NCBI GenBank assembly: GCA_018027755.1 | Contig: GCA_018027755.1_4098.1 | Source of the DNA: a phage | DNA length: 64,000 nucleotides | Reading direction: 5' to 3' (one strand) | Shown: piece after piece, positions 1 through 64,000 of the stretch | How positions within the stretch are numbered: the stretch's first letter is position 1 | How the letters are laid out: the number at the start of each line of letters is the position of its first letter | The notes under the pieces: generated by a model | The model's database searches: none | The model's input: the letters and a program-made list of their open reading frames with translations, nothing else | Told to the model about the DNA's origin: nothing | Position numbers and translations under genes: made by a program

Positions 1-2
1 AA

Positions 3-344
3 CTACAAGCAAATAAAGCGGCAGAAATTGAAGCGGCAAAGGCGGCCCGTGAAGCAGAACTACAAGCAACAATTGAAAGTATTCAGGCGGCAGTAGTTGG
101 ATTGGATCTGGAAGTAGTTACAGAGATGGCACAAAAAGCCCTGGCGAAAAAGTACGGTGAAGATAAGCCAGAAGTAAAAGCTAAAAAATGGATTCAAGAA
201 CGTGTAGCGGTAGTACTTGATAACGGGGAAGAATATCTGATTCCGGTGCGTGGTAACTGCATTGCGGTAGTACTGGATGCGATTAACTCCAGTGGTATGA
301 CTCGCGAGGAATGGATCGAAGCTCATCGCAAAGTTGAAGCATAA
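3..344 (+). CDS. hypothetical protein, 5' end outside window
   Basis: frame open from window edge to stop at 342-344; terminator follows. Confidence 0.55.
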   Translation, partial: LQANKAAEIEAAKAAREAELQATIESIQAAVVGLDLEVVTEMAQKALAKKYGEDKPEVKAKKWIQERVAVVLDNGEEYLIPVRGNCIAVVLDAINSSGMTREEWIEAHRKVEA

Positions 345-365
345 CAATTAAAGTACTGAATCACT

Positions 366-392
366 AGCCCACCTTAAACAGTGGGCTTTTTT
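366..392 (+). terminator. rho-independent terminator
   Basis: stem AGCCCAC/GTGGGCT, 8-nt loop, T-run. Confidence 0.8.
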
Positions 393-545
393 GTGTCTAT
401 CGTTTACCAGGCCACCAGCACCGCCTAGAAACGATTCTAACGCATTAAACTGATTATCTGATGCATTGCCCTAGCTGGTGGCGTTAAAGTCGTTAGAATG
501 CGATTGAGAGCGTTTAAAGTATTTTGCAAAAAGTAATAAAAAGTA

Positions 546-574
546 CTTGCACGATTAAGAGATTAGCGTATAAT
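546..574 (+). promoter_or_regulatory. sigma70-like promoter
   Basis: CTTGCA, 17-nt spacer, TATAAT. Confidence 0.6.
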
Positions 575-619
575 TAATTACATCAAGGTAAGACACCTTA
601 ACTAACTGAGGATATAAAG

Positions 620-772
620 ATGAATACTTATGACCTGGATTGTTTTACTTTACAAGTAATGTCAGTATGCAGTAAGAAAGATTGGTCATCAAAGGAATTT
701 AAAGCAGTTATCGCGTGTGCAAAACACGGCAAGACTATCAATGAAACGGCATCAATCATTGATAAACTTTAA
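620..772 (+). CDS. hypothetical small protein (50 aa)
   Basis: ATG 8 nt after GAGGAT SD, downstream of promoter; below ORF-track cutoff. Confidence 0.5.
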   Translation: MNTYDLDCFTLQVMSVCSKKDWSSKEFKAVIACAKHGKTINETASIIDKL

Positions 773-780
773 AAAATAGT

Positions 781-809
781 TTGACAATAGTTTTAAGTAC
801 TGGCATAAT
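781..809 (+). promoter_or_regulatory. sigma70-like promoter
   Basis: TTGACA, 17-nt spacer with AGTACTGG, CATAAT. Confidence 0.65.
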
Positions 810-842
810 ACATACATCAACTACTGAATAGGAATCAAAACA

Positions 843-1070
843 ATGGCTATCGTAATCGCTTATGTAACTGGTACTACTGGCACTTCTTCTACTGTTGCTG
901 TAATTACCAACAAGAAAGGTGCGGAATTACATTCTGCAATGGATACCTGGGCGGTAAATGAGTTCGGTCAGTGGGCAAGTGTAGCATATGTTGAAACCTA
1001 TCAAGTGCCAACCATTAGCTTAACGGATCTCGGTGTAGATCGTATCCTTTGCCTGGATGAATTAAATTAA
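843..1070 (+). CDS. hypothetical protein (75 aa)
   Basis: track ORF; promoter upstream; SD AGGAA. Confidence 0.65.
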   Translation: MAIVIAYVTGTTGTSSTVAVITNKKGAELHSAMDTWAVNEFGQWASVAYVETYQVPTISLTDLGVDRILCLDELN

Positions 1071-1077
1071 AAAAGTA

Positions 1078-1139
1078 CTTGCAAAGTAAGTTGGATAAAG
1101 TATAATACATTACATCAAGGGGAGAAAATGGTTCTCCCC
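1078..1139 (+). promoter_or_regulatory. promoter plus conserved 5' leader hairpin
   Basis: CTTGCA-17-TATAAT, then GGGGAGAA-loop-TTCTCCCC hairpin at 1119-1139. Confidence 0.65.
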
Positions 1140-1157
1140 ACTAAGAGGAAACTAAAA

Positions 1158-1301
1158 ATGAAAACTTGTCAATGTGGTAAAAAATCTATTACTGGTTTGA
1201 AACGGGGCGTTGCTCTTTGTCAGTATCACTATAACGCTCAGGTATGGGGTAAAGAGTGGGCCGACCAGGTGGAAGCAGTAAAGAAAGCAAAAAGTAAGTA
1301 A
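1158..1301 (+). CDS. hypothetical small Cys-rich protein (47 aa)
   Basis: ATG after AAGAGGAA SD; CxC...C pattern; below track cutoff. Confidence 0.5.
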   Translation: MKTCQCGKKSITGLKRGVALCQYHYNAQVWGKEWADQVEAVKKAKSK

Positions 1302-1320
1302 AATTATTATCACAGTACTA

Positions 1321-1349
1321 TTGACATAGATTGATAGTACTGGCATAAT
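1321..1349 (+). promoter_or_regulatory. sigma70-like promoter (repeated promoter type)
   Basis: TTGACA-17-CATAAT with AGTACTGG; near-identical copies at 1615, 4474, 12669. Confidence 0.65.
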
Positions 1350-1382
1350 AGATTTTATCAAGACAACTAAGAGGAAACAATA

Positions 1383-1595
1383 ATGGCTATCATCACAAAA
1401 ATCAAAGTAAACAAATCACTGGTTAAGCTGGAAGAAGTGAAAGAAGGTTATAAAGTATCGTGGTGCGGCATGTATCGGATTTTTACAGATGTTGACGATG
1501 CAATCAATTACTACACTGACACGGTAAAAAACTTTGTTCGTGCTGATGTGGTTATGGCAGTGGCAACACACAAAGCATCGAAAGAAAGTAAGTAA
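1383..1595 (+). CDS. hypothetical protein (70 aa), MAII-start paralog
   Basis: track ORF; SD AAGAGGAA; N-terminus resembles 4530 gene. Confidence 0.7.
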   Translation: MAIITKIKVNKSLVKLEEVKEGYKVSWCGMYRIFTDVDDAINYYTDTVKNFVRADVVMAVATHKASKESK

Positions 1596-1614
1596 AAATA
1601 TTATCACAGTACTA

Positions 1615-1643
1615 TTGACATAGTTTGATAGTACTGGCATAAT
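1615..1643 (+). promoter_or_regulatory. sigma70-like promoter
   Basis: TTGACA-17-CATAAT, AGTACTGG before -10. Confidence 0.65.
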
Positions 1644-1676
1644 AGATTTTATCAAGACAACTAAGAGGAAATTAAA

Positions 1677-2021
1677 ATGGCTAATATCAACACTATCGCA
1701 AAACAAAATATCAACCTGTCTTCTGTTGAAGTTGTACATATTGCCGCTCGGCGTTGGTTCCAGGCTTCATATGGTAACACTTATTTCTCTTTAAGTGTAG
1801 ACGTAGAAATTGATGGTAATTTTATTGAAGTAGTAAACGTGCCGTTCCAATATGGATACGGGGATCACTTTGACACTGTAGCAATGGAAGAATTTAGCAA
1901 GGTTATTAATATGGAAGATAAAGAGTTTTTACGCGGTTCTTATCTTTCCCGTTTTTGCCGTGACAATAATATCACTGTTTACAGTTCGGTAACTGATGTT
2001 AAACGCAAAAAAGATCTTTAA
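1677..2021 (+). CDS. hypothetical protein (114 aa), paralog of 8202 gene
   Basis: track ORF; SD AAGAGGAA; shares GNTY...YGYG and C-terminal DVKRKKD with 8202-8525. Confidence 0.7.
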   Translation: MANINTIAKQNINLSSVEVVHIAARRWFQASYGNTYFSLSVDVEIDGNFIEVVNVPFQYGYGDHFDTVAMEEFSKVINMEDKEFLRGSYLSRFCRDNNITVYSSVTDVKRKKDL

Positions 2022-2101
2022 TTAGCTTTACTTTATGCAGATACTTTGATATAGTGTCTGCATAGGGGAAAGAAATTAAATTAACTTAAGAGGATCGTAT
2101 A

Positions 2102-2371
2102 ATGAAAAATATCAGTACTTTAATCGATGCAGGTACTCATGTTCGTCGGTCTATGGTTGCAACCAGTACTACAAAACAAGTAGCGAGCGGTTATCTTGTA
2201 TTTGTGCACGATGGTAAACTCCTGGAACGTTCAATCAATTTTGATGTTAAAAACAATTGCCGTTTTATTATCTTTCGCCGTGAACAATATAAGATCGACA
2301 TTCCAGCGAAGCCCATTAGCGGTGCGTACAACGTGCAATCATTGTTTGAACGTCAACCATACACCTATTAA
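2102..2371 (+). CDS. hypothetical protein (89 aa)
   Basis: track ORF; SD AAGAGGA. Confidence 0.65.
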   Translation: MKNISTLIDAGTHVRRSMVATSTTKQVASGYLVFVHDGKLLERSINFDVKNNCRFIIFRREQYKIDIPAKPISGAYNVQSLFERQPYTY

Positions 2372-2422
2372 TCAAAACATCGTTAGCGGTCGATTTAGGC
2401 CGCTTATATTGGGGATTATACC

Positions 2423-2695
2423 ATGAACGTTAATCAAGTACTGAATGAGATCGAAAGCATCATTAAACCGATGAAGCGTACTGATGCTATGTTAACACCG
2501 GAAGAATGCCGCCTTTATGAGCGTTACAGCGTCGAACAAGTCCAGGCAATGGCTATGGCTACCCCAGCCGTTAAACAGCCTGAGAACGCGTTACAGGACG
2601 TTACAGGGGATTATATCATCAATCCAGTACTAGGGAAGATGGCTGCAATCACCGAAGATCAACAAGACTACTTAAGCCAGTACTTAAAAGGTTAA
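2423..2695 (+). CDS. hypothetical protein (90 aa)
   Basis: track ORF; weak SD. Confidence 0.55.
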   Translation: MNVNQVLNEIESIIKPMKRTDAMLTPEECRLYERYSVEQVQAMAMATPAVKQPENALQDVTGDYIINPVLGKMAAITEDQQDYLSQYLKG

Positions 2696-2700
2696 TTAAT

Positions 2701-2910
2701 ATGCTTACTGTACAGGATAAGATCGACATCTTAAAGGTTAATATGTATGTGATTGATGCAGTACCTGGTAAAGTATTTGCATACGATGACAGTACTGTAA
2801 GCGATTTCTACTATAGCCAGGACGTGGGGGATCTTTCTGTACAGTCGGTTATTGAAAACGTAGTTAATGCAGCGTATGAGCATTTACTTTCAAATAGTAC
2901 TTGCAATTAG
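2701..2910 (+). CDS. hypothetical protein (69 aa)
   Basis: track ORF; 5 nt after upstream stop. Confidence 0.55.
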   Translation: MLTVQDKIDILKVNMYVIDAVPGKVFAYDDSTVSDFYYSQDVGDLSVQSVIENVVNAAYEHLLSNSTCN

Positions 2911-2960
2911 TTTTTAAACGCGTATAATGTTTTACATGAAGGGGAGAAATGATTCTCCCC
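2900..2960 (+). promoter_or_regulatory. promoter plus 5' leader hairpin
   Basis: CTTGCA-17-TATAAT; GGGGAGAAATGATTCTCCCC hairpin. Confidence 0.65.
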
Positions 2961-2979
2961 ACTAATTAAGGAATATGAA

Positions 2980-3126
2980 ATGAAAGCATCAAAAAAGAGT
3001 AATACTAAGAAAGCACGTTCAACCTTAGATGGGGTATTCCCTTTACGTTTCGTTGATGAAGTAGTTTCCTACCCGCCGGGCCTTACTCCTGAGATGGTAG
3101 AAAGTTTGCGTAAATCTAAAAAATAG
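2980..3126 (+). CDS. hypothetical small basic protein (48 aa)
   Basis: ATG after AAGGAA SD downstream of hairpin; below track cutoff. Confidence 0.5.
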   Translation: MKASKKSNTKKARSTLDGVFPLRFVDEVVSYPPGLTPEMVESLRKSKK

Positions 3127-3128
3127 TA

Positions 3129-3189
3129 CTTGCAATTAGTTTTCAGTACTGTATAATAGTTTACATGAAGGGGAGAAATGATTCTCCCC
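3129..3189 (+). promoter_or_regulatory. promoter plus 5' leader hairpin
   Basis: CTTGCA-17-TATAAT; GGGGAGAAATGATTCTCCCC hairpin. Confidence 0.65.
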
Positions 3190-3207
3190 AATAACAGGAG
3201 AAACAAA

Positions 3208-3360
3208 ATGAAACAATACAACGCTCGGTTTGATGTTACTATCGGTAACGGCAAAGGTCAATTCTCTTTCAGTACTCGCCGCAGTTATACAGAAAACTTC
3301 CTGCGTAATTGTGCACTGACCGCCGCACAAATTAAACATTACTTCCAGGCTAAAAAATGA
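3208..3360 (+). CDS. hypothetical protein (50 aa)
   Basis: ATG 7 nt after AGGAGA SD; track ORF 3178-3360 trimmed because its 5' part runs through the hairpin. Confidence 0.6.
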   Translation: MKQYNARFDVTIGNGKGQFSFSTRRSYTENFLRNCALTAAQIKHYFQAKK

Positions 3361-3446
3361 AATCATTAGCTTATTACAGTTCAGCGGTGATCGGTGCATT
3401 GATCGCGGCATTGTTAGTAACCTATCTATTCTTTATGGTGATTTAA
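3357..3446 (+). CDS. small hydrophobic peptide (29 aa), single predicted TM helix
   Basis: ATGA overlap with upstream stop; hydrophobic sequence. Confidence 0.4.
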   Translation: MKSLAYYSSAVIGALIAALLVTYLFFMVI

Positions 3447-3581
3447 ATGAATCCTAACGGTTTAATTTACAGTACTCCTAAAACGAAAGCAGATAAAGCG
3501 AAAGCACGTAAAGCGAAAGTAAAGGAGTACATTAAGCAAGGCATGACGCGAAAGGCGGCAGTACTGAAAGCTAAAAAATAA
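3447..3581 (+). CDS. hypothetical small basic protein (44 aa)
   Basis: ATG immediately after upstream stop; Lys/Ala-rich. Confidence 0.4.
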   Translation: MNPNGLIYSTPKTKADKAKARKAKVKEYIKQGMTRKAAVLKAKK

Positions 3582-3589
3582 ATGAAAAA

Positions 3590-3676
3590 AGTGGTTGACT
3601 TCGGTCAGCCATTTTGCTATTATATATTCATTGAGAGATAGCTCACTAGCCCACCGGGTGCATAAGTGTATCTATT
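3590..3676 (+). repeat. repeated intergenic element, copy 1 (embedded promoter)
   Basis: TTGACT-17-TATTAT, then conserved core AGCCCACCGGGTGCATAAGTGTATC. Confidence 0.6.
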
Positions 3677-3795
3677 ATATAAGTATTGAGTACTGAAAAC
3701 TATTTTTAAAAAGTACTTGCAAACTATCTCAATTGGCGTATAATGTTTTACATCGCAAGGGGAAACGGTTTCCCCTGGTAATAAGGAAACAAATC

Positions 3796-4137
3796 ATGAC
3801 TATCTCAATTGCTCAATCTAACTTTGAAAATGAAATCATCGCCCAGGCACTGCGTTTAAATGATGGTCGGGCCGAAATTAATTACGGTTTCAATTCAGGC
3901 GGTTGTGAAAACTATCAGTACTTTGTAACGGCTGATGGCGGTGTCCTGGGTATCAATACAGTTATTGTAAACATCCAAAAAATTAATTTCAATGATCCAG
4001 ACGATAGCCAGTTTTACATTGTAGGCGTAGACGTGAACTATGAGGATGACTCACTAACTGATGATCACACTGGCGAGCGGTTAGAAAGTGCATACGGTGA
4101 AGATGATTATCAGTCCGGTCCAGAAGATTTCGAATAA
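3796..4137 (+). CDS. hypothetical acidic protein (113 aa)
   Basis: ATG after AAGGAAA SD downstream of hairpin; track ORF trimmed. Confidence 0.65.
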   Translation: MTISIAQSNFENEIIAQALRLNDGRAEINYGFNSGGCENYQYFVTADGGVLGINTVIVNIQKINFNDPDDSQFYIVGVDVNYEDDSLTDDHTGERLESAYGEDDYQSGPEDFE

Positions 4138-4151
4138 TATAAAAAAATAGT

Positions 4152-4211
4152 TTGACAATAGATTATAGTACTGTATAATAGTTTACATCAAGGGGAGAAA
4201 AACTTCTCCCC
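4152..4211 (+). promoter_or_regulatory. promoter plus 5' leader hairpin
   Basis: TTGACA-16-TATAAT; GGGGAGAA...TTCTCCCC hairpin. Confidence 0.65.
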
Positions 4212-4233
4212 ACTAACAGAGAGAGAAAACAAA

Positions 4234-4446
4234 ATGGCTAATATCCGGTCGAAATTAAAAAATGCAAAACAAGTTTTATTTTCAGATCATGAATACTTTA
4301 ATAAAGATATTACAGGAGTTACAAGTATCAAGGAAGTAAAAGAAAAAACCGGTGTTTTGTGTGATGTGCGATTAGTTGGGACATTTGGGAATAACGTGCT
4401 ATATCGCTGCGGTGATTACAATTTTACACTGACTATCATTAACTAA
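4234..4446 (+). CDS. hypothetical protein (70 aa)
   Basis: track ORF; purine-rich SD. Confidence 0.65.
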   Translation: MANIRSKLKNAKQVLFSDHEYFNKDITGVTSIKEVKEKTGVLCDVRLVGTFGNNVLYRCGDYNFTLTIIN

Positions 4447-4529
4447 AAATATTATCACAGTACTATTGACATAGTTTGATAGTACTGACATAATAACTTT
4501 TATCAACTACACTACTAAGGAATTAAAAA

Positions 4530-4709
4530 ATGGCTATCATCGCAAAAACTGAAATCGTTGGTCTGGATTCTATCATCATGACGTTTGAAGATCAAAAAGG
4601 TATGTATGTAGTTTCCTATGGTGATTATGTTCGGGAGTATGAAACGGTAGACGAAGCCTTTGAAAGTTATATTCGCCAGGTGAATAAAGCATACGACGAC
4701 TACCGCTAA
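4530..4709 (+). CDS. hypothetical protein (59 aa), MAII-start paralog
   Basis: ATG after TAAGGAA SD; promoter repeat upstream; resembles 1383 gene; below track cutoff. Confidence 0.55.
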   Translation: MAIIAKTEIVGLDSIIMTFEDQKGMYVVSYGDYVREYETVDEAFESYIRQVNKAYDDYR

Positions 4710-4801
4710 AATATATTACCAGTACTATTAAATCTATTGACAACGTTTGATAGTACTGTATAATAAGTTTTATAAACAGTAATTAACTTAACCTAAGAGA
4801 G

Positions 4802-4954
4802 AGAAACAAAATGATCGCACTGGATTCATTCATCGACGCAGTACTGGCAAAAACTGGCGAGGATCTGACCGCAGAACAATACGCGATGATCGAGCAATGT
4901 CAGCAAAACGGTAAATCGGTGAAAGATACTGTTAAGATTATCCGCAAGATGTAA
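4802..4954 (+). CDS. hypothetical protein (50 aa)
   Basis: ATG after AGAGAGAGAAA; promoter upstream; E. coli-like codons. Confidence 0.5.
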   Translation, partial: RNKMIALDSFIDAVLAKTGEDLTAEQYAMIEQCQQNGKSVKDTVKIIRKM

Positions 4955-4960
4955 TATTAT

Positions 4961-4988
4961 AGCCCACTGGTTAACGCTGGTGGGCTTT
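4961..4988 (+). terminator. terminator-like hairpin
   Basis: stem AGCCCAC/GTGGGCT then short T-run. Confidence 0.45.
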
Positions 4989-5059
4989 AATCATTTACCC
5001 TATACAATGCCAGTACTAAACCGTTTATCTCGTTAGAATGCGTTACAGGACGTTTAACA

Positions 5060-5257
5060 ATGATTAGCATGAAATCAGTACAAAAACAAATAGAAACATT
5101 ATCAAAAATTAAACGTAAACAGTACTCCTTAGAATATACAATCAATGGTAACTATCATCTAATGAAAGAAAATAATTTTATAGTCATTGATGAATCATTG
5201 CAAATCATTAGTATAGTACTGAAAGCATTAATCAATGACAGAAAAAAATTAAAATAA
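5060..5257 (+). CDS. hypothetical protein (65 aa), doubtful
   Basis: track ORF; no clear SD; AT-rich. Confidence 0.3.
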   Translation: MISMKSVQKQIETLSKIKRKQYSLEYTINGNYHLMKENNFIVIDESLQIISIVLKALINDRKKLK

Positions 5258-5363
5258 TCTATTGACAATATCATCCAGTACTGGCATAATACTTACATCA
5301 AGACGAGAACGTCACTAACCCATAGGGTGCACAAATGTAACTATATAATATCGTTCAATAAAT

Positions 5364-5423
5364 GATCAAAAAAGTACTGGATCAATTTAACATAAGGAGT
5401 ATAATTCTGATCAATTCTTGATC
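5364..5423 (+). promoter_or_regulatory. cluster of four GATC sites in TGATCAA context
   Basis: GATC at 5364, 5380, 5409, 5420; upstream of TraR-like gene. Confidence 0.4.
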
Positions 5424-5586
5424 AAAGGCAATATACGCAGTTGAATTTATATAGACAATACAAAGGCGTTACTATCCGTGGTAATGCTGGTGGATATGTA
5501 GTATCATATGGTTTGAATAAGATTAGCACTAGTAGTATTATTGTAGCATTACAGTACTATAGTATTTTTATAATGAGGTTAAAATA

Positions 5587-5844
5587 ATGGCAGTAGGATA
5601 CGCGAAAGACGGGGCCGAACAAGACGAGATTCACGCAGTGATTCAGGCCGCCGTTAACCACGCTAGAAAGCAAATTAACGCACAAAGAGAATCACTGGTA
5701 CATTGCCTCGACTGCGGCGATAAAATCCCTGAGAATCGACGCCAGGCCGTTATAGGGTGCATGTATTGTATTACTTGCCAGGAGGATCATGATAGTACTT
5801 TTAAAAGAGATCCGCGTAATTGTTGGCATAGATCTATGAGATAA
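5587..5844 (+). CDS. TraR/DksA-family C4 zinc-finger protein
   Basis: CLDCGDKIPENRR...CMYCITCQ matches TraR/DksA zinc-finger signature. Confidence 0.7.
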   Translation: MAVGYAKDGAEQDEIHAVIQAAVNHARKQINAQRESLVHCLDCGDKIPENRRQAVIGCMYCITCQEDHDSTFKRDPRNCWHRSMR

Positions 5845-5907
5845 AAAGTATTGACAGTACTGAAAGATAGTGTATAATGTTTTATATCTTAACTGAGGAT
5901 AGTAATC

Positions 5908-6264
5908 ATGGGAATACAACATATCACGCGTACTACTGACAATGGAGAGATCACTGGTTATCAGGTACAGGGCAAAGTAGCACAATTGCAGTACTGGTTT
6001 GTTAAACGTGGAATCATTGCACCGGATCTTGATTATGACCGTGTAGCGTTTATTGATTCTCTTTATGTTGATCCTGATAGTCGGGGCAATGGTGAAGGTA
6101 ACGAATTAATGAATGCCTTTATTGATGCCGCCGGTGATTCAGATTGTATCATCTTAGAATGCGATACGGGAGAAGATAACGCCTTTAATCTTAAAGAATG
6201 GTACGAAGGTTTCGGATTCGAGGTATTGATAGATAGTGAATATCCTATCATGATTTTATCATAG
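5908..6264 (+). CDS. small GNAT-like acetyltransferase (tentative)
   Basis: LYVDPDSRGNGEGNELM resembles GNAT motif A; SD GAGGA. Confidence 0.45.
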   Translation: MGIQHITRTTDNGEITGYQVQGKVAQLQYWFVKRGIIAPDLDYDRVAFIDSLYVDPDSRGNGEGNELMNAFIDAAGDSDCIILECDTGEDNAFNLKEWYEGFGFEVLIDSEYPIMILS

Positions 6265-6342
6265 TACTTGCATTTAGTTTTCAGTACTGTTATAGTACTT
6301 ACATCAAGGGGAAACGTCTTCCCCTACTAAGAGGAAATGAAA

Positions 6343-6531
6343 ATGGAAAACTTATCAAGTATTTTAGTACAAGATGATTTTGGCAATCCTGGTAGTGCTA
6401 TCATTGTTCGGGGTAATAAAGCAACGTTTGTTATTGCTGGTGGGCCAGTACAGCGTAGCATTAAAAATAATGCTGTTACCATTAATAATGTACGCTATCG
6501 CTTAGATAAAGAATTGATTCATAAACTTTAA
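6343..6531 (+). CDS. hypothetical protein (62 aa)
   Basis: second ATG chosen for SD spacing (track start 6337). Confidence 0.6.
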   Translation: MENLSSILVQDDFGNPGSAIIVRGNKATFVIAGGPVQRSIKNNAVTINNVRYRLDKELIHKL

Positions 6532-6538
6532 AAAGTAT

Positions 6539-6598
6539 TTGACAATAGATTATAGTGCTGTATAATAAGTTACATGAAGGGGTGAAATGATTCTCCCC
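6539..6598 (+). promoter_or_regulatory. promoter plus 5' leader hairpin
   Basis: TTGACA-16-TATAAT; GGGGTGAAATGATTCTCCCC hairpin. Confidence 0.65.
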
Positions 6599-6615
6599 AC
6601 TAAGAGGAAAGAAAA

Positions 6616-6828
6616 ATGCAAGGTCAACTAATCGTTCGTAAATGGTCTGATACTAACGAAAAACCGTGGGATGTACAATACATCGGACCGGATGGGGTAT
6701 CACGTTATCAGCCTGGCGTAACGCATAGTACTGAGCAATTCGCAAACGCTCACCGCGAACGCCTGTTAGAATCCATGAAACAGGGATTCTGTGAAAAATT
6801 CATTCAAGATCATTGGCTGAAAGATTAA
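6616..6828 (+). CDS. hypothetical protein (70 aa)
   Basis: track ORF; SD AAGAGGAAA. Confidence 0.7.
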   Translation: MQGQLIVRKWSDTNEKPWDVQYIGPDGVSRYQPGVTHSTEQFANAHRERLLESMKQGFCEKFIQDHWLKD

Positions 6829-6845
6829 TATAAGGAGTACAGCTT

Positions 6846-6938
6846 ATGCAAATGAATCCGATGATTATTGTTTTAGCTGTACTTATGATCATTCATGCAA
6901 TAGTAGAAGTATTAACGCAATCAGGAGTAATAAAATGA
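6846..6938 (+). CDS. small hydrophobic peptide (30 aa)
   Basis: ATG after TAAGGAG SD; hydrophobic; first of three coupled small ORFs. Confidence 0.45.
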   Translation: MQMNPMIIVLAVLMIIHAIVEVLTQSGVIK

Positions 6939-7108
6939 TTCAAGTAGAATTATCAGTACTGAAAGATCTGTTTTATCGGTTAGGTACTACTGGCGAGTAT
7001 CCTAAAAGTGATACCGCAAAACTTTTTGTATCACTCGACTTATGGCAACGCGAACAATTAGTAATGTCCTGGCGTAAAGGTAAAGCAGATAGCGAGGTGA
7101 AAGCATGA
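6935..7108 (+). CDS. hypothetical protein (57 aa)
   Basis: ATGA overlap with upstream ORF. Confidence 0.45.
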   Translation: MIQVELSVLKDLFYRLGTTGEYPKSDTAKLFVSLDLWQREQLVMSWRKGKADSEVKA

Positions 7109-7254
7109 AAGAATTCTTATTCGAAGTAGTGTTTCAAGGTGTCGGTAGTAACCAACTGATTCGCTCAAGTGGTTACAATGTTAACCAGGCATGGAATAAC
7201 ATTAAACAAATGTACCCGAACGCTATCACCTATCGCAACCCGAAACAAGTTTAA
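7105..7254 (+). CDS. hypothetical protein (49 aa)
   Basis: ATGA overlap with upstream ORF. Confidence 0.45.
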   Translation: MKEFLFEVVFQGVGSNQLIRSSGYNVNQAWNNIKQMYPNAITYRNPKQV

Positions 7255-7261
7255 AAATAAT

Positions 7262-7346
7262 TGAAAAAGGGATTGACACCGGTCAGTCCCTTTGCTATTA
7301 TATACGCATAGAAACAAATCAGCCCACAGGGTGCATAAATGTATCT
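7262..7346 (+). repeat. repeated intergenic element, copy 2
   Basis: TTGACA-17-TATTAT plus core AGCCCACAGGGTGCATAAATGTATC. Confidence 0.6.
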
Positions 7347-7569
7347 ATTGTTTGCTGGTGGCTAGTACTGAAAACTATTTTTAAAAAAGTACTTGCATTG
7401 TACTTAGAATCAAGTATAATGTTTTACATCAGGACGGGGAACGAAACAAGTAACCCCGTTAAGTAGTCCAGGAGTAAGACATACGAAAAACTCCCCTGAT
7501 AAAATAGTTTGACAATAGAAATTAAACGAGTATAATACTTACATCAACCACTGATAAGGAAACATAAAA

Positions 7570-7845
7570 ATGCGGATTCTACTGACAGCTAACGAAATCG
7601 AACAAGTACTGACTACTAACCTGGAAGACTGGAAACGTGAAGCAGATATCCAGGCGGTTCAATGGCTTAACGATAAGTTAACGCCGGATGACTTAAGCAA
7701 GATTGTAGATCCTCAATTCTACGAAGATATTCACGACACCGCGTTAAGCGTCGAGGATGTACTTGATAAGCACTACATTGATACTGATTTACATGTTTAC
7801 GGTCGTAAAAACTTTATCACTATTCACGACATTTACAATACTTAA
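7570..7845 (+). CDS. hypothetical protein (91 aa)
   Basis: track ORF; SD TAAGGAAA; promoter upstream. Confidence 0.7.
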   Translation: MRILLTANEIEQVLTTNLEDWKREADIQAVQWLNDKLTPDDLSKIVDPQFYEDIHDTALSVEDVLDKHYIDTDLHVYGRKNFITIHDIYNT

Positions 7846-7932
7846 GTATTGACAAAGTATCTTAGTACTGTATAATAGTTTACATCAAGGCGGGGAAATG
7901 GTTCCCCTCCTAACTAAAAGAGAGAAATTAAA

Positions 7933-8115
7933 ATGGCTAAGTGCACTATCTGTAAGAAAGAAATCGTATTAGTTCCAAGTGCCCGTGAACGTGCCGCTCG
8001 GTTCGGTGGCAAAGCGTCAGACTATACAAAAATGTTTACTGCCCATGCAGATTGCCAGGTAGCAAAACGTTCACAAGAAAGCGTAGAATTAATGCGTAAA
8101 CTTTCCAAAAAATAA
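7933..8115 (+). CDS. hypothetical small Cys-containing protein (60 aa)
   Basis: track ORF; promoter and hairpin upstream. Confidence 0.65.
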   Translation: MAKCTICKKEIVLVPSARERAARFGGKASDYTKMFTAHADCQVAKRSQESVELMRKLSKK

Positions 8116-8201
8116 GTATTGACAAAGTATCTTAGTACTGTATAATAGTTTACATCAAGTGAGGGGAAACGGTTCCCCTCCTAACAGAGAGAGAAATAAA
8201 A

Positions 8202-8525
8202 ATGGCTATGATCCTTACCCAGAAAGTGGAATTGAAAATTGTAACCTCCTTTGACATTAAAGTTAATCGCTGGACTGATCGGAACGGCAATACTTACCAC
8301 TCTTGCTACGTGTCTGCATTGATTGGTGATCGTTGGGAAGACCTGGGACACGAAACTTTTACATACGGTTACGGTACGCAAGGCGAATACACGGGCTTGG
8401 AGATCATTAAAGAAACCGTTATAGGTTTCAACCCGAAAGAAAAAGTTATTCACCGCATCGAAAAAGAGATTAACAAAGAAATAACAGTTCGCTACTACGA
8501 TGTAAAACGTAAGAAAGACATGTAA
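8202..8525 (+). CDS. hypothetical protein (107 aa), paralog of 1677 gene
   Basis: track ORF; shares GNTY...YGYG and DVKRKKD with 1677-2021. Confidence 0.7.
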   Translation: MAMILTQKVELKIVTSFDIKVNRWTDRNGNTYHSCYVSALIGDRWEDLGHETFTYGYGTQGEYTGLEIIKETVIGFNPKEKVIHRIEKEINKEITVRYYDVKRKKDM

Positions 8526-8620
8526 TAGAATCCATTTAAAGTACTATTTGACATTACACAGATAGTACTTTATAATAGACTCTAACTTGTAGTACTAACT
8601 CAACTAATAGGATGTATACC

Positions 8621-9016
8621 ATGATTACTAAATTCTACGCTACCCGTGAAGCTGCCCGTATTGTTGCACGCGAGGAAGGAGCAGCATTTAAAGACATGGG
8701 AACGACAGCACCGAAAGGTCAACGCTGGGCCGTACAGTTCAAAGAAATCTCTGATATTGTGAATTCACCTGAGCCAGTACTGACAGCAGCAGAACTAAAA
8801 CGAGCGGATATGCTGGCGGCAATACTTGACGCTCAAGATGAATTTATCGCTGATTCTGATATCAAAGTACAGGTAAACCACACCGCATGGACTCACGCGG
8901 ATCACCTGGCAAACCTTAAGCGTCCAAGTGAACTGATTCGCAACCAGAAAGAGATCCGACACGACCGTAAGGGTAATCGTGTAACAGTATACAGTAAACG
9001 CCGCCAGGTTATCTAA
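8621..9016 (+). CDS. hypothetical protein (131 aa)
   Basis: ATG with AGGA 8 nt upstream; track start 8612 alternative. Confidence 0.65.
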   Translation: MITKFYATREAARIVAREEGAAFKDMGTTAPKGQRWAVQFKEISDIVNSPEPVLTAAELKRADMLAAILDAQDEFIADSDIKVQVNHTAWTHADHLANLKRPSELIRNQKEIRHDRKGNRVTVYSKRRQVI

Positions 9017-9038
9017 TAACTTGCAGTACTAACAACAC

Positions 9039-9063
9039 GGCGGGATCAGTTCCCGCCTTTTTT
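9039..9063 (+). terminator. rho-independent terminator
   Basis: stem GGCGGGA/TCCCGCC then T-run. Confidence 0.8.
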
Positions 9064-9077
9064 ATAGGACAAACAAA

Positions 9078-9332
9078 ATGATTAAGGTTCAACTATATAA
9101 AGATAACATCTTACGGGTACACTATAAAGCACCGAAGAGAATCATCACAAAGGCCGTACAGCTTGCTAATGAGTTTATTAATGGTAACCTATTACCAAGG
9201 AAGTTAAGCAACGGGAAACTGCGTGTAATCGACGTGGACACTAACAACAGGATAGTAATCGAGAACACAGGAAAAATAAACCTTTATGAACACCAACAAT
9301 ATAATAAGAAAATAAAACTAATATCACGTTGA
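9078..9332 (+). CDS. hypothetical basic protein (84 aa)
   Basis: track ORF; weak SD. Confidence 0.5.
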   Translation: MIKVQLYKDNILRVHYKAPKRIITKAVQLANEFINGNLLPRKLSNGKLRVIDVDTNNRIVIENTGKINLYEHQQYNKKIKLISR

Positions 9333-9385
9333 CAGTACTCAAATGTTTTAGTACTATGTACACATACCAACACGGGAGAAACAAA

Positions 9386-9604
9386 ATGAAATTATCTAAA
9401 ATCGAAAAAACAACTATTGATGTAGCAGTTAAGCACGGTTATACCTTTCGTAATGATTCACATTTTACCAATTTTCAACAAGGACAGAGAACTATTAAAA
9501 AACTAATTGACAAAGGCTTATTAGTTAAAGTAGATAACGGTAACGGTGTGGAGTATCAACCAACACAGGACGCATTTTATTTTAAGAAATATAATATTAT
9601 CTAA
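9386..9604 (+). CDS. hypothetical protein (72 aa)
   Basis: ATG after GGGAGAAACAAA; promoter TTGACA-17-TACTAT at 9331; track ORF trimmed. Confidence 0.6.
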   Translation: MKLSKIEKTTIDVAVKHGYTFRNDSHFTNFQQGQRTIKKLIDKGLLVKVDNGNGVEYQPTQDAFYFKKYNII

Positions 9605-9662
9605 TTGACAGTACTCAAATGTTTTAGTACTATATGTACATACCAACACGGGGAAAAACAAA

Positions 9663-9905
9663 ATGATTACTTTAGAAAAACGTATCAAAGAAACTACATC
9701 GCTGGTGGAATTGTTAACAGTACTCAAATGTAAAACAACACCATTCAGCACGCCGGACTTTATTAATATGGTTGATGTTAATGGTCGCTATCGTATCACG
9801 GTCGAACAAGGAGCGGCGAAAGTATTCAGTACTAAAAACACTAAGGAAGTGATCCACGCCGTTAATGTTAAAAAAGTAGTTGCCATTGATAGTAAAGTAC
9901 TGTAA
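9663..9905 (+). CDS. hypothetical protein (80 aa)
   Basis: track ORF; duplicated copy of the 9331 promoter at 9604. Confidence 0.6.
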   Translation: MITLEKRIKETTSLVELLTVLKCKTTPFSTPDFINMVDVNGRYRITVEQGAAKVFSTKNTKEVIHAVNVKKVVAIDSKVL

Positions 9906-9936
9906 GATAGTTTCATTAACTCAAGGAGTAAATGCA

Positions 9937-10521
9937 ATGCGTAATTATACTAAATTCATCCGTACACTGTCAGAAATGGAAACCAACAAAGAGATCCTTT
10001 CAGCTTGTCGGTTAGCTGGCCTGGAGATCATCGGTGCTGGTTCTTCCCGTATAGTATTCGCTTTAAATGATCGGTTAGTGATTAAGGTCGCGAATTGTGA
10101 TGCGGGTGTCGAACAAAATGAAACTGAATGTAAGGTATGGAATTTTTTAGACTATGACCGCCCTCAGTTGAAACAGTACTTTGCAAAGGTGCATATGCAT
10201 TTATGCGATCCTGATAATATGTTTATCGTTATGGATCGGTTGAGTACTGCAAGCAAAGGCAGTGTGAAGCACGTTAACGCGTGCAATGAATTAAAGTACA
10301 ATATTAAACGTAATGCAATCGAACGCCAGCACCGCTTTGCTGATGCACTACAACACGTTGATGATACATTATCAACACTAACGATAAGAGATATCAGAAA
10401 ACAGAATATCGGCCAGGATCGTAATGGCCTTATTAAAGTACTTGATTACGGTTTAACCCGCAATATCTGGAATCAGTACTATAAAAAGCGTGATGTGGCA
10501 GCAAGTAAGGTAACACGATAA
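9937..10521 (+). CDS. Ser/Thr protein-kinase-like protein
   Basis: IGAGSSRIVF Gly-loop, VIKVA lysine, IRDIRKQNIG catalytic loop, LDYG (DFG-like); SD AAGGAG. Confidence 0.55.
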   Translation: MRNYTKFIRTLSEMETNKEILSACRLAGLEIIGAGSSRIVFALNDRLVIKVANCDAGVEQNETECKVWNFLDYDRPQLKQYFAKVHMHLCDPDNMFIVMDRLSTASKGSVKHVNACNELKYNIKRNAIERQHRFADALQHVDDTLSTLTIRDIRKQNIGQDRNGLIKVLDYGLTRNIWNQYYKKRDVAASKVTR

Positions 10522-10529
10522 AAAAGATT

Positions 10530-10620
10530 AAAAAAGGGATTGACTCCGGTCAGTCCCTTTGCTATTATATATCCATTGAGAGATAACTCACTGACCCATA
10601 GGGTGCGGAAGTGTATCTAT
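10530..10620 (+). repeat. repeated intergenic element, copy 3
   Basis: TTGACT-17-TATTAT plus conserved core. Confidence 0.6.
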
Positions 10621-10742
10621 TATATAAGTATTCAGTACTGAAAACTATTTTTAAAAAAGTACTTGCATTGTACTTAGAATCAAGTATAATGTTTTATATC
10701 GAGAGGGGGAAATGGTTCTCCCTGGCAATAAGGAATAAAATC

Positions 10743-10964
10743 ATGACTACAATGACTTGCATTTACGCTTCCAATCGTCTGAATGATGCGGCCTTTAATG
10801 TTGATTCAGAATATCAATGTTATCGGGATGAAAATAAAAAAGTTTTTGTAGTTGATAATAATGGTTTCCATATTGAATTACAATCCGGCTTCACTGGTGT
10901 TGATGGTAAATCAGTATGGGGCGTACAGGATGATAAAGGTACATATCATTTTAAACGTAATTAA
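10743..10964 (+). CDS. hypothetical protein (73 aa)
   Basis: ATG after TAAGGAATAAAATC; track ORF trimmed past hairpin. Confidence 0.65.
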   Translation: MTTMTCIYASNRLNDAAFNVDSEYQCYRDENKKVFVVDNNGFHIELQSGFTGVDGKSVWGVQDDKGTYHFKRN

Positions 10965-11048
10965 GTATTTGACAAAGTATCTTAGTACTGTATAATAGTT
11001 TACATCAAGGGGAGAATAGTTCTCCCCGATACTAAAAGGAATAAAATC

Positions 11049-11456
11049 ATGACTACTACCAATCAAGCTCGGAACATCACCAACGATAAAAATCATGCTG
11101 CAATGGTCGCTGGTTACATTGAAGCTATGCAATTCAGTACTGTACACAATGAGAACGGCGAATACCTGGAAGATTATGAATTATCAGAGCAAGCCCATCA
11201 AGCGGCAGTGATTGCATGTTCACGTTTCCTTGCTGTACATGGTGAAGATATGGAAACAGTACAAAAACACCATAATCCTGATTATACTTATAGTCATGCA
11301 GGTCATGATCTCTTTCTTACTCGCGAAGGTCACGGCACTGGTTTTTGGGATCGTGATATCGGTCACTATGATGATATATTCACTAAGTACTGCGAAGAAA
11401 TCAACGTTTGCGATCCCTATGTAGGCGATGATAATCTAATCTATATGGGCGAATAA
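11049..11456 (+). CDS. hypothetical protein (135 aa)
   Basis: track ORF; SD AAAGGAA; promoter and hairpin upstream. Confidence 0.7.
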   Translation: MTTTNQARNITNDKNHAAMVAGYIEAMQFSTVHNENGEYLEDYELSEQAHQAAVIACSRFLAVHGEDMETVQKHHNPDYTYSHAGHDLFLTREGHGTGFWDRDIGHYDDIFTKYCEEINVCDPYVGDDNLIYMGE

Positions 11457-11544
11457 AAGTATTTGACAAAGTATATCAGTACTGTATAATAGTTTACATC
11501 AAGGGGAGAATAGTTCTCCCCCACCAATAAAAGGAAACAAAATT

Positions 11545-11817
11545 ATGTCCAGCTACTCCGCTACTATGATCATTAAAGATATGAACGGTAATCCTACTTC
11601 TGCTGGTGGATCATTTGGAAACATTAATTTAGATGGGCGGTTATCCATGCAATCAGCCATCGATACAGCGAAAGAAGTTTTTAAGAATGAATGTACTGTA
11701 AGCAAGCTGGATTATATGGGATTCGCTATCGAGAAAACTAATCGTTTTGTGAACTACAAAAATCCACTGATGATTGATACTAACCTGAAAGCTAACGAAG
11801 TGGAATACTTATTATGA
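11545..11817 (+). CDS. hypothetical protein (90 aa)
   Basis: track ORF; SD AAAGGAAA. Confidence 0.7.
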   Translation: MSSYSATMIIKDMNGNPTSAGGSFGNINLDGRLSMQSAIDTAKEVFKNECTVSKLDYMGFAIEKTNRFVNYKNPLMIDTNLKANEVEYLL

Positions 11818-12005
11818 CAGTTGAAGAAGTTAAAAAAGTACTGGCAGTACTACGCTATCATAATCATTGCAAGGTGAAGAATGATCCTGATTATCTCGAT
11901 TCATCCCTGGAAGAGGATACACTACAAGCAATAAGCCATATGCAAAAAATGCTTAAGCGTATGACCGAAAAGAATAGACCGGACTATATCGGAAATAAAA
12001 TTTAA
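11814..12005 (+). CDS. hypothetical protein (63 aa)
   Basis: track ORF; ATGA overlap with upstream gene. Confidence 0.6.
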   Translation: MTVEEVKKVLAVLRYHNHCKVKNDPDYLDSSLEEDTLQAISHMQKMLKRMTEKNRPDYIGNKI

Positions 12006-12091
12006 AAAGTACTTGCATTGTAGTTAGATTAACGTATAATGTTTTATATCGAGAGGGGAAATGGTTTCCCCTCAAGTCCAGGAGATACACC

Positions 12092-12355
12092 ATGAACACT
12101 ATCGAAATCACTATCAATGCACACGTATACGACAACGTAGTACTGCAAACTACTATGACCGCTAATGATACCAGTACTTTGCGGAATACTGTTATTAGTG
12201 CCGTATGTGCTGCAATCGGTGATGTTGCCCTGGAAAATGCAGAACATATCAACAACGGTTTCACTATGTGCAAACGTGATAACGCAAAACATATCATCGT
12301 GGAAGGTTACGGCGGTGTAGAATTTAATGTTTATATGAAAAAAGTATTTGCATAA
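12092..12355 (+). CDS. hypothetical protein (87 aa)
   Basis: track ORF; SD CAGGAGA. Confidence 0.7.
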   Translation: MNTIEITINAHVYDNVVLQTTMTANDTSTLRNTVISAVCAAIGDVALENAEHINNGFTMCKRDNAKHIIVEGYGGVEFNVYMKKVFA

Positions 12356-12422
12356 TAACTAAAACAAAGTATAATGTTTTGCATAGGGGGAGATATCCTC
12401 CCCCACTAAAAGGAGTAATAAA

Positions 12423-12647
12423 ATGGCTAACTTTGATGAACTGATGCGGGAAGTAGCTACCCTGGCAGAAGAGAAGAAATCATTCGATTCTATCTATAAC
12501 ACCTCTTACCGTGATTCAGTACTGGCATGTACTCAGGATCAAAAAGATGAACTAATCGCCACATATCATGAAGCATGGAAGTACTACCGCCAATGGGAGA
12601 AAGAAGAAAGCGAGTCTACCATCAACGGCATCAATAATCTAATCTAA
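12423..12647 (+). CDS. hypothetical protein (74 aa)
   Basis: track ORF; SD AAAGGAG. Confidence 0.7.
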   Translation: MANFDELMREVATLAEEKKSFDSIYNTSYRDSVLACTQDQKDELIATYHEAWKYYRQWEKEESESTINGINNLI

Positions 12648-12723
12648 AAGTTTTATTTCAGTACTATTGACATAGCTTGATAGTACTGATGTAATAACTT
12701 TACTAACTACAAGGGGAAACATA

Positions 12724-12981
12724 ATGGAACAGTTCACACAATATCGGGTAAATCCTCAAGCTATGGCCTACGTAGAAGACCATAAAACGTTACCAGTACT
12801 GCAACCAGTTAAAGGCCATATCTATCGTGCAATGTCGTGGAGTACGGCCCAGGATGGCTATAAAACCGTAGCTGTCGGTATGTACTGCGGTAATGGTGAA
12901 TGGTTTGATCCAAATAATCCGGTCGCCGTTGACAGTACTGAAAAAATGAAATGGGCCGACTACATCGAAGATATTTCATAA
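12724..12981 (+). CDS. hypothetical protein (85 aa)
   Basis: track ORF; repeated promoter type upstream. Confidence 0.65.
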   Translation: MEQFTQYRVNPQAMAYVEDHKTLPVLQPVKGHIYRAMSWSTAQDGYKTVAVGMYCGNGEWFDPNNPVAVDSTEKMKWADYIEDIS

Positions 12982-13071
12982 AAACTATTTGACAGTACTA
13001 ACCAGTAATGTATAATGTTTTACATAGAGCGGGGGAATAGTTCTCCCGCCAATAGTTTGGAGTAAAACATT

Positions 13072-13272
13072 ATGTCTATCGCTATCGCCCTGGTTGAAGT
13101 ACTGAAAGAAGCTAAAGCCAACCTTATCGATGTACAGATTAAGGAATTGCAAAACGGCTTAATCGGCTGCACTTGTACCGCTGGCGGTGCGGCAGACTAT
13201 CGAGAACACGAATCACTCGAATCACTGGTTCGGTATCTTACCATGATCGTTGATGATTGGAGAATCATCTAA
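13072..13272 (+). CDS. hypothetical protein (66 aa)
   Basis: track ORF; SD TGGAGT. Confidence 0.65.
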   Translation: MSIAIALVEVLKEAKANLIDVQIKELQNGLIGCTCTAGGAADYREHESLESLVRYLTMIVDDWRII

Positions 13273-13284
13273 CAAAAAAAGAAT

Positions 13285-13370
13285 AAAAAAAGGGATTGAC
13301 TCCGGTCAGTCCCTTTGCTATTATATACGCATAGACAAAAACTAGCCCACAGGGTGCATAAGTGTATCCA
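13285..13370 (+). repeat. repeated intergenic element, copy 4
   Basis: TTGACT-17-TATTAT plus core AGCCCACAGGGTGCATAAGTGTATC. Confidence 0.6.
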
Positions 13371-13519
13371 AAATATATAGTTAATAACGGTGAGTAACTA
13401 TCTGCTGGTGGAGTGAAAACTATTAATAAAAAAAGTATTGACAAAGTATATCAGTACTGCGATAATGTATCTCGTAGGGCGGCAATGGTGCGACGGCCCA
13501 CAAAGTTAGGAGATTCAAA

Positions 13520-13852
13520 ATGACTACTTCAATCGCTATCGTTAAAGCTTTCATCCGTACTAATGTTTCCTCTGTATTCATCGACGGCCTCGACCGTAAC
13601 GTAGAATACTCAATCATTATCGCACAAACGGCAAACGGTTCTCGGTACATCCTTAATGATAGTGAAGCAAATCACTACTACTTCACTAAAGCCACTGGCT
13701 TTAAACGCATCGATGCTGATGTAGTATACGCTAAGATGAATAAGCTGGTAGATAAGATTAACGCTAAAGGTACTATAGATTTACAGTACTGGACCGAAAC
13801 CGATCCAGAATATGGATCTCACCGCTACCTGAATCCAGGTATTAAAATGTAA
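13520..13852 (+). CDS. hypothetical protein (110 aa)
   Basis: track ORF; SD TAGGAGA. Confidence 0.7.
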   Translation: MTTSIAIVKAFIRTNVSSVFIDGLDRNVEYSIIIAQTANGSRYILNDSEANHYYFTKATGFKRIDADVVYAKMNKLVDKINAKGTIDLQYWTETDPEYGSHRYLNPGIKM

Positions 13853-13941
13853 AAAGTACTTGCATAGTACTTAGAATCAAGTATAATGTTTTACATAGAG
13901 AGGGGGAAATGGTTCTCCCTCCTAAATTAAGGAGTTTTATC

Positions 13942-14343
13942 ATGACCTTCTCAATCAATTCCTTCGCTGACGTTTTAGTACTGGCTCGGACTTTCGGTAA
14001 AGATGCACTGGAGTACGCTGTAAGTAATGGTACTATCCAACCGGAACAGTGCCGCATCATTGGAAACTGCAAACGTTGGGCGGTATCCAATACTATTGCA
14101 CTGGAAAACTTCCACGATGGCAACAATGAATATTCTGTTGATGTAGTATTCGAAGCCGTTGATCTCGGCGGTATCTATAATACTAACCTGAATGATGTGC
14201 GTATCGTTCGCACGGGGTTCGGTGCTTATGATGTATCTATTCGTGAAGCTATGAACACCGGATACATTAGCAAGGACTTACTTGCTCACATCATGCAGCT
14301 GTGTACGGAACGTAACGAAGCACGTACTATCTTAGGGCTGTAA
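13942..14343 (+). CDS. hypothetical protein (133 aa)
   Basis: ATG after TAAGGAG SD; track ORF trimmed. Confidence 0.7.
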   Translation: MTFSINSFADVLVLARTFGKDALEYAVSNGTIQPEQCRIIGNCKRWAVSNTIALENFHDGNNEYSVDVVFEAVDLGGIYNTNLNDVRIVRTGFGAYDVSIREAMNTGYISKDLLAHIMQLCTERNEARTILGL

Positions 14344-14368
14344 GCAATACACATCACCAAACATCATA

Positions 14369-14388
14369 GGCCGCTCTCTAGCGGCCTT
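14369..14388 (+). terminator. terminator-like hairpin
   Basis: stem GGCCGC/GCGGCC; weak U-tract. Confidence 0.4.
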
Positions 14389-14411
14389 AACTATATCAGG
14401 AGGGCATACAT

Positions 14412-14621
14412 ATGTTCTATACAGTATACAGCGTTCTAGGCACTATTGCAGGCGTACATGATAACGTCAATGATGCTATGCGTACAGTACTGCAACAGGT
14501 TCCACTAAAGCCTAAGACCATTAAGCAGATGACAGCACGACTAACCAGGGCGACCGATGGCGTGGAAGTATGGCAGGACTACGGGGATACACAGATAATC
14601 GTAAGCGTAACGAAGGATTAA
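14412..14621 (+). CDS. hypothetical protein (69 aa)
   Basis: track ORF; SD AGGAGG. Confidence 0.7.
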   Translation: MFYTVYSVLGTIAGVHDNVNDAMRTVLQQVPLKPKTIKQMTARLTRATDGVEVWQDYGDTQIIVSVTKD

Positions 14622-14655
14622 TGCGTAAAGGGATCTAGTACTGATTCAGAAAAAA

Positions 14656-14721
14656 GTCAAGGCGTTTTTAAAATTATGCGTTAAAAAAATGCATAGGTAA
14701 TCCCTTGACTTTTTTGAAATA
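14656..14721. repeat. 13-bp inverted repeat with 40-nt loop at module boundary
   Basis: AAAAAAGTCAAGG...CCTTGACTTTTTT; lies at compositional shift. Confidence 0.5.
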
Positions 14722-14871
14722 AAAGGGATTGGACTATGGCAAAATGCGTAGGGGGCTAAAGGGCGGGTAACCTTAGCGACTTCGATAAAGGGGTATTACG
14801 AATAAAATGTTATTGATTTTTTATACGAATCGTATATTATAGGATTGATATTATTTTTTAATGGAGTCCCT

Positions 14872-15069
14872 ATGCGTATTTTAACTAAAGAACAGCACCA
14901 CGAAAGACTTATCAATAACATGGCTATGATAATGTATAAGTCCCATGACCGTGGTATTGCCTATAAGCGTGAATTAATTATGGCACTATTCATTGGAACT
15001 AACTTTCAGGAAAGGTATGTCAACGATTGGATTTGGTATTTAATTGAAGATATAACGAGTAAACTATGA
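14872..15069 (+). CDS. Fam-A paralog 1
   Basis: C-terminal IGTNFQERYV motif; SD GGAG; first gene of array. Confidence 0.65.
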   Translation: MRILTKEQHHERLINNMAMIMYKSHDRGIAYKRELIMALFIGTNFQERYVNDWIWYLIEDITSKL

Positions 15070-15266
15070 AAATGCGTATTTTAAATAAAGAAGAATATCA
15101 ATCACTGTTACGTAAAAACTTCACAAAGATTTATAATACAGACACACACGTAGAACGAATGGAGTTATACCTTTTGATTACTTTGGGAACTAACTATCAG
15201 GAAAGATGGGTGATTCAATATATGGATACATTGAAAAATAAAATATTGTCCACGAGGAAACAATGA
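15066..15266 (+). CDS. Fam-A paralog 2
   Basis: LGTNYQERWV motif; ATGA overlap. Confidence 0.65.
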   Translation: MKMRILNKEEYQSLLRKNFTKIYNTDTHVERMELYLLITLGTNYQERWVIQYMDTLKNKILSTRKQ

Positions 15267-15472
15267 AAACTATAACACGAACCCAATCATACGGTCTTAT
15301 CTTGAAATACATGGACTTAATGGTGGATATCAGCAAAGACCTTCCTAAAACTGAAATTGAAGTTGCAAGAGCAGAGATCCGCATGTTGGCTGTACTGAAC
15401 ACAAACCATCAGGAAGATTATGTTGAAGAATGGATTCGATTTTTAATTCAAGATATAAAGAGTAAATTATGA
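15263..15472 (+). CDS. Fam-A paralog 3
   Basis: LNTNHQEDYV motif; ATGA overlap. Confidence 0.65.
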   Translation: MKTITRTQSYGLILKYMDLMVDISKDLPKTEIEVARAEIRMLAVLNTNHQEDYVEEWIRFLIQDIKSKL

Positions 15473-15684
15473 TTATTATAGAAAACTCATATCAATATAC
15501 TGAACGCATCGCTGCCAGACAACTTGAAATCCTCATAATATACGAAGAGACTTCTGATTTAAACTTAGCCGAGGTATTGGAAAATGATATACTATTGGGT
15601 GCATTCTTAGGAACAGACTATCAGAAGTATTATGAGGAAAAGTATTTGTCATCTCTTGAGAAATATATCAGGAGCAAATTATGA
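15469..15684 (+). CDS. Fam-A paralog 4
   Basis: LGTDYQKYYE motif; ATGA overlap. Confidence 0.65.
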   Translation: MIIIENSYQYTERIAARQLEILIIYEETSDLNLAEVLENDILLGAFLGTDYQKYYEEKYLSSLEKYIRSKL

Positions 15685-15893
15685 TTTTTTTAACACCAGA
15701 AGAATATAAGAAACGTTTCAATTCCGCACAGGGTGAAATCTTACTTATATACCTTTCAAATGCAGACCTTAACTTATCAAGGGTATTAGAAAAAGATTTA
15801 CTTATGGGTGCATTCCTTGATACAGACTTTCAGGTGTATTATGTAGGGGAATACTTAATTGCACTTCAGAATTATATCAGGAGTAAACTATGA
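15681..15893 (+). CDS. Fam-A paralog 5
   Basis: LDTDFQVYYV motif; ATGA overlap. Confidence 0.65.
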   Translation: MIFLTPEEYKKRFNSAQGEILLIYLSNADLNLSRVLEKDLLMGAFLDTDFQVYYVGEYLIALQNYIRSKL

Positions 15894-16117
15894 AACATTT
15901 AAGTAACTCCGAGAAGAATAAAATTATCGTTGCTGCAATAAACAAATATTTTACACTTCCTCACAAAGAAGGTTTATGTGTAAGGGAACACAGGATAAAC
16001 ACCACCGATAAACGCATGATGGCTGTACTGGGGACGAACTTCCAGGAAGAGTATGTTATTGCACACATAGTTGCACTCAAGAATTACATTATGGACAAAT
16101 GTAATGAACATCATTAA
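15890..16117 (+). CDS. Fam-A paralog 6
   Basis: LGTNFQEEYV motif; ATGA overlap. Confidence 0.65.
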   Translation: MKHLSNSEKNKIIVAAINKYFTLPHKEGLCVREHRINTTDKRMMAVLGTNFQEEYVIAHIVALKNYIMDKCNEHH

Positions 16118-16328
16118 TAACTTTGAATACGAGGCCCGTGCTAAGAGTGCCAGAAAAAAAGAGAACACCATTTACTTCACTATGATGTACTTACAATGGA
16201 CTGAAATTGAAGAAAAGGTTGCTGAAGTATGGATGTTGGAATTCATGGGGACGCAGTATCAGAATAGGTTTGCGGGTGAGTATATCAATGTTCTTATGAA
16301 ACAAATAGAAAGAAAGGAAAAGAACTAA
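16104..16328 (+). CDS. Fam-A paralog 7
   Basis: MGTQYQNRFA motif; internal ATG chosen (track start 16071). Confidence 0.6.
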   Translation: MNIINNFEYEARAKSARKKENTIYFTMMYLQWTEIEEKVAEVWMLEFMGTQYQNRFAGEYINVLMKQIERKEKN

Positions 16329-16486
16329 TGGTTTTCATTAACATATCTGACCAACTCGATACTAAACTAGAAGTCGAGCAGAGTGAGGGAGGGATGTTGT
16401 ACTTTCTTGGAACTTCTCATCAGAATTTTTATATCCATGAACACATAGTTGCACTCACAAATCTAATAAGGGATAAATGTAAATGA
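16328..16486 (+). CDS. Fam-A paralog 8 (52 aa)
   Basis: LGTSHQNFYI motif; below track cutoff; overlaps neighbours by 1 and 4 nt. Confidence 0.55.
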   Translation: MVFINISDQLDTKLEVEQSEGGMLYFLGTSHQNFYIHEHIVALTNLIRDKCK

Positions 16487-16740
16487 AACACTTGACGAAC
16501 GATGAATATTCACTTAGAATTCGAAAGCTCACCCCAGAAGCAAGAGTAATCTACGATGACGATGCACTTTCATGGAACGAGATGAAAGTTAAAGTTCATG
16601 AGCTATGGTTGCTGTACTTTGTGGGAACCCAATATCAAGAGAAATATTGTACCGATTATCTTGAACAACTAATGGATCTTATACAGATAAAACTAAATGA
16701 ACGAATTGTGGAAAAATATGAAAACTTTATCAAGCACTGA
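16483..16740 (+). CDS. Fam-A paralog 9
   Basis: VGTQYQEKYC motif; ATGA overlap. Confidence 0.65.
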   Translation: MKHLTNDEYSLRIRKLTPEARVIYDDDALSWNEMKVKVHELWLLYFVGTQYQEKYCTDYLEQLMDLIQIKLNERIVEKYENFIKH

Positions 16741-16969
16741 GTATCAAACTGCCCTCTTCTCCCTTCTAAACACCCTCCGCACGAACAATAAACTTTATAA
16801 TTCCCGTGAAGCTGATATCGTCAACGCTGATGTATATCTTAATAAATTCATAGGGACTAACTATCAAGAACTGTTCACTCTACGATATATCGCTGCATTG
16901 AGAAACGAAATATCAGATAAAACCCGTCAAGCCAGAAGAGAATGGAATAAACAATGCGACACAGACTAA
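16718..16969 (+). CDS. Fam-A paralog 10
   Basis: IGTNYQELFT motif; internal ATG chosen (track 16697). Confidence 0.6.
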   Translation: MKTLSSTEYQTALFSLLNTLRTNNKLYNSREADIVNADVYLNKFIGTNYQELFTLRYIAALRNEISDKTRQARREWNKQCDTD

Positions 16970-17205
16970 ATCACAAAATGTATTGTAAACTATTACAGAC
17001 ACTGGCACAGAAACACTATGACACGGTATCTGGAATATTACCCTATGATATCATGCGTTTACTTCACTGTGAGGCCGAGATGCTTGTACTGATGACTGGC
17101 ACAGATAAAAACGCAATTGCCAAATCTATAGATATGTTCATCGATGCACACTGCCAACACATTAGAACCGAGATATGGAGACGTGAGAATGAAAATCCTG
17201 ACTGA
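16954..17205 (+). CDS. Fam-A paralog 11 (divergent)
   Basis: MTGTDKNAIA in motif position; overlaps neighbour. Confidence 0.55.
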   Translation: MRHRLNHKMYCKLLQTLAQKHYDTVSGILPYDIMRLLHCEAEMLVLMTGTDKNAIAKSIDMFIDAHCQHIRTEIWRRENENPD

Positions 17206-17404
17206 GCATGAGTATTACAATAGGTTAAGAACTATACAAGGAAAAGTCTCGTGGACTTTTTTAGATAATTCTATTGCAGAAGCGGACCGATGTGTTATAA
17301 TAGCTGAAATGAAGCTATTACTCTTCATTGGGACAAACTATCAAAGTATCTACATAGACGCATGGTTAAGCAGCTTACGTCTGAAGTCGGTGAGTTTAAA
17401 ATGA
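17189..17404 (+). CDS. Fam-A paralog 12
   Basis: IGTNYQSIYI motif; internal ATG chosen (track 17144). Confidence 0.6.
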   Translation: MKILTEHEYYNRLRTIQGKVSWTFLDNSIAEADRCVIIAEMKLLLFIGTNYQSIYIDAWLSSLRLKSVSLK

Positions 17405-17619
17405 GAAAATTAATAGGTTTCGAATATGTTAAGCTTCTACAAACCTGTGGAATCAGAAGGAGAATGATTCAAAAGGATAAAAAAATTGCCGAAGAACGAA
17501 AGTATATAATGATAACTGAACTTTATGTCTTAACACTCTTAGGCACAAACTATCAACACACTTATGTAGACCTATGGATCGATGCACTACAGAAAGAGGT
17601 TAAAAGTAAATGCAAATGA
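17401..17619 (+). CDS. Fam-A paralog 13
   Basis: LGTNYQHTYV motif; ATGA overlap (track 17362). Confidence 0.6.
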   Translation: MRKLIGFEYVKLLQTCGIRRRMIQKDKKIAEERKYIMITELYVLTLLGTNYQHTYVDLWIDALQKEVKSKCK

Positions 17620-17828
17620 TTAATTTAAGTAAAGATGAATATTATGAACGTCTTGCAAAAACTTATCCAGCACGTAACGCCGTTTATAATAGTAACATTA
17701 TTGAACGCTCAAAGAAGTTGATTGTAGTAAATGAGATTAAGATGCTTTCAGTCTTAGGAACAAACTATCAAGAGAATGCTGTACTGTTGTTAATTGATGC
17801 CCTCCAGAGAGAGATACAAAGTAAATGA
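17610..17828 (+). CDS. Fam-A paralog 14
   Basis: LGTNYQENAV motif; N-terminus MQMINLSKDEY. Confidence 0.65.
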   Translation: MQMINLSKDEYYERLAKTYPARNAVYNSNIIERSKKLIVVNEIKMLSVLGTNYQENAVLLLIDALQREIQSK

Positions 17829-18073
17829 TTCATTTATCTTACCATGATTATCAAAAACGTTTAAATGCATCAAGGGATATAAGGATTCAAATCTTCAATA
17901 ACAAAAAATTGAAACCTGACACCAGAAGAATCAAAATGATAGAAGCAGAGTTATGCAACTTCCTGGGGACGAACTATCAGGCAGGTAAGGTAAAAAACTA
18001 TCTTAGAGAACTAATGATTTGTATCGAAAATAAATGTGAGGTTGATGAACATGCAAATGATCAATTTAAGTAA
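17825..18073 (+). CDS. Fam-A paralog 15
   Basis: LGTNYQAGKV motif; ATGA overlap. Confidence 0.65.
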   Translation: MIHLSYHDYQKRLNASRDIRIQIFNNKKLKPDTRRIKMIEAELCNFLGTNYQAGKVKNYLRELMICIENKCEVDEHANDQFK

Positions 18074-18314
18074 AGATGAATATACCGAGCGTATGACAAA
18101 AATTACGCACAAACGTAATACAATCTATCACAACCCAGAAATCCAACACAGTAAGAAAATGATTATGATGCGTGAGTTAAAGATGGGTGTATTCTTAGGA
18201 ACAAACTATCAAGATACAGAAGTAAATCGCTTAATCGCGGAGTTACTACTGGAAATCAGAGGTAAGCTGTACTTTCATCAAATGACCCAACCACTGAGGT
18301 GTACTGATCGATGA
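18051..18314 (+). CDS. Fam-A paralog 16
   Basis: LGTNYQDTEV motif; N-terminus MQMINLSKDEY; start uncertain (track 18036). Confidence 0.6.
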   Translation: MQMINLSKDEYTERMTKITHKRNTIYHNPEIQHSKKMIMMRELKMGVFLGTNYQDTEVNRLIAELLLEIRGKLYFHQMTQPLRCTDR

Positions 18315-18562
18315 ATGCGATGAATATTGTGAATAACATCAGATTAGCAGAAAGATTTGATAGAATTGGGGAAGCACTGAGAAGATACGATAAAGAATAT
18401 GGTCATTTGAGCTTTTCTATAGAAAAGAGATATGAACTTGAAGCAGAGTTTAAAATGCAGAGTCTCTTAGGCACACAGTATCAAAACCAATATATTCAAA
18501 CTTGGATTGATTGTTTAATCCAGACAATTTACGTAAGAAACATTAAATGCAAAATGAAATGA
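18311..18562 (+). CDS. Fam-A paralog 17
   Basis: LGTQYQNQYI motif; ATGA overlap. Confidence 0.65.
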   Translation: MNAMNIVNNIRLAERFDRIGEALRRYDKEYGHLSFSIEKRYELEAEFKMQSLLGTQYQNQYIQTWIDCLIQTIYVRNIKCKMK

Positions 18563-18807
18563 TATACTTAACCTATAATGAATACGTCGAGAGATTAGTT
18601 CGTGCCAAGAGATATACCAATAAACGTCCAATTGACCTAAACCAAACCCCAGCAGAAAGGAGTGCAGAAGTATTATTCCAATCACTACCATATCTTCTGG
18701 GAACTGATAGACAAGAGGAATATGTTGCACGTATGATTAGATATCTTAAAATCACTATTAAGGAAAAAGTAAATGCAAATGCAAATGAAATACTTAACAG
18801 ACGATGA
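18559..18807 (+). CDS. Fam-A paralog 18
   Basis: LGTDRQEEYV motif; ATGA overlap (track 18547). Confidence 0.6.
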   Translation: MIYLTYNEYVERLVRAKRYTNKRPIDLNQTPAERSAEVLFQSLPYLLGTDRQEEYVARMIRYLKITIKEKVNANANEILNRR

Positions 18808-19030
18808 GTTAAAAGAACGACTAATTAAATCCAGAAAACTTACAAATCAACTTCCAAACGACACAAACAAGTCACATGCCGAAAGGAGTGCAGAAGTTTT
18901 ATACATTCAACTCATGTACTTTCTTGGAACTGACAGACAAGAGTATTACATTGAAAGTATGCTTCGATATCTTAAATTCTCTATAAAGGAAAAGATACAT
19001 GCTCAAGAATTTAAAAATCCTAACAGTTAA
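18785..19030 (+). CDS. Fam-A paralog 19
   Basis: LGTDRQEYYI motif; start uncertain (track 18773). Confidence 0.6.
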   Translation: MKYLTDDELKERLIKSRKLTNQLPNDTNKSHAERSAEVLYIQLMYFLGTDRQEYYIESMLRYLKFSIKEKIHAQEFKNPNS

Positions 19031-19256
19031 TGAATATCATACGATTGTAATGAAAACTAATAGTGAAATTTCTAAAAAATCAAACCCAAAGTACATACTG
19101 GAACACACATTCGAAGAACGCCAATTAGCTCTAGTTGAAGCAAAACTTCTTGCACTCCTAGGAACAAACTATCAGGAAGAATACATCAGAAAACTAATAT
19201 ACCTTTTAACTAAACACATCAGGAAAAGAAAAAAGCATGAAGCACTTGACAGATGA
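18999..19256 (+). CDS. Fam-A paralog 20
   Basis: LGTNYQEEYI motif; overlaps upstream gene. Confidence 0.6.
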   Translation: MLKNLKILTVNEYHTIVMKTNSEISKKSNPKYILEHTFEERQLALVEAKLLALLGTNYQEEYIRKLIYLLTKHIRKRKKHEALDR

Positions 19257-19467
19257 TGAACATGGGCTTATAGTAATGGATGTAATCAACATCGAATACA
19301 AAAAGTTGATACGCTACCGTTGTTATGAAGATAAGCAACTCGTTCTAGCAGAACAGAAGTTGTTTCGACTCTTAAACACAAACTTCCAAGCACAATACGA
19401 AGAATCGTATATGTACCTTTTGGCGAGGAAAGCAAAAAGAGATTATGAAAATTTTAAGCAAAGGTGA
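19237..19467 (+). CDS. Fam-A paralog 21
   Basis: LNTNFQAQYE motif; overlaps upstream gene. Confidence 0.6.
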   Translation: MKHLTDDEHGLIVMDVINIEYKKLIRYRCYEDKQLVLAEQKLFRLLNTNFQAQYEESYMYLLARKAKRDYENFKQR

Positions 19468-19660
19468 TTCAGTAATATTACTTATAGAGAGTTCAAGTAA
19501 ATTCTTAAACATAACACTGTCTGATATAGATGAAGATGACAAAGAAGTACTGAGAGCAGATTTAAGAGTACTGTTACATATCGGAACAAACCTACAAGAA
19601 GAATATGTAGAGTGCTACATCAATGAACTTAAAGAATTAGTACTGAGAAAATGCAAATGA
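19445..19660 (+). CDS. Fam-A paralog 22
   Basis: IGTNLQEEYV motif; overlaps upstream gene. Confidence 0.6.
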   Translation: MKILSKGDSVILLIESSSKFLNITLSDIDEDDKEVLRADLRVLLHIGTNLQEEYVECYINELKELVLRKCK

Positions 19661-19878
19661 AAATCATTACCGATGCAGAATACCTAACAATCATAAATGG
19701 ACTGTTTTTGAAGCTCTTCGTCATTAACACATCAGATATACCAGATATGGATAAAATTATTAAGAGAAATGAAGTCTATGTTCTAGCTACCCTTGGAACG
19801 AACTATCAAGAACACGACATTAAAGATTATATTAATACACTTAAACGAGCGATTGAACTAAAATGCCAAAACCACTAG
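19657..19878 (+). CDS. Fam-A paralog 23
   Basis: LGTNYQEHDI motif; ATGA overlap (track 19651). Confidence 0.6.
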   Translation: MKIITDAEYLTIINGLFLKLFVINTSDIPDMDKIIKRNEVYVLATLGTNYQEHDIKDYINTLKRAIELKCQNH

Positions 19879-20078
19879 GAACAGCAGAATACATTGAACT
19901 AATGGGATTACACTTCTCATCCTTTCAGAAACTTATGCGAGAATCAAAGAATGATTTAGAATATACCATCAGAGGTTCCGATTTAAGAATGCTTCTCACC
20001 CTAGACACAGATTCCCAAGAGCGATTTGTCAATGAGCATATTAGAGCACTTTTAATGGAAATTCAAAGTAAACTATGA
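19863..20078 (+). CDS. Fam-A paralog 24
   Basis: LDTDSQERFV motif; overlaps upstream gene. Confidence 0.6.
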   Translation: MPKPLGTAEYIELMGLHFSSFQKLMRESKNDLEYTIRGSDLRMLLTLDTDSQERFVNEHIRALLMEIQSKL

Positions 20079-20290
20079 AGGTAATATCAAATCAAGAGTA
20101 CTTGGCACTATTCAGGAAGAATAATCACAAATATATGGCACTTGATTCAAGAACTGATATAAGTGAACTTGAAAAAAATCTTTTGCGTTCAGATATGATA
20201 GTACTGACACTCTTAGGAACACAGCATCAAGAGAGAACTGTTAATTCACACATAGAAATACTTAAGAAGCTTATACAGGAAAAGTTATGA
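20075..20290 (+). CDS. Fam-A paralog 25
   Basis: LGTQHQERTV motif; ATGA overlap. Confidence 0.65.
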   Translation: MKVISNQEYLALFRKNNHKYMALDSRTDISELEKNLLRSDMIVLTLLGTQHQERTVNSHIEILKKLIQEKL

Positions 20291-20508
20291 GAATCATAAC
20301 ACAACAAGATATTCTTAAGTTCACAAGGGTTCATGCATCTGAATTTGATGCTATATTATCAAAAAGTTACAACAACCCTTATACACAAGATGTACACTAC
20401 AATGAATTATGGGTGTATATACTTTTAGGTACAGATCATCAAGAGCAAGCAGTACAGAAGTATTTGTTAGCTTTACGTGATGCTACTGCTAATGGAGTAC
20501 GTGTTTAA
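20287..20508 (+). CDS. Fam-A paralog 26
   Basis: LGTDHQEQAV motif; ATGA overlap. Confidence 0.65.
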   Translation: MRIITQQDILKFTRVHASEFDAILSKSYNNPYTQDVHYNELWVYILLGTDHQEQAVQKYLLALRDATANGVRV

Positions 20509-20509
20509 T

Positions 20510-20752
20510 ATGAAAGTACTGACAGAACTAGAAATGTATCATAGATTTAATAAGTACTATCATTTACTTAAGCCTATACAGAGGATTAAATGTCCATTTG
20601 AAGAGAAACAGGTTTTAATCTATGAGCACAAGTTCTTTGTATCATTAGGTACAGATCAACAAGAGTACTATTTGACGTTGTACTTGATTACATTAATAGA
20701 TTTAATTTACTATAAAACCAAACAAGCTAATAAAGAGAAATATGAAAACTAA
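20510..20752 (+). CDS. Fam-A paralog 27
   Basis: LGTDQQEYYL motif; ATG 2 nt after upstream stop (track 20477). Confidence 0.6.
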   Translation: MKVLTELEMYHRFNKYYHLLKPIQRIKCPFEEKQVLIYEHKFFVSLGTDQQEYYLTLYLITLIDLIYYKTKQANKEKYEN

Positions 20753-21086
20753 TATACAACTCAAGGTATATAAATCATTTGAACATACATATATCAAAAG
20801 TAGTCTATGTAGAGATGTAATGGATTACAAGGGTAAGCCATTCACAATTACTTATGATTCTTATGTTGATGATTTATATATATCATTTGTTAATTACGAA
20901 AATAAAATATACAAGCACGTTGATATTAAAGATTTAAGTACTTTATCTGAAGAGGAATACTTTCAGGAATCATTAGTATGGGATTTAGAGTTTCCTATGC
21001 CATTAGTACATAAGATGATAGTACTAATGAAAGAATCTAAACAGGAGCCTAATGGTGATTATGAAGAACACACAGTTGAGTATTAA
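20742..21086 (+). CDS. Fam-B paralog
   Basis: motif EEEYFQESLVWD; overlaps upstream gene. Confidence 0.65.
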   Translation: MKTNIQLKVYKSFEHTYIKSSLCRDVMDYKGKPFTITYDSYVDDLYISFVNYENKIYKHVDIKDLSTLSEEEYFQESLVWDLEFPMPLVHKMIVLMKESKQEPNGDYEEHTVEY

Positions 21087-21456
21087 AAGTACTGATAATA
21101 TTAAGAGTTATACAAGCTCAAGTACTGTGACAATCGAAGTGAATTCTATTAATGCTGGTAATGCAGTAGATAAGTTCTTTATTGCTCAAGGGTACAGGAA
21201 AGATATTCATCAATATTGTTCAGTATATGGGGAGTACAATAGTACTGAAGATATAATTTATTGGTCAACACATCAAGATTATCTAACTAAAATTGGAGTC
21301 CCAGATGTTAGTACTTTATCTGAAGAAGAATACTTTCAGTACAGCTTAATATGTGATGTACCTATACCTTTAGGGTTAATCAAGGGTATACAGGAAGAGG
21401 TTCATAAGCTTAAATCCATGAGTAAAGGTACTTTCATTAGAACAGTGCAATACTAG
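21061..21456 (+). CDS. Fam-B paralog
   Basis: motif EEEYFQYSLICD; start approximate (track 21052). Confidence 0.6.
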   Translation: MKNTQLSIKSTDNIKSYTSSSTVTIEVNSINAGNAVDKFFIAQGYRKDIHQYCSVYGEYNSTEDIIYWSTHQDYLTKIGVPDVSTLSEEEYFQYSLICDVPIPLGLIKGIQEEVHKLKSMSKGTFIRTVQY

Positions 21457-21515
21457 CTTGACAGTACTTTTCATTACTGATATAGTACACTAACGTTAAT
21501 CATAGGGTAAAAATT

Positions 21516-21761
21516 ATGTTAAATTTTTTAAATTTCCTTATCGTTTTGTGTATTGTTCTTGGGATTGCACCATTTGTATTGTATTTCATGGATTCAGATG
21601 AAATGCAGAAGATGAATTGCACAAGGACAGGACAGAGTAGAGAAGAGACGATTCTTATGCCTGTTACGGTTATTGTTAACAACATGCCCATTACAAACAT
21701 GGTCCCTACCCTAACGACAACGTACCAGTACTCTTGTGCTGACGGAGAGAGGTGGAGATGA
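21516..21761 (+). CDS. hypothetical protein with N-terminal TM helix (81 aa)
   Basis: track ORF; TTGACA-17-TATAGT promoter upstream. Confidence 0.5.
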   Translation: MLNFLNFLIVLCIVLGIAPFVLYFMDSDEMQKMNCTRTGQSREETILMPVTVIVNNMPITNMVPTLTTTYQYSCADGERWR

Positions 21762-22078
21762 AATTTAATATAGCAAAAACATCGAGTATATGTATTTTTG
21801 GTTATGCAGAAGAGTTAGGTGATATTGACATTCTTTTGTACAAAAAGGATGGTGTTATGCATTTCAAGTACCAGGATGAAGAGGCAGACAATTATCTTTT
21901 ACCTAATTTAGTACAAATGCAGGAAGAGGAATTATTCCAGTACAGCTTAGTATACGACATTGATATTTGCACGATGCCAGTACTAATTAGTATTCAAAAA
22001 GTGATGCTCGATATGTATGATAAGCTAATACAAGGTACATCAGGGAGAATCATTGAAATCGATATACAAGACAATTAA
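21752..22078 (+). CDS. Fam-B paralog
   Basis: motif EEELFQYSLVYD. Confidence 0.6.
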   Translation: MEMKFNIAKTSSICIFGYAEELGDIDILLYKKDGVMHFKYQDEEADNYLLPNLVQMQEEELFQYSLVYDIDICTMPVLISIQKVMLDMYDKLIQGTSGRIIEIDIQDN

Positions 22079-22271
22079 TCAAGAATGGAAGACCCAAAAG
22101 TACAGGGAATTCAACAGGAATTTTACAAAAGATGCATTGAATTTAAAAACAACAGAGTTTGATATGTTTATTTTTCTTGGAACACGTTCACAAGAACAAT
22201 TTGTTCATTATTATATAAATTCGTTGCGAACGGAGATAGTATGCAAAACACAGGGTATTATAAAAAGGTAA
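22053..22271 (+). CDS. Fam-A-like gene inside Fam-B array
   Basis: FLGTRSQEQFV motif; track start is TTG, start uncertain. Confidence 0.5.
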   Translation: MKSIYKTINQEWKTQKYREFNRNFTKDALNLKTTEFDMFIFLGTRSQEQFVHYYINSLRTEIVCKTQGIIKR

Positions 22272-22507
22272 ACCAATATTTGTACGCTACAAAGTACAGG
22301 GATTTTTGTTTAAAGGGTGGTGATGAAGATTTTTCTTTGCGATTATCAGAATTTAATCTGTTATTTTATCTTGGTACAAAAGAACAAGAAGAAATGGCAC
22401 AGAAATTTATCAAGCACCTTTTACAAAAAATTAATATGCAAATTTTGATGCTTAAGTTACAGAATGAGATAAATGAATATGAATCCAGAAATAGTTCAGG
22501 ATCTTAA
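22241..22507 (+). CDS. Fam-A-like gene inside Fam-B array
   Basis: YLGTKEQEEMA motif; ATG start. Confidence 0.55.
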   Translation: MQNTGYYKKVNQYLYATKYRDFCLKGGDEDFSLRLSEFNLLFYLGTKEQEEMAQKFIKHLLQKINMQILMLKLQNEINEYESRNSSGS

Positions 22508-22865
22508 AAAAGTAATATTTCTTTTGAATACCAGAAGTGAATTGTATACAGAGTTAAAAGAGATTAATGCATTTTATCAGAATTTTGTAATCCAAGAGTT
22601 CAGTGATTTAATTACAGATGCATTATTTGAATTCTCGGAGAAATACAAAGGAACAGAGTTCAGTGTTAAGAATGTTATTCGTCCAAGTACAAGGAAAATT
22701 ATATTATCACATTTTACATTTGACAATAAAGATTTATTCAGTCATAATCCAAGTACAGCTTTATATTTTATTCCTGATTCAGACAAAAATCATCCTATTC
22801 ATTACGGATGGATTTTGTCATATATAGTACAAGGAAAGGAGTATCCTATTAAATGGAAAGATTAG
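22473..22865 (+). CDS. hypothetical protein (130 aa)
   Basis: track ORF; no clear family motif. Confidence 0.5.
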   Translation: MNMNPEIVQDLKKVIFLLNTRSELYTELKEINAFYQNFVIQEFSDLITDALFEFSEKYKGTEFSVKNVIRPSTRKIILSHFTFDNKDLFSHNPSTALYFIPDSDKNHPIHYGWILSYIVQGKEYPIKWKD

Positions 22866-23013
22866 GGCGATTAGATTATTACACAATTAATACAAATTAT
22901 TTGTTGAGTAATATAAAATCCGATTACAAAATATGGATAAAGAACAGAGATAGCATGTGTTATGAATTTTATTTAGATTATGCTATCAAACGATTTTTAA
23001 GAGAAGAACATTA

Positions 23014-23217
23014 ATGCAAAAGATTAATACGATAACATTAAATGCATTACAGGATTCATTATTAGATAGTATTAAGATGTATTACAATATACATTTGAAG
23101 GGTGGTATTGATAATTACGATTATTATTTGAGTTTAATTACATTTGAGCACCTTTCAGTACAGGACAGGATTATACATCCTACAAATCCTAGGTATCCAT
23201 CGATAGGTAAATTATGA
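23014..23217 (+). CDS. hypothetical protein (67 aa)
   Basis: track ORF; ATGA overlap with next gene. Confidence 0.5.
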   Translation: MQKINTITLNALQDSLLDSIKMYYNIHLKGGIDNYDYYLSLITFEHLSVQDRIIHPTNPRYPSIGKL

Positions 23218-23762
23218 ATGAGATAGATTTATTAGCACACAAGATAAGTACAATAATGCTTATCCTCAATAACAACCATCCTATATCGCAGATAGATGGA
23301 ATCCTGAGTCAGAGGACAGGTGGTAGTTTATATTTGTCCATAAACGCAGATATCGCAAGGAAATACATTGATATTGATGTTGAAATCGAATATGATACAA
23401 CGGGGATTGTTGATGTAGGAGCATTAATCAGTTCAAATCCAGTATCAGCATCCCCATTGACCAAAGATGTTAGTACAGGATTCGAAGGATATTTGTGGTA
23501 CAATACCAATGATGATTATTTTATATATCAGCATTCCAATACAAATTATGATGAAGACAAATTTCAGTTCATAGACCCTTATGATGAAGCTGAAGTATTT
23601 CAAAAATCATTAATCACAAAACCGCATGAGATGATGTATCTAATGTTATTCAGTACAATGCATTTGAATCCATTAATTAAAGGTTTAAAATTTTATATTC
23701 AATTAAATTTAGTCCATGTAGTTTATGATTTATTAATGCAAGGATATAGTTATGAAGTATAA
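23214..23762 (+). CDS. Fam-B paralog
   Basis: motif EAEVFQKSLITK; ATGA overlap. Confidence 0.6.
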   Translation: MNEIDLLAHKISTIMLILNNNHPISQIDGILSQRTGGSLYLSINADIARKYIDIDVEIEYDTTGIVDVGALISSNPVSASPLTKDVSTGFEGYLWYNTNDDYFIYQHSNTNYDEDKFQFIDPYDEAEVFQKSLITKPHEMMYLMLFSTMHLNPLIKGLKFYIQLNLVHVVYDLLMQGYSYEV

Positions 23763-24063
23763 AATGATGTATACCCCAGATATGATTTATGTTGAATTAG
23801 AAGATGATGACGATGGGTGGAATTTGATTTATTCAAGAAGTTCAGGTTGGTACATGGCACATTTAAATGATTCGATAGTTACAGATTATTTTGTAGATTT
23901 CAATACATTATCCGATGAAGAATTGTTCCAACAGCAATTAGTGATTGACACGGGTGGTTATGATGTCTTATTATTAAAAAAGATACAAAAAGCTGTTATT
24001 GATTTTAAGCCCATGATATGGCAAAGGAAATATTATGACCTCGAAGTACCATACCAGCAATGA
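23752..24063 (+). CDS. Fam-B paralog
   Basis: motif DEELFQQQLVID. Confidence 0.6.
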   Translation: MKYKMMYTPDMIYVELEDDDDGWNLIYSRSSGWYMAHLNDSIVTDYFVDFNTLSDEELFQQQLVIDTGGYDVLLLKKIQKAVIDFKPMIWQRKYYDLEVPYQQ

Positions 24064-24601
24064 AATTCAGTACACCTACGCTAATGCAATCCTTATGGGA
24101 CAAAAGTTAGCTTGTATTGTTGCAGCCTTATATAATGCCCAGAAAGATTACAAGCGTCATATCCACAAATGTATTGGTATTATTCCATCGAAGTACAATA
24201 CATATATTGCGTGCACGAGTCATTTTGATAAACGATTCAATACACCTGATACCCCAAATGCCAGTAGTGTTATTGGTCTTTTGGATTTCGCACCTGGTGC
24301 TGTTATTGGAAAGAATGATTTAGAGTACACATGGTATAATAAAAATGCCCCGTTAGTAATGGGAAAATATGATACAGAAACGAATAAAACAATAGAGTAC
24401 AATACATATAAATCAGAGGAAGAATTTTTCCAAGGTTCATTGCTTGTACCAGTGCGTTTGTTGTTTTATAATGTCCTTATTAGTACAGTACACAATAGTC
24501 CATTACACAAGAATCACAAAATTAATTTCAATTTTTGTGCTTATGCGATTGATGGTGTGTATGAGTGTTTAATGGAGGTATTGAGTTATGAAGCTGAATA
24601 A
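24035..24601 (+). CDS. Fam-B paralog
   Basis: motif EEEFFQGSLLVP. Confidence 0.6.
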   Translation: MTSKYHTSNEIQYTYANAILMGQKLACIVAALYNAQKDYKRHIHKCIGIIPSKYNTYIACTSHFDKRFNTPDTPNASSVIGLLDFAPGAVIGKNDLEYTWYNKNAPLVMGKYDTETNKTIEYNTYKSEEEFFQGSLLVPVRLLFYNVLISTVHNSPLHKNHKINFNFCAYAIDGVYECLMEVLSYEAE

Positions 24602-24929
24602 TACATTTGATATTAATAAGTTAAGAGAATGGTTTTATAGTATTGAAATTGAAGCCATCCCGTATCATAGATATGAACAATATAATTTAACCAGTATTGA
24701 TATCCGTGAGTTGTACGCGTATTATCAAAGTGCATTAGAGATGCATAAGTTATTTTTGAGTACAGATTTTGTTATAAATTACAATTTTGAGGAATTTAAT
24801 AATTATAATTTAGTACAGAAATATGTAGTAGCAAAGTACATGTACCTTCAAGGAATTACAAGTAATTTGGAATTCAATACAGTCCTGGCTTTAGTTGAGG
24901 TAATTTTATGCAGTACATGTATGATTTAG
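24588..24929 (+). CDS. Fam-B-like paralog (divergent)
   Basis: degenerate motif ELYAYYQSALEM. Confidence 0.5.
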   Translation: MKLNNTFDINKLREWFYSIEIEAIPYHRYEQYNLTSIDIRELYAYYQSALEMHKLFLSTDFVINYNFEEFNNYNLVQKYVVAKYMYLQGITSNLEFNTVLALVEVILCSTCMI

Positions 24930-25414
24930 AGTTTAGTTTAGATGCTGCCTTTAAATTTGTTCACAAGATAGAAACAATATACAGTACATTATGTGCAATA
25001 CAATCAGTATCATCTGAGTTTGATGTTGGTGAAAAATATCAGGTATGGAATAATACATTTCTAAACAAAGAACGTTGCTCTACGGGGTTTAATATTTTAA
25101 CATTTAATCCCAGCAATTGTTACCCAGAGAAGCATGAACGTTATCCGAATGACGACATGTGGTTTGATTACACAAAAGATGGTGATATGTCATCCCTTGT
25201 AGTTCCTGATGATTTTAATGCCGAAGATTTAACGAAAGAGTGGTGGTTTCAACAGAATTTAGTACACGATGATATTGATTTATTTTTTTATGTAGTATTT
25301 AAAATGCTTTACCACAACAATATATTAAAAGATAGTGTGTTTTTTTCATGTCTATATATTGATGATTTGTACAATGAAATCCAAATCAACATGCCCAGAA
25401 CGCCTGTATCGTAA
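24908..25414 (+). CDS. Fam-B paralog
   Basis: motif KEWWFQQNLVHD. Confidence 0.6.
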   Translation: MQYMYDLEFSLDAAFKFVHKIETIYSTLCAIQSVSSEFDVGEKYQVWNNTFLNKERCSTGFNILTFNPSNCYPEKHERYPNDDMWFDYTKDGDMSSLVVPDDFNAEDLTKEWWFQQNLVHDDIDLFFYVVFKMLYHNNILKDSVFFSCLYIDDLYNEIQINMPRTPVS

Positions 25415-25439
25415 GATATGGGCTTTTTTCGTTTTGGTA

Positions 25440-25468
25440 TTGACAAAGAAGTGCAAAGCTGTTATCAT
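25440..25468 (+). promoter_or_regulatory. internal sigma70-like promoter within array
   Basis: TTGACA-17-TATCAT, then AAAGGAG SD and GTG start. Confidence 0.5.
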
Positions 25469-25496
25469 GTGTAATCATTTTAAAGGAGAACATATA

Positions 25497-26009
25497 GTGA
25501 GTTTCATAATCCCTAGTACATACGAAGATGCATCAAGTGCAGTTCATAAGATTCATTATATTTTTAATTTAATTATTAGATCTGCAAAAATTAAAATGTA
25601 TGCACCTCTTGTGACAAATAATCGAAATGAAGAAATTTTTATTAGCACAGACAAAATTATTTTTCCATATTTCAATGAAGATATATTGTGGTTCATACAT
25701 TTAGCTGCATTACAAAAATATAAAATGTCAATTCGTAATAATTTGGATATACCGTTATATCATCCTGATATTGGAGAGGATGAATATTTTCAGTACAGTA
25801 CAGTACACCGCCATGAAGATATCTTTGTTGCTATGCTTATTGCTAAATTGAACACCGTTGATTTGGAGTACCACAAATACAATAATAAATCATGTAAGAT
25901 CATAATCCCTGCATTCATAGCTCTTTATGATTATGTGGTGCATAACAAAAAAGATGATACATATGCTTTCAATGAAGAGTATTTGAATTTTTTTAAGGAG
26001 AACATATGA
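25497..26009 (+). CDS. Fam-B paralog
   Basis: motif EDEYFQYSTVHR; GTG start after AAAGGAG (track 25335). Confidence 0.55.
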   Translation: MSFIIPSTYEDASSAVHKIHYIFNLIIRSAKIKMYAPLVTNNRNEEIFISTDKIIFPYFNEDILWFIHLAALQKYKMSIRNNLDIPLYHPDIGEDEYFQYSTVHRHEDIFVAMLIAKLNTVDLEYHKYNNKSCKIIIPAFIALYDYVVHNKKDDTYAFNEEYLNFFKENI

Positions 26010-26533
26010 GCAGTGAAGTGCAGAAATCAATGACATTCAATGAAATTGGTGCATTTAAAGATAAGATCATTGATTGCATTGAATACATGATTTGTAGTAA
26101 TATCGAAAGTATCGAGATATTTAACAAGACAAATCGCTCTTACCATATGATGTACATTGCAAACAATAATGGTATCATTCCATTTATTTCGGATAGTACA
26201 ATATGGTACGCATGTGATACGAAAAAAACCACAATAGGTTTACATTCATTTGAGACACATTATGATCTAATTATTCCTGAACATTGTATGCAAGAAGAAG
26301 AATATTTTCAAATGCAATGTATACATTCACCATTAGTGTTGTTTAGTTTATATATTATACCTTATATCACCAAATGTGTTCATGAGAATAAAGCTCCGTG
26401 GAATCATGAATTTGTATCGTTGAAGTTATTGTATAATGTATTAGTAGAATATTATGATTACAGGCACAATGGTACAATCAGTGATGTATGGGATTTTGAA
26501 TCGCTAAGGGTGAAAACATACACAGGTGAATGA
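26006..26533 (+). CDS. Fam-B paralog
   Basis: motif EEEYFQMQCIHS; ATGA overlap. Confidence 0.6.
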   Translation: MSSEVQKSMTFNEIGAFKDKIIDCIEYMICSNIESIEIFNKTNRSYHMMYIANNNGIIPFISDSTIWYACDTKKTTIGLHSFETHYDLIIPEHCMQEEEYFQMQCIHSPLVLFSLYIIPYITKCVHENKAPWNHEFVSLKLLYNVLVEYYDYRHNGTISDVWDFESLRVKTYTGE

Positions 26534-26534
26534 T

Positions 26535-27149
26535 ATGACCAGAATTAAAATGTATGATTTGATGCAGTACAGTAAAATTGCCATTCCAGTGCTTAATAAA
26601 GTGCTGGATGCATTCATTGCCAAATACCCTGAGAATTCAGTGTTATGTATTCCATTTAGTGTTCCAGATAAAGATGATATATTCCAAGTGAATGTCAGTA
26701 CACGTGGTATTACATTGCAGCAGAAATATATGGATACGGAATATTATGGAATAAAGTTGGATTCAGTACAGGGTTCTAAATCAGCCTATGATTTTTTTGT
26801 TCCTAATAACATCGAGTCATGGGAAACAAACATTTCAAAGAAAGATGAAAATGATGTTCCTATTAGTGGTGTGTTCAACAATAAAGTTTTTTATTATTAC
26901 GAAACCGACAAATTCCCTGAAGAGTTATATTACAATTCAGAAATGAATGAAGATGTAGATGCATTCATGTTTCAATTATCTTTAGTACATGATATCATTG
27001 ATGTTCAAGAGTTAAGAGCAGAAATCAATTTAGCTAAAGAGTTATCGGACATGCTGCCACCGTTTAGTATGCTTTTTTGTGAAGGAGGTTATTTTTCAAA
27101 AGAAGTGTTTGAACATTTCGTAGATGTTGTAAAAGGGTTGGATATATAG
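26535..27149 (+). CDS. Fam-B paralog
   Basis: motif DAFMFQLSLVHD; first ATG (track GTG at 26526). Confidence 0.6.
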   Translation: MTRIKMYDLMQYSKIAIPVLNKVLDAFIAKYPENSVLCIPFSVPDKDDIFQVNVSTRGITLQQKYMDTEYYGIKLDSVQGSKSAYDFFVPNNIESWETNISKKDENDVPISGVFNNKVFYYYETDKFPEELYYNSEMNEDVDAFMFQLSLVHDIIDVQELRAEINLAKELSDMLPPFSMLFCEGGYFSKEVFEHFVDVVKGLDI

Positions 27150-27150
27150 T

Positions 27151-27345
27151 ATGCTTATAATTGATATTAAACAAAAATACCGTAAGTTTGATTGGTTCAC
27201 CGATAGTTTCCAGCTTGAATTATTACATATGAATATCAGTGAAACATTATGTGCAGAAACACAAGATGAATTTGATGATAGAGTGATGAACATAGTAATG
27301 CTTTCTTGCTTTAAACATTTTGGTTATTTTTTCGGACAGAATTGA
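27151..27345 (+). CDS. hypothetical protein (64 aa)
   Basis: track ORF; no clear family motif. Confidence 0.45.
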   Translation: MLIIDIKQKYRKFDWFTDSFQLELLHMNISETLCAETQDEFDDRVMNIVMLSCFKHFGYFFGQN

Positions 27346-27353
27346 GGTAAAAA

Positions 27354-27872
27354 ATGCATCAACACAAGCATCATTCATATGATTTTGCAATTAACATTAT
27401 GAAGTTTATTCGAGCGTTGGAGGATGGGAAGCTTAGTCATAAGTACACCAAAGTAGGTGACAATTGGTTCAGAAATGATGATGATGAGTTCAGAAGTCAT
27501 AAGATTGTTTACAGCAATAATTACAGTGCCAATTACCTACAAGATGTAGTGATGTGTTTTGAATACGTGTTGCAGTTCAGGGGTTCAATCCAAGATGAGT
27601 TGATGGAGAACATGTACATCCGATACCTTCCAATGCTCAAAGATGAAAATGTATTATTAAATTCAATATACCAACGAGTTCGTGAAATTGAGTGCAGGGA
27701 TATATTAGATACAGAAGAATCGTATTTCCAGCAATCCCTGATTTATGCACCTGATTTATTACAGGTACATAATTTGTTTAATACATTACGTCAGAACATC
27801 AGTACAGACATATTTTTGTCATTATCGGATTATGATACATTTGTCAAAGATTTAGAGGAAATAGGTTTATGA
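27354..27872 (+). CDS. Fam-B paralog
   Basis: motif EESYFQQSLIYA. Confidence 0.6.
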   Translation: MHQHKHHSYDFAINIMKFIRALEDGKLSHKYTKVGDNWFRNDDDEFRSHKIVYSNNYSANYLQDVVMCFEYVLQFRGSIQDELMENMYIRYLPMLKDENVLLNSIYQRVREIECRDILDTEESYFQQSLIYAPDLLQVHNLFNTLRQNISTDIFLSLSDYDTFVKDLEEIGL

Positions 27873-28213
27873 GTCGATTTTCGGTTTATATAGTAAACGT
27901 CAGTAAAGATGGTAGTTTAATTGAATTTGATGTAGTTGATAACAATGATAATTCATATGGTATTAAGGTACAGGACAATAATGTACAGTTCAGTACAAGG
28001 ACAAATTTTGAGAATCCAGTCCAAGTTCCGAATTTCATAGAAGATGAAGCTGCACGATTCCAATACGAAACGGCCTTTGATAATATGCATATGCATATTA
28101 TTATGCAACAAAGTTTAGTTCAATTGCTTCAGGTATTCAGACAAAATATATATGTACATGAAGTGTCGATTAATGGCATTCAAAGTTCCGTTTTGTTCGG
28201 TACAAATATGTAA
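27869..28213 (+). CDS. Fam-B-like paralog (divergent)
   Basis: degenerate motif EAARFQYETAFD; ATGA overlap. Confidence 0.5.
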   Translation: MSRFSVYIVNVSKDGSLIEFDVVDNNDNSYGIKVQDNNVQFSTRTNFENPVQVPNFIEDEAARFQYETAFDNMHMHIIMQQSLVQLLQVFRQNIYVHEVSINGIQSSVLFGTNM

Positions 28214-28223
28214 GGAAAGTACA

Positions 28224-28775
28224 ATGAGTTCAATGAGTTTATTAGATACATTAGAAAAAGACAGAAGTGCAATTAAGCGTTTAAAAGAGCAAGTACAAAA
28301 GATTGTATACAACGTTGATAAGTTTGAGGTTCCCGGAAGATTTGGTGATATTTCCCATACGGAGATCAAATCCCTTAAGTCAGATTTGTTGATTAAAAAT
28401 AAAAATGGGTTGATTTTAGTTTTGAGTTCAGATATGATGGGGGCAACACATAGTTATAATGCCGTATCGGTGCGTTCCGAGTGTGAAGGTATATATCTAT
28501 CACAGGGTTTCAATAGCGAGACACAGGTTTGTTTTTGTGATGCAGTACATGACCCTATGAAGTTCACGAGAAGTGAAGCCCAAGCGTTATTAGAGCTATC
28601 AGACGAGAGTTTGTTTCAGTACAGTACAATGTATGACAATGATAAGCTTCGTTGTATGTACGCTGTAAAGCATTATACACAGGAGTTTTCTGGATTTGCA
28701 TACCTTTTAGTTAGAACCAATACCAGATATATTGATATGTTAGAAGATTACATCGATAAAGTTGTTAATGTATGA
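28224..28775 (+). CDS. Fam-B paralog
   Basis: motif DESLFQYSTMYD; internal ATG (track 28152). Confidence 0.6.
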   Translation: MSSMSLLDTLEKDRSAIKRLKEQVQKIVYNVDKFEVPGRFGDISHTEIKSLKSDLLIKNKNGLILVLSSDMMGATHSYNAVSVRSECEGIYLSQGFNSETQVCFCDAVHDPMKFTRSEAQALLELSDESLFQYSTMYDNDKLRCMYAVKHYTQEFSGFAYLLVRTNTRYIDMLEDYIDKVVNV

Positions 28776-28965
28776 TGTATTATTATGTGATGGGATAATG
28801 CTGATGAAAGAGTTATTTGAAGATCAGTTCAATACATATGTGGATAATATTCTTTATTCCAGCCGTGCTAGTCAACGAGGAAATCGTGCTTACAATATTG
28901 ATTACCTATTAGTGGTGCTGAGTTCACAGTACACCTACGCTGTACAGAGGACATATTATGAATAA
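28762..28965 (+). CDS. hypothetical protein (67 aa)
   Basis: track ORF; start uncertain. Confidence 0.45.
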   Translation: MLMYDVLLCDGIMLMKELFEDQFNTYVDNILYSSRASQRGNRAYNIDYLLVVLSSQYTYAVQRTYYE

Positions 28966-29161
28966 TTTTAGAGATGTTGCTAAGGAGAAGTTCAAGTGCA
29001 GTTTAGATTTTGGGTTAAATGATTTTCTGACATGCACAATGTACAGGAATGATGATTATGAGCAATCCGTAATTTCGTTGCACAGATATTTCGAAATAAT
29101 TTACGCAAGATATCTTAGAAGGTTAGAGGGAATAGGGGATTGGTATAATGATTACGTTTGA
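28958..29161 (+). CDS. hypothetical protein (67 aa)
   Basis: track ORF. Confidence 0.45.
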   Translation: MNNFRDVAKEKFKCSLDFGLNDFLTCTMYRNDDYEQSVISLHRYFEIIYARYLRRLEGIGDWYNDYV

Positions 29162-29384
29162 AGAACCAGAAACAATGAGTCCATATACGATGAAAGGTTT
29201 TGAATTCATGATGGATTCAATTTTGAAGAGTTCGTGTTTAGTACACAATCCTGAGCGTGCAACAGTGAGGGAATATCAGGACAATGCATTACAGCGTGTA
29301 ATGAATATGTACAGGAATACGAGTCGCAAGCTTTGTGCGTTGAAAAGGATTGAAGAAATCAAGGTTTCTAGGCTGAATAAATAG
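29148..29384 (+). CDS. hypothetical protein (78 aa)
   Basis: track ORF. Confidence 0.45.
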   Translation: MITFEEPETMSPYTMKGFEFMMDSILKSSCLVHNPERATVREYQDNALQRVMNMYRNTSRKLCALKRIEEIKVSRLNK

Positions 29385-29581
29385 AGACGTTTCATTTTGA
29401 CAGGCCGCAGGGGGGGTCAAAAAAATTTCCGCTGAAAAACATGCTAAGGTATATGTTTAATATAAAGTTTTATATTGTGTTTTTCAGAGTACAGTTCATG
29501 TTTCCTGAAACAAAAAATACCCCGCCGCCGAACGTTCTCCTTATATTGGAGTTTACCTTATTAATTATAGTAGAGATTAAG

Positions 29582-29959
29582 ATGGAAATAAAATATAATG
29601 AATTTTGTGCAAGGACATGGATGTACACTGGTGAGTTAGTTACGCACTCTAACTTATACAAGGGTGATTTAAACTACGCTAGGGACAAGATTTTAAAGTA
29701 CTGGAATGCTGACTTTTATTTGATGGATTTTAGTACTGGGTTTAGGGGTAAAGCAACCGAGATGTTGGACTATACAGTACTTGATGATGCTGCACTGTTT
29801 CAGGAGGCATTAGTATTTGATAAGAAGTACATCTGTACATTAGAAGAGATGATTGAATTACAGCGTAGTATTAAATGTATTCACAGGGAATGTATAGATA
29901 TCTGGTGCAGTACTGGTGAAGATAATTTTTGTAATCATTTCAATCTAGGGGAAGTGTGA
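29582..29959 (+). CDS. Fam-B paralog (three-copy sub-cluster)
   Basis: motif DAALFQEALVFDKKY; internal ATG (track 29441). Confidence 0.6.
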   Translation: MEIKYNEFCARTWMYTGELVTHSNLYKGDLNYARDKILKYWNADFYLMDFSTGFRGKATEMLDYTVLDDAALFQEALVFDKKYICTLEEMIELQRSIKCIHRECIDIWCSTGEDNFCNHFNLGEV

Positions 29960-30315
29960 TGGAATTTGATTTTTTAATATCAGTACATACTTTCAAGCAC
30001 AGTTATCAGTACTTTTGTAATTTAAACAAAGGTGATTTAATGCACAGTGCAAATGAGTATATTCATTACACTCAGGGTAAATTTACATTCATTGATTACA
30101 GTTCATTACAGTATCCACACCAAGATATGCCGGACTATACATTAATGGATACCGCAGAACTATTCCAAGAATCATTAGTATTTGATAAGAAGTACTTGTG
30201 TACATTTGAAGAAGTTATTGCAATACAAAATGAAATGAAAGAGTATGCTGCTTTGCATAAACCCAATGCAAGTATTAATCAAGAATACAAATTCAATTTA
30301 GGAATTCAAGAATGA
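29959..30315 (+). CDS. Fam-B paralog (three-copy sub-cluster)
   Basis: motif TAELFQESLVFDKKY; ATG overlaps upstream stop. Confidence 0.6.
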   Translation: MEFDFLISVHTFKHSYQYFCNLNKGDLMHSANEYIHYTQGKFTFIDYSSLQYPHQDMPDYTLMDTAELFQESLVFDKKYLCTFEEVIAIQNEMKEYAALHKPNASINQEYKFNLGIQE

Positions 30316-30671
30316 CATATGATTATTCTATGTACTATTATAAGTTACCTAAAGGATGGGACTTGTGCTGTAATCTTATTAAGGGCGACTCGGAACATGA
30401 GTTGAGTTTATATATGCATTACAAAGATTCTTGTTTTAAATTTATTCATGTATCACATGACGACTATGACTATGAATCTGAGAGTCTTATAGATTATACA
30501 GTACTGGACGATGGTGAACTATTTCAGGCTGCATTAGTGTTTGATAAGAATAAGTACTCCTGTACATTTGAAGAAATGGTTTCTTTGCAAAATGAAATGA
30601 AGAGATTTGAAAAAGAAAACGTATTTAATCCATCCCCATCAAGAACGAATAATTATTATTTCAATATATGA
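30312..30671 (+). CDS. Fam-B paralog (three-copy sub-cluster)
   Basis: motif DGELFQAALVFDKNKY; ATGA overlap. Confidence 0.6.
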   Translation: MTYDYSMYYYKLPKGWDLCCNLIKGDSEHELSLYMHYKDSCFKFIHVSHDDYDYESESLIDYTVLDDGELFQAALVFDKNKYSCTFEEMVSLQNEMKRFEKENVFNPSPSRTNNYYFNI

Positions 30672-30680
30672 GATTATAAA

Positions 30681-31175
30681 ATGACATTACAGAGTTCATT
30701 GGAAAAAGCAAAGAAGATTCATGAGTACATGAATATGGCAAAAGAAGGTTCAGTTTACGGTGTTTTCAAAGACACAAGTACTCAATATTATGTGCCAGAT
30801 AACCTCCTTTATAATGACTGCTCAGATACAGAAACGTGCGTACTGGATACAGAAACGTGCATACTAGATACCGACCCTAATGATTATGAATGTTTCATTG
30901 ATATGCATAATGAGTACATGGTCTATATTAATGATGCAGATATTACCATATACAGTACTGACTGCGATTCCGATGACATTATAATTCCGAGTGAAGTACT
31001 AGAAGGTCAGTGGGATAGTGAAGAGTATTACTTCCAACAAAGTACTGTATACGATGATGAAGTACTTGAAGTATTAGTTATTATGTGGTACTTTAAAAGT
31101 ATTGGTTCTGGGAACTTCTATTTCGATTACAGATACGTAACGAAAACTGTAGATAACGGTATTAACAGGGGTTGA
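30681..31175 (+). CDS. Fam-B paralog (MSLQS sub-cluster, copy 1)
   Basis: motif EEYYFQQSTVYD; N-terminus MTLQSSLEKAKKIHEY. Confidence 0.65.
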   Translation: MTLQSSLEKAKKIHEYMNMAKEGSVYGVFKDTSTQYYVPDNLLYNDCSDTETCVLDTETCILDTDPNDYECFIDMHNEYMVYINDADITIYSTDCDSDDIIIPSEVLEGQWDSEEYYFQQSTVYDDEVLEVLVIMWYFKSIGSGNFYFDYRYVTKTVDNGINRG

Positions 31176-31176
31176 A

Positions 31177-31647
31177 ATGAGTTTAGAAAGAGCATTAGAG
31201 ATTGCGAAGTTAATTGATTTATGCAGCAAAGAAATTGTAGCAAATTGTCTTAATGGATATCTATTCAAGGAAGGTAAATCATATTGTCGAATGAGATACG
31301 ATGACAGTAGTGAGTACATTCACATGTATGAAGAAAACTTAGATTCTTCTGAAACAACACTCAATGGGTGTGATGTTAATTTGGAAGATAATTACATGTA
31401 CTTCTGTCGTGATGCTGATATTTTAATACAAGATTCTGACATTATATCTGGTGCAGCAGAGAAACATCTTCCGTATTCAGTACTGGATAATGACTGGGGA
31501 AGTGAAGAGTACTACTTCCAGCAGAATACTATCTACGAGGAAGATGTACTTGACAAGCTTGTCATTCTGTGGTACTTTAATAATACAGATTGTCCTAGCT
31601 TCTATTTGGACTTGGATCTACTACGAGTTATTAAAGAGGATATATGA
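31177..31647 (+). CDS. Fam-B paralog (MSLQS sub-cluster, copy 2)
   Basis: motif EEYYFQQNTIYE. Confidence 0.65.
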   Translation: MSLERALEIAKLIDLCSKEIVANCLNGYLFKEGKSYCRMRYDDSSEYIHMYEENLDSSETTLNGCDVNLEDNYMYFCRDADILIQDSDIISGAAEKHLPYSVLDNDWGSEEYYFQQNTIYEEDVLDKLVILWYFNNTDCPSFYLDLDLLRVIKEDI

Positions 31648-32087
31648 GTTTAGCAAGTGCACTTGAACTAGCACACAGAATACATCACTTCCACGATAAC
31701 ATAAAAAGTGGGTTCTATGGTGATAAAGTAAGTGCATTTGGTGATGAGTATTATCTATCAGGTATAAAGACATACTCTGATGATATTTTACTTATGGGAC
31801 AGGATAAAGACAATACTATACAGTACTCTTCATGTAGTCAATATACTAATTTTTTTGTATATATTCCAGGTACTAAGATTACTTTTGACACAACAAATAC
31901 ACCTGTTGACTTCGGGGTACTTGATGGCCCGTGGGGTACTGAAGAGTATTACTTCCAACAGAGTCTCATTTTTAACCAAGAAATTCTTGATTCCTTGGTT
32001 GTGTTGTGGTACTTTAAGGAATTGAATTTTGAACCATTCTTTCTTGACTGGGGAGCATGTGAATATTTAAGTACAGGGGATTTGTAA
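31644..32087 (+). CDS. Fam-B paralog (MSLQS sub-cluster, copy 3)
   Basis: motif EEYYFQQSLIFN; ATGA overlap. Confidence 0.65.
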   Translation: MSLASALELAHRIHHFHDNIKSGFYGDKVSAFGDEYYLSGIKTYSDDILLMGQDKDNTIQYSSCSQYTNFFVYIPGTKITFDTTNTPVDFGVLDGPWGTEEYYFQQSLIFNQEILDSLVVLWYFKELNFEPFFLDWGACEYLSTGDL

Positions 32088-32575
32088 TGTCATTACAAAG
32101 TGCATTGAAAGAAGCAAAGAAGATTCATGAGTACATGATTATGGTACAGGAAGGTTCAGTACCAGGTGTATATAAAACATCTGATACTGAATTTTTTGTA
32201 AAAGACCGTGACGATTATGACGAGTCCGAGATATGTGCAGAAACATTAGTACTGCACACTGATACTGGTGACAGTGATAACTGTGAATATCATATGTACA
32301 ATCAGTACATTAGTTATTGTCGTAATGAAGATATTACCATCTACAACACAGATAGTGATGCTGATGACACTATCATTCCTTATTCAGTACTGGAAGGTCA
32401 GTGGGATAGTGAAGAATATTACTTCCAGAATAGTACTATCTACAATGAAGAAGAACTGGATGTTATTGTGATTATGTGGTATTTCAAAAGTATTGACTCC
32501 AGTAGTTTCTATTTTGATTATGAATATGTAGAGAATACAGTAGGAGAAGGTAATGTCATTACAAAGTGCTCTTGA
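32087..32575 (+). CDS. Fam-B paralog (MSLQS sub-cluster, copy 4)
   Basis: motif EEYYFQNSTIYN; N-terminus close to copy 1. Confidence 0.65.
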   Translation: MSLQSALKEAKKIHEYMIMVQEGSVPGVYKTSDTEFFVKDRDDYDESEICAETLVLHTDTGDSDNCEYHMYNQYISYCRNEDITIYNTDSDADDTIIPYSVLEGQWDSEEYYFQNSTIYNEEELDVIVIMWYFKSIDSSSFYFDYEYVENTVGEGNVITKCS

Positions 32576-33005
32576 AAAAGCAAAAGAACTACATGGATAC
32601 TTTGAAGATATAAAGGCCGGAAAGTTCAAAGAAGTGTACAAAGCCGAGAACGGTAACTACTACAAAGATGAAATGTATAATAACTCCGTTGGTGTAAGGG
32701 TTATTCTTGGGTTGAATTCCAATAGCCCAGTGTCGTATTCGGAATACAATAGAGATGCAGAATTCATTAGTTATGTTGAAAATGGTAGCATTCGTTTTAT
32801 TAATAGACAAAAACCATTAATTTTGAATTATGAAGTGCTGGATGGTCCGTGGGATAGTAAAGAGTATTACTTCCAAAACAGTACTGTATACGATGATGAA
32901 GTACTTGAAGCATTAGTTATTATGTGGTACTTCAAGAGTGTTAGCTGCCCTCGATTTTATTTGGATTTCGAAGAACTTCGTAAAGATCCAGAAGGTATAG
33001 AATGA
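32553..33005 (+). CDS. Fam-B paralog (MSLQS sub-cluster, copy 5)
   Basis: motif KEYYFQNSTVYD. Confidence 0.65.
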   Translation: MSLQSALEKAKELHGYFEDIKAGKFKEVYKAENGNYYKDEMYNNSVGVRVILGLNSNSPVSYSEYNRDAEFISYVENGSIRFINRQKPLILNYEVLDGPWDSKEYYFQNSTVYDDEVLEALVIMWYFKSVSCPRFYLDFEELRKDPEGIE

Positions 33006-33316
33006 AAAACTTATTCAGTGTTCAGTACGTTCCTGGTGAAATTGGTTTATTGTATCTATTTGACCATGATAATTCATTATTACTAGTAGTGAAGAAATGC
33101 CAAGCTAGTTCGTTTGTTGAATACATTCACGATAGTGAATACATTCCTGATTTCCTAGAGTGTGATTATCACGATGAACATGAATCATTTATTTTTCAGG
33201 AATCACTCGTTTGGGATAAGTCTATTAACTTCTTTACGTTAATTGAATTACAAAAGCAGGTGAAGTATCATTGGGATTACTTAATTACACAGGATTACAT
33301 TGAGATAGAAATATAA
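33002..33316 (+). CDS. Fam-B paralog
   Basis: motif ESFIFQESLVWD; ATGA overlap. Confidence 0.6.
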   Translation: MKNLFSVQYVPGEIGLLYLFDHDNSLLLVVKKCQASSFVEYIHDSEYIPDFLECDYHDEHESFIFQESLVWDKSINFFTLIELQKQVKYHWDYLITQDYIEIEI

Positions 33317-33624
33317 TGACTAAAAATGAATTTGATTCACTTTGTACGGTTTATAATTCATTGACAGAAATACCTGACTTTATTAATTACATTTCAGCTT
33401 TAAATCAAATTATGCATAGTTTTGAACAATCGTTTGAAGAGAAATATGCAGGTAGAAAAGTTCTATGTCATATGTCAATGTACTTGGGAGATGGTGAGCC
33501 TTACACTACCAGTACTACATGTGAAATAAAAAAATATAATATATTATTGGGCACAATAGAATTCACAGTATCCAATGGTGGTAGTTATATGTACTTTAGA
33601 GATGGAGTGGTTGAATTATTATGA
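33316..33624 (+). CDS. hypothetical protein (102 aa)
   Basis: track ORF; no clear family motif. Confidence 0.5.
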   Translation: MTKNEFDSLCTVYNSLTEIPDFINYISALNQIMHSFEQSFEEKYAGRKVLCHMSMYLGDGEPYTTSTTCEIKKYNILLGTIEFTVSNGGSYMYFRDGVVELL

Positions 33625-34070
33625 GTTACGAAAGTGCAATCAAGAAAGCAAATGATATTCTAAAAGTTGTTCAGTTCTTCAAAGAAAATCCTGAATACTT
33701 AGCTGATGAAAACCATGATCACGATGAGAGATTGAGACGAAAAATTGTCGCTTTATTTGACACTAATGCGGATAATTATAGTCTAATTGAGTTAGCATAC
33801 GATTATATTTCATTGAACCGAAACGGACATTTAGTTAATATAGAAAGACATGCGACTGAAGAATCTTTTAAAATTTCAGACATTTTATCCCTGAGTACTG
33901 AAGAAGGGTACTTCCAGGGTAGTACTGTTTATGAACAAGGAACGCTTGACAATCTATGCACATTCAGTGTAATATATCAGAAATCAGTACTGGATGTATT
34001 TTATCTTGACACTGCTGAACTGGATACACTAACCAATTTTGTTACTACTGAAGAGGCCACATTCGAGTGA
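33621..34070 (+). CDS. Fam-B paralog
   Basis: motif EEGYFQGSTVYE; ATGA overlap. Confidence 0.6.
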   Translation: MSYESAIKKANDILKVVQFFKENPEYLADENHDHDERLRRKIVALFDTNADNYSLIELAYDYISLNRNGHLVNIERHATEESFKISDILSLSTEEGYFQGSTVYEQGTLDNLCTFSVIYQKSVLDVFYLDTAELDTLTNFVTTEEATFE

Positions 34071-34603
34071 TGAAAGTTAACATCAATGACTTTGATGCAT
34101 TACAAGATTTATCAAAAAAGATTCGTATCATCGTACCAGTACTAAAAAAATGCAGTACTGGTTTAATTGATCCTAGTACTGTTGTTAATGAGAAGTACAA
34201 TTTTCATCGTGTATTACAGGGTACAGGTGCATTTCAGAAGTGTGATGTACGTGAGACACACGTAATTGATACATCATTGTTTTCTATTGGTGCACCTGTG
34301 TCGAATAATTCTATTTTCCTGGATAACGCAGGAAATATTCAACAATTAACATTTAAGAAAAGGAAAAAGAACAATAACATTGGTGTGTACGCGATGAAGT
34401 GGGGGCAACCTGATTTGAAGCGTGAAATTCACATCCCTAAGTACAATTACAATGCATTCGACGAACAGTGTTTTCAACTATCGTGTACTGACCCTGACTA
34501 TGCAATCATTCAGTTCTATATGGAATTGCAGATAGCATTTAACAGTAATTTGTATATTAACTTATTGGCAATGAACATCGATGAAGTATTCAAAAACATT
34601 TAA
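34070..34603 (+). CDS. Fam-B paralog
   Basis: motif DEQCFQLSCTDP; first ATG (track GTG at 34067). Confidence 0.55.
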   Translation: MKVNINDFDALQDLSKKIRIIVPVLKKCSTGLIDPSTVVNEKYNFHRVLQGTGAFQKCDVRETHVIDTSLFSIGAPVSNNSIFLDNAGNIQQLTFKKRKKNNNIGVYAMKWGQPDLKREIHIPKYNYNAFDEQCFQLSCTDPDYAIIQFYMELQIAFNSNLYINLLAMNIDEVFKNI

Positions 34604-34799
34604 TCGAATTGAATACATGAGAACTGTGAGTGCAGTGTGGGACATATGGTTCACTACTAAACCAAAAATGGATTACCATGACTTTAAGCTCTTGTTCTTC
34701 GTTGGCTCTAACAAACAGGATGTTGCAATGAAGGGTTATATTCAGCACTTACAGGAACTAATACAGAAGAGGGTTAATGAAAATAATAGACCAAGATGA
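34581..34799 (+). CDS. Fam-A-like gene inside Fam-B array
   Basis: FVGSNKQDVAM in motif position; start uncertain. Confidence 0.5.
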   Translation: MKYSKTFNRIEYMRTVSAVWDIWFTTKPKMDYHDFKLLFFVGSNKQDVAMKGYIQHLQELIQKRVNENNRPR

Positions 34800-34968
34800 T
34801 ATTGCTAAACTATTCAATATATATTCTACTAGAATGATGCAAACAGACTCATATAGTACTGAATTCAAAGAGTTGAAAGTACTGATGTACTTGGGAACCC
34901 AATATCAGGAACAAGTTATTTTGGAATATATTAATTCGTTGAAGAAGGATATCCGTTATGTACGATGA
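34777..34968 (+). CDS. Fam-A-like gene inside Fam-B array
   Basis: LGTQYQEQVI motif. Confidence 0.55.
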   Translation: MKIIDQDDIAKLFNIYSTRMMQTDSYSTEFKELKVLMYLGTQYQEQVILEYINSLKKDIRYVR

Positions 34969-35518
34969 TTTAGATCTTGCGTTTGAACGTATGGTAATTT
35001 TAATGCAATGTGCAGAAATGCATGAAACAATCCGTCGCACCAAAGGGATTGAATATACAAGTAAACTATTCTCATACGAAAGTCGTCGAGGGATGGATCA
35101 TTTTTACTGCACTGATTGTTCAAAGTTTTCAGTACTGAAATATTATCATCCTACTGTTTCCAATAATAGTTTAATATCCACATATGACGGTGATCTGTTT
35201 AGTGTAATGTATGACACATTACATCCATCAATTTCAATCTATAAAGATTGCGATAGTAGTTTATCGTATATAATTGAAGATTACTTATCTCCTAATACTG
35301 AAGAGAATATTTTTCAGAACAGTGTGTTGCATGATGAATTAAGTATAAAATGCATCTATATGTTCAATAAGTTAAAACAGTACGCCGATAATAATTACTT
35401 AATTGATAAGTTAGCAGTATTGTCTGTTTCCGTTTTTATTACAAATGACATTGATATGAAATACTATAATGAGATTTGTAAAGTACATCATATGTATAAG
35501 GAACTATTATGTCAATAA
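34958..35518 (+). CDS. Fam-B paralog
   Basis: motif EENIFQNSVLHD. Confidence 0.6.
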   Translation: MYDDLDLAFERMVILMQCAEMHETIRRTKGIEYTSKLFSYESRRGMDHFYCTDCSKFSVLKYYHPTVSNNSLISTYDGDLFSVMYDTLHPSISIYKDCDSSLSYIIEDYLSPNTEENIFQNSVLHDELSIKCIYMFNKLKQYADNNYLIDKLAVLSVSVFITNDIDMKYYNEICKVHHMYKELLCQ

Positions 35519-36111
35519 ATGCAAATAAATGTTGTAGTGCAGATGTGCATTTGTTTTTTAAGAAATTAGCAAATGATATTATATATATGCAGGAAATGAT
35601 TTATCACAAACGAGCGGATTTAGAAAAAGCATTAGTACAGTTCTCATTTATGCTTGATGGTGATATATTTCTAGAGAGTGATGCATTGCGAATAGTATTA
35701 GACAAAAATGCTAAAAGATTTTTATTTCATATAGATAATAAATTATGTTCCTCCGTATGTCGTACTTTTTATAATCGTGATTCGGACTTATATCAATTCC
35801 TTTATTCCAAAGGTGCAGTAGAAGCATCATATGGTGATGGTTATGCCCTAGGAAAGAGTATTCCATTTATGAAATCATTTAAAATAGAACACATCAGTAC
35901 TGATGAAGATGCAATGTTCACAAATGATATAACTATGGGACGTGAAGATGCAATGCGATATATTACAAATTCTATGCATACATTCTTTCAACGAACAGAA
36001 TTTGATAATGTATATATATCAAATGTAAATATTTTCAATGACCTGTGTCAGTACTTGAGAAGTGTTTGTGACTTCGATGAAAGTTATTGTAAGCTATACA
36101 CTGAGGTATAA
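35509..36111 (+). CDS. hypothetical protein (200 aa), possible divergent Fam-B
   Basis: weak motif HTFFQRTEFD. Confidence 0.5.
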   Translation: MSINANKCCSADVHLFFKKLANDIIYMQEMIYHKRADLEKALVQFSFMLDGDIFLESDALRIVLDKNAKRFLFHIDNKLCSSVCRTFYNRDSDLYQFLYSKGAVEASYGDGYALGKSIPFMKSFKIEHISTDEDAMFTNDITMGREDAMRYITNSMHTFFQRTEFDNVYISNVNIFNDLCQYLRSVCDFDESYCKLYTEV

Positions 36112-36116
36112 AACAA

Positions 36117-36479
36117 ATGAACACATTAAGTATTACATACTATACAACTAAAAAATTAGTTACTTGTTTAATATCTTTGAAGACAAACCATGATGATATG
36201 TTTGATATGGCTGCATATGAATTAGAATTATCAGAAGATGGCTTCAAGAGCTATGAAGTATATAGCTATGTCCGTGAAGATGTAATTGACACTACACTAA
36301 TGCAAGAGGATGAGTTATTCCAAGAAAGTTTAGTATGGGATAATAAGTACGATTGTAACTTTGATTTCTTATGTTTAATCCAGAAAGAAATGAAAAGAAT
36401 CTTTGATAATTATCCAATCAAACGTTTCAGTACTGCACCTGAGCAATATAAAAGGATTATATTCACCTATGAAGATTGA
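36117..36479 (+). CDS. Fam-B paralog
   Basis: motif EDELFQESLVWD. Confidence 0.6.
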   Translation: MNTLSITYYTTKKLVTCLISLKTNHDDMFDMAAYELELSEDGFKSYEVYSYVREDVIDTTLMQEDELFQESLVWDNKYDCNFDFLCLIQKEMKRIFDNYPIKRFSTAPEQYKRIIFTYED

Positions 36480-36846
36480 ATTTGAAGTTATTACATATAG
36501 TATAGGTGATGGTATCCGTTGCTATGTACAAGCAAGGCATATGGTTCCTGATGATAAACTGTCACCCAAAAGCTTCTGTATCACACAAGATCTCTTAGAT
36601 ATCAACGGAGAGTACAAGTACATATATTATCTTACTAAGGGTTATTGTAGTACACGTGGTTTTAATATTGTAGCTGTTTCTAGAGATGAAATTGACGATT
36701 TAACTGAGTACGGGGAAGAAGAGATGTTCCAGTACAGTACTGTTTTTAATGAACTGGATGTGTTTCTGTTACGAAAAATACAACACATTATGCAAGAATG
36801 TTTGCATCATAAGAGAGGTATTGTATGCGACGTGAATCTGAATTAG
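36469..36846 (+). CDS. Fam-B paralog
   Basis: motif EEEMFQYSTVFN; internal ATG (track 36403). Confidence 0.6.
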   Translation: MKIEFEVITYSIGDGIRCYVQARHMVPDDKLSPKSFCITQDLLDINGEYKYIYYLTKGYCSTRGFNIVAVSRDEIDDLTEYGEEEMFQYSTVFNELDVFLLRKIQHIMQECLHHKRGIVCDVNLN

Positions 36847-37166
36847 TTAAAGTAATGTACGCTACTCATATTAAACTACTACTTGTTAAATTTGATTATA
36901 ATAAAAAACATAATGATTTCTATACTTTAATTCGTGATGAAAATACATTCTCCTTGCGATGCAACAATATACCCTTGAAGATAAATGATTTTACTTCACT
37001 TGACGAGGGGGAATTATTTCAAGAATCATTAGTTTTTAATAGTAATATAAAAATTGATATAGAAGTTATTAAAAAATACCAGATTCTATTGAACAAAATT
37101 ATGAATTGTTATCCATGTGAAATAGGTGGTCATATGCAGTTCAAATCAAAAATGTATGAATTATGA
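36825..37166 (+). CDS. Fam-B paralog
   Basis: motif EGELFQESLVFN. Confidence 0.6.
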   Translation: MRRESELVKVMYATHIKLLLVKFDYNKKHNDFYTLIRDENTFSLRCNNIPLKINDFTSLDEGELFQESLVFNSNIKIDIEVIKKYQILLNKIMNCYPCEIGGHMQFKSKMYEL

Positions 37167-37173
37167 GGTTTAT

Positions 37174-37710
37174 ATGTTAGATAAAAAAATGAACTCTGGA
37201 ACCCAATATAATCATCTTAAGTTGGATACATTCGAATCAGCTATCAGTACAGCACAAGATATAATTGATATTATCAAGTTCATTAAAGAAGATAAGTTCA
37301 AATGTTTGAAAATACTAAATCGTTCAATGTACCGTGATAAAAATATTCATGTATCAGTACGTAGACCGAAAGATCAAGAAAGTGGGAGAGATTTCTATAA
37401 CAACAGTGAGCAGTTCGAATGTGAATATGATCCAGAATTTAGAGGTGGTTTCATGTGTTACAGTATGAAGGATACCTCACACATTGAGATACGTTCATCG
37501 AAAGGTGGCATACGTACATTAGAGTTTATTGATATAGTTTTAAATCAGGAATACTACTTTCAACTATCATTATTGTTTCCTGCATACGATTTAGGAGTTC
37601 TATTCATGTATAAGTACTTTCATGAGCACTGGAATGAAGACTTCTATCTGGACTTAGAAGATTACCAATTAGTTTGGGAAGAAATGGTAGAACTTCGCAA
37701 CCACTCTTGA
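37174..37710 (+). CDS. Fam-B paralog
   Basis: motif NQEYYFQLSLLF; internal ATG (track 37126). Confidence 0.6.
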   Translation: MLDKKMNSGTQYNHLKLDTFESAISTAQDIIDIIKFIKEDKFKCLKILNRSMYRDKNIHVSVRRPKDQESGRDFYNNSEQFECEYDPEFRGGFMCYSMKDTSHIEIRSSKGGIRTLEFIDIVLNQEYYFQLSLLFPAYDLGVLFMYKYFHEHWNEDFYLDLEDYQLVWEEMVELRNHS

Positions 37711-37736
37711 CACCCACCGATTTTTTGTGATATAAT
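37707..37736 (+). promoter_or_regulatory. internal promoter with extended -10
   Basis: TTGACA-18-TGaTATAAT; stem-loop CCCTTTA/TAAAGGG follows. Confidence 0.5.
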
Positions 37737-37769
37737 CCCTTTATATTAATTGTAAAGGGTTATAACACA

Positions 37770-38246
37770 ATGTCCAAAGACCTATCATTTAGCAATGCAC
37801 AAAAAATAGCAAAAGACATTATCAGGGTTTATAAATTCCTTGCGAATGTTACTGAAGATTTTTCCGTGGGCAAACATACAGTCAAAAAACGAAATGGATA
37901 CCTTTCCTTTATGGATGGGTTACTCTATAGTTCAGATGAATCAACTTGTAGTATTAGAGTGCTTGATGAAGTACCAAGTGGTGATTTTATTTCATACCAT
38001 TTCCCAAGTTCAGATAATTTCAAATACTACAATCATCTTCTTATAAATGAAGCATTTGATACGATTGTAATTAACACTGAAGAAGAGTTCTTCCAGTACA
38101 ATACTGTGTATCCAGAGAGGATTGTTTTCAGTTCAGTGATTTTAACAGCCCTTAAAAATGAACTAAATTCCGATAGTGATCATTTCTACTTGGACCTGAA
38201 CAATGTCGATTGTATTATTGAGTACCTGGAGAAAAATGGTTTATGA
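37770..38246 (+). CDS. Fam-B paralog
   Basis: motif EEEFFQYNTVYP. Confidence 0.6.
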   Translation: MSKDLSFSNAQKIAKDIIRVYKFLANVTEDFSVGKHTVKKRNGYLSFMDGLLYSSDESTCSIRVLDEVPSGDFISYHFPSSDNFKYYNHLLINEAFDTIVINTEEEFFQYNTVYPERIVFSSVILTALKNELNSDSDHFYLDLNNVDCIIEYLEKNGL

Positions 38247-38737
38247 TTACTACAGAATATGATTACGATGGTGTTTTAGAATTTGCAGAAAATATCTATC
38301 GCATTGCAAAGGAGTTCAGAAGTCCTAAACCTTTTGGTGGTATGTTTCAATACGATGAGTTCAGTTCATCTAAAGGAAGACTAGCATTTACTAATGGTAG
38401 AGGTAATCAAATCTACGCGGAGTACTTTGATGATAATGACTTTCATTACAAAGCAGAATACATTTCATATTGCCCTGGGTCTGATTTGAAGATTAATATT
38501 GATACATTTAGAGAAGCAGTATTTGTTCCGTATAATGATTTAGTATTCATGTCAGAGGAAATGTACTTTCAGGGTTCTTGTATTCATGATGTAAAAGTAC
38601 TTAATGCTATGTTATTTTATGGTGCACTACTTCATCATTACAAATACAAACAACGATTCTTTTTAGATTTAGCAGTATACTATAAATGCGTGGATTATTT
38701 GAATGCAAAATACGACAACAATTCAGTACATGACTGA
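38243..38737 (+). CDS. Fam-B paralog
   Basis: motif EEMYFQGSCIHD; ATGA overlap. Confidence 0.6.
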   Translation: MITTEYDYDGVLEFAENIYRIAKEFRSPKPFGGMFQYDEFSSSKGRLAFTNGRGNQIYAEYFDDNDFHYKAEYISYCPGSDLKINIDTFREAVFVPYNDLVFMSEEMYFQGSCIHDVKVLNAMLFYGALLHHYKYKQRFFLDLAVYYKCVDYLNAKYDNNSVHD

Positions 38738-39065
38738 TGGTACTGAATACTTTGTTTCAAGATATGTAATCAACCACAACCATTATGTAACCTATATTCC
38801 AGAATACAATCAATTTTATATCCAGATTTATCAATATAATGGAAAGATAAATGATATATATTCAGAAATAAAAATCCCTGATTATAGTACTTTATCAGAA
38901 GAGGAATTATTTCAGGAGAGCACTATAAGTACTGAAGATGTGTACGAAATAATGGAATACCAGAAGGTACTTAAACATTTTCATGAAGCAAATGATATAC
39001 AAATCGATATTGTTAAACCGTGGTGTTACAATACATATGAGGTAAATTATGTTAGAAATGATTAA
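38703..39065 (+). CDS. Fam-B paralog
   Basis: motif EEELFQESTIST. Confidence 0.6.
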   Translation: MQNTTTIQYMTDGTEYFVSRYVINHNHYVTYIPEYNQFYIQIYQYNGKINDIYSEIKIPDYSTLSEEELFQESTISTEDVYEIMEYQKVLKHFHEANDIQIDIVKPWCYNTYEVNYVRND

Positions 39066-39462
39066 AATTATGCAACGTTGTGTTGTTGACCAACACGGGA
39101 TATATGGATATCGTTTAAGTGCTCCTATTGACAAAAATAAAACAACCTATGTAAGCTATAATGCTGTACAAGGATTTGATATATTCATTAGTACTAATTA
39201 TCAAATCAAACAAGCTAAAGATGTGTCTATAATGACCCCTGATGAGTTATTTCAGTACAGCTTAGTCTTTCCTACATGTATCGATTTACAACGTCTAGGA
39301 GCGATACAGAAGGTTTTACGCGAACATAAAGTACAACCCAATAAAGTCACACACATTCCAGAAACAATCTTCAAAACCATAGAAGTAGAAACTCCTGATT
39401 ATATGTTAAGTGATGATGAGTACTACGAGAAACACTTCCCTGGTAAAGTTTGGAGAGACTAA
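39049..39462 (+). CDS. Fam-B paralog
   Basis: motif PDELFQYSLVFP. Confidence 0.6.
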   Translation: MLEMIKIMQRCVVDQHGIYGYRLSAPIDKNKTTYVSYNAVQGFDIFISTNYQIKQAKDVSIMTPDELFQYSLVFPTCIDLQRLGAIQKVLREHKVQPNKVTHIPETIFKTIEVETPDYMLSDDEYYEKHFPGKVWRD

Positions 39463-39953
39463 TGAACCGAAAGTACAGAGAAACTATGAAGTTCGCTAGG
39501 GAGTGTTTAGAAGTGTTTGAGTTCATCAATGCTCATAAAGATTTACTCCATAGATACATTGCAATCAGTGAGACAGATGACCATAGGTACATATGTTCTC
39601 GAATTCAAGATAAGATATATAAGATTGTGTTCTCGGAAACATACACAGATACATCTAATTCACTATATGATTTTGCACGTACTGATTACGTTTCATACAA
39701 ATCTTGGTCTGATAGTATTAAAATTGTGCACAAGCAAAATACATTTTATTCTTTTCTTACGGACATTTCCGAAGAAAGTTACTTTCAAAACAGTTTAATT
39801 TATACAGAAAAAGAACTCAAAATGTTATATATTATGTCGTACTTTAAAAAGTACTGCAAATTTAATACATTATCTTTTGAGATTTCTGCAATGAAAGTAT
39901 TCATTAAAAATGTAAAAGAATTAAAGAGGGCTTTTAATGTACATAGAAAATGA
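39462..39953 (+). CDS. Fam-B paralog
   Basis: motif EESYFQNSLIYT; internal ATG (track 39450). Confidence 0.6.
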   Translation: MNRKYRETMKFARECLEVFEFINAHKDLLHRYIAISETDDHRYICSRIQDKIYKIVFSETYTDTSNSLYDFARTDYVSYKSWSDSIKIVHKQNTFYSFLTDISEESYFQNSLIYTEKELKMLYIMSYFKKYCKFNTLSFEISAMKVFIKNVKELKRAFNVHRK

Positions 39954-40479
39954 GAATGTAAAATGCATTACTGACATTTGTATAAAATTAATGAAAATTT
40001 TCATTAATCCAAAATACAAAAAACGTTCATTACATCATAATATTGATGAGCATTGTACCATTAATATACTAGGTAGTATTCTTGATGTAAAATATGATGG
40101 TAAAATGTTATTCGGTATAAGAGAAGAGAAAATAGATGATGCATTCTTTTCCTGTAAAGATAAATTTGAACCTTCTGATTATAAAGTAATTATTCGTGAT
40201 GATAGCATCTACATTAGTAGTGATTATTCAAATTACTTCGATAAAATATACACTGAAAACGTTGACTACCATTATGAAATGATAGATTTACCAGTAACAG
40301 ACATTGATATGGAGAGAATCAAATTTTCATTATCAGATAATGAGTACTTAGGTATACAAACATATTATTCACTACAAGGAAAGATTCCACCTGCTATGTA
40401 TATAAGGATTGAGATTGGTAATGTATTCAATGATAAGGTTATATCAATTGCTGATAAAATATTGAGGGTTGAATTATGA
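39937..40479 (+). CDS. hypothetical protein (180 aa)
   Basis: track ORF; no clear family motif. Confidence 0.5.
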   Translation: MYIENENVKCITDICIKLMKIFINPKYKKRSLHHNIDEHCTINILGSILDVKYDGKMLFGIREEKIDDAFFSCKDKFEPSDYKVIIRDDSIYISSDYSNYFDKIYTENVDYHYEMIDLPVTDIDMERIKFSLSDNEYLGIQTYYSLQGKIPPAMYIRIEIGNVFNDKVISIADKILRVEL

Positions 40480-41039
40480 ATATCAATGATTACCAATTTC
40501 ATAGGCTTGAATTTCGTCATTGTGTTGCATTTGCAAAAACATTGATGTGCATCATTGACACTCTTTCATCCAAACAATTTCGTAAGGATAATGATTTATT
40601 TCTGAAAAAAGGTCGTGTAACATCAACCGATATCGGTATTGAACTATTTGTTGATATCAGTGTTGATACCGGAGACAGTACAAGGGTTGGTTGTATAGGT
40701 CATATTGGTACACATTGCTTCACATGGAATCCAAATACAAGTCAAGTGCGAATTGATTATAGAAATTCACGTTGGGTTGATCTTAGTACTGAATCAGATT
40801 TAGAATCAGCTATGTTCCAGCTAAGTTTAATTCATAATCCTAATGAACTTCTTTACATTATTACTTTCAGTTATCTGTTACAAAACTACGATAATCCATC
40901 AGGGTTTTTCATGGAATCGGATATAGAAGAAATTATGGCAGTGTTTCCTAGTTTAAAGGATATTCTGGAAGAAAAAGATTTCTATGAAGACTTCAGAGAT
41001 TTATACGACATGCACTTGGAGTTATTTAAGAATGGATAA
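40476..41039 (+). CDS. Fam-B paralog
   Basis: motif ESAMFQLSLIHN; ATGA overlap. Confidence 0.6.
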   Translation: MNINDYQFHRLEFRHCVAFAKTLMCIIDTLSSKQFRKDNDLFLKKGRVTSTDIGIELFVDISVDTGDSTRVGCIGHIGTHCFTWNPNTSQVRIDYRNSRWVDLSTESDLESAMFQLSLIHNPNELLYIITFSYLLQNYDNPSGFFMESDIEEIMAVFPSLKDILEEKDFYEDFRDLYDMHLELFKNG

Positions 41040-41550
41040 AGATGATATTCTAATTAGACTAATTAATAGTTTAATAAAGTTCTCAAATAATGATGTCGAT
41101 ACATACAAAGTAGGGGATATTGAATTTAAATCATTTGGTATGTACGGTGAGGATAAAACATATTATGCGTCAATGAAATTTCAAGATTTTCACGAGATGT
41201 TAATATCGTTATCATATGAAGATGTTGATCCAAGATGGAGTTCCAGTATTTCACTATCGAGAATGGTAATTCGTAGTAAGCATCGTTATATTTCGTCAAA
41301 GAATACTCCTAACTTGATTAATATTGTGTTGAATGAAAATACAAATCCCCTATCTAAACATGATATCGTACCGTTAACCGATGAAGTTCTTTTTCAATTG
41401 AGTACCATTTGTGATGAAGATGTGATATCATGTATGAAAATTTATGAGAAGGTTGGGAGTGATATTCCCATGAACTATTACCTAACTATAGATGGAACGT
41501 ACCTTCGAGATGAGGTTCTAGCGTACATTGACAGTGTTTTACCCAAATAA
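41032..41550 (+). CDS. Fam-B paralog
   Basis: motif DEVLFQLSTICD; internal ATG (track 40984). Confidence 0.6.
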   Translation: MDKDDILIRLINSLIKFSNNDVDTYKVGDIEFKSFGMYGEDKTYYASMKFQDFHEMLISLSYEDVDPRWSSSISLSRMVIRSKHRYISSKNTPNLINIVLNENTNPLSKHDIVPLTDEVLFQLSTICDEDVISCMKIYEKVGSDIPMNYYLTIDGTYLRDEVLAYIDSVLPK

Positions 41551-41570
41551 AGACCCGTATGGGTCTTTTT
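41551..41570 (+). terminator. rho-independent terminator
   Basis: stem AGACCC/GGGTCT then T-run. Confidence 0.75.
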
Positions 41571-41637
41571 GTGTTTATGGCTTTACAAGAGCATTCAGGT
41601 GTGTTATACTTGATTTTAAATAGAGTTGGAGGAATCT

Positions 41638-42204
41638 ATGAGTACTGAATTAATTAAAGAAGTCACATTACTTCTGAAGCATTGTTTTAAGTTCATTCCT
41701 GATACTGGTTCCCGCCAGTACATTAAAGTTAATGAGAAATATAACATCAATATCCTTGTATCTGAAACTGCGAGCAGTTATGCTAACATTGAGTTGGATT
41801 CTGAAGAAAAATATACAGTATTACAAATCATAGCAGATGTACAACGTAAACAAGATTATCGTTCTTCATTTTACAACGATCATCTGTGTGTTTGCTCAAA
41901 CTTCAGTGAGAATAAAATTGTGTATAAGAATTTATACACACATGAAGTGATTGATACATATAATTATAAAATTTCATCTGATGAATACAATGTTCTAATG
42001 TTCAACGCAAACCTTTTGTATGATGCCAGTACTGTACGCTGTTTAGAGTTAGCATATAAAATTCCAAAGATCATGGAAAGAAAAGATTTGATTCACTTTA
42101 AAACTATTTTAAAATACAGTACAAAAGAATTAGAGGATTTAGTACAGGCTCTTAAGAATTTCATTAATGAACATGTACCTGTTAAATTCGAGGATGCACA
42201 ATGA
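41638..42204 (+). CDS. Fam-B-like paralog (divergent)
   Basis: SD GGAGG; degenerate motif region YNVLMFNANLLYD. Confidence 0.55.
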   Translation: MSTELIKEVTLLLKHCFKFIPDTGSRQYIKVNEKYNINILVSETASSYANIELDSEEKYTVLQIIADVQRKQDYRSSFYNDHLCVCSNFSENKIVYKNLYTHEVIDTYNYKISSDEYNVLMFNANLLYDASTVRCLELAYKIPKIMERKDLIHFKTILKYSTKELEDLVQALKNFINEHVPVKFEDAQ

Positions 42205-42785
42205 ACCATATCAGAACTAAAATTTTGAGACTCATGCATGACATTGCAGAACTTTCAGAGATTCATGACATTACGGAAATTGTTGAATTTGATAATTATC
42301 GACTGAAAATTGAAAACAAATCCAAACATCGTTTTGGTTCAGTTCAGTTGGATGTATATAAAACTTATGAATTTTCTAAAAAAATTAAAAGTTCATGGGA
42401 TACGATTACTATGTACATTCGCACATCCAGAAATCGTGAACGTATTGGTTCTATTTCTTATAATATGGTATTTGCGAATGCATTACATGAAAAAATGAAT
42501 AAAATTGTAGAATCTAATTTCAGTGAAGATGATGGTTTTATTGGGTTGGATGTTCCACCAGAATTAGACCAAAGTGAAGATATTCGAGATGCATTCATTT
42601 TCCAGAAATCATTGTTGGACAATTACAAAGAATTCGAGTACTTAATGCTTTGTTACGATACTGCAAAAGTTCTTGATTGTGGTGAACTAGTTATGTACAA
42701 TGATTTTATCAATTACAAGACTGATGTTCTGAATACACTACTTCAAAATATAGAATCGGTTAAGGAAAAATATGAACGCTTATAG
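42201..42785 (+). CDS. Fam-B paralog
   Basis: motif RDAFIFQKSLLD; ATGA overlap. Confidence 0.6.
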   Translation: MNHIRTKILRLMHDIAELSEIHDITEIVEFDNYRLKIENKSKHRFGSVQLDVYKTYEFSKKIKSSWDTITMYIRTSRNRERIGSISYNMVFANALHEKMNKIVESNFSEDDGFIGLDVPPELDQSEDIRDAFIFQKSLLDNYKEFEYLMLCYDTAKVLDCGELVMYNDFINYKTDVLNTLLQNIESVKEKYERL

Positions 42786-43350
42786 TTATATGACAGAACG
42801 CCATCAGTTATTATATGATATCAGTACAAAAATGTTATCAATTGTTAGTAGTGCAAAAGAAATTGAAAAACAATACCTCATCCGTGATGTAGCAATTTCA
42901 TCTAAATGTTGGTCCAATGAATATTACGATCACGGTATTCTTACTATTTCTGGGGCCAGAAATATTTGTATTGTAAAAAATAAAAGTAAAAGTAATGAAG
43001 AGTGTGAGATTAGAACCGATATACAAATTAAGGATGATGGAAGTTTTTCACATCACCCATTCCATATTAGTACTGTTGGTGTTTTATATAATATTAAAGT
43101 TCTATTCGGTGATGAAGAGTATGTGTTAAAAGCTATCAATCCAGATTCAAGTACAGTTGAAGAAGAACTGTTCCAGATGAGCACTGTTATACCTGAAGAG
43201 GTTCTTAGTACTGTTATTTTTTGTAGTTTAATTTATCATGAATACAAAAAGTACCAGTTCGATTTCCACATGTTAGGAACATACATCTTCAATAATTTGA
43301 ATGTAGATCGTTTAAAAGCATTAAATGCAGCAATGGATAAGGTGCTATAA
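42772..43350 (+). CDS. Fam-B paralog
   Basis: motif EEELFQMSTVIP. Confidence 0.6.
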   Translation: MNAYSYMTERHQLLYDISTKMLSIVSSAKEIEKQYLIRDVAISSKCWSNEYYDHGILTISGARNICIVKNKSKSNEECEIRTDIQIKDDGSFSHHPFHISTVGVLYNIKVLFGDEEYVLKAINPDSSTVEEELFQMSTVIPEEVLSTVIFCSLIYHEYKKYQFDFHMLGTYIFNNLNVDRLKALNAAMDKVL

Positions 43351-43778
43351 TGACAAGAGATGATTGTTTGTACATATGGGATATAATTGAAACTACACTT
43401 TCAAATCCAGAAAATTATAAAACAAAAAAAAGACAACGACACAAAATATGGATAGATTTGTTCGTTGAGGGCATACACGCAGTAACTATTTGGGATTCAC
43501 CGAGGGCATCATCATCTACTCTGTTGGACAATGAATGCATTGATTGCATTAATTCCACTTTTCATCTCCACGGTACTACAATTTTTGGTACATTTCTGGA
43601 TATTGAAAGTAAAGATGATATTGATTCACTTGCGTTACAATACCAAGTACTGTATAATACTAAATTAATTTACGATTTAGTACTAGCTTCTTATGTGTAT
43701 AAATTAATGATGAAATATAATCATATTTCTGTTTCAGTTTATACTAAGGATATTCTTTCATTAAGAGACAAAACATGA
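43350..43778 (+). CDS. Fam-B-like paralog (divergent)
   Basis: degenerate motif ALQYQVLYNT; ATG overlaps upstream stop. Confidence 0.5.
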   Translation: MTRDDCLYIWDIIETTLSNPENYKTKKRQRHKIWIDLFVEGIHAVTIWDSPRASSSTLLDNECIDCINSTFHLHGTTIFGTFLDIESKDDIDSLALQYQVLYNTKLIYDLVLASYVYKLMMKYNHISVSVYTKDILSLRDKT

Positions 43779-44284
43779 GTTTATTAAATGCACGCGAATT
43801 GGTTGAGATGTATGAGATTTTGTCTTCATATAAAAATTCTCATGGAGATGTGATTCTCGACAAAAAGTTCCATGTCAGTGTTGAACATATATCAAATATA
43901 GATATGATTTCTTTGGTGGAAAGTAATAAGTCAGGTCTTGAACGCGATATCATGCGTTTGATTTATATTCCCAAACCATCATATACTAATGATAGTTCAA
44001 TTAGTAATGAGACATTCATGTATAGTCCCGGTACGGATTCTACTATAGTATCGCTGTCCAATAAATCAATGGATACTTTCCAATTCATATATACCAGTAC
44101 TGATAACATTGAAGAAATTGAATTTCAAAACAATACATTAAGTCCATGTAGTAGTGTTATAACCTTTATGTCATATCTATGGTCAACTAAAACAAGTGCT
44201 GTTGTATATAGTTCAAATTATACACAAGATAGTATTGTTGAATCATATAAAGTTCTAAAGGAATACTATGAAAATAACAAATGA
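43775..44284 (+). CDS. Fam-B-like paralog (divergent)
   Basis: degenerate motif EEIEFQNNTLSP. Confidence 0.5.
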   Translation: MSLLNARELVEMYEILSSYKNSHGDVILDKKFHVSVEHISNIDMISLVESNKSGLERDIMRLIYIPKPSYTNDSSISNETFMYSPGTDSTIVSLSNKSMDTFQFIYTSTDNIEEIEFQNNTLSPCSSVITFMSYLWSTKTSAVVYSSNYTQDSIVESYKVLKEYYENNK

Positions 44285-44849
44285 TTTTATTAAAAGTGTA
44301 GTACACCCTATGCTTAGTATTATGAAAAAAATACAGAATCTACCGGAAGATAACGATTACAAGTTTAATCGTTTTGATTCAGATGTGTTTTGTATTGAAA
44401 TTGAAATTAATAACAATCGCAATTTACATTTAAAATTCAAAGAATCTTCGAGTCCGTACTACAACTTTGATATGAATTTTAAAATAGATACTGACATTGA
44501 AGAAAACATAATATCAAATCATACTAGCAAAAATGGTTTTATGCATAGAACTACTATGTACAATAATAAAAATAGTATTATATCTAAATGGAATCAACAA
44601 TTCACTAAAATTTGTGAAATTGAATATAATGATTTTGGTGAAGAGAATTACTTTCAGTTAAGTACAATTCATGAACTTCCACCGTATGATTATGTTAAAA
44701 CATGGTTTGATATTCATAATATAATTGATGATGCAATCAAACTTCCATTTGGTGTGTCAATATCATATACTGCTCCTAAAACATTTGTTTTTACTGAAGA
44801 TATGATTATGAAAAAGATATGGGCAATTATCCCACTTATGATGGATTAA
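44268..44849 (+). CDS. Fam-B paralog
   Basis: motif EENYFQLSTIHE. Confidence 0.6.
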   Translation: MKITNDFIKSVVHPMLSIMKKIQNLPEDNDYKFNRFDSDVFCIEIEINNNRNLHLKFKESSSPYYNFDMNFKIDTDIEENIISNHTSKNGFMHRTTMYNNKNSIISKWNQQFTKICEIEYNDFGEENYFQLSTIHELPPYDYVKTWFDIHNIIDDAIKLPFGVSISYTAPKTFVFTEDMIMKKIWAIIPLMMD

Positions 44850-44854
44850 ATTCG

Positions 44855-44880
44855 TACCAGGGGTTGACTCTGGTATTTTT
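44855..44880 (+). terminator. terminator-like hairpin
   Basis: stem TACCAG/CTGGTA then T-run. Confidence 0.5.
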
Positions 44881-44910
44881 GTATGATACATTGTCCTAAA
44901 GGAGAATTTT

Positions 44911-45462
44911 ATGAACTACAATCATGATCTTTTTACATTATGTGCATCCAAATGTGTTGATGGATGGACAGATAAAATCAATACCATAATTCATCGATAT
45001 CTGGTCTTTAGTTCTCGTGCACGAAGTGAGGGGGCTATGGATTTCAAATATACACTATCTATTGATGGTGTAACTATCCATGCAGACGAAGAACGTCTGA
45101 GCATTAATTTGTATGATTCCTGTGTATTTGCTATTCACCAAAAGATGGGGAAAGGATGGGGTTGTAATAACATTAACTCAAAAGCTATCTTTTGGGTTGG
45201 TCACCACCAGACAGTACTTGATCCTTCAATCAAATCTAATCTTTTATCCGATAATATGGTTTATGATTTATTGTACTCCGAAGAACAACATTTTCAGTTA
45301 AGTACATTACATGATCTGGCACAGTACGAGGATTGTTACAAAACTTTAGAACTATGCCATTCCCTTGAACTTAAAGATAAATTGATACAAGTTTACCCTT
45401 CATTCTTTCATGAAGAAGTACAAAGTACACTAGATCATATTTTATATGGATACGATAAATGA
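44911..45462 (+). CDS. Fam-B paralog
   Basis: motif EEQHFQLSTLHD; SD AAAGGAGA. Confidence 0.65.
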   Translation: MNYNHDLFTLCASKCVDGWTDKINTIIHRYLVFSSRARSEGAMDFKYTLSIDGVTIHADEERLSINLYDSCVFAIHQKMGKGWGCNNINSKAIFWVGHHQTVLDPSIKSNLLSDNMVYDLLYSEEQHFQLSTLHDLAQYEDCYKTLELCHSLELKDKLIQVYPSFFHEEVQSTLDHILYGYDK

Positions 45463-46061
45463 GAAAAAGTTATCAAGAAGCTATTGACTTAATTCGTGAA
45501 GTTATCAAGGTGGCTCCTGCTGCTATTGAGTTCAAGAAGTCCATATACAAGAAGTATGGTCCAATGTCGAGTATGTGCTTTCAAAAGAAACGTAGTGCAT
45601 ATACTACACAGTACTGGAATGATTCTATCATCCTGAGCAATGAGACTCAGCGTATTTTATCTCTAGAATCTGAACCTACTGATTACGGGGAAGGGAACAT
45701 TTGTGCACCTGATTATGATGAAATTAACTTCAACTGCGGTGATTTTGAAACAACATTATTACTTCATGAGGGTTATCCAGAAGGTGATGTATTAGCTGAG
45801 TACAATCCAAAAACTAAAATTCTCAAAAGAGGAATCCAGTTCACTATTAATAACAAAGATGATGTTCAAGCAGCACTGATGCAACTGAGTACAAGTGAAC
45901 CTATCACTATTAGTGTAGAAGAGTTATGGGGAATTATTTCAGTACTCAATGAGTGCTATAAAGTAAAATCATTGCGTAAACACAGCATTATATTACATAC
46001 CAATATGGCAAATATAAAATGTAAGCACATTCAAGAAATGGTGGTTCCAGATGGACTTTAA
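45459..46061 (+). CDS. Fam-B-like paralog (divergent)
   Basis: degenerate motif AALMQLSTSE; ATGA overlap. Confidence 0.5.
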   Translation: MRKSYQEAIDLIREVIKVAPAAIEFKKSIYKKYGPMSSMCFQKKRSAYTTQYWNDSIILSNETQRILSLESEPTDYGEGNICAPDYDEINFNCGDFETTLLLHEGYPEGDVLAEYNPKTKILKRGIQFTINNKDDVQAALMQLSTSEPITISVEELWGIISVLNECYKVKSLRKHSIILHTNMANIKCKHIQEMVVPDGL

Positions 46062-46635
46062 AGAAATTGAAAGTAAATTAAAGTACTTCAAAGATATCAA
46101 ACTTCTTTGGGAAAAGTATAAAGTTGATTACAATTTCAGTGATGATGACACTGTAAAAACAATTGAGATTAATATCAAAATCAAGTTCAAGAATAATAAT
46201 TATGGTGAAGTAACCTTAAATCATACTGGTATATCACTCAAGGACTATGATGGTTCAACACTCGCATATTTTGACTTCACACCAGAACCAGGTGAAACAC
46301 TACTTAGTGAGATAAATTCCTATGACATGGAAGTGTTCGGCGGGAATCCGTTACTGTTCCGACTTTCTGAAGATTGGAGTGAAGAATACTACACTTACAA
46401 AGATGGTGTAGTACTTGACATTAATGGTGAAGTTGTGAATGACTTGGAAGAACGCTTGTTCCAAGAATTGTGTGTTTCAAATACTTCATATGCATACAAT
46501 CATATCCTTGACATGTTTGATTTATATAGTAAAATAGATGCTGAAATGAATGCACATGGTATTCATTATCTTACAATCAACGACTATGCTCAACTTGAAA
46601 CTGTAGTGAAAGCATTGACTAAAGTACTGAAATAG
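46051..46635 (+). CDS. Fam-B paralog
   Basis: motif EERLFQELCVSN. Confidence 0.6.
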   Translation: MDFKEIESKLKYFKDIKLLWEKYKVDYNFSDDDTVKTIEINIKIKFKNNNYGEVTLNHTGISLKDYDGSTLAYFDFTPEPGETLLSEINSYDMEVFGGNPLLFRLSEDWSEEYYTYKDGVVLDINGEVVNDLEERLFQELCVSNTSYAYNHILDMFDLYSKIDAEMNAHGIHYLTINDYAQLETVVKALTKVLK

Positions 46636-46644
46636 GAATGAAAT

Positions 46645-47058
46645 ATGAAACTGTATCATGCGAGTACTGTAAAAATTGATAACTTTTATATCCCGTATGG
46701 TGGTCTTCATATGGGAGGTAAACACAGTGCTTTGGAAGCTGCATTACGCAAGCTGAGAAGCCCACTGAACGTAGTAGACGCATGTACAGTATACTTGCAT
46801 ACCTTAGAAGTTGATGTTGATAACGTGCTTCTGTGTGAAGATTTAGGCAGTGATGATGAGTGGCGTTCACTTATTGAGAATTGCACTGCTCAAGGTTATG
46901 ATGCTGTTCAGTACAAAAATGATTACGAGCCAGACAATGTTCCTAGCTTTATGATTTGGGATGCATCTAAAGTTCGCATCATTGAAGTTGATGCTATGCA
47001 TATGGATGAAGCTGAAATGATTATCGAAGATTTTCTTGATGAATATGAAGGTGTATAA
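46645..47058 (+). CDS. hypothetical protein (137 aa)
   Basis: track ORF; no family motif; higher GC than neighbours. Confidence 0.55.
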   Translation: MKLYHASTVKIDNFYIPYGGLHMGGKHSALEAALRKLRSPLNVVDACTVYLHTLEVDVDNVLLCEDLGSDDEWRSLIENCTAQGYDAVQYKNDYEPDNVPSFMIWDASKVRIIEVDAMHMDEAEMIIEDFLDEYEGV

Positions 47059-47594
47059 TGACTGACCCGATGGTAGCACTGGCACGTACTAAGTTACTAT
47101 TAAAGATTGGTGAGATTTTTACGGTTCTTCTGTCCAATAATATTGATATTACTGAGCTAGATATTAAGCAACCGTGGGAAGTGACTATGTTCTCGGCGTT
47201 CCACCGATTGTCATATAAAGGTGAAAGTGTTCTTGATTTTAACCCTAAAGCAAAATTCATAGATTATGCTGCGTTGTACAGAGAGTTGCACCGAAATATT
47301 TATTCCGGTTGTATAACCAATAACTTCAAAGAAATTAAAGTTCAAACTGCATCACATGAGTTCAATGATTTACTTTATCCAGAATTTAATCTAACGGAAG
47401 AATTACTCTTTCAGTACTCGTTAATTCTCACAAATCTCGAAACGCTAGAGTACTACAAAGAGTTAGTAGATATTTTTATGAATACACGACTTTCAAAAGA
47501 TATTGTGATATTCTGGTATACAGAGCATGTTACGGAGGAATTGCTTACTGAATTTCTTCTAAATATGACAGCTATAAAGGAGAAGTTATGTTAG
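47058..47594 (+). CDS. Fam-B paralog
   Basis: motif EELLFQYSLILT. Confidence 0.6.
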   Translation: MTDPMVALARTKLLLKIGEIFTVLLSNNIDITELDIKQPWEVTMFSAFHRLSYKGESVLDFNPKAKFIDYAALYRELHRNIYSGCITNNFKEIKVQTASHEFNDLLYPEFNLTEELLFQYSLILTNLETLEYYKELVDIFMNTRLSKDIVIFWYTEHVTEELLTEFLLNMTAIKEKLC

Positions 47595-48061
47595 ATATTT
47601 TAGGAAACATCGATACTGCAAATTATTTTATCCAGGACGCACTGTTCAATACAGTTCAACAAGGATTAGAAGTTCGTCATAACGTTTACCAAGGTGATGG
47701 TTATTTCGTTGATATTGTTGAGGCACGAAAGAATACGTTTAATGTTAACATTACAACACTGGGTAGACAGAACATTGCACGAATTTTAGTAAGTAAAGAT
47801 GAAATTGTATTGAGATACAGTGCTAAGTTTATGTTGACTTATAAGAAAAAAACTGATATGTTCAGTACTAATTTATTTGATGAGCCATTTGACCTTGAAG
47901 ATATTGAAGCTACTTTCTTTACTCAAAGTACTATGGTAAAATACACTGATGTTCAATTTTCATCAGACGTTATGTCTGAAACATTACAAATGATCAAGGT
48001 ATTATTTTATGCATTTGAGCAATTCAGAGAAGAAAGAAATAAGGTTAACAACCACAGATGA
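47588..48061 (+). CDS. Fam-B-like paralog (divergent)
   Basis: degenerate motif ATFFTQSTMV. Confidence 0.5.
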   Translation: MLDILGNIDTANYFIQDALFNTVQQGLEVRHNVYQGDGYFVDIVEARKNTFNVNITTLGRQNIARILVSKDEIVLRYSAKFMLTYKKKTDMFSTNLFDEPFDLEDIEATFFTQSTMVKYTDVQFSSDVMSETLQMIKVLFYAFEQFREERNKVNNHR

Positions 48062-48422
48062 ACTAATAGAGGCGATCACTAAGGATTCAAAATACCATAA
48101 AGGTATTCGTCTATACTTTATAGATACTGGTTCGATGGAAGGTACATACATTTATGGTTCACAATCGTTGTCTTATGATGCAATGCCAAATAAACATGTT
48201 AAAATCTTTTTAGGTTCAAGTAATAAAACTTTCTTGACAATTAATGATAACAGTGTTATTATGAATTCGTTGGGTCATGATAAGGTGGAAATTGATCTAA
48301 ACACGCTGGAGGATATTGATTTTTTTCAATACGAGTGTTTAGGTGTTGACTTACATGGCATTAGTAGCGATATGATAAAATCATTAATCAAATATTTCGA
48401 AGGTGTTCATAAATGTATCTAA
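48009..48422 (+). CDS. Fam-B paralog
   Basis: motif DIDFFQYECLGV; start uncertain, overlaps upstream gene. Confidence 0.5.
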   Translation: MHLSNSEKKEIRLTTTDELIEAITKDSKYHKGIRLYFIDTGSMEGTYIYGSQSLSYDAMPNKHVKIFLGSSNKTFLTINDNSVIMNSLGHDKVEIDLNTLEDIDFFQYECLGVDLHGISSDMIKSLIKYFEGVHKCI

Positions 48423-48910
48423 CTAAATCAATGAAAAATTCATTTGATAAAATCAAGAGTTGTCTTGATGGAGATAATATTACAAGTGTTACACAAACCG
48501 CTGACCAAATTCAAAGCAGTTCAAGTGATTGCACTGTTATTTTTGGTTTACATAGTCTGCGTTTATCAATAGTAAATAATATTGACAACACTGCTATTGT
48601 AATCACACCATGCAATATTCAAAATGAGAATGGTGTATATCTTCATCACATGGGAACAGTATTTCACATTTTCAATTCAAACGAAAACATTGTTAAGGAA
48701 TACAATACTCTTAATATTGATTCAGGTGAATTATTTCAAATGAGTACTTTGTACTCATGTAATTTTACAGATACTTCATGTATTTTGCCATTTTTCTTGG
48801 AAATTATTAAGAAAATGGAAAATTTAAAACGTGAATACAATAAAGAAATGGTTCCTGAAGCTATATTAAATATTACTAATGCTATAGAGAAGTATAATGC
48901 AGTGACTTAA
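48413..48910 (+). CDS. Fam-B paralog
   Basis: motif SGELFQMSTLYS. Confidence 0.6.
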   Translation: MYLTKSMKNSFDKIKSCLDGDNITSVTQTADQIQSSSSDCTVIFGLHSLRLSIVNNIDNTAIVITPCNIQNENGVYLHHMGTVFHIFNSNENIVKEYNTLNIDSGELFQMSTLYSCNFTDTSCILPFFLEIIKKMENLKREYNKEMVPEAILNITNAIEKYNAVT

Positions 48911-48952
48911 TAAAAACGCACATGGAGTGCATTAGAAGATCAAGGATAGATC

Positions 48953-49426
48953 ATGGAGATTAAAACTGTTGAAAATGGGAAAATTGATGACATTTTAGAG
49001 TTGGACGCATTCAAAGTTCATGATATAATGTTTAATGTGAAGGACATTATTCAATGTCTATTTTTGTGTAGCAAGACAATGCATGATTTTTTTCACAACC
49101 CAAATACTAACGTTTTTATACTAACAATCAGTACTGAAAACTCGTTTATCATGGGTATGCCTATGAGTACAAATGAACAATATATTGATTGTGTTATTCG
49201 TAATAACGATAGTATTACGCCACAATCTGAAGTACGTAAAAAGAAAAACACCTACACAATCAAAGATGATAAAATTATGATGTGCTGTAGTAAAGGGTTT
49301 ATATTAGATAATTTTATCGTAAAAGACAGTTATCACGACTTTAAAGTATCTGAAAATCAATCCAATGTAGTTCTTTATGCGAGTGACATAGAAAGTCTAA
49401 CAGTTAAAGATCCCAGTTTGGAGTAA
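48953..49426 (+). CDS. hypothetical protein (157 aa)
   Basis: track ORF; no family motif. Confidence 0.5.
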   Translation: MEIKTVENGKIDDILELDAFKVHDIMFNVKDIIQCLFLCSKTMHDFFHNPNTNVFILTISTENSFIMGMPMSTNEQYIDCVIRNNDSITPQSEVRKKKNTYTIKDDKIMMCCSKGFILDNFIVKDSYHDFKVSENQSNVVLYASDIESLTVKDPSLE

Positions 49427-49428
49427 GT

Positions 49429-49560
49429 ATGGCTAAGAAAGTAAACAATTTCGTACAGAAACACATGAATGAGTTTAACAAGCCTCAGACACATGTGGAT
49501 CGTAAAAAAGAAATGAAAAATGGTAAAGTAAAACACAAGTCGAGATTTATTCTCGACTAA
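49429..49560 (+). CDS. hypothetical small basic protein (43 aa)
   Basis: ATG 5 nt after GGAG; Lys-rich; below track cutoff. Confidence 0.35.
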   Translation: MAKKVNNFVQKHMNEFNKPQTHVDRKKEMKNGKVKHKSRFILD

Positions 49561-49589
49561 TTTTTTGTATAAATTTATGAGGATTGTAT

Positions 49590-50438
49590 ATGTTAGACAT
49601 TTCAGATTTTCTTAATTTTAAAAAGTATTCAGTACTTGAACATATCAACGAATTTCTGAATTCTACTACACCATTTGGTATCAGTACATCAAATGCATAC
49701 GATGGATATACAATCTTCCCATACAATGACTTTCAAATTTCCGTCAAAAAAGGTTTTACAAAAGAAGTTGCAATTCGTGATGTAGTAATGTATAGCGATT
49801 CTTCTATTTCTTACTGTCATGACGTGAACAAGTTTGAATCTCTTTCAACACCTAATTGTTCATACTACAAATCCCATGACACGATGATGTATAAAGAACA
49901 ACATATCAATGGTGTTTCGTTCTATAAAACTAGCAGTGATAAATCATATACATCTAGAGATGATTTTGGAAAATACACATGTACTATGCACACGGATAAT
50001 GAAAAAACAAATTACACTCATTCATTCGAGTCCAAATTCCAAGAGAGTGAAGTTTCAAATATCACTATACAAGAACAGGTTTCAGAAGGCATTGTATATC
50101 GTAGTACTGCATTCTTTCGCATGAAAGATATTGCCACAGGCAGACCAATGATGTACAATATTGACATATACATGAAAGGTGATATATCCGAAGTAGTGAT
50201 TAGTACTGGTTATCGTGAAAAATATACAGTTACAATGGAATCACCAGATGCATCATTAGTTCACCTCTTTAACAATTTATATACATTCCAATTCGAACTT
50301 AGTTTCGATCCAAATGAATATCAAATATTTGATATATTAAAAAGTAATATTATTAATAAGTTAGAATATTACTACAAGTTAGGTGGTAAGATGTGCATAG
50401 TTAATACTATGTTACATAACATAAAAGAAACATTATAA
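49590..50438 (+). CDS. hypothetical protein (282 aa), possible divergent Fam-B
   Basis: ATG after GAGGA SD (track TTG at 49584); C-terminal YTFQFELSFD. Confidence 0.55.
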   Translation: MLDISDFLNFKKYSVLEHINEFLNSTTPFGISTSNAYDGYTIFPYNDFQISVKKGFTKEVAIRDVVMYSDSSISYCHDVNKFESLSTPNCSYYKSHDTMMYKEQHINGVSFYKTSSDKSYTSRDDFGKYTCTMHTDNEKTNYTHSFESKFQESEVSNITIQEQVSEGIVYRSTAFFRMKDIATGRPMMYNIDIYMKGDISEVVISTGYREKYTVTMESPDASLVHLFNNLYTFQFELSFDPNEYQIFDILKSNIINKLEYYYKLGGKMCIVNTMLHNIKETL

Positions 50439-50454
50439 ATCTGGAGGATTTGGT

Positions 50455-50748
50455 ATGGATACTAAATTCAAAATTATTTTTAAAACTAAGCCGTATATTC
50501 CACATACAGCAGAACGTTTTATACCACATGGTGCTGAGGAAATTATTCACCAAGATGGTACTAAGTTATACCTTGTTCCTTGTTCTTATGAACGTGCAGT
50601 AGAAATGTTACTAATGAATGCTAGACTATGCAAAAACAAGTACATTAGTTACCTATACAATGAACATATTTTAGATTTCAATGATGAAAATATGTTCATT
50701 CTAGCAATTGAGGATTTTGATAACTGGTACAATATTATTAAAATCTAA
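50455..50748 (+). CDS. hypothetical protein (97 aa)
   Basis: track ORF; SD GGAGGA. Confidence 0.6.
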   Translation: MDTKFKIIFKTKPYIPHTAERFIPHGAEEIIHQDGTKLYLVPCSYERAVEMLLMNARLCKNKYISYLYNEHILDFNDENMFILAIEDFDNWYNIIKI

Positions 50749-50819
50749 TGAAAATAATGTGAACATATTAGATTCTTGTGATATAATGTTCACATCTTTT
50801 TTTGATAACGGAGATATAG

Positions 50820-51206
50820 ATGAATACAAGTTCAATCCTAAAAGCAATTGGTGGTGTTTTACTCATTGAAGTAAAAGGTGAGCCAAAGCTATGCTGTTTA
50901 GAAGATATGAAGAATACAAAACACTTCAGTACTGGTCAGATTTTCAATGCCATTCGTATTCTAAATGACAAATCCATTGCTGATTATGGAAAAGTTTGGC
51001 CTGTATATCAAAATGCTGATGGTGATATCAGTACTGATTGGAAAACAATTGAGGCGGTACGACAAAGTTGTGAGAGTGATTGGGACTTCATTGTTGAAGT
51101 TTGTGATCAACTACAAGAAGATGTTCCAGAAATTGTTGAACGAAAAGAAGTTCTAGCACGACTTGAAAAATTCCGTCACGGAACACTACAGTATGACACA
51201 ATCTAA
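50820..51206 (+). CDS. hypothetical protein (128 aa)
   Basis: track ORF; extended -10 promoter TGaTATAAT upstream. Confidence 0.6.
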   Translation: MNTSSILKAIGGVLLIEVKGEPKLCCLEDMKNTKHFSTGQIFNAIRILNDKSIADYGKVWPVYQNADGDISTDWKTIEAVRQSCESDWDFIVEVCDQLQEDVPEIVERKEVLARLEKFRHGTLQYDTI

Positions 51207-51255
51207 TCTGCTTATTAAAAATATCTAATTAACATTATATAAAAGGAATTTAAAA

Positions 51256-51561
51256 ATGGAAGACAATGGAATGAAATTTGATATGTTTGAAGGTGTACCA
51301 GAGTTCGATTTCAACAAACTTGAAGAAGGTGAGGAATCAGAACTAGTTAGTGTTACACTTAAAGCAGATTCTAAAAAGAAATATTCATCATCAGTACGTT
51401 CACGTTCACAAGAAGAATACGAAACATTTATTGAAAGTATTCATTATGAAACATTCCATCACGCAGATGGAACTCCATATGAAGTACGTGTAACAGTACT
51501 GAAGCCTGAAGTAAATCCAATGGAAAATCTACGTCCTGTTTACTGCTGGGCAAGTCACTAA
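51256..51561 (+). CDS. hypothetical acidic protein (101 aa)
   Basis: track ORF; SD AAAGGAA. Confidence 0.6.
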   Translation: MEDNGMKFDMFEGVPEFDFNKLEEGEESELVSVTLKADSKKKYSSSVRSRSQEEYETFIESIHYETFHHADGTPYEVRVTVLKPEVNPMENLRPVYCWASH

Positions 51562-51570
51562 TAAACCAAA

Positions 51571-51601
51571 GGACGGGATTTGTTATCTCGTCCTTTTTTT
51601 T
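51571..51601 (+). terminator. rho-independent terminator
   Basis: stem GGACGGGAT/ATCTCGTCC then 8-nt T-run. Confidence 0.8.
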
Positions 51602-51613
51602 GTCTGGAGATGT

Positions 51614-52468
51614 ATGAAACTTTATCTAATCGTTGACTACAATAAGGATTATGCTGGTAACTTCACCGAAGATTCGGATGGATATTGCACATCGACTAAT
51701 GTCAATGTACGTAGCAGTAGTGCTCATGAACATGAATCTTGTAAAAATCTAAAAGATTTTATCGCATACCGAGCATTTGAAAAGAACTTCTGCCGCAGTA
51801 GATATTCGAAGTTTGAGTACCCGTTAATTGATGTTCCTGATGATTTAATGTTCCAGTTAATGCTGACTGGAGTTCAAGATTATGATTACATAGCGTATAA
51901 TCATATTACTAAGAAAATTTATATTGGTACATCATCACATGACACTTCTATGTATGCATCATGCCCAGATGATCGAATGAATGATAGAAAATCATACTAT
52001 AGTGGGTCAGTTGGTTTAAATGATTCATTAAATAAAAATTCATTCTTTGAGTATGTTTATGATTACCATCATGAGAAAAAAGAACGTGAAGATTACTGTA
52101 TAGCAATTGATAGTACTAATGGTTATGAAGACGTGAAAGAAGCACTTATGCCGTACATTATTGAAAAGTACTACAAAGATTTTCAGTACTGTAGTAATTT
52201 TCTAATCAGAAATTCTATTATAATCGGTCGCCAATCTAGTGCATACTCTCAGTACTATAATGATTCACCAGTAGCATCGGCAAATGAAATGTGTGATATT
52301 TTACAAATTCCACGTGAAGATATGGCATTCATTTTTACATCTTTTATTGAAGATGATGAGTTGTATATTAAAAATAAACACCGTTTCATGCCAAGCAAGA
52401 TTGAGGTTATTCGAAGTTTTAGTGTTGATATACTAACAAATTTCACAGAAAAAACCGAATATAACTGA
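51614..52468 (+). CDS. hypothetical protein (284 aa), possible divergent Fam-B
   Basis: track ORF; N-terminal region DLMFQLMLTG. Confidence 0.55.
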   Translation: MKLYLIVDYNKDYAGNFTEDSDGYCTSTNVNVRSSSAHEHESCKNLKDFIAYRAFEKNFCRSRYSKFEYPLIDVPDDLMFQLMLTGVQDYDYIAYNHITKKIYIGTSSHDTSMYASCPDDRMNDRKSYYSGSVGLNDSLNKNSFFEYVYDYHHEKKEREDYCIAIDSTNGYEDVKEALMPYIIEKYYKDFQYCSNFLIRNSIIIGRQSSAYSQYYNDSPVASANEMCDILQIPREDMAFIFTSFIEDDELYIKNKHRFMPSKIEVIRSFSVDILTNFTEKTEYN

Positions 52469-52497
52469 GACAAATGATAAGTTAATGATATAATATA

Positions 52498-52530
52498 AGG
52501 TGACAACATAATATGTTAGTCACCTTTTTT
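52498..52530 (+). terminator. rho-independent terminator
   Basis: long stem AGGTGACAACATA/TATGTTAGTCACCT then T-run. Confidence 0.75.
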
Positions 52531-53070
52531 AATCCTGAAAGGTTCCCATAAGGAAATGATTAAAAGCCTAATCCACTCGAAAATGTAGAGGGTAGATGAG
52601 TAGTCCTTTCAGTACGAACAGCAGATGAAACCCGTTAGATGATGGCATAGTTTGAACCACTCACGGCAATGCGGCTGTATAAAGAACTCCAATAGGATAA
52701 AGAGAGTTCCTCGATAGACATATAAGGATCGCACCTTACCAATTATCTAAGGGAGATTTCATAAGAAATATGCGGTCGGAATTATACAATATAGTTGCGT
52801 CCAAATTTTGTGAAATCAAATACAAGTACTGGTCATATGGTATTTGTATTATGTGTCGGGATGTTTAAGACCGACGACCGTTGCTACAAGAACCGCGATA
52901 GAGAGAAACAGAGCAACCCGCTTTCGTCTCGTAAGAGAATTCGTGATATGAACTATGTGAAGGCCACCAGCGTCAAATTTTTTTGTTCTTTCCCCTGCGG
53001 GGGGATGAAATATGCTCAAGCAAACCCCGTCAATATTAATTAAAAGAAAATAGTACTTGTAGAATTAGAC

Positions 53071-53691
53071 ATGCGTAGCATGATAATTCTACTGATGTTG
53101 ATGCAATCAACGTCACGTATATTCATTGATGTTTCCATAGGAATAATGATGGCATTTATTAGAAAAGAAAAAACTGTTACTTATAAAACTTTGAATTTTG
53201 ATGATTGCATTAATCAATCACAAGACGAAGATATCTTTACTGGATATGTGGTTATTAAAGAAAAAGGATGCATTTCTTATATAAAGGAATTACAAAATGG
53301 AATTGAAGTGACTTCAGTTAAATTACTTCCTACTCAAAAACCAACAATATCAAAAGCCCAGTATGGTAATTATTTTGAAGAAAGATATAGTAATAATTCA
53401 ATAAGTGTTAAGGCTCATATTATTAAAGGAGAACTAGAAGGAGAATATAGAAAATACAACCCACAAGGAAAATGTGTTTGGGTTAAATACTTCAATTCAG
53501 GATATGATGTAACATCTGAAATTATAGAATTCTTGGGTTTAAAATGTACCCCTGAGACTATTCATGATTACAAGTTCAATACTGAAGAAGAGTTTAATCT
53601 GATGATGCGTTACGGTTCACATTTTAAATTTTTATATGAATATAACATTGACAGTAGTACTTTTGATAAGATAGTACACAACTGTCTCTAA
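53071..53691 (+). CDS. MORN/YwqK-like repeat protein (tentative)
   Basis: G-x-Y/W repeat units such as GEYRKYNPQGKCVWVKYFNSG; start uncertain. Confidence 0.4.
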   Translation: MRSMIILLMLMQSTSRIFIDVSIGIMMAFIRKEKTVTYKTLNFDDCINQSQDEDIFTGYVVIKEKGCISYIKELQNGIEVTSVKLLPTQKPTISKAQYGNYFEERYSNNSISVKAHIIKGELEGEYRKYNPQGKCVWVKYFNSGYDVTSEIIEFLGLKCTPETIHDYKFNTEEEFNLMMRYGSHFKFLYEYNIDSSTFDKIVHNCL

Positions 53692-53707
53692 CAAAAGGAA
53701 TTATATA

Positions 53708-54229
53708 ATGTCGAAGAAGGATGCTTCGAAAAAACATTCAGTACATTTCAGTACTGGAAAGGACAACTGGACAACTCCCAAAGATTTCTTTGAAGATTTG
53801 GATGAGTTATGGGGATTTACACTTGATGCTGCTTGTGTTGATGAGACTGCATTATGTGAGAATTATTTTACACCAAATGATGATTCTCTTTCACAGGATT
53901 GGGGAAAGAATATAGTTTGGTTGAACCCTCCATATAGTGATTTGAAAACATGGTTATCTAAAGCAGTAGATGCGTATAATAAAGGGGCAACTGTATTAAT
54001 TCTTGTACCATCAAGAACGGATACTATAGCCTTTCAGGATTATGCTGCGAAAGTTTGTGATTGTATTTGTTTTATTAAGGGAAGGTTACGATTTGGTATC
54101 CCAGAAGAACCAGAGAAGAAAACAGATTCAGCACCATTTCCTTCGTGTCTGATAGTACTGGATAAGTACTTAACCACTGCTAAAATCAATTATCTTAAAT
54201 CTCTTGGATTGGTGATGAAGAATTTATGA
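53708..54229 (+). CDS. dam: phage Dam-like DNA N6-adenine methyltransferase
   Basis: NWTTPKDFFEDLDELWGFTLDAACVD and LNPPYS motif; SD AAAGGAA. Confidence 0.85.
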   Translation: MSKKDASKKHSVHFSTGKDNWTTPKDFFEDLDELWGFTLDAACVDETALCENYFTPNDDSLSQDWGKNIVWLNPPYSDLKTWLSKAVDAYNKGATVLILVPSRTDTIAFQDYAAKVCDCICFIKGRLRFGIPEEPEKKTDSAPFPSCLIVLDKYLTTAKINYLKSLGLVMKNL

Positions 54230-55011
54230 CAAAATACATTGATATCAACACAGTTTCTATGATAGGAAAACCACCAAATGCTCTACACCCACGTGTTTAT
54301 GCTAGTAGAATAAATGATAAACTAAAAGCACCTAAGCTATCAAATATTAAATTTAATGGCTTTGTTGGTGAATGGAATGGACACGGAACTTATTGTGAAA
54401 TGGAATGTTCTGAACATGGGACATGGAAATGTACAATTGGTAATTTTACACATCAAACAGTCGGTTGTCCTGTATGTGTTGGCTGCAAAAAACATACCAA
54501 AGAATCAATAAGTGAAAATGTAAAATCAATTATCGCAAATGATTCAGAAAGAAATATGTATACATTTCATGGCATACATAAATTTTCTGGTAAAGATTCA
54601 ATACTATCATTGGAATGCCCAACACATGGTATATGGAACACTACCAGTTATAATAATTTCAAAGTTCATGGCTATGGTTGTCCAGAATGCTCAACCTATA
54701 ATTTAAAGCATGATGTTAAATCTGATGATGAGCTTTATTTTTATATCCTGAAAGCTGAAGACCATTTCAAATTAGGTGTTTCTAAAGATATCACTCGCAG
54801 AAAATATGATATTGAAAATACTTCCAAACAAAAGTATGAGTTATATCTTCATGAATATATTGGATATACTAATGAAATTGAAAAGTATATAAAAAGTATG
54901 GGTTATCATACATTCTTTACAAAAGAAGAATATGGTAGTGGATACACCGAAACTGTTGGGATTGATAAGCTGGATGAAGTTGTGAGAATTGTAAGAGAGT
55001 ACCTTAAATGA
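54226..55011 (+). CDS. Cys-repeat protein with GIY-YIG-like (T5orf172-type) C-terminal domain; possible endonuclease
   Basis: repeated CxxC zinc-ribbon-like units; C-terminal YFYILK...KLGVSKDITRR...GSGYTET. Confidence 0.4.
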   Translation: MTKYIDINTVSMIGKPPNALHPRVYASRINDKLKAPKLSNIKFNGFVGEWNGHGTYCEMECSEHGTWKCTIGNFTHQTVGCPVCVGCKKHTKESISENVKSIIANDSERNMYTFHGIHKFSGKDSILSLECPTHGIWNTTSYNNFKVHGYGCPECSTYNLKHDVKSDDELYFYILKAEDHFKLGVSKDITRRKYDIENTSKQKYELYLHEYIGYTNEIEKYIKSMGYHTFFTKEEYGSGYTETVGIDKLDEVVRIVREYLK

Positions 55012-55541
55012 AAGAAACATGTATACTATCATTCATGAGATGTAACCCAATACATAATGGACATGGGTTTGTATTCAACAGTGCATTGGAATTGAAAGAA
55101 CAGTACAATGCTGATTTAAAAATATATCTAAGCACCAGTACTGACAATATAAAAAACCCACTCCCACCTGAACTAAAAATGTATTATACAGAGGGATTCT
55201 ATCCTTCAGTGCAAGAGAACATCTACACAGAAGACAATCTATTTGATATAATGAGAGAACTGGATGGAAAGTACTTAGATGTTCTTTTCATTTGTGGTTC
55301 TGACCGTATTGATTCTTTTCAAAAAACTCTTGACATGTACAATGGTAAGTTGTATAATTTTTGTAGTATAAAAGCAATTCAGGCAGGTATTGACCGTAAT
55401 GTAAGTCAATATAGCTCAACACAAATGCGTAACTTCGCAAAAAATGAAGATTTTGATAGTTTTCGTGAGTTTTTACCTGGAAATGACGAGGACTTAAAAA
55501 TACAATTATTTGAAGACGTTATAAAATACATGAGGAAATAA
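55008..55541 (+). CDS. NMN-adenylyltransferase-like nucleotidyltransferase
   Basis: N-terminal FMRCNPIHNGH matches the nucleotidyltransferase H-x-G-H motif; C-terminal SSTQMR; ATGA overlap. Confidence 0.55.
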   Translation: MKETCILSFMRCNPIHNGHGFVFNSALELKEQYNADLKIYLSTSTDNIKNPLPPELKMYYTEGFYPSVQENIYTEDNLFDIMRELDGKYLDVLFICGSDRIDSFQKTLDMYNGKLYNFCSIKAIQAGIDRNVSQYSSTQMRNFAKNEDFDSFREFLPGNDEDLKIQLFEDVIKYMRK

Positions 55542-55543
55542 TT

Positions 55544-55837
55544 ATGTCAGTACTGTTCAAAACCAATCCAGTACTTTGGGATCAAAATGAGCAATCAGGA
55601 TTTCGTTCCATCCATGTTGAATACAAAGGTAATACTGTAGTTGCAATTATTGCTAACAAAACTCTAGGAAACTGGACTGCACAGGTTGTTCCTATGGGAT
55701 ATTCTTACACATCTGATGAGGTACAATTTCTGGCTGAACTATATCGCCAAGTGCCGTTTATCATTAATGTACTAGAAGGTAATGATACATTATCACATGC
55801 AGATGTGATTAATTTTCTTGGAAACTTGCATGTGTGA
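55544..55837 (+). CDS. hypothetical protein (97 aa)
   Basis: track ORF; 2 nt after upstream stop. Confidence 0.55.
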   Translation: MSVLFKTNPVLWDQNEQSGFRSIHVEYKGNTVVAIIANKTLGNWTAQVVPMGYSYTSDEVQFLAELYRQVPFIINVLEGNDTLSHADVINFLGNLHV

Positions 55838-56117
55838 TGAAATAAATCTTACAGGATATTTTTTACAAGAATCAATGATTAAATTTAGTGATAAATTTTC
55901 AGTACTGGATGGTATCGAAATGTGGCATGTCAAACCACTGTTCCACACTTTCAGTAAAGAGCACAAAATGTTATTGACTGAAGCCAGTAAATCAAATAAC
56001 ATATGTGAAATCAAAATTGGTGTAAATGTCTATAAAGGGATGGTTATCTTTTTTGACAATAACAGCAACTACTTTTATATTGTTAAGGAGCATTACGTTG
56101 ACAAATACAAATACTAA
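55830..56117 (+). CDS. hypothetical protein (95 aa)
   Basis: first ATG in frame (track TTG at 55818). Confidence 0.5.
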   Translation: MCDEINLTGYFLQESMIKFSDKFSVLDGIEMWHVKPLFHTFSKEHKMLLTEASKSNNICEIKIGVNVYKGMVIFFDNNSNYFYIVKEHYVDKYKY

Positions 56118-56712
56118 TACATATTTCCGTTATCTTCGCTTAGGTCTTTCCCTACGTCCGATCCGTGGAAAGTGCGATTCACTCGCTGACCTTGACTATG
56201 CATATGCATTACATCATGAAGGTGTACAGTATGTATTGGGTGATTATGGTGAATTTGAAGAAACAAATGACAGTACTGGAATTAATGCTGGTGTAGAAAA
56301 TCTTAACAACATTGCTAACAGTTCTCGCCATGACATTGTGTTACAGATTCAAAACTTTATTGAGCAGCACACAGGTAAACGTGTTTGGTGCTATGTCGGT
56401 ACTGATGCACAAATGTCAATTTCATTCGGTAACGATGAAGGATATGTTGCACAGCTTATTATGGATTTTGAATCTGAAGAGAAGTTTTTAGAATTCAAAG
56501 AAAAGATTATTCAGTCACTTGTTGATATGGGTATCCCCGAAGATAAAATGCCAGAAGTTCAAAACATTGATGAATTTGTTTTGATTCCATCTGATGAGAA
56601 ATATGATGCAATGTTTACTGCCCTTAATATTCCAGGAGTTATTGTGGAGTACTTTGATGATGGTGATGATAGTATCTATATCGATCTAGATGACGATGAC
56701 GACGATGAATAA
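56026..56712 (+). CDS. hypothetical protein with poly-Asp C-terminal tail
   Basis: track ORF; ends DLDDDDDDE; start uncertain (possible TTG at 56098 after AAGGAG). Confidence 0.5.
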   Translation: MSIKGWLSFLTITATTFILLRSITLTNTNTNTYFRYLRLGLSLRPIRGKCDSLADLDYAYALHHEGVQYVLGDYGEFEETNDSTGINAGVENLNNIANSSRHDIVLQIQNFIEQHTGKRVWCYVGTDAQMSISFGNDEGYVAQLIMDFESEEKFLEFKEKIIQSLVDMGIPEDKMPEVQNIDEFVLIPSDEKYDAMFTALNIPGVIVEYFDDGDDSIYIDLDDDDDDE

Positions 56713-56719
56713 TGTACAT

Positions 56720-56746
56720 AGCCCGACATAAGTTCGGGCTATTTTT
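56720..56746 (+). terminator. rho-independent terminator
   Basis: stem AGCCCGA/TCGGGCT then T-run. Confidence 0.75.
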
Positions 56747-56758
56747 GTAAGGGGATAT

Positions 56759-57034
56759 ATGAATTATAAAGTTCTACAATATACATACAGTGTTTTGTTT
56801 GATTTACATCACAATGGAAGATATCTCAATACAATACGAGAAAACACATTCACTCATACTATCTGGATTAATCACTTAATAATGATACGTGAATATTTTG
56901 TTAATAGTGAGATAATCATTCGTGGTAAAAAACAGAAGATAGAACAAGTTAATAGTTTTGGTGGTAAATTAGTACTATCATTTATAGATAGTAATACTAA
57001 TGAAAGATATAGTATAGATTTGGTGGACATATGA
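56759..57034 (+). CDS. Fam-D paralog 1
   Basis: N-terminus MNYKVLQYTYSVLFDL; SD AAGGGGA. Confidence 0.6.
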   Translation: MNYKVLQYTYSVLFDLHHNGRYLNTIRENTFTHTIWINHLIMIREYFVNSEIIIRGKKQKIEQVNSFGGKLVLSFIDSNTNERYSIDLVDI

Positions 57035-57297
57035 ATTATAAAGATTTCCTACTAACATACAAGATTATTCGAGATTTAGCACACGACAATGATAGCCCTA
57101 GTCTAGAAGACACATGCACTGAAATGATTCATACAATTCGTGGTAAGATTAAAAAAAAATTCAGTACTGTTATTATTGGTGATGACCATGCAGAATTTTC
57201 TGATATAATCATTAGACGTGATGGTAAAGTTGAGGTTCAGTACTACACTGATTTTGGATTTACCAGTATTCCGTTGGAGATATTCCCTTGGGATTAA
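57031..57297 (+). CDS. Fam-D paralog 2
   Basis: N-terminus MNYKDFLLTYKIIRDL; ATGA overlap. Confidence 0.6.
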   Translation: MNYKDFLLTYKIIRDLAHDNDSPSLEDTCTEMIHTIRGKIKKKFSTVIIGDDHAEFSDIIIRRDGKVEVQYYTDFGFTSIPLEIFPWD

Positions 57298-57599
57298 ATT
57301 TAAATGATATACAATTCACTTATAAGATCCTATATGATTTGTATGATGTATACCTTGTTAGTAACAAAATAGGTTCACATAACCCATACAAAGAACAACC
57401 ATTTATTGATTTATATATTGAGTACTTAGATTCAGTAGGTGAATATATAAAAAAGAATTACAGTACTTTTATCGACGGAAATGATATATTCGAGTTCTCT
57501 GGAGTTAAATCATACAATGGGATTATCCATGTTGAATTTCTTGAAATAACCGATAGGGGATTTATCGAGATTAAAGTTGTGAAGTTGGTGAATTTATAA
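57288..57599 (+). CDS. Fam-D paralog 3
   Basis: LNDIQFTYKILYDL; non-ATG (TTG) start, uncertain. Confidence 0.5.
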   Translation: MGLNLNDIQFTYKILYDLYDVYLVSNKIGSHNPYKEQPFIDLYIEYLDSVGEYIKKNYSTFIDGNDIFEFSGVKSYNGIIHVEFLEITDRGFIEIKVVKLVNL

Positions 57600-57609
57600 G
57601 AGGTTACAT

Positions 57610-57921
57610 ATGTTATTAAATGATATACAATTCACATACAAATTTTTGTATATCCAATACGCTACGGTTGATGCTGGAGAATATCTCTACGGTGAAATCT
57701 ATCGTTCGGTATGGATAAAGTTTTTGGATGAATTACATGAATATTACCATGATTTGTGTATAGTTCGTGATAATAAAATATACAAATTCCGCGATATTGT
57801 TAGTCATAGCGGTAAGCTACGATTGGAATTAAGTACTGATAGTGATGTTGATTGGATTGGTGTAAATTTACTGGAGTTGGAGAATGAAAAACAACTTAAA
57901 GGAAATACAAGTATTTTATAA
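57610..57921 (+). CDS. Fam-D paralog 4
   Basis: LNDIQFTYKFLYIQ; SD AAGAGG. Confidence 0.65.
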   Translation: MLLNDIQFTYKFLYIQYATVDAGEYLYGEIYRSVWIKFLDELHEYYHDLCIVRDNKIYKFRDIVSHSGKLRLELSTDSDVDWIGVNLLELENEKQLKGNTSIL

Positions 57922-58168
57922 ATTCTTATACTTGTCATATGTAAAAGATGAGTACTATGAAAGTGTGTATTATTTTTTATGGCAACATTACCGTACTATA
58001 GTAAGAGATTTATATATAGGAAAATCTATCATATCCAATGGTGAAAAATGTATATGTACTGATGTTGTTAGTTTTAATGGTTCTTTAACACTGTGTTTCA
58101 GATGCGATAATAATAATGGGTCATTTTCATTAAACGTATATCAGTTAGAAGGAATAAATTTTGAATAA
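57884..58168 (+). CDS. Fam-D paralog 5
   Basis: LKEIQVFYKFLYLS; overlaps upstream gene. Confidence 0.55.
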   Translation: MKNNLKEIQVFYKFLYLSYVKDEYYESVYYFLWQHYRTIVRDLYIGKSIISNGEKCICTDVVSFNGSLTLCFRCDNNNGSFSLNVYQLEGINFE

Positions 58169-58361
58169 ATGTCCATATTGTAACAGTACTCAATTAGCTC
58201 GTTTCCGTTTAGATTCAGACTGGGCGACTGGTGCTGGTGATTTCTTCCCTATTAATGATGATGCAGAATACACCGAAGAACAGCACAAAGATTTTGATAA
58301 ATCATGGCGACCTGACATTGAGTGCATTTATTGCCTTAATTGTGAGCGTGTTCATGACTAA
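58161..58361 (+). CDS. small zinc-ribbon-like protein (66 aa)
   Basis: CPYC ... CIYCLNC Cys pairs. Confidence 0.55.
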   Translation: MNKCPYCNSTQLARFRLDSDWATGAGDFFPINDDAEYTEEQHKDFDKSWRPDIECIYCLNCERVHD

Positions 58362-58617
58362 AGCTGAACTAATAGTTCATACATATAAAATGATATCAAG
58401 TACTGAGTTATCATATAGTGCAGATAATCCAGTACTGGATTATTTTGTTGAATTATTGAAAGAGCATTATATTGGTAAATCACTGATTCTTAATAATATT
58501 AATTTCACGGTAAAGGATGTAGCACCTGGAAAAAACGTACTAATAGTATGTGTTACTTCATCTGATAACCCAGTATACCCAATATCAATAATTTTTGAGA
58601 TATTAGGAGATTTATGA
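58354..58617 (+). CDS. Fam-D paralog 6
   Basis: internal ATG with ATGA overlap (track 58231); same size class as Fam-D. Confidence 0.5.
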   Translation: MTKAELIVHTYKMISSTELSYSADNPVLDYFVELLKEHYIGKSLILNNINFTVKDVAPGKNVLIVCVTSSDNPVYPISIIFEILGDL

Positions 58618-58904
58618 ATATCATTTTAATGCAGAAAACATATGCTATATTGGTGAAAGATTATTCCATTACTTTCGATTCACAAGAAAGTGCTCTACAT
58701 AACCTATACAAAAACGTAACACAAGAATACAGAAATATGTTTTCTGACTTAGTAGTAGGAAGGTATTTCAGTACTAGAAAATACCCAAAACTTCAAATAG
58801 TTGATGTTTCTTTTTATTTCAATGGTCATATTACTATTCATAGTTTAGACCAAGATTCAACAACGTACTTAAACTTTTCATTTGATGAGGTAACATTTTT
58901 ATGA
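58614..58904 (+). CDS. Fam-D paralog 7
   Basis: N-terminus MNIILMQKTYAILVKDY; ATGA overlap. Confidence 0.55.
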   Translation: MNIILMQKTYAILVKDYSITFDSQESALHNLYKNVTQEYRNMFSDLVVGRYFSTRKYPKLQIVDVSFYFNGHITIHSLDQDSTTYLNFSFDEVTFL

Positions 58905-59074
58905 GAACAGTATTTTTTATCTGGAGTCTTTTTTCATTGGCAGTACTGACAGTATGTGGGATTTGTTTACTTTCGACAATGAATGTCTGGTACATTAATT
59001 TACTATTCCCATTCGTAGGTGTAGGTTTAGGATTTACTTTACATAGTGTTTGTAAGGATTTTAATGGCAAATAA
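58901..59074 (+). CDS. small membrane protein (57 aa), two predicted TM helices
   Basis: ATGA overlap; hydrophobic; below track cutoff. Confidence 0.45.
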   Translation: MRTVFFIWSLFSLAVLTVCGICLLSTMNVWYINLLFPFVGVGLGFTLHSVCKDFNGK

Positions 59075-59348
59075 ATCGAATGAAGTACTTGTTGCTGAAA
59101 CAATGAAGATGGTTTATGCCATAACAACTAGTAATGATTTGTCTTACCCAATTAAGTCCAAGTTGAGGGATATAACTCTTCAGGTTATACAGCAGTACTA
59201 CAAATCTAAACACAAAAGTATTATTAATGTTTATCGTGACTATGAAAGGATTCGCATTTTGTTCTGGAACAAGAATCGAGTTCGTTCGGAATGTGATATA
59301 GAAAACTTTAAATTTGAGAATCTTTATTGTTACAAAGCGGGACAATAG
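59064..59348 (+). CDS. hypothetical protein (94 aa)
   Basis: internal ATG (track 59046); overlaps upstream small ORF. Confidence 0.5.
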   Translation: MANKSNEVLVAETMKMVYAITTSNDLSYPIKSKLRDITLQVIQQYYKSKHKSIINVYRDYERIRILFWNKNRVRSECDIENFKFENLYCYKAGQ

Positions 59349-59397
59349 CTCAAGTAGTGATATAATATTGGATGAGGAACAATAACTAACACAAGGA

Positions 59398-60330
59398 GTG
59401 TGTAAAGTGCCAAGTAAAAAGCCAGATTCTGAAGTATTCAGACTGGTTGATGAAAAATTGAGTTCAATTGGTTCATCGGTAAAAATGGATAGAACAACAT
59501 ACACTACTATATCAAACAAATCAACTTTTTTCTGTGATGAATGTGGGTTTAGTAAAAATATCATAGTTAGGAATGTGTACAAAAATGGAATATTTTGTCA
59601 CTGTCCCACATTTAAAACTTTATATAATAAATTGGGTGAAATTAATTCAAAATTAAAATTAGATATTTCCACATTCACAACTACAAAAAACAAATCTAGA
59701 TTTTATTGTGACGATTGTGCGTTTGAAAGATATATGACGGTGCATGATGTTAAGTCTAGAGGTTCATATTGTAAATGTCATTCATCATATTGTATGCCGT
59801 TAGATATCGACGAAGCATATAACACTATTATGAATAAAATAAAAGATTACTCAAATACAATATATATGGATAAATCTACATACCGTGGTACACAATATAA
59901 GGTTAGATTTTATTGTACAGCGTGTAATTTTGACAAATATATTAATTATAGTAGAGTTAAATGTGGATCTCTTAACTGCAATTGTATCAGACCAATCCCA
60001 GAAGAAAGTAAATTATATATTTTAGGAATATATGAACAAAATATTTTAATAAAATATAAAGTTGGTATTTCTACAAAGATTGATAAATCAAGACTAATTA
60101 GTATTAGGTCAAAAACTAATTTTATAGTAGAGGAATTATATTATTTTACTGGAAATACCGAAGTTATTAAAAGTGTAGAATATAATATTTTAAATCTGCT
60201 TAAAAATAGTAGTAAATTGCCAAAGGATTATTTTGGTGATGGGTATACTGAAACATTTGATTTACAAGACATAAATCTTGTTATTGATTATGTATGTAAA
60301 TGTTTACTCGAAAATAAATTAAAAATATGA
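59398..60330 (+). CDS. Cys-repeat protein with GIY-YIG-like (T5orf172-type) C-terminal domain; paralog of 54226 gene
   Basis: three FxCDxCxF...CxC repeats; C-terminal KLYILGIY...KVGISTKIDKSR...DGYTET; SD AAGGAG; GTG start. Confidence 0.4.
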   Translation: MCKVPSKKPDSEVFRLVDEKLSSIGSSVKMDRTTYTTISNKSTFFCDECGFSKNIIVRNVYKNGIFCHCPTFKTLYNKLGEINSKLKLDISTFTTTKNKSRFYCDDCAFERYMTVHDVKSRGSYCKCHSSYCMPLDIDEAYNTIMNKIKDYSNTIYMDKSTYRGTQYKVRFYCTACNFDKYINYSRVKCGSLNCNCIRPIPEESKLYILGIYEQNILIKYKVGISTKIDKSRLISIRSKTNFIVEELYYFTGNTEVIKSVEYNILNLLKNSSKLPKDYFGDGYTETFDLQDINLVIDYVCKCLLENKLKI

Positions 60331-60355
60331 AAATCATAAACACAAGGAATGTGAA

Positions 60356-61084
60356 ATGATAGATAATATAAAATTTGCAACAGAAATGGCGAATCAACTC
60401 AATATTGCAAATTTCCAAATGTTAACATCTGTTATGGCTGAACATGCTGCGGCATATTCATCTAGCGGTATACAATGTGGACAAGCTAACATGTTAGCTG
60501 ATGTTTATAGTGAAGTTCAAAGCAAACAATATAGCGTAAAGACATACAAGGATAAGTTCGTAAGTCTTTATATGAATGAAGATATTTCAGAAGACCGCAA
60601 ATTCACCGATTTTATTATTGAACGCCGTATTAGTGGGGTTTCAGACCCAAATGCAGCAAGTGATATTGTATTCGATGAGGTATTAAAAGATATATATGAA
60701 AATGAATTGAAAAGTAAGAATCATTACAATGTACGTGAAACTAACACAGTGCTAGTTGGATATGATGAAGACGACCAATATTTCTATTTTCGTATAACAG
60801 AAGTTCCATTTGAATATAAAAAACCATCCACTACATCGGTAAAAGAATTCACTGAGAAGAGTAAAAACTTCAAGAAACACGAAGGAAACCGTTGTAGTAT
60901 TAATGGTTATGATGAAAATGGTGTTCATGTTTATGAATGGGTTTCACCTAATTGCCAAACATACACTCGTTGCTTGAAAAAACGTTATAATTTAGAAGAG
61001 CATGAATCATTCTATTTTAAAGTTAAGAAGCAAGGTTACACTCGCCCCGCCGATTCTGAATTGATGGGTATGATATATTTCTAA
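60356..61084 (+). CDS. hypothetical protein (242 aa)
   Basis: track ORF; SD AAGGAA. Confidence 0.6.
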   Translation: MIDNIKFATEMANQLNIANFQMLTSVMAEHAAAYSSSGIQCGQANMLADVYSEVQSKQYSVKTYKDKFVSLYMNEDISEDRKFTDFIIERRISGVSDPNAASDIVFDEVLKDIYENELKSKNHYNVRETNTVLVGYDEDDQYFYFRITEVPFEYKKPSTTSVKEFTEKSKNFKKHEGNRCSINGYDENGVHVYEWVSPNCQTYTRCLKKRYNLEEHESFYFKVKKQGYTRPADSELMGMIYF

Positions 61085-61094
61085 GGAAACTTCT

Positions 61095-61376
61095 ATGGAT
61101 TTTTATCTACACACATGGACATACGAACAATATATTACATTATATCTTGAAATTATTAACACAGAACCTAGGTGTGGTTGTTGGTTCGCAGATATCATAA
61201 AAGAGTATGCTGACGAGTTCGAGTTTGTGTATCTTGGGTCTGATATATTTGTAAAAAGTGTAGGTAAAACCGGACGAATCACTGATATAGATTACGACAC
61301 TGTTAGTGTGAATTTCTATGTTGATTTTCCTGATGCTGGCGTTGATGGTGTATATTGTCTATATGAAATAATTTAA
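61095..61376 (+). CDS. hypothetical protein (93 aa)
   Basis: track ORF; terminator follows. Confidence 0.55.
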   Translation: MDFYLHTWTYEQYITLYLEIINTEPRCGCWFADIIKEYADEFEFVYLGSDIFVKSVGKTGRITDIDYDTVSVNFYVDFPDAGVDGVYCLYEII

Positions 61377-61384
61377 ATTTTAAG

Positions 61385-61407
61385 GCCAGCGTTTGCTGGT
61401 CTTTTTT
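61385..61407 (+). terminator. rho-independent terminator
   Basis: stem GCCAGC/GCTGGT then T-run. Confidence 0.6.
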
Positions 61408-61420
61408 CGCAGGTACAAAG

Positions 61421-61723
61421 ATGCTCAGTATAGATTTAATTAACAGTACTATCAAAATGTTGGCTGATTTGGTGAGACAATCAAATGGAACTTTATATTC
61501 TGCAATGTATAAAATGTTTGACCGATATATCAAGGATTGTAACATATCATTATATGGACTTGCTGTTGATATAGACGATTACTATGGAATTAATACTTCA
61601 TATAAAACAGGAATTTTAATTGGTATTAATATAAAGATGGGGTATTTCCCTTATTACTGTATAGGATTACCAGATAATACTTTGGTAGAATATCCAGCCA
61701 GTACTATTAAATTAAGAGGATAA
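61421..61723 (+). CDS. hypothetical protein (100 aa)
   Basis: track ORF. Confidence 0.55.
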   Translation: MLSIDLINSTIKMLADLVRQSNGTLYSAMYKMFDRYIKDCNISLYGLAVDIDDYYGINTSYKTGILIGINIKMGYFPYYCIGLPDNTLVEYPASTIKLRG

Positions 61724-61730
61724 AACTAAA

Positions 61731-62309
61731 ATGAATGTATTAGAATTAAGTACTAAGCTGATTAGTATGCGTAATGAGTGGTACGATTGGTTTTATAATG
61801 GTACTGATATGGATTTTTCAAAATATCCATTTATGGAATCAGGATGTGATGCAAGATACCGCTGGTTGAGCAAAGATTGTTCTGGTTTACATATTCTAGT
61901 TGACGATAGTGGTCAGGGAATTATAAAAGATTTACTTCAAGTTGAACAACTCGTCCATGATAATTGGTGTGATAACGATCCATACCTTGGAAATATGATT
62001 TATGTAAGTGAAGATGATTGCATATTCGTTATCCAGCGTCATGGTAATTCTATGTTTTATGTAGCAGACAGCAGTACTCCAGAAGGTGCAGCAGCCGATG
62101 GTCTTATGCCTAAGATTGATATATTGGAATTTGGATTACCTGAGCACTTCCAGATTAGTACTTTATACGATATTCCACCACTTGAGTTCTTTGAAGAATT
62201 TAAATTGTACTACAATGATCTTCAAAAATTGAGTACTGATCGACGCATTGAAATAACTGTTAAGTACATGGACGGAACGAAATTAACTGATACGGGGATA
62301 GAATTTTGA
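61731..62309 (+). CDS. Fam-B paralog
   Basis: motif LPEHFQISTLYD. Confidence 0.6.
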   Translation: MNVLELSTKLISMRNEWYDWFYNGTDMDFSKYPFMESGCDARYRWLSKDCSGLHILVDDSGQGIIKDLLQVEQLVHDNWCDNDPYLGNMIYVSEDDCIFVIQRHGNSMFYVADSSTPEGAAADGLMPKIDILEFGLPEHFQISTLYDIPPLEFFEEFKLYYNDLQKLSTDRRIEITVKYMDGTKLTDTGIEF

Positions 62310-62995
62310 TTAAAGATTTAGATAGAATTTTATATGTACTAAGGGGTGTAATTACATTACATCCACAAATCAATCGAATTGAAAGTACATTTCAGTTGGA
62401 GTCAAGAGAAACTCCATATTCACATATATCAAATGTAGTTGGTTCACTCAGTACTGAAGACTCGCCTTACGATATTTGTGTATGTGAAGTACAACCAAGT
62501 TCGGATCTTGGATTTGCTATTTTTGATAAAAATCAAAATCTCATTAGTATGTTTCAGTGCAATAATCCTTTTTGGAAAACATGCCTGTATCCAGAGTGGG
62601 CGATGCTTGATCCAACCAAGAGTACCATTAAAGTTTATGACTCTAAAAATGATGAAGTCGTTATTGATTTGGATGAGTCAATGTCAGAGGAAGAACACTT
62701 TCAGCTAATGATGATGCGTGCTATGCCTGAGTACAATGCAATGATTAACACTGTGCAATACATTAAGGATACTATGCCATCATTGCGTACACATGAGTTT
62801 TGTCATCCTGTATTGTATGAACATTTGGATTTAGATTTCAGTACTATTAAATTTAAAGATAGTGTTATTAGATATATCCAAGAGGTTACTAAATTTGATT
62901 TTATTAGTACTATGAACAATAATCCAAAAACTAATTTTAGGCATCAGTACAATGAATCTTTGTCCGGTGGACGCGATACAAGTTGGTGGAAATAA
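62306..62995 (+). CDS. Fam-B paralog
   Basis: motif EEEHFQLMMMRA; ATGA overlap. Confidence 0.6.
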   Translation: MIKDLDRILYVLRGVITLHPQINRIESTFQLESRETPYSHISNVVGSLSTEDSPYDICVCEVQPSSDLGFAIFDKNQNLISMFQCNNPFWKTCLYPEWAMLDPTKSTIKVYDSKNDEVVIDLDESMSEEEHFQLMMMRAMPEYNAMINTVQYIKDTMPSLRTHEFCHPVLYEHLDLDFSTIKFKDSVIRYIQEVTKFDFISTMNNNPKTNFRHQYNESLSGGRDTSWWK

Positions 62996-62996
62996 T

Positions 62997-63260
62997 ATGA
63001 ATATTAAAGATAGATTACAATTACTATACACTATTGAACAGGCTGCTTTTGAACTTGTTAATAAAATCTCCGAAGAACTTCCCAAAGGAACTATAGTTCG
63101 TGTAATTGAGAGGGATTATGAATCTGGAGAAATTGAAGAACTAGTACTAACCGTGAATAAAGTAACATACTATGAATCTGAGTTGGCTATCCAATGTATA
63201 TCGGAAGATGGTAAAATATACTATTATGACACTGGTGTAGATATAGAGGTAATAAAATGA
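62997..63260 (+). CDS. hypothetical protein (87 aa)
   Basis: internal ATG (track 62952); ATGA overlap with rnlA start. Confidence 0.55.
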   Translation: MNIKDRLQLLYTIEQAAFELVNKISEELPKGTIVRVIERDYESGEIEELVLTVNKVTYYESELAIQCISEDGKIYYYDTGVDIEVIK

Positions 63261-64000
63261 CCCTTTTACAAATATATGAAGATTTAATGCACTTATGTAA
63301 TACAAACGATGCGTTTTTTTATGTGGATCATAAAAGTCCTGCTGGTGGTACGTATCGTGTATTCAGTTATCGTCTAGCATCATACACTGATTTCATGCAA
63401 CCAAATGCGTTGGAAACCCGTGGCTCTATGTGGGAAATTGATGAAGAAGGTGACATGATACGTTGTGCAGCACGTACAATGAAAAAGTTCTTCAATGCTT
63501 ACGAGAATCCTGCTACAATGTTCCCTGCTAACACCACATGCGATGACATTGCGGTAGTGATGCCTAAGTTGGATGGTTCGATTATCAGTACTTATCGTGA
63601 TAATGATGGTGAGATTCGTTGTAAATCACATACTGCATTGTATTCTGACCATGCGATTAACAGTACTCGACTTATTAACGAGAACCAGAATTTGTACCAG
63701 TACATCGACGAAGCGGAACGTTTAGGTTACACAGTTAATATGGAGTATACAAGCCCAGAGTACCGAATTGTATTACCATATCAGGTAGAACAACTGTTTG
63801 TACTGAACGTTCGACATCGTGTGAGTGGTGAGTTGCTATGTGGTAAAGCACTACGTGATAAGTTTCCATGTCTTGCACAGTACAGTACTAATATGACTGG
63901 AAAAGATATTCATCACACTTTTCCGGTACGAAATACCTTCCGTGAAAGCGTGGAGGAAGTTCATAAAATGCTTGATATTGAGGGTTTTGTGTGCATCCTA
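63257..64000 (+). CDS. rnlA: RNA ligase 1 (T4 gp63/RnlA-like), 3' end outside window
   Basis: recalled similarity to T4 RnlA N-terminal domain: FFYVD...GGTYRVFSY, ALETRG, KFFN..ENP, lysine motif KLDGS. Confidence 0.85.
   Translation, partial: MTLLQIYEDLMHLCNTNDAFFYVDHKSPAGGTYRVFSYRLASYTDFMQPNALETRGSMWEIDEEGDMIRCAARTMKKFFNAYENPATMFPANTTCDDIAVVMPKLDGSIISTYRDNDGEIRCKSHTALYSDHAINSTRLINENQNLYQYIDEAERLGYTVNMEYTSPEYRIVLPYQVEQLFVLNVRHRVSGELLCGKALRDKFPCLAQYSTNMTGKDIHHTFPVRNTFRESVEEVHKMLDIEGFVCIL

Follow-up and report, generated by a model that had tools for sequence, protein, structure and literature searches.

A predicted, apparently solitary Dam-family adenine methyltransferase gene in a jumbo coliphage and the question of its GATC specificity

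The methyltransferase gene and its surroundings

In the stretch of phage DNA analysed here, 64 kb in length and referred to as the window, an open reading frame with an ATG start and limits of exactly 53708 and 54229 on the plus strand encodes a protein of 173 aa. The initial annotation had placed here an open reading frame bearing the LNPPYS motif, and this frame is real, with the sequence W-L-N-P-P-Y-S at residues 71-77. The gene and the features immediately around it are as follows.

53648..53675, plus strand: sigma-70-like promoter candidate, TTGACA-16 nt-GATAGT, with a consensus match of 10/12, lying within the 3′ end of the upstream ORF
53695..53699, plus strand: Shine-Dalgarno-like AAGGA, 8 nt 5′ of the ATG, read directly in the sequence
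53708..54229, plus strand: predicted N6-adenine methyltransferase gene, 173 aa, apparently solitary, of the PF05869 family and its jumbo-phage or 'SAPFPS' subfamily
54226..55011, plus strand: 261-aa ORF, an inserted endonuclease gene with two CapR-homology (PF21817) zinc-ribbon domains, PHROG 681 'endonuclease'
55008-55541, plus strand: cytidyltransferase-like gene, 177 aa, the conserved downstream neighbour, PHROG 3041/395 'cytidyltransferase'

The window belongs to a 121Q/PBECO4-type jumbo coliphage (Asteriusvirus), not to a T1-like phage, and its Asteriusvirus relatives are jumbo myoviruses of ~350 kb. A 4-kb query shows 98.7% identity to the Escherichia phages ECO103 4-12-1 and EC22.5-2, and 94-98% identity to 121Q, PBECO4, G17, phAPEC6, and Sharanji. 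More than 30 GenBank records contain near-identical genes with the annotation of a Dam-like methyltransferase, and the annotated orthologs include 121Q gp417, Sharanji gp542 (WNN14823.1), slurp01 Dam, RaK2 'dam' (YP_007007602.1), and CBB_72 (AMM43637.1). The identity of the methyltransferase is 95-99% within Asteriusvirus, 63% to RaK2, and 41% to CBB; more broadly, orthologs at 62-67% are found in RaK2, K64-1, Munch, and 7t3, and those at 41-49% in CBB, XaC1, and Yersinia and Erwinia jumbo phages. In CMSTMSU and SD-15_S21, the gene appears to be split. The comparison with the Sharanji ortholog gives a dN/dS of 0.08, which reflects strong purifying selection and thus indicates that selection maintains the gene.

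No restriction-endonuclease family was detected among the neighbours of the methyltransferase gene, and the same holds for the RaK2, CBB, and XaC1 loci, so that the methyltransferase looks solitary. Moreover, among the ORF fragments of at least 40 aa in all six frames of the 64 kb window, this protein is the sole carrier of [DNS]PP[YFWH], and it is also the only match in the window to an HMM built from its homologs. The upstream ORF belongs to PHROG 16210 (unknown function). A scan for promoters of the type found in its 3′ end gave 24 sites compared to 17.3 in shuffles, which makes the candidate at 53648..53675 weak evidence.

On the downstream side, the window locus differs from that of most relatives by an endonuclease-gene insertion of exactly 782 bp after the methyltransferase gene, that is, between it and the cytidyltransferase-like gene, with the ATGA stop/start overlap recreated at both junctions. 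The inserted 261-aa ORF has matches of 100% identity only in ECO103 4-12-1 and EC22.5-2, all other matches being below 32%. It is absent at this locus in Sharanji and 121Q, and apparently also in most other relatives, for which the coverage of the 4-kb query is 79-81%. Overall, it looks like a free-standing homing-endonuclease gene. The cytidyltransferase-like protein carries H-x-G-H (NPIHNGH) and SST-x-x-R motifs, which we take to be typical of nucleotidyltransferases of the NMN/NaMN adenylyltransferase type, and its Pfam match is marginal (E=0.099). Its gene shows a 4-nt overlap with the preceding gene in the window, Sharanji, and RaK2. All orthologs of the methyltransferase gene are located in one block of small same-strand genes, usually directly 5′ of a cytidyltransferase- or nucleotidyltransferase-like gene. 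A functional coupling with the latter gene was considered and rejected because four genes lie between the two in XaC1, and the adjacency can therefore be regarded as synteny within the lineage.

The genome papers on phAPEC6, Sharanji, UE-S1, and CBB each describe the gene product as an adenine methyltransferase and put forward "protective methylation" (PMC7247149, PMC11895373, PMC12805682, PMC5259590). Both the gene, annotated in dozens of genomes, and the anti-restriction idea, already in print, are thus known, and in the searchable literature no methylome or enzymology was found for any member of the subfamily. The Sharanji paper additionally names gp548 a second "methyltransferase". The ortholog of gp548 in the window (49584-50438, plus strand) was examined as such and rejected since it has no support from Pfam or PHROG for this function (PHROG 27741, unknown function), and the published annotation looks unsupported.

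Predicted fold and family assignment

The protein matches the Pfam family PF05869 'Dam' with E=7.5e-32 and 110.8 bits against a cutoff of 28.1, residues 16-156 aligning with positions 7-149 of the 169 in the profile, and it matches PHROG 111 'DNA methyltransferase' with E=1.6e-56. It also has the motif arrangement that marks PF05869, in which (N/D)PPY follows a hydrophobic, motif I-like strand whose last residue is D. The Pfam score (PF05869) and the NPPY motif, which is intact, support the earlier prediction of an N6-adenine methyltransferase of the phage Dam family. Four elements can be located within the gene.

53816..53836, plus strand: motif I-like F37-T-L-D40-A-A-C43 (strand 1 and AdoMet-binding loop), with F37 and D40 invariant in an alignment of 42 sequences
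53924..53935, plus strand: catalytic motif IV, N73-P74-P75-Y76, invariant in the 42-sequence alignment and in a 7-sequence alignment
54008..54025, plus strand: subfamily signature P101-S-R-T-D-T106, with P101, R103, T104, and T106 invariant in the 42 sequences
54077..54145, plus strand: beta-hairpin K124-G-R-L-R-F129...S141-A-P-F-P-S146 with the clade-specific loop insertion I131-D140, a candidate DNA-reading element

The predicted structure is a minimal, single-domain class I Rossmann-type AdoMet methyltransferase fold, and a separate recognition domain is absent from the 173-aa protein. Searches of PDB sequences with the single sequence or a profile gave no usable match. In the 42-sequence alignment, the invariant positions comprise N73, P75, Y76, D40, W21, P24, R103, T104, T106, G125, R126, F129, and A142-S146; L39 and D40 are invariant as well in the 7-sequence alignment, which includes the T1, HP1, and VT-2 enzymes. 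(D/N)PPY has an established role in amino-methyltransferases. In other adenine methyltransferases, mutation of the D of DPPY abolishes the activity (Drozdz 2012). The PSRTDT segment, at the position of which the T1, HP1, and VT-2 enzymes have P/N-x-D-x-S-T, could make a substrate contact. The strands of the hairpin are modelled at residues 128-131 and 134-141, and SAPFPS takes the position of NNKGS/NNKPQ in T1/VT-2/HP1; the hairpin may serve to read DNA.

The enzymes used as references were T1 Dam (39024-39734), HP1 Dam (9166-9684), and the VT-2/933W-type Stx-phage Dam (1468-1992). T1 Dam, HP1 Dam, and VT-2 Dam are each reportedly specific for GATC (Auer & Schweiger 1984; Piekarowicz & Bujnicki 1999; Radlinska & Bujnicki 2001) and, to our knowledge, are the three members of the family with experimentally shown GATC methylation. 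The papers on Nanomotif, PBCV-1, and Campylobacter coli contain no relevant specificity data on PF05869. The alignment splits into two subfamilies, one of which comprises the window protein, CBB_72, and Staphylococcus and marine homologs, and the other T1, HP1, and VT-2. The former shares SVHFSS, P(S/A)RTDT, KGRLKF, and SAPFPS, and the latter differs at all four. The window protein is 26-33% identical to T1/HP1/VT-2 overall, with 34-44% in the N-terminal half and 16-18% in the C-terminal half, whereas the three enzymes among themselves show 33-38% overall and 29-33% in the C-terminal half. Between the window protein and its own subfamily, the C-terminal half is 39-43% identical. In addition, the C-terminal signatures of the validated enzymes, D-x-ST-WF, GR-x-F-I, and a NNKGS-like segment, are not present in the window protein.

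The same division is seen with the NCBIfam model TIGR01712 'phage N-6-adenine-methyltransferase', for which the equivalog cutoff is 97.05 bits. The window protein (92.5 bits), CBB_72 (77), and the other two homologs of this subfamily, P0050 (95.9) and P0067 (83.1), all score below this cutoff, whereas T1 (238.1), the VT-2 type (264.2), and HP1 (114.5) all score above it. In a protein that has no separate target-recognition domain, the sequence must be read by loops of the C-terminal half, and with only 16-18% identity in this half, GATC specificity is not transferable by homology. Together with the score below the TIGR01712 cutoff, this means that homology secures neither the specificity nor the substrate. 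The label "T1-type" given in the initial annotation is therefore valid at the level of Pfam (PF05869) and fails at the equivalog level, where 92.5 bits is short of 97.05 and the C-terminal half diverges. As judged from profile scores and alignments, the window subfamily is a sister to the GATC enzymes of T1, HP1, and VT-2 inside PF05869, not a member of their group.

GATC content, palindrome, and other sequence anomalies

Of all 4-mers in the window, GATC falls furthest below expectation (119 observed vs 243 Markov-expected, z = -8), with an O/E of 0.26-0.39 outside the first 15 kb and 0.83 inside. It is also depleted in carriers of the ortholog, namely RaK2 (77 vs 124 in shuffles), XaC1 (86 vs 120), and CBB (O/E 0.66), and the O/E across RaK2, CBB, and XaC1 is 0.62-0.72. 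For T1, a phage whose Dam methylates GATC, the O/E is 0.78. Counter-selection of this kind is expected if GATC is unreliably protected or if its methylation is a liability, which weakens the case for GATC as the target; the depletion itself neither proves nor excludes GATC recognition.

Two other short sequences are also rare. GCGC has 0 copies in the 64-kb window vs 33.1 +/- 5.4 in dinucleotide-preserving shuffles, and 0 copies as well in the 11-40 kb parts examined of Sharanji, CBB, RaK2, and XaC1, ~196 kb in all. The GCGC-free phages infect E. coli, Pectobacterium, Klebsiella, and Xanthomonas, so that the absence is host-independent and probably intrinsic to the phage, and it could be explained by avoidance of a GCGC-cutting nuclease, possibly a phage-encoded one. 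The depletion of GATC and the absence of GCGC, taken together as site avoidance, suggest that methylation is not the main anti-restriction defence at such sites. The most depleted 6-mer is TAAATA with its reverse complement (17 observed vs 82 expected, O/E 0.21; 13 vs 37 in CBB), which would presumably fit avoidance of TATAAATA, the core of a T4-type late promoter, at non-promoter positions by phages whose lineage has its own sigma factor.

The first 15 kb (window 1-15000) has a GC content of 38% compared to ~32% elsewhere and many very small ORFs. In relatives, its counterpart lies in or next to a direct terminal repeat of ~21 kb, which is annotated as such in vB_Ec-M-J. Parts of it have matches of 80-95% identity in more than 100 records of unrelated coliphages, a sign of mosaic, horizontally exchanged content. 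tRNA genes were ruled out as the cause of the higher GC and GATC content in this region, as ARAGORN detected none in the whole 64-kb window. At 5364-5423, in an intergenic stretch of 330 bp, four (T/G)GATCAA sites are found within 60 bp, near a GAGTATAAT (-10-like) box and a copy of AAGTACTG. Such a cluster has a probability of P=0.02 with respect to the GATC density of the whole window and of P=0.11 when the first 15 kb serve as the local reference, and it could be an operator-like repeat. The methyltransferase had been proposed to connect to this cluster at 5.4 kb; given the value against local density and the status of GATC as the most depleted 4-mer, no tie between them is demonstrable.

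The most over-represented 4-mer in the window is GTAC (550 vs 350, z +10.7). It is contained in AGTACT, with 225 copies vs 21 expected, and in CAGTACTG, with 48 copies vs 0.52 +/- 0.69 in shuffles, and the AGTACT/CAGTACTG palindrome is ~10- to 90-fold over-represented across the phage lineage. Coding DNA carries it in each of the three frames, intergenic DNA carries it as well, and the flanks of the 8-mer show no further signal; one copy, at 53749-53756, is located inside the methyltransferase gene, and CAGTACTG is absent between 14485 and 29908. The excess is kept in Sharanji (39 per 11 kb), CBB (150 per 40 kb), RaK2 (105), and XaC1 (159), and no excess was found in T1, phiP27, or the Staphylococcus prophage. 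No promoter or terminator signal at a fixed distance was found around the AGTACT sites, and no description of the palindrome was found in the searched literature.

Proposed role, alternatives, and known systems

We consider it probable that the protein works as a solitary, AdoMet-dependent N6-adenine methyltransferase, modifies the DNA of the phage itself at a specific short sequence, and thereby protects the progeny. In the mechanism proposed, AdoMet would be bound by the F-T-L-D-A-A-C segment together with the N-terminal helix, and a flipped adenine would be held by the NPPY loop, which follows strand 4 and would catalyse the methyl transfer. The loops of the C-terminal half, namely the PSRTDT loop and the KGRLRF...SAPFPS hairpin with its clade-specific insertion, would read the DNA sequence. 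Replicating phage DNA would be methylated at the short motif, and progeny methylated in one cell could resist, in the next host, those restriction enzymes whose cleavage m6A at this motif prevents; an incoming genome is protected only if the previous host cycle methylated the phage DNA fully. In all RaK2-like jumbo phages, the gene is conserved and vertically inherited, as part of what is probably an early-gene block. The ortholog in fEgEco12 lies ~61 kb from the left end of the genome, among small genes on one strand; this location and the sigma-70-like match in the window suggest, as weak evidence, early transcription. As for the recognition sequence, GATC could be proposed by family precedent and is a real possibility, if not the expected outcome, and an anti-restriction function would be a reasonable guess based on the family.

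The alternatives differ mainly in the target. A T1-type Dam that methylates GATC against GATC-cutting, methylation-sensitive restriction enzymes and is tied to the 5.4 kb cluster appears unlikely to us. This explanation draws on the presence of T1, HP1, and VT-2 Dam in the same Pfam family, all known as GATC enzymes although only 33-38% identical to each other, and on an N-terminal half in which the window protein is as similar to them as they are among themselves. However, the window protein misses the equivalog cutoff, which all three exceed, diverges in the C-terminal half and its signature motifs, and occurs in a genome in which GATC is strongly depleted, as it is in RaK2, CBB, and XaC1. 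Moreover, the host is already Dam+, and the cluster, unexceptional at local density, lies within the mosaic terminal-repeat region. An m6A enzyme with a non-GATC motif, possibly modifying the adenine of (C)AGTACT(G), is also conceivable; the methylation could then be a 'self' mark or serve HIP1-like repeat maintenance, with the genome otherwise escaping restriction by site elimination. The palindrome is reminiscent of HIP1, the highly iterated palindrome of cyanobacteria, for which an association with orphan methyltransferases is described; where a genome has such an iterated palindrome, it also encodes a methyltransferase of matching specificity (Elhai 2015). This analogy is a lead, not evidence. 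The excess of GTAC, AGTACT, and CAGTACTG follows the jumbo-phage carriers of the gene and is missing from T1, phiP27, and the Staphylococcus prophage, but such evidence is purely correlative, and as the excess is lineage-wide, the motif and the methyltransferase gene are inseparable. Furthermore, a C5-cytosine methyltransferase also encoded by these phages fits the HIP model at least equally well, the Staphylococcus prophage shows no AGTACT excess despite its 49%-identical enzyme, and the palindrome could equally be a protein-binding site. We regard this reading, with its self-mark or HIP1-like repeat maintenance, as very improbable.

A different substrate was suggested by Iyer, Anantharaman, Krishnan, Burroughs and Aravind (2021), who proposed that the clade of AMM43637.1 (CBB_72) may methylate RNA. 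By analogy with PCIF1/CAPAM, the protein would then be an RNA adenine methyltransferase that modifies phage or host transcripts for post-transcriptional control, which we regard as improbable. The published proposal rests on a likeness to PCIF1, and the alignment of the phage protein with PCIF1 (PDB 6irx) covers the core only (148/482 residues). However, the VT-2-type Dam, a DNA-methylating relative, gives the same top match to PCIF1, so that the likeness is family-wide, with the reservation that this control is imperfect owing to a weaker model and a smaller margin. The genetic contexts also favour DNA, as the VT-2-type gene sits between ninB and ninE, and the 49%-identical homolog of the Staphylococcus prophage sits between RusA and dUTPase in a replication/recombination module. 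PCIF1/CAPAM itself, a cap-specific mRNA N6-adenosine methyltransferase of 482+ residues, has helical cap-binding and WW domains and acts on capped RNA, whereas the phage protein is a bare core whose 173 aa leave no room for extra domains. A sequence-non-specific adenine methyltransferase of the Hia5, Hin1523, or phiP27/OS31 type, which would blanket the genome with m6A, is hardly credible. A small protein without a recognition domain would suit such an activity, and phage enzymes with this property exist. However, EcoRI and HindIII, both of which are blocked by m6A in their sites, cut the virion DNA of fEgEco12 normally, and the ortholog of this phage is 90.8% identical to the window protein. 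The ClaI and NruI digests of fEgEco12 were considered as a test of GATC methylation and rejected, because in the window only 3/16 ClaI sites and 0/3 NruI sites overlap GATC, too few to show on a gel, and these digests are thus uninformative on GATC methylation. The known non-specific enzymes, moreover, belong to other families. Hia5, Hin1523, and Nma1821 were rejected as members of the same family since they are DPPY/FxGxG enzymes related to EcoDam and T4Dam (Drozdz et al. 2012), and the phiP27 L24/OS31 p25 type was rejected as a relative since it belongs to PF01555 and shows no similarity to the window protein.

The favoured explanation, a solitary enzyme that would methylate the phage's own DNA at a short motif, adds little by itself. 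What matters is the caveat on the transfer of GATC specificity. In annotation pipelines and in papers, any PF05869 protein is handled as a "Dam", which implies GATC. The window clade is not among the enzymes with experimental backing, and it occurs in a genome that avoids GATC more strongly than any other tetranucleotide. The specificity of the window subfamily and the lineage-wide sequence anomalies are therefore worth an experiment.

Compared to the annotated orthologs of other jumbo phages, the window gene is alike in length, motifs, and synteny with the cytidyl/nucleotidyltransferase gene, and nothing of substance is different. With the Dam enzymes of T1, HP1, and VT-2, the window protein shares PF05869 membership, a motif I-like segment followed by NPPY, the lack of a recognition domain, and its state as an orphan, phage-borne enzyme; the small size is common to the window protein, HP1 (173 aa), and the VT-2 type (175 aa). 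It differs from them in having PSRTDT, KGRLRF, and SAPFPS in place of D-x-ST-WF, GR-x-F-I, and NNKGS, respectively. Hia5/Hin1523/Nma1821 and phiP27 L24/OS31 p25 are likewise orphan m6A enzymes of phages or prophages and have been proposed or shown to block many restriction enzymes. The classical alpha-class Dam, represented by E. coli Dam, T4 Dam, and DpnM (PF02086), is a different family with DPPY, FxGxG, and an inserted recognition domain; a Pfam search of the window protein gave no match to PF02086, which places it outside the alpha class.

Follow-up and report, generated by a model that had tools for sequence, protein, structure and literature searches.

Rebuilding of NAD by phages is an established strategy, for which NARP1 and NARP2 (10.1101/2024.02.11.579819) and NARP3 (PMC13464706) have been described. 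The gene family studied here, PHROG 3041 or cyanophage cluster T4-GC190, is annotated 'cytidyltransferase', and its function 'remains unclear' according to the cyanophage literature (PMC9146016). Publications on phages JP4, fEgEco12, Sharanji and phAPEC6 discuss neither the transferase gene nor NAD metabolism. We examined a member of this family in a 64,000-nucleotide stretch of phage DNA (contig GCA_018027755.1_4098.1; hereafter the window), the source of which is an Asteriusvirus, a giant (jumbo) coliphage of the 121Q/PBECO4 group. An earlier note on this DNA had described the gene as NMNAT-like and had suggested that it might belong to a split or novel NAD-salvage pathway that overcomes NAD-depleting defences. 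We propose instead that it is an already annotated orphan nucleotidyltransferase, for which NMN or NaMN is the best single guess as the acceptor (probability about 0.35).

The transferase gene occupies positions 55008..55541 on the plus strand; its orthologue in 121Q is gp418, annotated 'cytidyltransferase'. The ORF given in the earlier note was borne out, as it runs from ATG to stop, encodes 177 amino acids and has both H16-N-G-H19 of the HIGH signature and S136-S-T-Q-M-R141 in place. The ATG overlaps the stop codon of the preceding ORF (ATGA), and GAGAG is present 9-13 nt 5' of it. The protein matched PHROG 3041 with an E of 3.9e-54 over residues 2-176, and orthologues of this group are annotated in 121Q, GAP32 and Syn1. 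By tblastn the gene was found in 549 phage records, 368 of them of Synechococcus phages, and a profile search recovered 3,644 clusters (drawn at 50% identity; E<=1e-3), nearly all of them viral. Since both motifs also fall on near-invariant columns, these sequence comparisons put the ORF far beyond chance and lead us to regard it as a real, conserved gene. By the same measures the family is large and virus-restricted, and its main home is the cyanomyoviruses.

A Dam-type DNA N6-adenine methyltransferase gene (53708..54229, plus strand; PF05869, E 7.5e-32) is located upstream. Dam lies directly 5' of the transferase gene in 121Q, GAP32 and the metagenomic contig L017, and it is the conserved upstream neighbour in Rak2-like jumbo phages. 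In the window, an inserted 261-aa homing-endonuclease-like ORF (54226..55011, plus strand), with CapR and DUF723 domains and a match to PHROG 681 'endonuclease', sits between the two genes with an ATGA overlap at each end. This ORF is missing from 121Q and PBECO4 in the 5-kb comparison and is not part of the transferase enzyme.

121Q and the window are 98.8% identical across 83% of the 5 kb compared. Within the transferase gene, 33 nucleotide differences from 121Q fall in codons 1-32 (55008..55103, plus strand) and none in codons 33-177. The mosaic 5' tract comes from a different allele class, 'SFMRCNP', in which Gly10 is changed to Met and Ile12 to Cys in the nucleotide-binding turn. It is a recombination tract imported from that class, for which the adjacent homing-endonuclease-like insertion accounts. 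Position 10 is glycine in 95% of the 255 family members over which all residue conservation values were taken, and methionine in <1%. M10 and C12 came with a divergent tract beside the insertion, and the replacement of this glycine could have left the allele impaired or inactive. We consider this improbable, since several sequence clusters, PBECO4-type phages included, have kept the 'SFMRCNP' allele with its ORF intact (P0002, which has 43 member sequences, and P0003, P0006 and P0019). Every other catalytic position is intact, and AlphaFold folds the 5'-encoded region confidently.

The transferase is almost certainly a genuine HIGH-type nucleotidyltransferase, and it is a compact single-domain enzyme of the Rossmann-like 'cytidylyltransferase-like' superfamily. 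Both motifs of the superfamily are present, (H/T)xGH after strand 1 and the C-terminal SxTxxR/ISSTxxR, and the predicted structure is the Rossmann-like alpha/beta fold common to NMNAT, PPAT, GCT and class I aaRS. The AlphaFold model from a 39-sequence alignment had a pLDDT of 96.7, and the folds nearest to it were those of NMNATs. The window protein scored 13.3 bits against PF01467 CTP_transf_like (E 0.099; gathering threshold 21 bits), while 30 of the 39 relatives matched the model at E<0.01 and three long relatives, run separately, cleared the threshold with 28-32 bits. A word-indexed protein search with the single transferase returned close relatives alone, and nothing useful was found by a PDB sequence search with the single protein or a shallow alignment.

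The residues that define the family were located in the 255-member alignment. Its NTP-binding motifs are (H/T)xGH, R11, KNPL and SxTxxR. The (H/T)xGH motif, of the class that binds NTP phosphates, is encoded by the H16-N-G-H19 codons (55053..55064, plus strand); H19 and G18 are conserved in 99% and 97% of members, and at position 16 T is found in 86% of them and H in 9%. The K49-N-P-L52 codons (55152..55163, plus strand) specify a 'KNPL' loop following strand 2 that is 89-97% conserved and aligned with its counterparts in both NadM (KNPF) and H. pylori PPAT (KNPM). G97-S-D-R100 (55296..55307, plus strand), the family-specific 'GSDR', closes strand 4, with conservation of 99% for G97, 98% for D99 and 99% for R100; hhalign showed no equivalent of this motif in the aligned region of NadM. 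The next helix contains Y111 and N112, each at 98%. On the C-terminal helix, the SxTxxR motif S136-S-T-Q-M-R141 (55413..55430, plus strand) is conserved in 99% of members at S136 and in 100% at R141, and it aligned with 'ISSSIVR' of PPAT. Beyond the motifs, the basic residues K57, R100 and R130 are invariant, which hints at a more anionic acceptor than NMN or NaMN.

The closest known NMNATs are of the NadM or archaeal type, which includes Francisella NadM-Nudix (2qjt), M. jannaschii MJ0541 (1f9a), phage GAP32_112 and the KVP40 NatV type. The transferase retains R11, P14, H16, G18 and H19 of the NadM turn G-R-F-Q-P-x-H-x-G-H, with Met10 and N13 in place of G and Q. The hhalign match to the NadM profile (probability 96%, E 1.7e-9) was restricted to the first 61 columns, taking in NadM columns 4-66 with the shared GRxxP-x-(H/T)xGH and KNP(L/F), and the ATP-binding N-terminal third is the sole part of the transferase that aligns with NadM. 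The part of the NMNAT domain past strand 3 binds NMN. D87, Y90, W95 and F131-P-Q-W134 are invariant in an alignment of phage NadM proteins, and hhalign gave none of them an aligned counterpart in the transferase; nor do the 255 members have a conserved Trp in the acceptor-side region.

The NMNAT-type call of the earlier note stood as to the HIGH-motif nucleotidyltransferase, and NMNAT models were indeed the commonest weak subfamily matches across the family, but the protein fell below every curated NMNAT cut-off and belongs to none of the curated NMNAT families. Of the profile searches that the note had put forward as a check, the one with TIGR00482 (NaMN adenylyltransferase NadD) went against it: the score was 18.3 bits against an equivalog cut-off of 112.45, and residues 13-29 alone matched. 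The NadM-type models PRK01153, TIGR01527 and PRK05379 in NCBIfam had no match to the window protein at E<=10. Among 39 members, the weak NCBIfam matches were to NadD in 19, NadR in 11, archaeal NMNAT in 9 (best 8.9e-8), CoaD in 6 and RibF in 5. Several family members have been named NMN or NaMN adenylyltransferase by JGI pipelines, which we count in favor of these acceptors. We likewise count the Sir2, Nudt16-like Nudix and macro-domain genes of 121Q, taken to indicate a phage group that uses NAD, and the finding that pncA-pncB1-nadE is the host operon most strongly induced when the relative PA5oct infects (PMC7318152). Methionine at the near-invariant Gly10 counts against them.

Some of the same comparisons raised the alternative that the transferase is a phosphopantetheine adenylyltransferase (PPAT, CoaD-like; for instance H. 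pylori 3otw and E. coli 1b6t), which makes dephospho-CoA. The top PDB sequence-profile matches were PPATs (E 9e-6, full-length alignment), hhalign aligned the transferase with H. pylori PPAT over 134 columns at a probability of 92%, and the family consensus TxGH is like that of PPAT. This assignment nevertheless looks very unlikely. The CoaD model was weakly matched by just 6 of the 39 members, with the listed matches far under curated cut-offs, and CoaD TIGR01510 gave the window protein no match at E<=10. By HMMER and hhalign the family has GRxNP and GSDR where PPAT has G-T-F-D-P-x-T-x-G-H and R-G-L-R, the 'RGLR' segment lying opposite GSDR in the HMMER alignment. Arg precedes the motif in 98% of members, in a NadM-like 'GRxNP' rather than 'GTFDP', and the sole agreement with those PPAT motifs is the T of TxGH, which is found in 86% of the family and is absent in the window protein. 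No CoA-pathway gene was seen as a neighbour or fusion partner; the kinase fused to some relatives matches adenylate kinases, with no dephospho-CoA kinase among the matches. Phages have no known need for a PPAT.

The genomic context in cyanomyoviruses suggests that the transferase may use a different acceptor, within a nucleic-acid/nucleotide-metabolism module that includes DUF6267. Candidate acceptors would be nucleotides or other phosphorylated compounds of strongly anionic character; alternatively, the enzyme might serve a ligase-like partner by supplying or regenerating its cofactor. DUF6267 is immediately 5' of the transferase gene in Syn1, P-HM2, syn9, P-SSM3 and marine contigs, and each of the two is present in 368 Synechococcus-phage records. 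S-PM2 p142 is a fusion of DUF6267 (residues 13-200) and the transferase (208-381), and PHROG 455 spans both domains. In long relatives the transferase domain is fused to DUF5824 and to a P-loop kinase that resembles adenylate kinase (AK1, E 8.8e-6). GSDR, YNG, R130 and K57 are invariant in the acceptor-side half, which is specific to the family, and GAP32 and RaK2 have the gene alongside a canonical NMNAT. That the cyanomyovirus partner is DUF6267 and not an NAD gene counts against NMN or NaMN. On the other hand, this reading names no acceptor, NMNATs remain the nearest folds, and the partnership is not universal, as 121Q lacks DUF6267 (best E 0.12); tblastn and HMM searches over all six-frame ORFs found none in 121Q, GAP32 or Cassandra. 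DUF6267 also matched neither a ligase nor any protein of solved structure significantly. We treat a different acceptor as a serious contender at clearly less than even odds.

A more specific version of this idea is that the transferase family is half of an unrecognised two-enzyme module in T4-like marine phages, with DUF6267 as the 'missing' ligase of cyanomyoviruses. The invariant KxDG, QGD, EG(Y/F)V and KxVxR of DUF6267 resemble motifs I, III, IV and V of ligases, and Synechococcus phages are outside the top ten host groups for the gp30-type ligase. Searches of the PDB with phmmer and hmmsearch using three queries yielded nothing significant, nor did hhalign comparisons with Rnl1-like and ATP-dependent DNA ligases, as sequences or as alignments. 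The sole DUF6267-ligase alignment, at an E of 0.057, placed the proposed motif IV-V onto motif IV-V of Rnl1. A word-indexed search with DUF6267 returned near-identical cyanophage proteins only, and nothing was found in the literature on DUF6267 or on the cyanophage transferase by its annotated name. The proposal is unlikely, yet if it were true, the adjacent or fused HIGH-type transferase would make or regenerate the nucleotide cofactor of the ligase. In one form, NMN and ATP would be converted to NAD+ for an NAD-dependent ligase and the adenylate-kinase-like fusions would recycle AMP; the stand-alone copy of 121Q-type coliphages would then be a remnant, recycling NMN from the host NAD-dependent ligase.

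The genes for NAD rebuilding were searched for beyond the window. The earlier note was correct that there is no adjacent Nampt and no phosphoribosyltransferase within the window, and the search it had recommended for the rest of the genome extended this to the complete genome of 121Q: tblastn with the GAP32 Nampt and NadM-Nudix proteins against that genome and the window found neither (best E 0.096). No Nampt was found in the 47-kb syntenic stretch of OR844650.1, the closest record, and nothing in the 121Q annotation is named NadR, PnuC, or Adps-, Namat- or PRPP-synthetase-like. NARP3 pairs a PnuC transporter with an adjacent bifunctional enzyme that is NadR-like. The 121Q site that is syntenic to the NARP2 locus is occupied by ClpP- and HslV-like genes. 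GAP32, CBB, RaK2 and EJP2, in turn, possess the canonical Nampt and NadM-Nudix pair and the transferase gene besides. Retention of this extra gene by NARP2-bearing relatives argues for a different, non-redundant job, and against NMN or NaMN.

These results bear directly on the suggestion that the transferase provides the NMNAT step of an NAD+ reconstitution pathway that is split or novel and defeats NAD-depleting defences. Its NMNAT-like fold, the established precedents of NARP1, NARP2 and NARP3, and the presence of NARP2 in related jumbo phages are all consistent with such a role. No positive evidence for it emerged, however, and the gene has DUF6267 and Dam as its conserved partners instead of NAD genes. 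The defence enzymes produce nicotinamide and ADP-ribose, on which a lone NMNAT cannot act, and the transferase-bearing cyanophages are outside the top ten host groups of the Nampt search. The counter-defence reading is not supported, and we judge it highly improbable.

By analogy with its structural neighbours, the transferase would move a nucleotidyl group, most likely the AMP of ATP, onto the phosphate group of a small acceptor molecule with release of PPi. If the acceptor is a pyridine mononucleotide, the candidate that we favor, NMN would be converted to NAD+ or NaMN to NaAD. As 121Q has neither Nampt nor NadM, and its annotation names no NadR or PnuC, the enzyme would act alone on host-made NMN or NaMN. 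Candidate sources are NMN freed by NAD-dependent ligase and NaMN from PncA/PncB. Its role might then be a recycling or boosting step linked to nucleic-acid metabolism, and not a rebuilding pathway of the NARP2 type.

For the window, the outcome is mostly a correction, in that the gene is an orphan enzyme with an existing annotation and not evidence for a new counter-defence pathway. The family is widespread, with about 3,600 clusters, and occurs in hundreds of T4-like cyanophage records as well as across the Rak2-like jumbo phages. Should NMN or NaMN prove to be the acceptor, a minimal NAD-making step that needs no Nampt would be present in many abundant marine phages; with any other acceptor, a common phage 'auxiliary metabolic gene' would have been mislabelled for some 20 years. 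The tight pairing of DUF6267 with the transferase provides a testable handle on two core genes of cyanomyoviruses.

Among the known systems, NARP2 (Nampt and Nmnat; KVP40, GAP32, RaK2) is similar in that the window transferase has an NMNAT-like fold and in that close relatives of the phage carry this pathway. It differs in that the 121Q genome has no Nampt, the transferase is a 177-aa single domain and not a bifunctional NadM-Nudix (that of GAP32 has no homologue in 121Q), and the relatives with NARP2 hold the transferase gene additionally. NadM itself shares the R-x-x-P-x-(H/T)-x-G-H turn, the KNP(L/F) loop and SxTxxR with the transferase, whereas identity is just 13-17%, the other two thirds of the transferase are unaligned, the Nudix domain is absent, all NMNAT model scores are below their cut-offs and true NadM coexists with the transferase in sister phages. 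PPAT has the same size and compact architecture and matches the family-typical TxGH and ISSxxxR-like motifs; the Arg of 'GRxNP' in place of 'GTFDP', the GSDR in place of the RGLR segment and the lack of a CoA-pathway context set the transferase apart. The window transferase itself belongs to PHROG 3041/T4-GC190, with which it shares the same invariant residues over 255 members. Members from Rak2-like jumbo phages differ in standing alone after Dam instead of DUF6267, and in the window allele His replaces Thr at position 16 and Met replaces Gly at position 10.

The ORF at 55008..55541 (+) singled out by the earlier note encodes a 177-aa product (MKETCILSFMRCNPIHNGHG...YSSTQMR...) and carries both of the motifs ascribed to it, H16-N-G-H19 at codons 55053..55064 and S136-S-T-Q-M-R141 at codons 55413..55430. 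Its start codon overlaps the stop codon of the upstream ORF as ATGA. The protein matched PHROG 3041 'cytidyltransferase' (E 3.9e-54), and homologues were detected by tblastn in 549 phage records. Searching 1.84 billion representatives with a profile yielded 3,644 clusters at 50% identity (E<=1e-3). The gene is real and conserved, and its product is a HIGH-type nucleotidyltransferase from a large viral family with an NMNAT/PPAT-like fold. Megablast with a 5-kb probe assigned the window to the Asteriusvirus jumbo coliphages, with 98.6% identity to ECO103 4-12-1 over 100% of the probe and 98.8% to 121Q and phAPEC6 over 83%. The counterpart of the window in 121Q lies at ~141.7-202.5 kb, where the orthologue gp418, labelled 'cytidyltransferase', is immediately 3' of a Dam methyltransferase gene. 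Public records already contain an annotation of the gene, which is therefore not a new find.

The allele in the window is a mosaic. Compared with 121Q gp418, all 33 of its nucleotide differences fall in codons 1-32 (55008..55103, +), and codons 33-177 are identical. Directly adjoining this divergent tract is a 261-aa ORF (54226..55011, +) with CapR and DUF723 zinc-ribbon domains and a match to PHROG 681 'endonuclease'. This ORF is set exactly between Dam and the transferase gene with an ATGA overlap at each side, and it is present in ECO103 4-12-1 and EC22.5-2 but absent from 121Q, phAPEC6 and PBECO4. It resembles a homing endonuclease of the free-standing kind. The pattern of differences suggests that the endonuclease was inserted and the flank co-converted. 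Through the imported end, the near-invariant Gly10 becomes Met and Ile12 becomes Cys. Several sequence clusters, namely P0002 (43 member sequences), P0003, P0006 and P0019, retain this 'SFMRCNP' allele in intact form, so the Met10 allele is probably tolerated. These clusters include PBECO4-type phages, which have this type of 5' allele without the endonuclease.

Several further features were observed in and downstream of the gene. A perfect sigma-70 consensus (TTGACA-17 nt-TATAAT, 12/12 matches) lies inside the coding sequence at 55330..55358 (+), over the codons of the conserved LDMYNGKLYNF segment. It may serve the small genes downstream as an internal promoter, or codon choice may have produced it; the total of promoter-like sites in this region is not above that of shuffled sequence. 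A terminator-like hairpin at 56718..56742 (+), with a 9-bp stem (5 GC pairs) followed by a T-run, comes directly after the ORF at 56026..56712 and probably ends the Dam-to-gp421 transcription unit. Five small tandem ORFs of 88-103 aa follow at 56759..58168 (+), and with their shared 'IQFTYK.LY'-like N-terminal start they look like local paralogues of one another.

The fold of the transferase was examined by structure prediction. An initial model from 10 close sequences reached a pLDDT of 81 and gave unstable structural rankings, while a second model from 39 sequences reached a pLDDT of 96.7 and a pTM of 0.90. NMNATs are closest to the predicted fold and PPAT follows narrowly behind, while class I aaRS, FAD synthetase, GCT, CCT and ATP sulfurylase rank lower. 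This ranking identifies the fold as that of a HIGH nucleotidyltransferase. Over 255 family members, with the window's close relatives left out, the near-invariant positions are R11, P14, G18, H19, S42, N50-P51-L52, K57, G97, D99, R100, Y111, N112, G127, R130, S136, R141 and F152. At residue 16, 86% of these members have Thr and 9% have His; the window's clade has His. The 'GSDR...YNG' half and R130 are peculiar to this family.

The family was also placed by sequence comparison. The window protein scored 13.3 bits against PF01467 (CTP_transf_like; gathering score 21), which 30 of the 39 diverse relatives matched, and it matched TIGR00482 (NadD) at residues 13-29 only (18.3 bits against 112). 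Weak subfamily matches among the 39 relatives, to NadD (19), NadR (11), archaeal NMNAT (9), CoaD (6) and RibF (~5), all fell far under curated cut-offs. With hhalign, the family aligned to a six-sequence phage NadM profile (probability 96%, E 1.7e-9) over its first 61 columns only, covering strand 1, the HxGH helix, strand 2 and the KNP loop; the NadM invariants D87, Y90, W95 and F131-P-Q-W134 are without an aligned counterpart. The proposal of an NMNAT-type enzyme thus holds for the nucleotidyltransferase class and the nearest fold, but not for curated NMNAT membership or for likeness to NadM beyond the N-terminal part. Among PDB sequences, the top match of the family profile was H. pylori PPAT (E 9e-6, full-length alignment), followed by S. 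aureus NaMNAT (1.8e-4) and then archaeal NMNAT, which aligned by its N-terminal part alone (4e-3). A single PPAT sequence aligned over 134 columns with hhalign (probability 92%). We consider it unlikely that the transferase is itself a PPAT. The enzyme would be expected to transfer an adenylyl group onto a phosphorylated small molecule, for which NMN or NaMN is our best single guess, at a probability of about one in three.

An equally probable reading is that the acceptor is a different molecule, tied to DUF6267 and nucleotide metabolism. The conserved partners of the gene vary by phage group. In T4-like cyanophages and in contigs of marine myophages, the transferase gene (T4-GC190) belongs to the replication module, uvsX - gp41 - mazG ... 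gp61 - nrdA, and DUF6267 (T4-GC71, PHROG 455) is immediately upstream, often with a 4-bp overlap. DUF6267 loci were located at 3793..4989 of the Syn1 stretch L003 (Syn1_160), 2492..4271 of the S-PM2 stretch L021 (p141/p142) and 4760..6004 of a further stretch, L018. Each of the two genes occurs in 368 Synechococcus-phage records. S-PM2 p142 is a fusion of the C-terminal half of DUF6267 (residues 13-200, E 3e-32) with the transferase (208-381, E 7e-48), and the window protein also matches the C-terminal part of PHROG 455. The DUF6267 invariants KxDG, QGD, PNT..Y, EG(Y/F)V and KxVxR resemble, by eye, ligase motifs I, III, IIIa, IV and V; no search made gave a significant match to a ligase. The gp30-type ligase occurs in 2,628 phage records, with Synechococcus phages outside the top ten host groups. 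DUF6267 is absent from 121Q, whose own ligase is ATP-dependent (PF01068), and Rak2-like phages have Dam as the conserved neighbour of the transferase gene. Among the metagenomic relatives, many are long (500-1,200 aa), with the transferase domain at the N-terminus and, after it, DUF5824 and a P-loop kinase most like adenylate kinase. In the metagenomic proteins P0043, P0049, P0131 and P0272, from 338 aa (possibly truncated) to 1,224 aa, very basic linkers, DUF5824 and the adenylate-kinase-like kinase come after the transferase domain.

In cyanophages, the gene has been treated as an auxiliary metabolic gene and guessed to encode a glycerol-3-phosphate cytidylyltransferase, its function being one that 'remains unclear' (PMC9146016; PMC7238727). 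NMNAT-like genes and Nampt have been counted in the CBB lineage (PMC5259590), and the strongest host induction during PA5oct infection is that of the pncA-pncB1-nadE operon (PMC7318152). A homologue of the transferase is present in Cassandra (genus Wroclawvirus), a PA5oct-like phage. These observations show that NAD is turned over in infections by this phage group, which is circumstantial evidence.

The lack of a partner Nampt, noted before for the window, extends to the whole 121Q genome and to 47 kb of syntenic sequence from the closest record. Queries with GAP32 Nampt and NadM-Nudix found neither in 121Q (tblastn, best E 0.096), while the neighbouring Sir2 and Nudix genes were recovered in the same search (E 1e-65 and 1e-101). 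GAP32 has a canonical NARP2, NadM-Nudix (GAP32_112) and Nampt (GAP32_114), and the pair also occurs in CBB, RaK2, K64-1, Munch and EJP2. In GAP32 (L005 15170..18376), CBB, RaK2 and EJP2 it sits between an Ig-domain structural gene and Sir2; the syntenic position in 121Q is occupied by ClpP- and HslV-like protease genes (gp473-gp475, L006 9021..10553). Sir2 and a Nudt16-like Nudix are retained in both GAP32-type phages and 121Q. In the latter they are consecutive (gp476-gp477, L006 10776..12076), ~25 kb downstream of the transferase gene and beyond the window, and a macro-domain protein, gp544, is encoded elsewhere. The phage therefore has its own NAD/ADP-ribose-handling enzymes, though not NAD synthesis genes. 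GAP32 also has a transferase orthologue (GAP32_069), which adjoins Dam there too. The retention of this gene in sister phages with a complete NARP2 speaks against its being simply their NMNAT. The NAD-reconstitution role in counter-defence suggested earlier is unsupported by these findings, and we regard it as improbable. Of the known systems, NARP2 consists of Nampt and Nmnat (10.1101/2024.02.11.579819), and NARP3 combines PnuC with a NadR-like enzyme (PMC13464706). The setting of the transferase gene differs from NARP2 and, judging by the 121Q annotation, which names no PnuC or NadR, from NARP3 as well.

Follow-up and report, generated by a model that had tools for sequence, protein, structure and literature searches.

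A putative tRNA-repair ligase of the T4 RNA ligase 1 family in an Asteriusvirus-type jumbo phage

The ligase gene at the end of the window

The 64,000-nucleotide stretch of phage DNA analysed here (the window) ends inside an open reading frame that opens with an ATG at 63257-63259 and runs for 248 codons (744 bases) without a stop up to the last base (Table 1). Its start overlaps the TGA (63258-63260) of the preceding ORF in the tetranucleotide ATGA (63257-63260), an arrangement that suggests translational coupling. Six ORFs lie directly upstream and belong to PHROG families without function, with no match in Pfam or NCBIfam; they are probably co-transcribed with the last ORF. No convincing terminator-like site was found on the + strand between these six ORFs and the last one, save a weak internal one at 62495. 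A sigma-70 promoter scan of 58500-64000 returned fewer sites than shuffled sequence and was uninformative, and a tRNA scan found no tRNA gene in the whole window.

Table 1. Features at and upstream of the ligase gene, in window coordinates; residue numbers are those of the window protein
Feature	Position	Strand	Remarks
228-aa ORF	56026-56712		Cross-genus anchor
66-aa Cys-rich (zinc-ribbon-like) ORF	58161-58361		Cross-genus anchor
242-aa ORF, no assigned function	60356-61084	+	Cross-genus anchor; first of six co-directional ORFs, tightly packed or overlapping
ORF, no assigned function	61095-61376	+	Second of the six
ORF, no assigned function	61421-61723	+	Third of the six
ORF, no assigned function	61731-62309	+	Fourth of the six
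ORF, no assigned function	62306-62995	+	Fifth of the six; 229-aa product
ORF, no assigned function	62997-63260	+	Sixth of the six
GAGG, Shine-Dalgarno (ribosome-binding site)	63246..63249	+	7 nt 5' of the ligase ATG; read from sequence
RNA ligase 1 gene (rnlA/gene 63-type), 5' part	63257..64000	+	Codons 1-248 of 380; cut at window end; cross-genus anchor
Arg55 (T4 Rnl1 Arg54), N-terminal subdomain	63419..63421	+	Invariant, 118/118
Lys77-Phe78-Phe79 (T4 Lys75-Phe76-Phe77)	63485..63493	+	Lys 118/118, each Phe 117/118
Motif I, K104-L-D106-G107 (T4 K99-E-D101-G102)	63566..63577	+	K, D and G invariant, 118/118
Motif Ia region, K123-S124-H125 (T4 K117-S118-K119)	63623..63631	+	K and S invariant; lysine replaced by His at 125
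Motif III, Glu163 (T4 Glu159)	63743..63745	+	118/118
Motif IV, Glu242-Gly243 (T4 Glu227-Gly228)	63980..63985	+	118/118; final motif within the window

Several profiles and alignments agree on what this fragment encodes. By phmmer it matches the T4 RNA ligase 1 (Rnl1) chains of PDB entries 2c5u, 9do4 and 5tt6 over residues 4-195 with E-values of 9e-39 to 8e-38, and in a MAFFT alignment it is 41% identical to T4 Rnl1. The Pfam family PF09511 (RNA_lig_T4_1) is called at 51.5 bits (cutoff 28.3) and PHROG 562, 'RNA ligase and tail fiber protein attachment catalyst', at E=6.9e-73. The NCBIfam model TIGR02308, 'T4 RnlA family RNA ligase', is matched at E=1.8e-60 with a score of 205, below its equivalog cutoff of 242.25, because one third of the protein is missing from the window; the same cutoff is passed by gp438 of phage 121Q (292.6) and by the 99%-identical, full-length protein P0001 (292.9). 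Likewise, the full-length ligase of phage EC.P1 (92% identical) matches the T4 Rnl1 PDB chains at E=5.5e-57. These matches identify the ORF at 63257 as a true homologue of T4 gene 63/rnlA (RNA ligase 1), in agreement with the original prediction. Its description of the ORF as the N-terminal domain was nearly right too: the window covers the adenylyltransferase domain through motif IV (E242-G243), and the rest lies beyond base 64000. Of 50,697 phage records, 1551 carry an Rnl1 homologue at E<=1e-10, the majority of them T4-like phages. On nomenclature, 'RnlA' here refers to T4 gene 63 and not to the E. coli RnlA toxin.

Sequence past the window end was taken from near-identical relatives, and motif V and the C-terminal domain are known from these alone. 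Looking up the exact 229-aa product of the fifth upstream ORF yielded four long contigs. Among these, L007 (GCA_958334435.1, 164.8 kb) aligns to window positions 55096-64000 at 99.89% identity over 8.9 kb, with 10 mismatches in an ungapped alignment; when viral contigs were scanned for exact copies of the final 31 nt of the window, 121Q alone came back. The ligase gene of L007 (10952-12094) comprises 1143 nt and encodes 380 aa, of which residues 1-248 are the same as those of the window protein. The L007 protein then continues ...NNGTMCKIKTDWY, placing the KxK of motif V at K255 and K257, the counterparts of T4 K240/K242. The C-terminal domain PF20819 (T4_Rnl1_C) is found at residues 268-379 of P0001 (E=6.7e-17) and is likewise called on the ligase gene products of contigs L007-L010. 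In T4, this Rnl1-specific, all-helical C-terminal domain gives the enzyme its tRNA specificity.

Catalytic residues and the motif Ia position

To place the fragment in its family, we aligned 118 sequences: T4 Rnl1, the window fragment, 121Q gp438 and 115 full-length database homologues, 117 of the 118 being full-length. From T4 R54 to G228 the catalytic residues are kept in 117-118 of 118 sequences with one exception, the column of T4 K119. Lys104 of motif I is the predicted AMP-accepting nucleophile, and S108, the equivalent of T4 S103, is invariant as well. None of the 117 full-length sequences departs from the motif V lysines (T4 K240/K242). Arg54 of T4 Rnl1 contacts the ATP gamma-phosphate, and roles for the N-subdomain residues Lys75-Phe76-Phe77 (T4 numbering) are given in the same source (PMC6379707).

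In the exceptional column, Lys occupies all 39 full-length sequences of the T4-like clade, which are 35-49% identical to 121Q, whereas the jumbo-phage clade carries His (46), Gln (18) or Asn (14) in 78 of 78. [quoted passage not shown] A search of the alignment columns found no convincing compensating basic residue in the His/Gln/Asn clade. The candidates set aside were T4 positions 184, 196, 204 and 290, all of them within variable segments, and position 71, which is Arg in T4 too.

The clean split of this column is what one would expect if the jumbo-phage ligases had shifted in function, with loss of the motif Ia lysine altering the chemistry of step 1 or step 2, the use of nucleotides or the specificity for RNA ends. 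[quoted passage not shown] The equivalent residue of fungal Trl1, Lys169 (in SKHS), contacts the ATP gamma-phosphate (PMC6379707). In T4 Rnl1, however, the stress in the literature on the motif Ia loop falls on three other residues: K117 buttresses S118 and R54, and K117A is more severe than S118A or R54A (PMC4797309). All three are kept in the window protein, as K123, S124 and R55. The retained Pnkp linkage (below) and Rnl1 C-terminal domain also point to the same pathway, and the TIGR02308 equivalog model admits jumbo-phage ligases (121Q gp438, P0001) despite the change that their clade shows at motif Ia. A functional shift of this breadth thus strikes us as quite improbable. Going by the alignment, it is unlikely, if a little less remote, that phosphate contact, kinetics, cofactor use or RNA-end preference would differ in the RaK2/121Q-type clade without the motif Ia Lys. 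We regard His125 as an apparent clade-specific variant of motif Ia, the consequence of which is uncertain. The literature yielded no description of a His/Gln/Asn signature at motif Ia of the jumbo-phage clade, and this clade-wide substitution may be the one small new point at the locus. Should the enzymes of the clade prove to differ in the ways named, this would hold some interest for the enzymology of RNA repair, and they might serve as an alternative ligase reagent.

Gene order in the jumbo-phage lineage

A megablast of positions 59000-64000 returned 36 phage records, all of them jumbo phages of ~310-385 kb (121Q, PBECO4, phAPEC6, EC.P1 and others), with a best full-length match of 93.8%; window positions 25001-50000 are 97.6% identical to 121Q over their whole length. 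Phage 121Q is classified in Caudoviricetes, genus Asteriusvirus, and T4 in Straboviridae. By these similarities the window comes from an Asteriusvirus jumbo coliphage (121Q/PBECO4/phAPEC6 group, ~350 kb), a distant relative of T4, and the supposition of a T4-related genome largely falls away. The RaK2 lineage is without 15 of 38 T4 core genes (PMC3622015), and T4 synteny is therefore not expected.

Upstream of the ligase, the corresponding ~60 kb of 121Q, the nearest genome with annotation, (genes 268-437) form an unbroken run of ~170 small ORFs on the + strand, nearly all annotated as 'hypothetical'; the few with a named product encode, among others, a DksA-like zinc-finger protein, a GNAT acetyltransferase, a DNA methyltransferase and a cytidyltransferase. 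Coverage of the window by other Asteriusvirus genomes is patchy over the first 25 kb (best 73%), 80-100% in the middle and 70-100% over the final 5 kb. A 951-bp cassette 3 kb upstream of the ligase is absent from 121Q and present in EC.P1, vB_Ec-M-J and TH47, and the window genome is a mosaic. Through this variation runs a series of anchors, namely the 228-, 66- and 242-aa ORFs (Table 1), the ligase, one small downstream ORF and Pnkp, whose order is the same in Klebsiella phage Muenster, a member of a different genus; of the six ORFs next to the ligase, the 242-aa ORF alone is conserved there. The suggestion of a hyperplastic accessory region upstream is thus fair in that the stretch is plastic, made up of small accessory ORFs, and varies in content among relatives, but it does not extend to the ligase, which itself is a fixed anchor.

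Downstream, just outside the window, a 310-aa protein begins 1097 nt past the ligase stop in both L007 and 121Q. It matches PDB 1ltq at E=3.7e-38, Pfam AAA_33 and HAD_PNKP, and PHROG 505 at E=2.6e-95, and its P-loop and DxDGT phosphatase motif align; on this evidence it is a T4-type polynucleotide 5'-kinase/3'-phosphatase (Pnkp), the homologue of pseT. Four small ORFs (84, 76, 84 and 104 aa) separate ligase and kinase in L007. The number of intervening small ORFs is three in EC.P1, four in 121Q and five in Muenster (genus Alcyoneusvirus), and four lie between the two genes in the T4 layout rnlA-alc-pseT.3-pseT.2-pseT.1-pseT. The small ORFs flanking the ligase, up- and downstream, received no function from Pfam, NCBIfam or PHROG.

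How much of the T4 context survives can be read from these comparisons. The T4 order nrdB-denA-rnlA-alc-...-pseT had been given correctly, as the T4 record confirms, and the remark that the upstream neighbours are not those of T4 also stands, since the ligase is the sole match when the ORFs of the window are compared by tblastn with the nrd-pseT region of T4. The same type of search found no homologues of denA, nrdB, alc or pseT.1-3 among the window ORFs or the downstream ORFs of 121Q. Of the two genes proposed as downstream landmarks, a pseT homologue is present ~1.1 kb downstream (L007, 121Q) and alc is absent. The T4-like series nrdB-denA-rnlA-alc-pseT is therefore not reproduced here, the rnlA...pseT linkage being its sole common part, and this retained linkage is also the sole functionally meaningful part of the T4 context. 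The T4 neighbours are missing because this is a different phage lineage, for which T4 is the wrong reference genome; the implied anomaly of neighbourhood dissolves, given that the ligase sits in the standard position of its lineage, with the anchors in the same order in Muenster and pseT kept. On the gene-order evidence, the ligase is a fixed anchor in its lineage-typical place and not a misplaced T4 gene. Moreover, T4 and two jumbo-phage genera have all kept the linkage of ligase, small ORFs and Pnkp, which argues that the pair is inherited or transferred together as a module.

Could the gene instead have arrived recently from a T4-like phage, by horizontal transfer into a hyperplastic accessory region? 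The region does vary among isolates (73-100% coverage) and contains an insertion cassette, and the GC content of the ligase (37.0%) and pnkp (37.9%) exceeds the locus mean of 32.7%. This modest excess, however, is seen for Dam, the phosphatase and further conserved enzymes too. Identity to T4-like proteins reaches 35-49% at most, whereas the jumbo-phage ligases form a coherent clade of 46-100% identity over Asteriusvirus, Alcyoneusvirus, GAP32 and Eneladusvirus-type genomes of 350-370 kb, and the gene order round the ligase is conserved across genera. A recent transfer is accordingly extremely improbable; the phylogenetic spread and synteny mark the ligase as an old resident of the jumbo-phage lineage.

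Probable role in tRNA repair and comparison with known systems

The ligase gene is under purifying selection. The fragment differs from 121Q gp438 by five synonymous and no non-synonymous changes (DNA 99.3% identical), and from EC.P1 by 57 synonymous versus 19 non-synonymous codons, third codon positions holding 69 of the 93 nucleotide differences. The enzyme is therefore regarded as probably active.

Taken together, homology, conservation of the catalytic residues, the domain architecture seen in near-identical relatives, the Pnkp linkage and purifying selection are the observations on which we base our reading that this is, with high probability, the jumbo-phage orthologue of T4 RNA ligase 1, a Pnkp-partnered tRNA-repair enzyme in the normal position of its lineage. 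By analogy with T4, we infer both its enzymatic activity and a role against anticodon nucleases. The gene itself lies within a long run of small ORFs, of early type, in an Asteriusvirus genome. [quoted passage not shown] Lys104 would then attack ATP to give ligase-AMP, and the ligase would pass the AMP to the 5'-phosphate RNA end; attack of the 3'-OH end on the adenylylated RNA would seal the break and restore the tRNA. The scheme follows that described for T4 (Amitsur et al. 1987, as cited in PMC6379707 and PMC7247149), and the pathway is summarised in PMC11494293. No anticodon nuclease aimed at Asteriusvirus phages was identified, and a literature search found no biochemical or genetic test of any member of the jumbo-phage clade.

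Many homologues are labelled 'RNA ligase and tail fiber protein attachment catalyst', and T4 gp63 has both the ligase and the fibre-attachment activity (Snopek et al. 1977, as cited in PMC3400036), so that the main role might be the second, non-enzymatic one of tail-fibre attachment, with ligation secondary. The label, however, has been transferred purely by homology, and the gene has Pnkp and the small ORFs of an early-type array for neighbours, away from structural genes. A pure assembly chaperone, furthermore, needs no ligase active site, whereas that of the aligned proteins is invariant or nearly so (n=118) at every position bar T4 119. We consider a main role in fibre attachment very unlikely and retain Pnkp-partnered tRNA repair as the preferred reading.

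Much of this picture is already in the literature: a survey of jumbo phages has covered Rnl1 and Pnk-HAD (PMC7824862), and the ligase-kinase pair has been proposed as a tRNA-repair/anti-Prr module in RaK2 (PMC3622015) and likewise named so in phAPEC6. The ligase gene is ordinary, already annotated and already known, and the finding matters little past correct annotation, the protein being identical to that of the annotated 121Q gene. Three results are nonetheless useful: the neighbours are explained by the jumbo-phage origin, the ligase-Pnkp linkage is conserved, and the motif Ia substitution is flagged.

Among named systems, the closest are those of the genus Asteriusvirus. The 248 residues of the window protein are the same in 121Q gp438 (YP_009101...; 'RNA ligase and tail fiber protein attachment catalyst') and in the ligase of Salmonella phage SD-2_S15, and 121Q agrees with the window lineage in the genes on either side and in the Pnkp further downstream, with no difference in the ligase protein; orthologues of gp438 occur in PBECO4, phAPEC6, SD-2_S15 and EC.P1. 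One genus further, the ligases of Alcyoneusvirus RaK2 (gp464) and Muenster (gp156) are 65% identical and their PseT-like kinases (gp470 and gp162) 63%, in an anchor order the same as that of the window lineage, with mostly unrelated small ORFs between the anchors.

T4 Rnl1 (gp63, rnlA; PDB 2c5u, 5tt6) belongs to the same family at 41% identity, and its two-domain architecture matches that of the full-length proxy. Linkage to pseT/Pnkp via 3-5 small ORFs in the same orientation is common to T4 and the jumbo phages. The window ligase differs from the T4 enzyme in carrying His for Lys119 and in the size of the motif III-IV segment (~residues 196-222), and the C-terminal domain of the jumbo-phage proxy is more diverged (PF20819 at 62 bits versus 135 bits for T4). 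The genomic setting differs as well, the window lineage being a ~350-kb Asteriusvirus and not a member of Straboviridae, without denA upstream and without alc downstream. More distant still are the fungal Trl1 ligase domain (Rnl6) and other ATP-dependent RNA ligase families, which have in common with the window ligase the adenylyltransferase domain, an Rnl1-like N-terminal subdomain and the three-step mechanism (PMC6379707); Trl1 differs in having another C-terminal module, in requiring a 2'-PO4 and in keeping the motif Ia Lys (SKHS), and it is not close kin.

A probable mobile gene and repeated genes upstream of the ligase

The original prediction placed 'Fam-B' genes and Cys-repeat proteins ahead of the T4 RNA ligase 1 (Rnl1) homologue. 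The 'Cys-repeat protein' is encoded by an ORF on a short cassette, the boundaries of which are imperfect 25-nt direct repeats sharing 80% identity. The cassette is found in EC.P1, vB_Ec-M-J, TH47 and two contigs from NCBI assemblies (L007 and L010), and is missing from 121Q, PBECO4 and two further assembly contigs (L008 and L009). Its ORF hits PHROG 681 'endonuclease' (E=6e-21) and has the highest AT content among nearby genes (26% GC, GC3 17.5%); it is likely to be a mobile gene of the free-standing, homing-endonuclease-like kind. 'Fam-B' presumably denotes five tandem ORFs that are paralogues, sharing 25-31% identity with blastp E values from 1e-6 to 1e-8, and that fall into PHROG families of unknown function.

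Features in the window
Feature	Position	Size	Remark
Window start	1-6600
ORF with coliphage match	1677-2021	114 aa
Coliphage-matching segment	1734-2021	~290 nt	inside the 114-aa ORF
Tandem ORFs (n=5)	56759-57034, 57031-57297, 57288-57599, 57610-57921, 57884-58168	88-103 aa	span 56759-58168
Cassette	59381-60356	~951 bp	flanked by direct repeats
Cassette boundary repeats	59381-59405, 60332-60356	25 nt
Cys-repeat ORF	59398-60330	310 aa	inside the cassette
ORF directly 5' of ligase	62952-63260
His125 codon of ligase	63629-63631

In a tblastn search against a 22-kb subject, the ORF directly 5' of the ligase weakly resembles T4 cd.2, a conserved hypothetical gene close to pseT (35 aa at 50% identity, E=0.006); this resemblance is probably due to chance. 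The GC content is 40.7% in the 5' part of the ligase (window 63300-63999), 37.0% in the whole ligase gene (L007 genes), 37.9% in the pseT-type polynucleotide kinase/phosphatase gene downstream, and 32.7% across the locus, where the small ORFs are slightly GC-poorer than the conserved enzymes among them.

Mosaicism and possible exchange among phages

Compared with EC.P1 and 121Q, window 59000-64000 is mosaic at fine scale. In the ligase fragment, identity is 99.3% to 121Q but only 87.5% to EC.P1, whereas the cassette 3 kb 5' of it is common to the window and EC.P1, and not to 121Q; this combination points to recombination between co-circulating Asteriusviruses. At the window start, matches at up to 14 distinct sites per related genome indicate multi-copy families of small ORFs or repeats, and the counterpart in vB_Ec-M-J lies inside or adjoining annotated 'Direct Terminal Repeats'. 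One segment here shares 78-84% identity with a hypothetical gene of unrelated ~150-kb coliphages (ESCO5, ESCO13, ECGD1, nepoznato and others), which suggests small-gene exchange between phage lineages that have E. coli in common.

Near-identical jumbo-phage contigs of 165-354 kb occur in NCBI genome assemblies (L007-L010: GCA_958334435.1, GCA_005400705.1, GCA_958315955.1 and GCA_902500055.1, respectively), and the ligase cluster representative (P0001), which its source labels '[Escherichia coli]', lies on a separate 229-kb contig. These contigs may come from phage that the bacterial isolates or metagenome bins carried or were contaminated by.

The motif Ia residue of the ligase

Across 118 aligned Rnl1 homologues, the catalytic residues are invariant or almost so, apart from K119 of T4 Rnl1, the lysine of motif Ia, which is His125 in the window ligase. 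All 78 jumbo-phage-clade sequences have His, Gln or Asn in this column, and Lys occupies it in 39 of 39 T4-like sequences.
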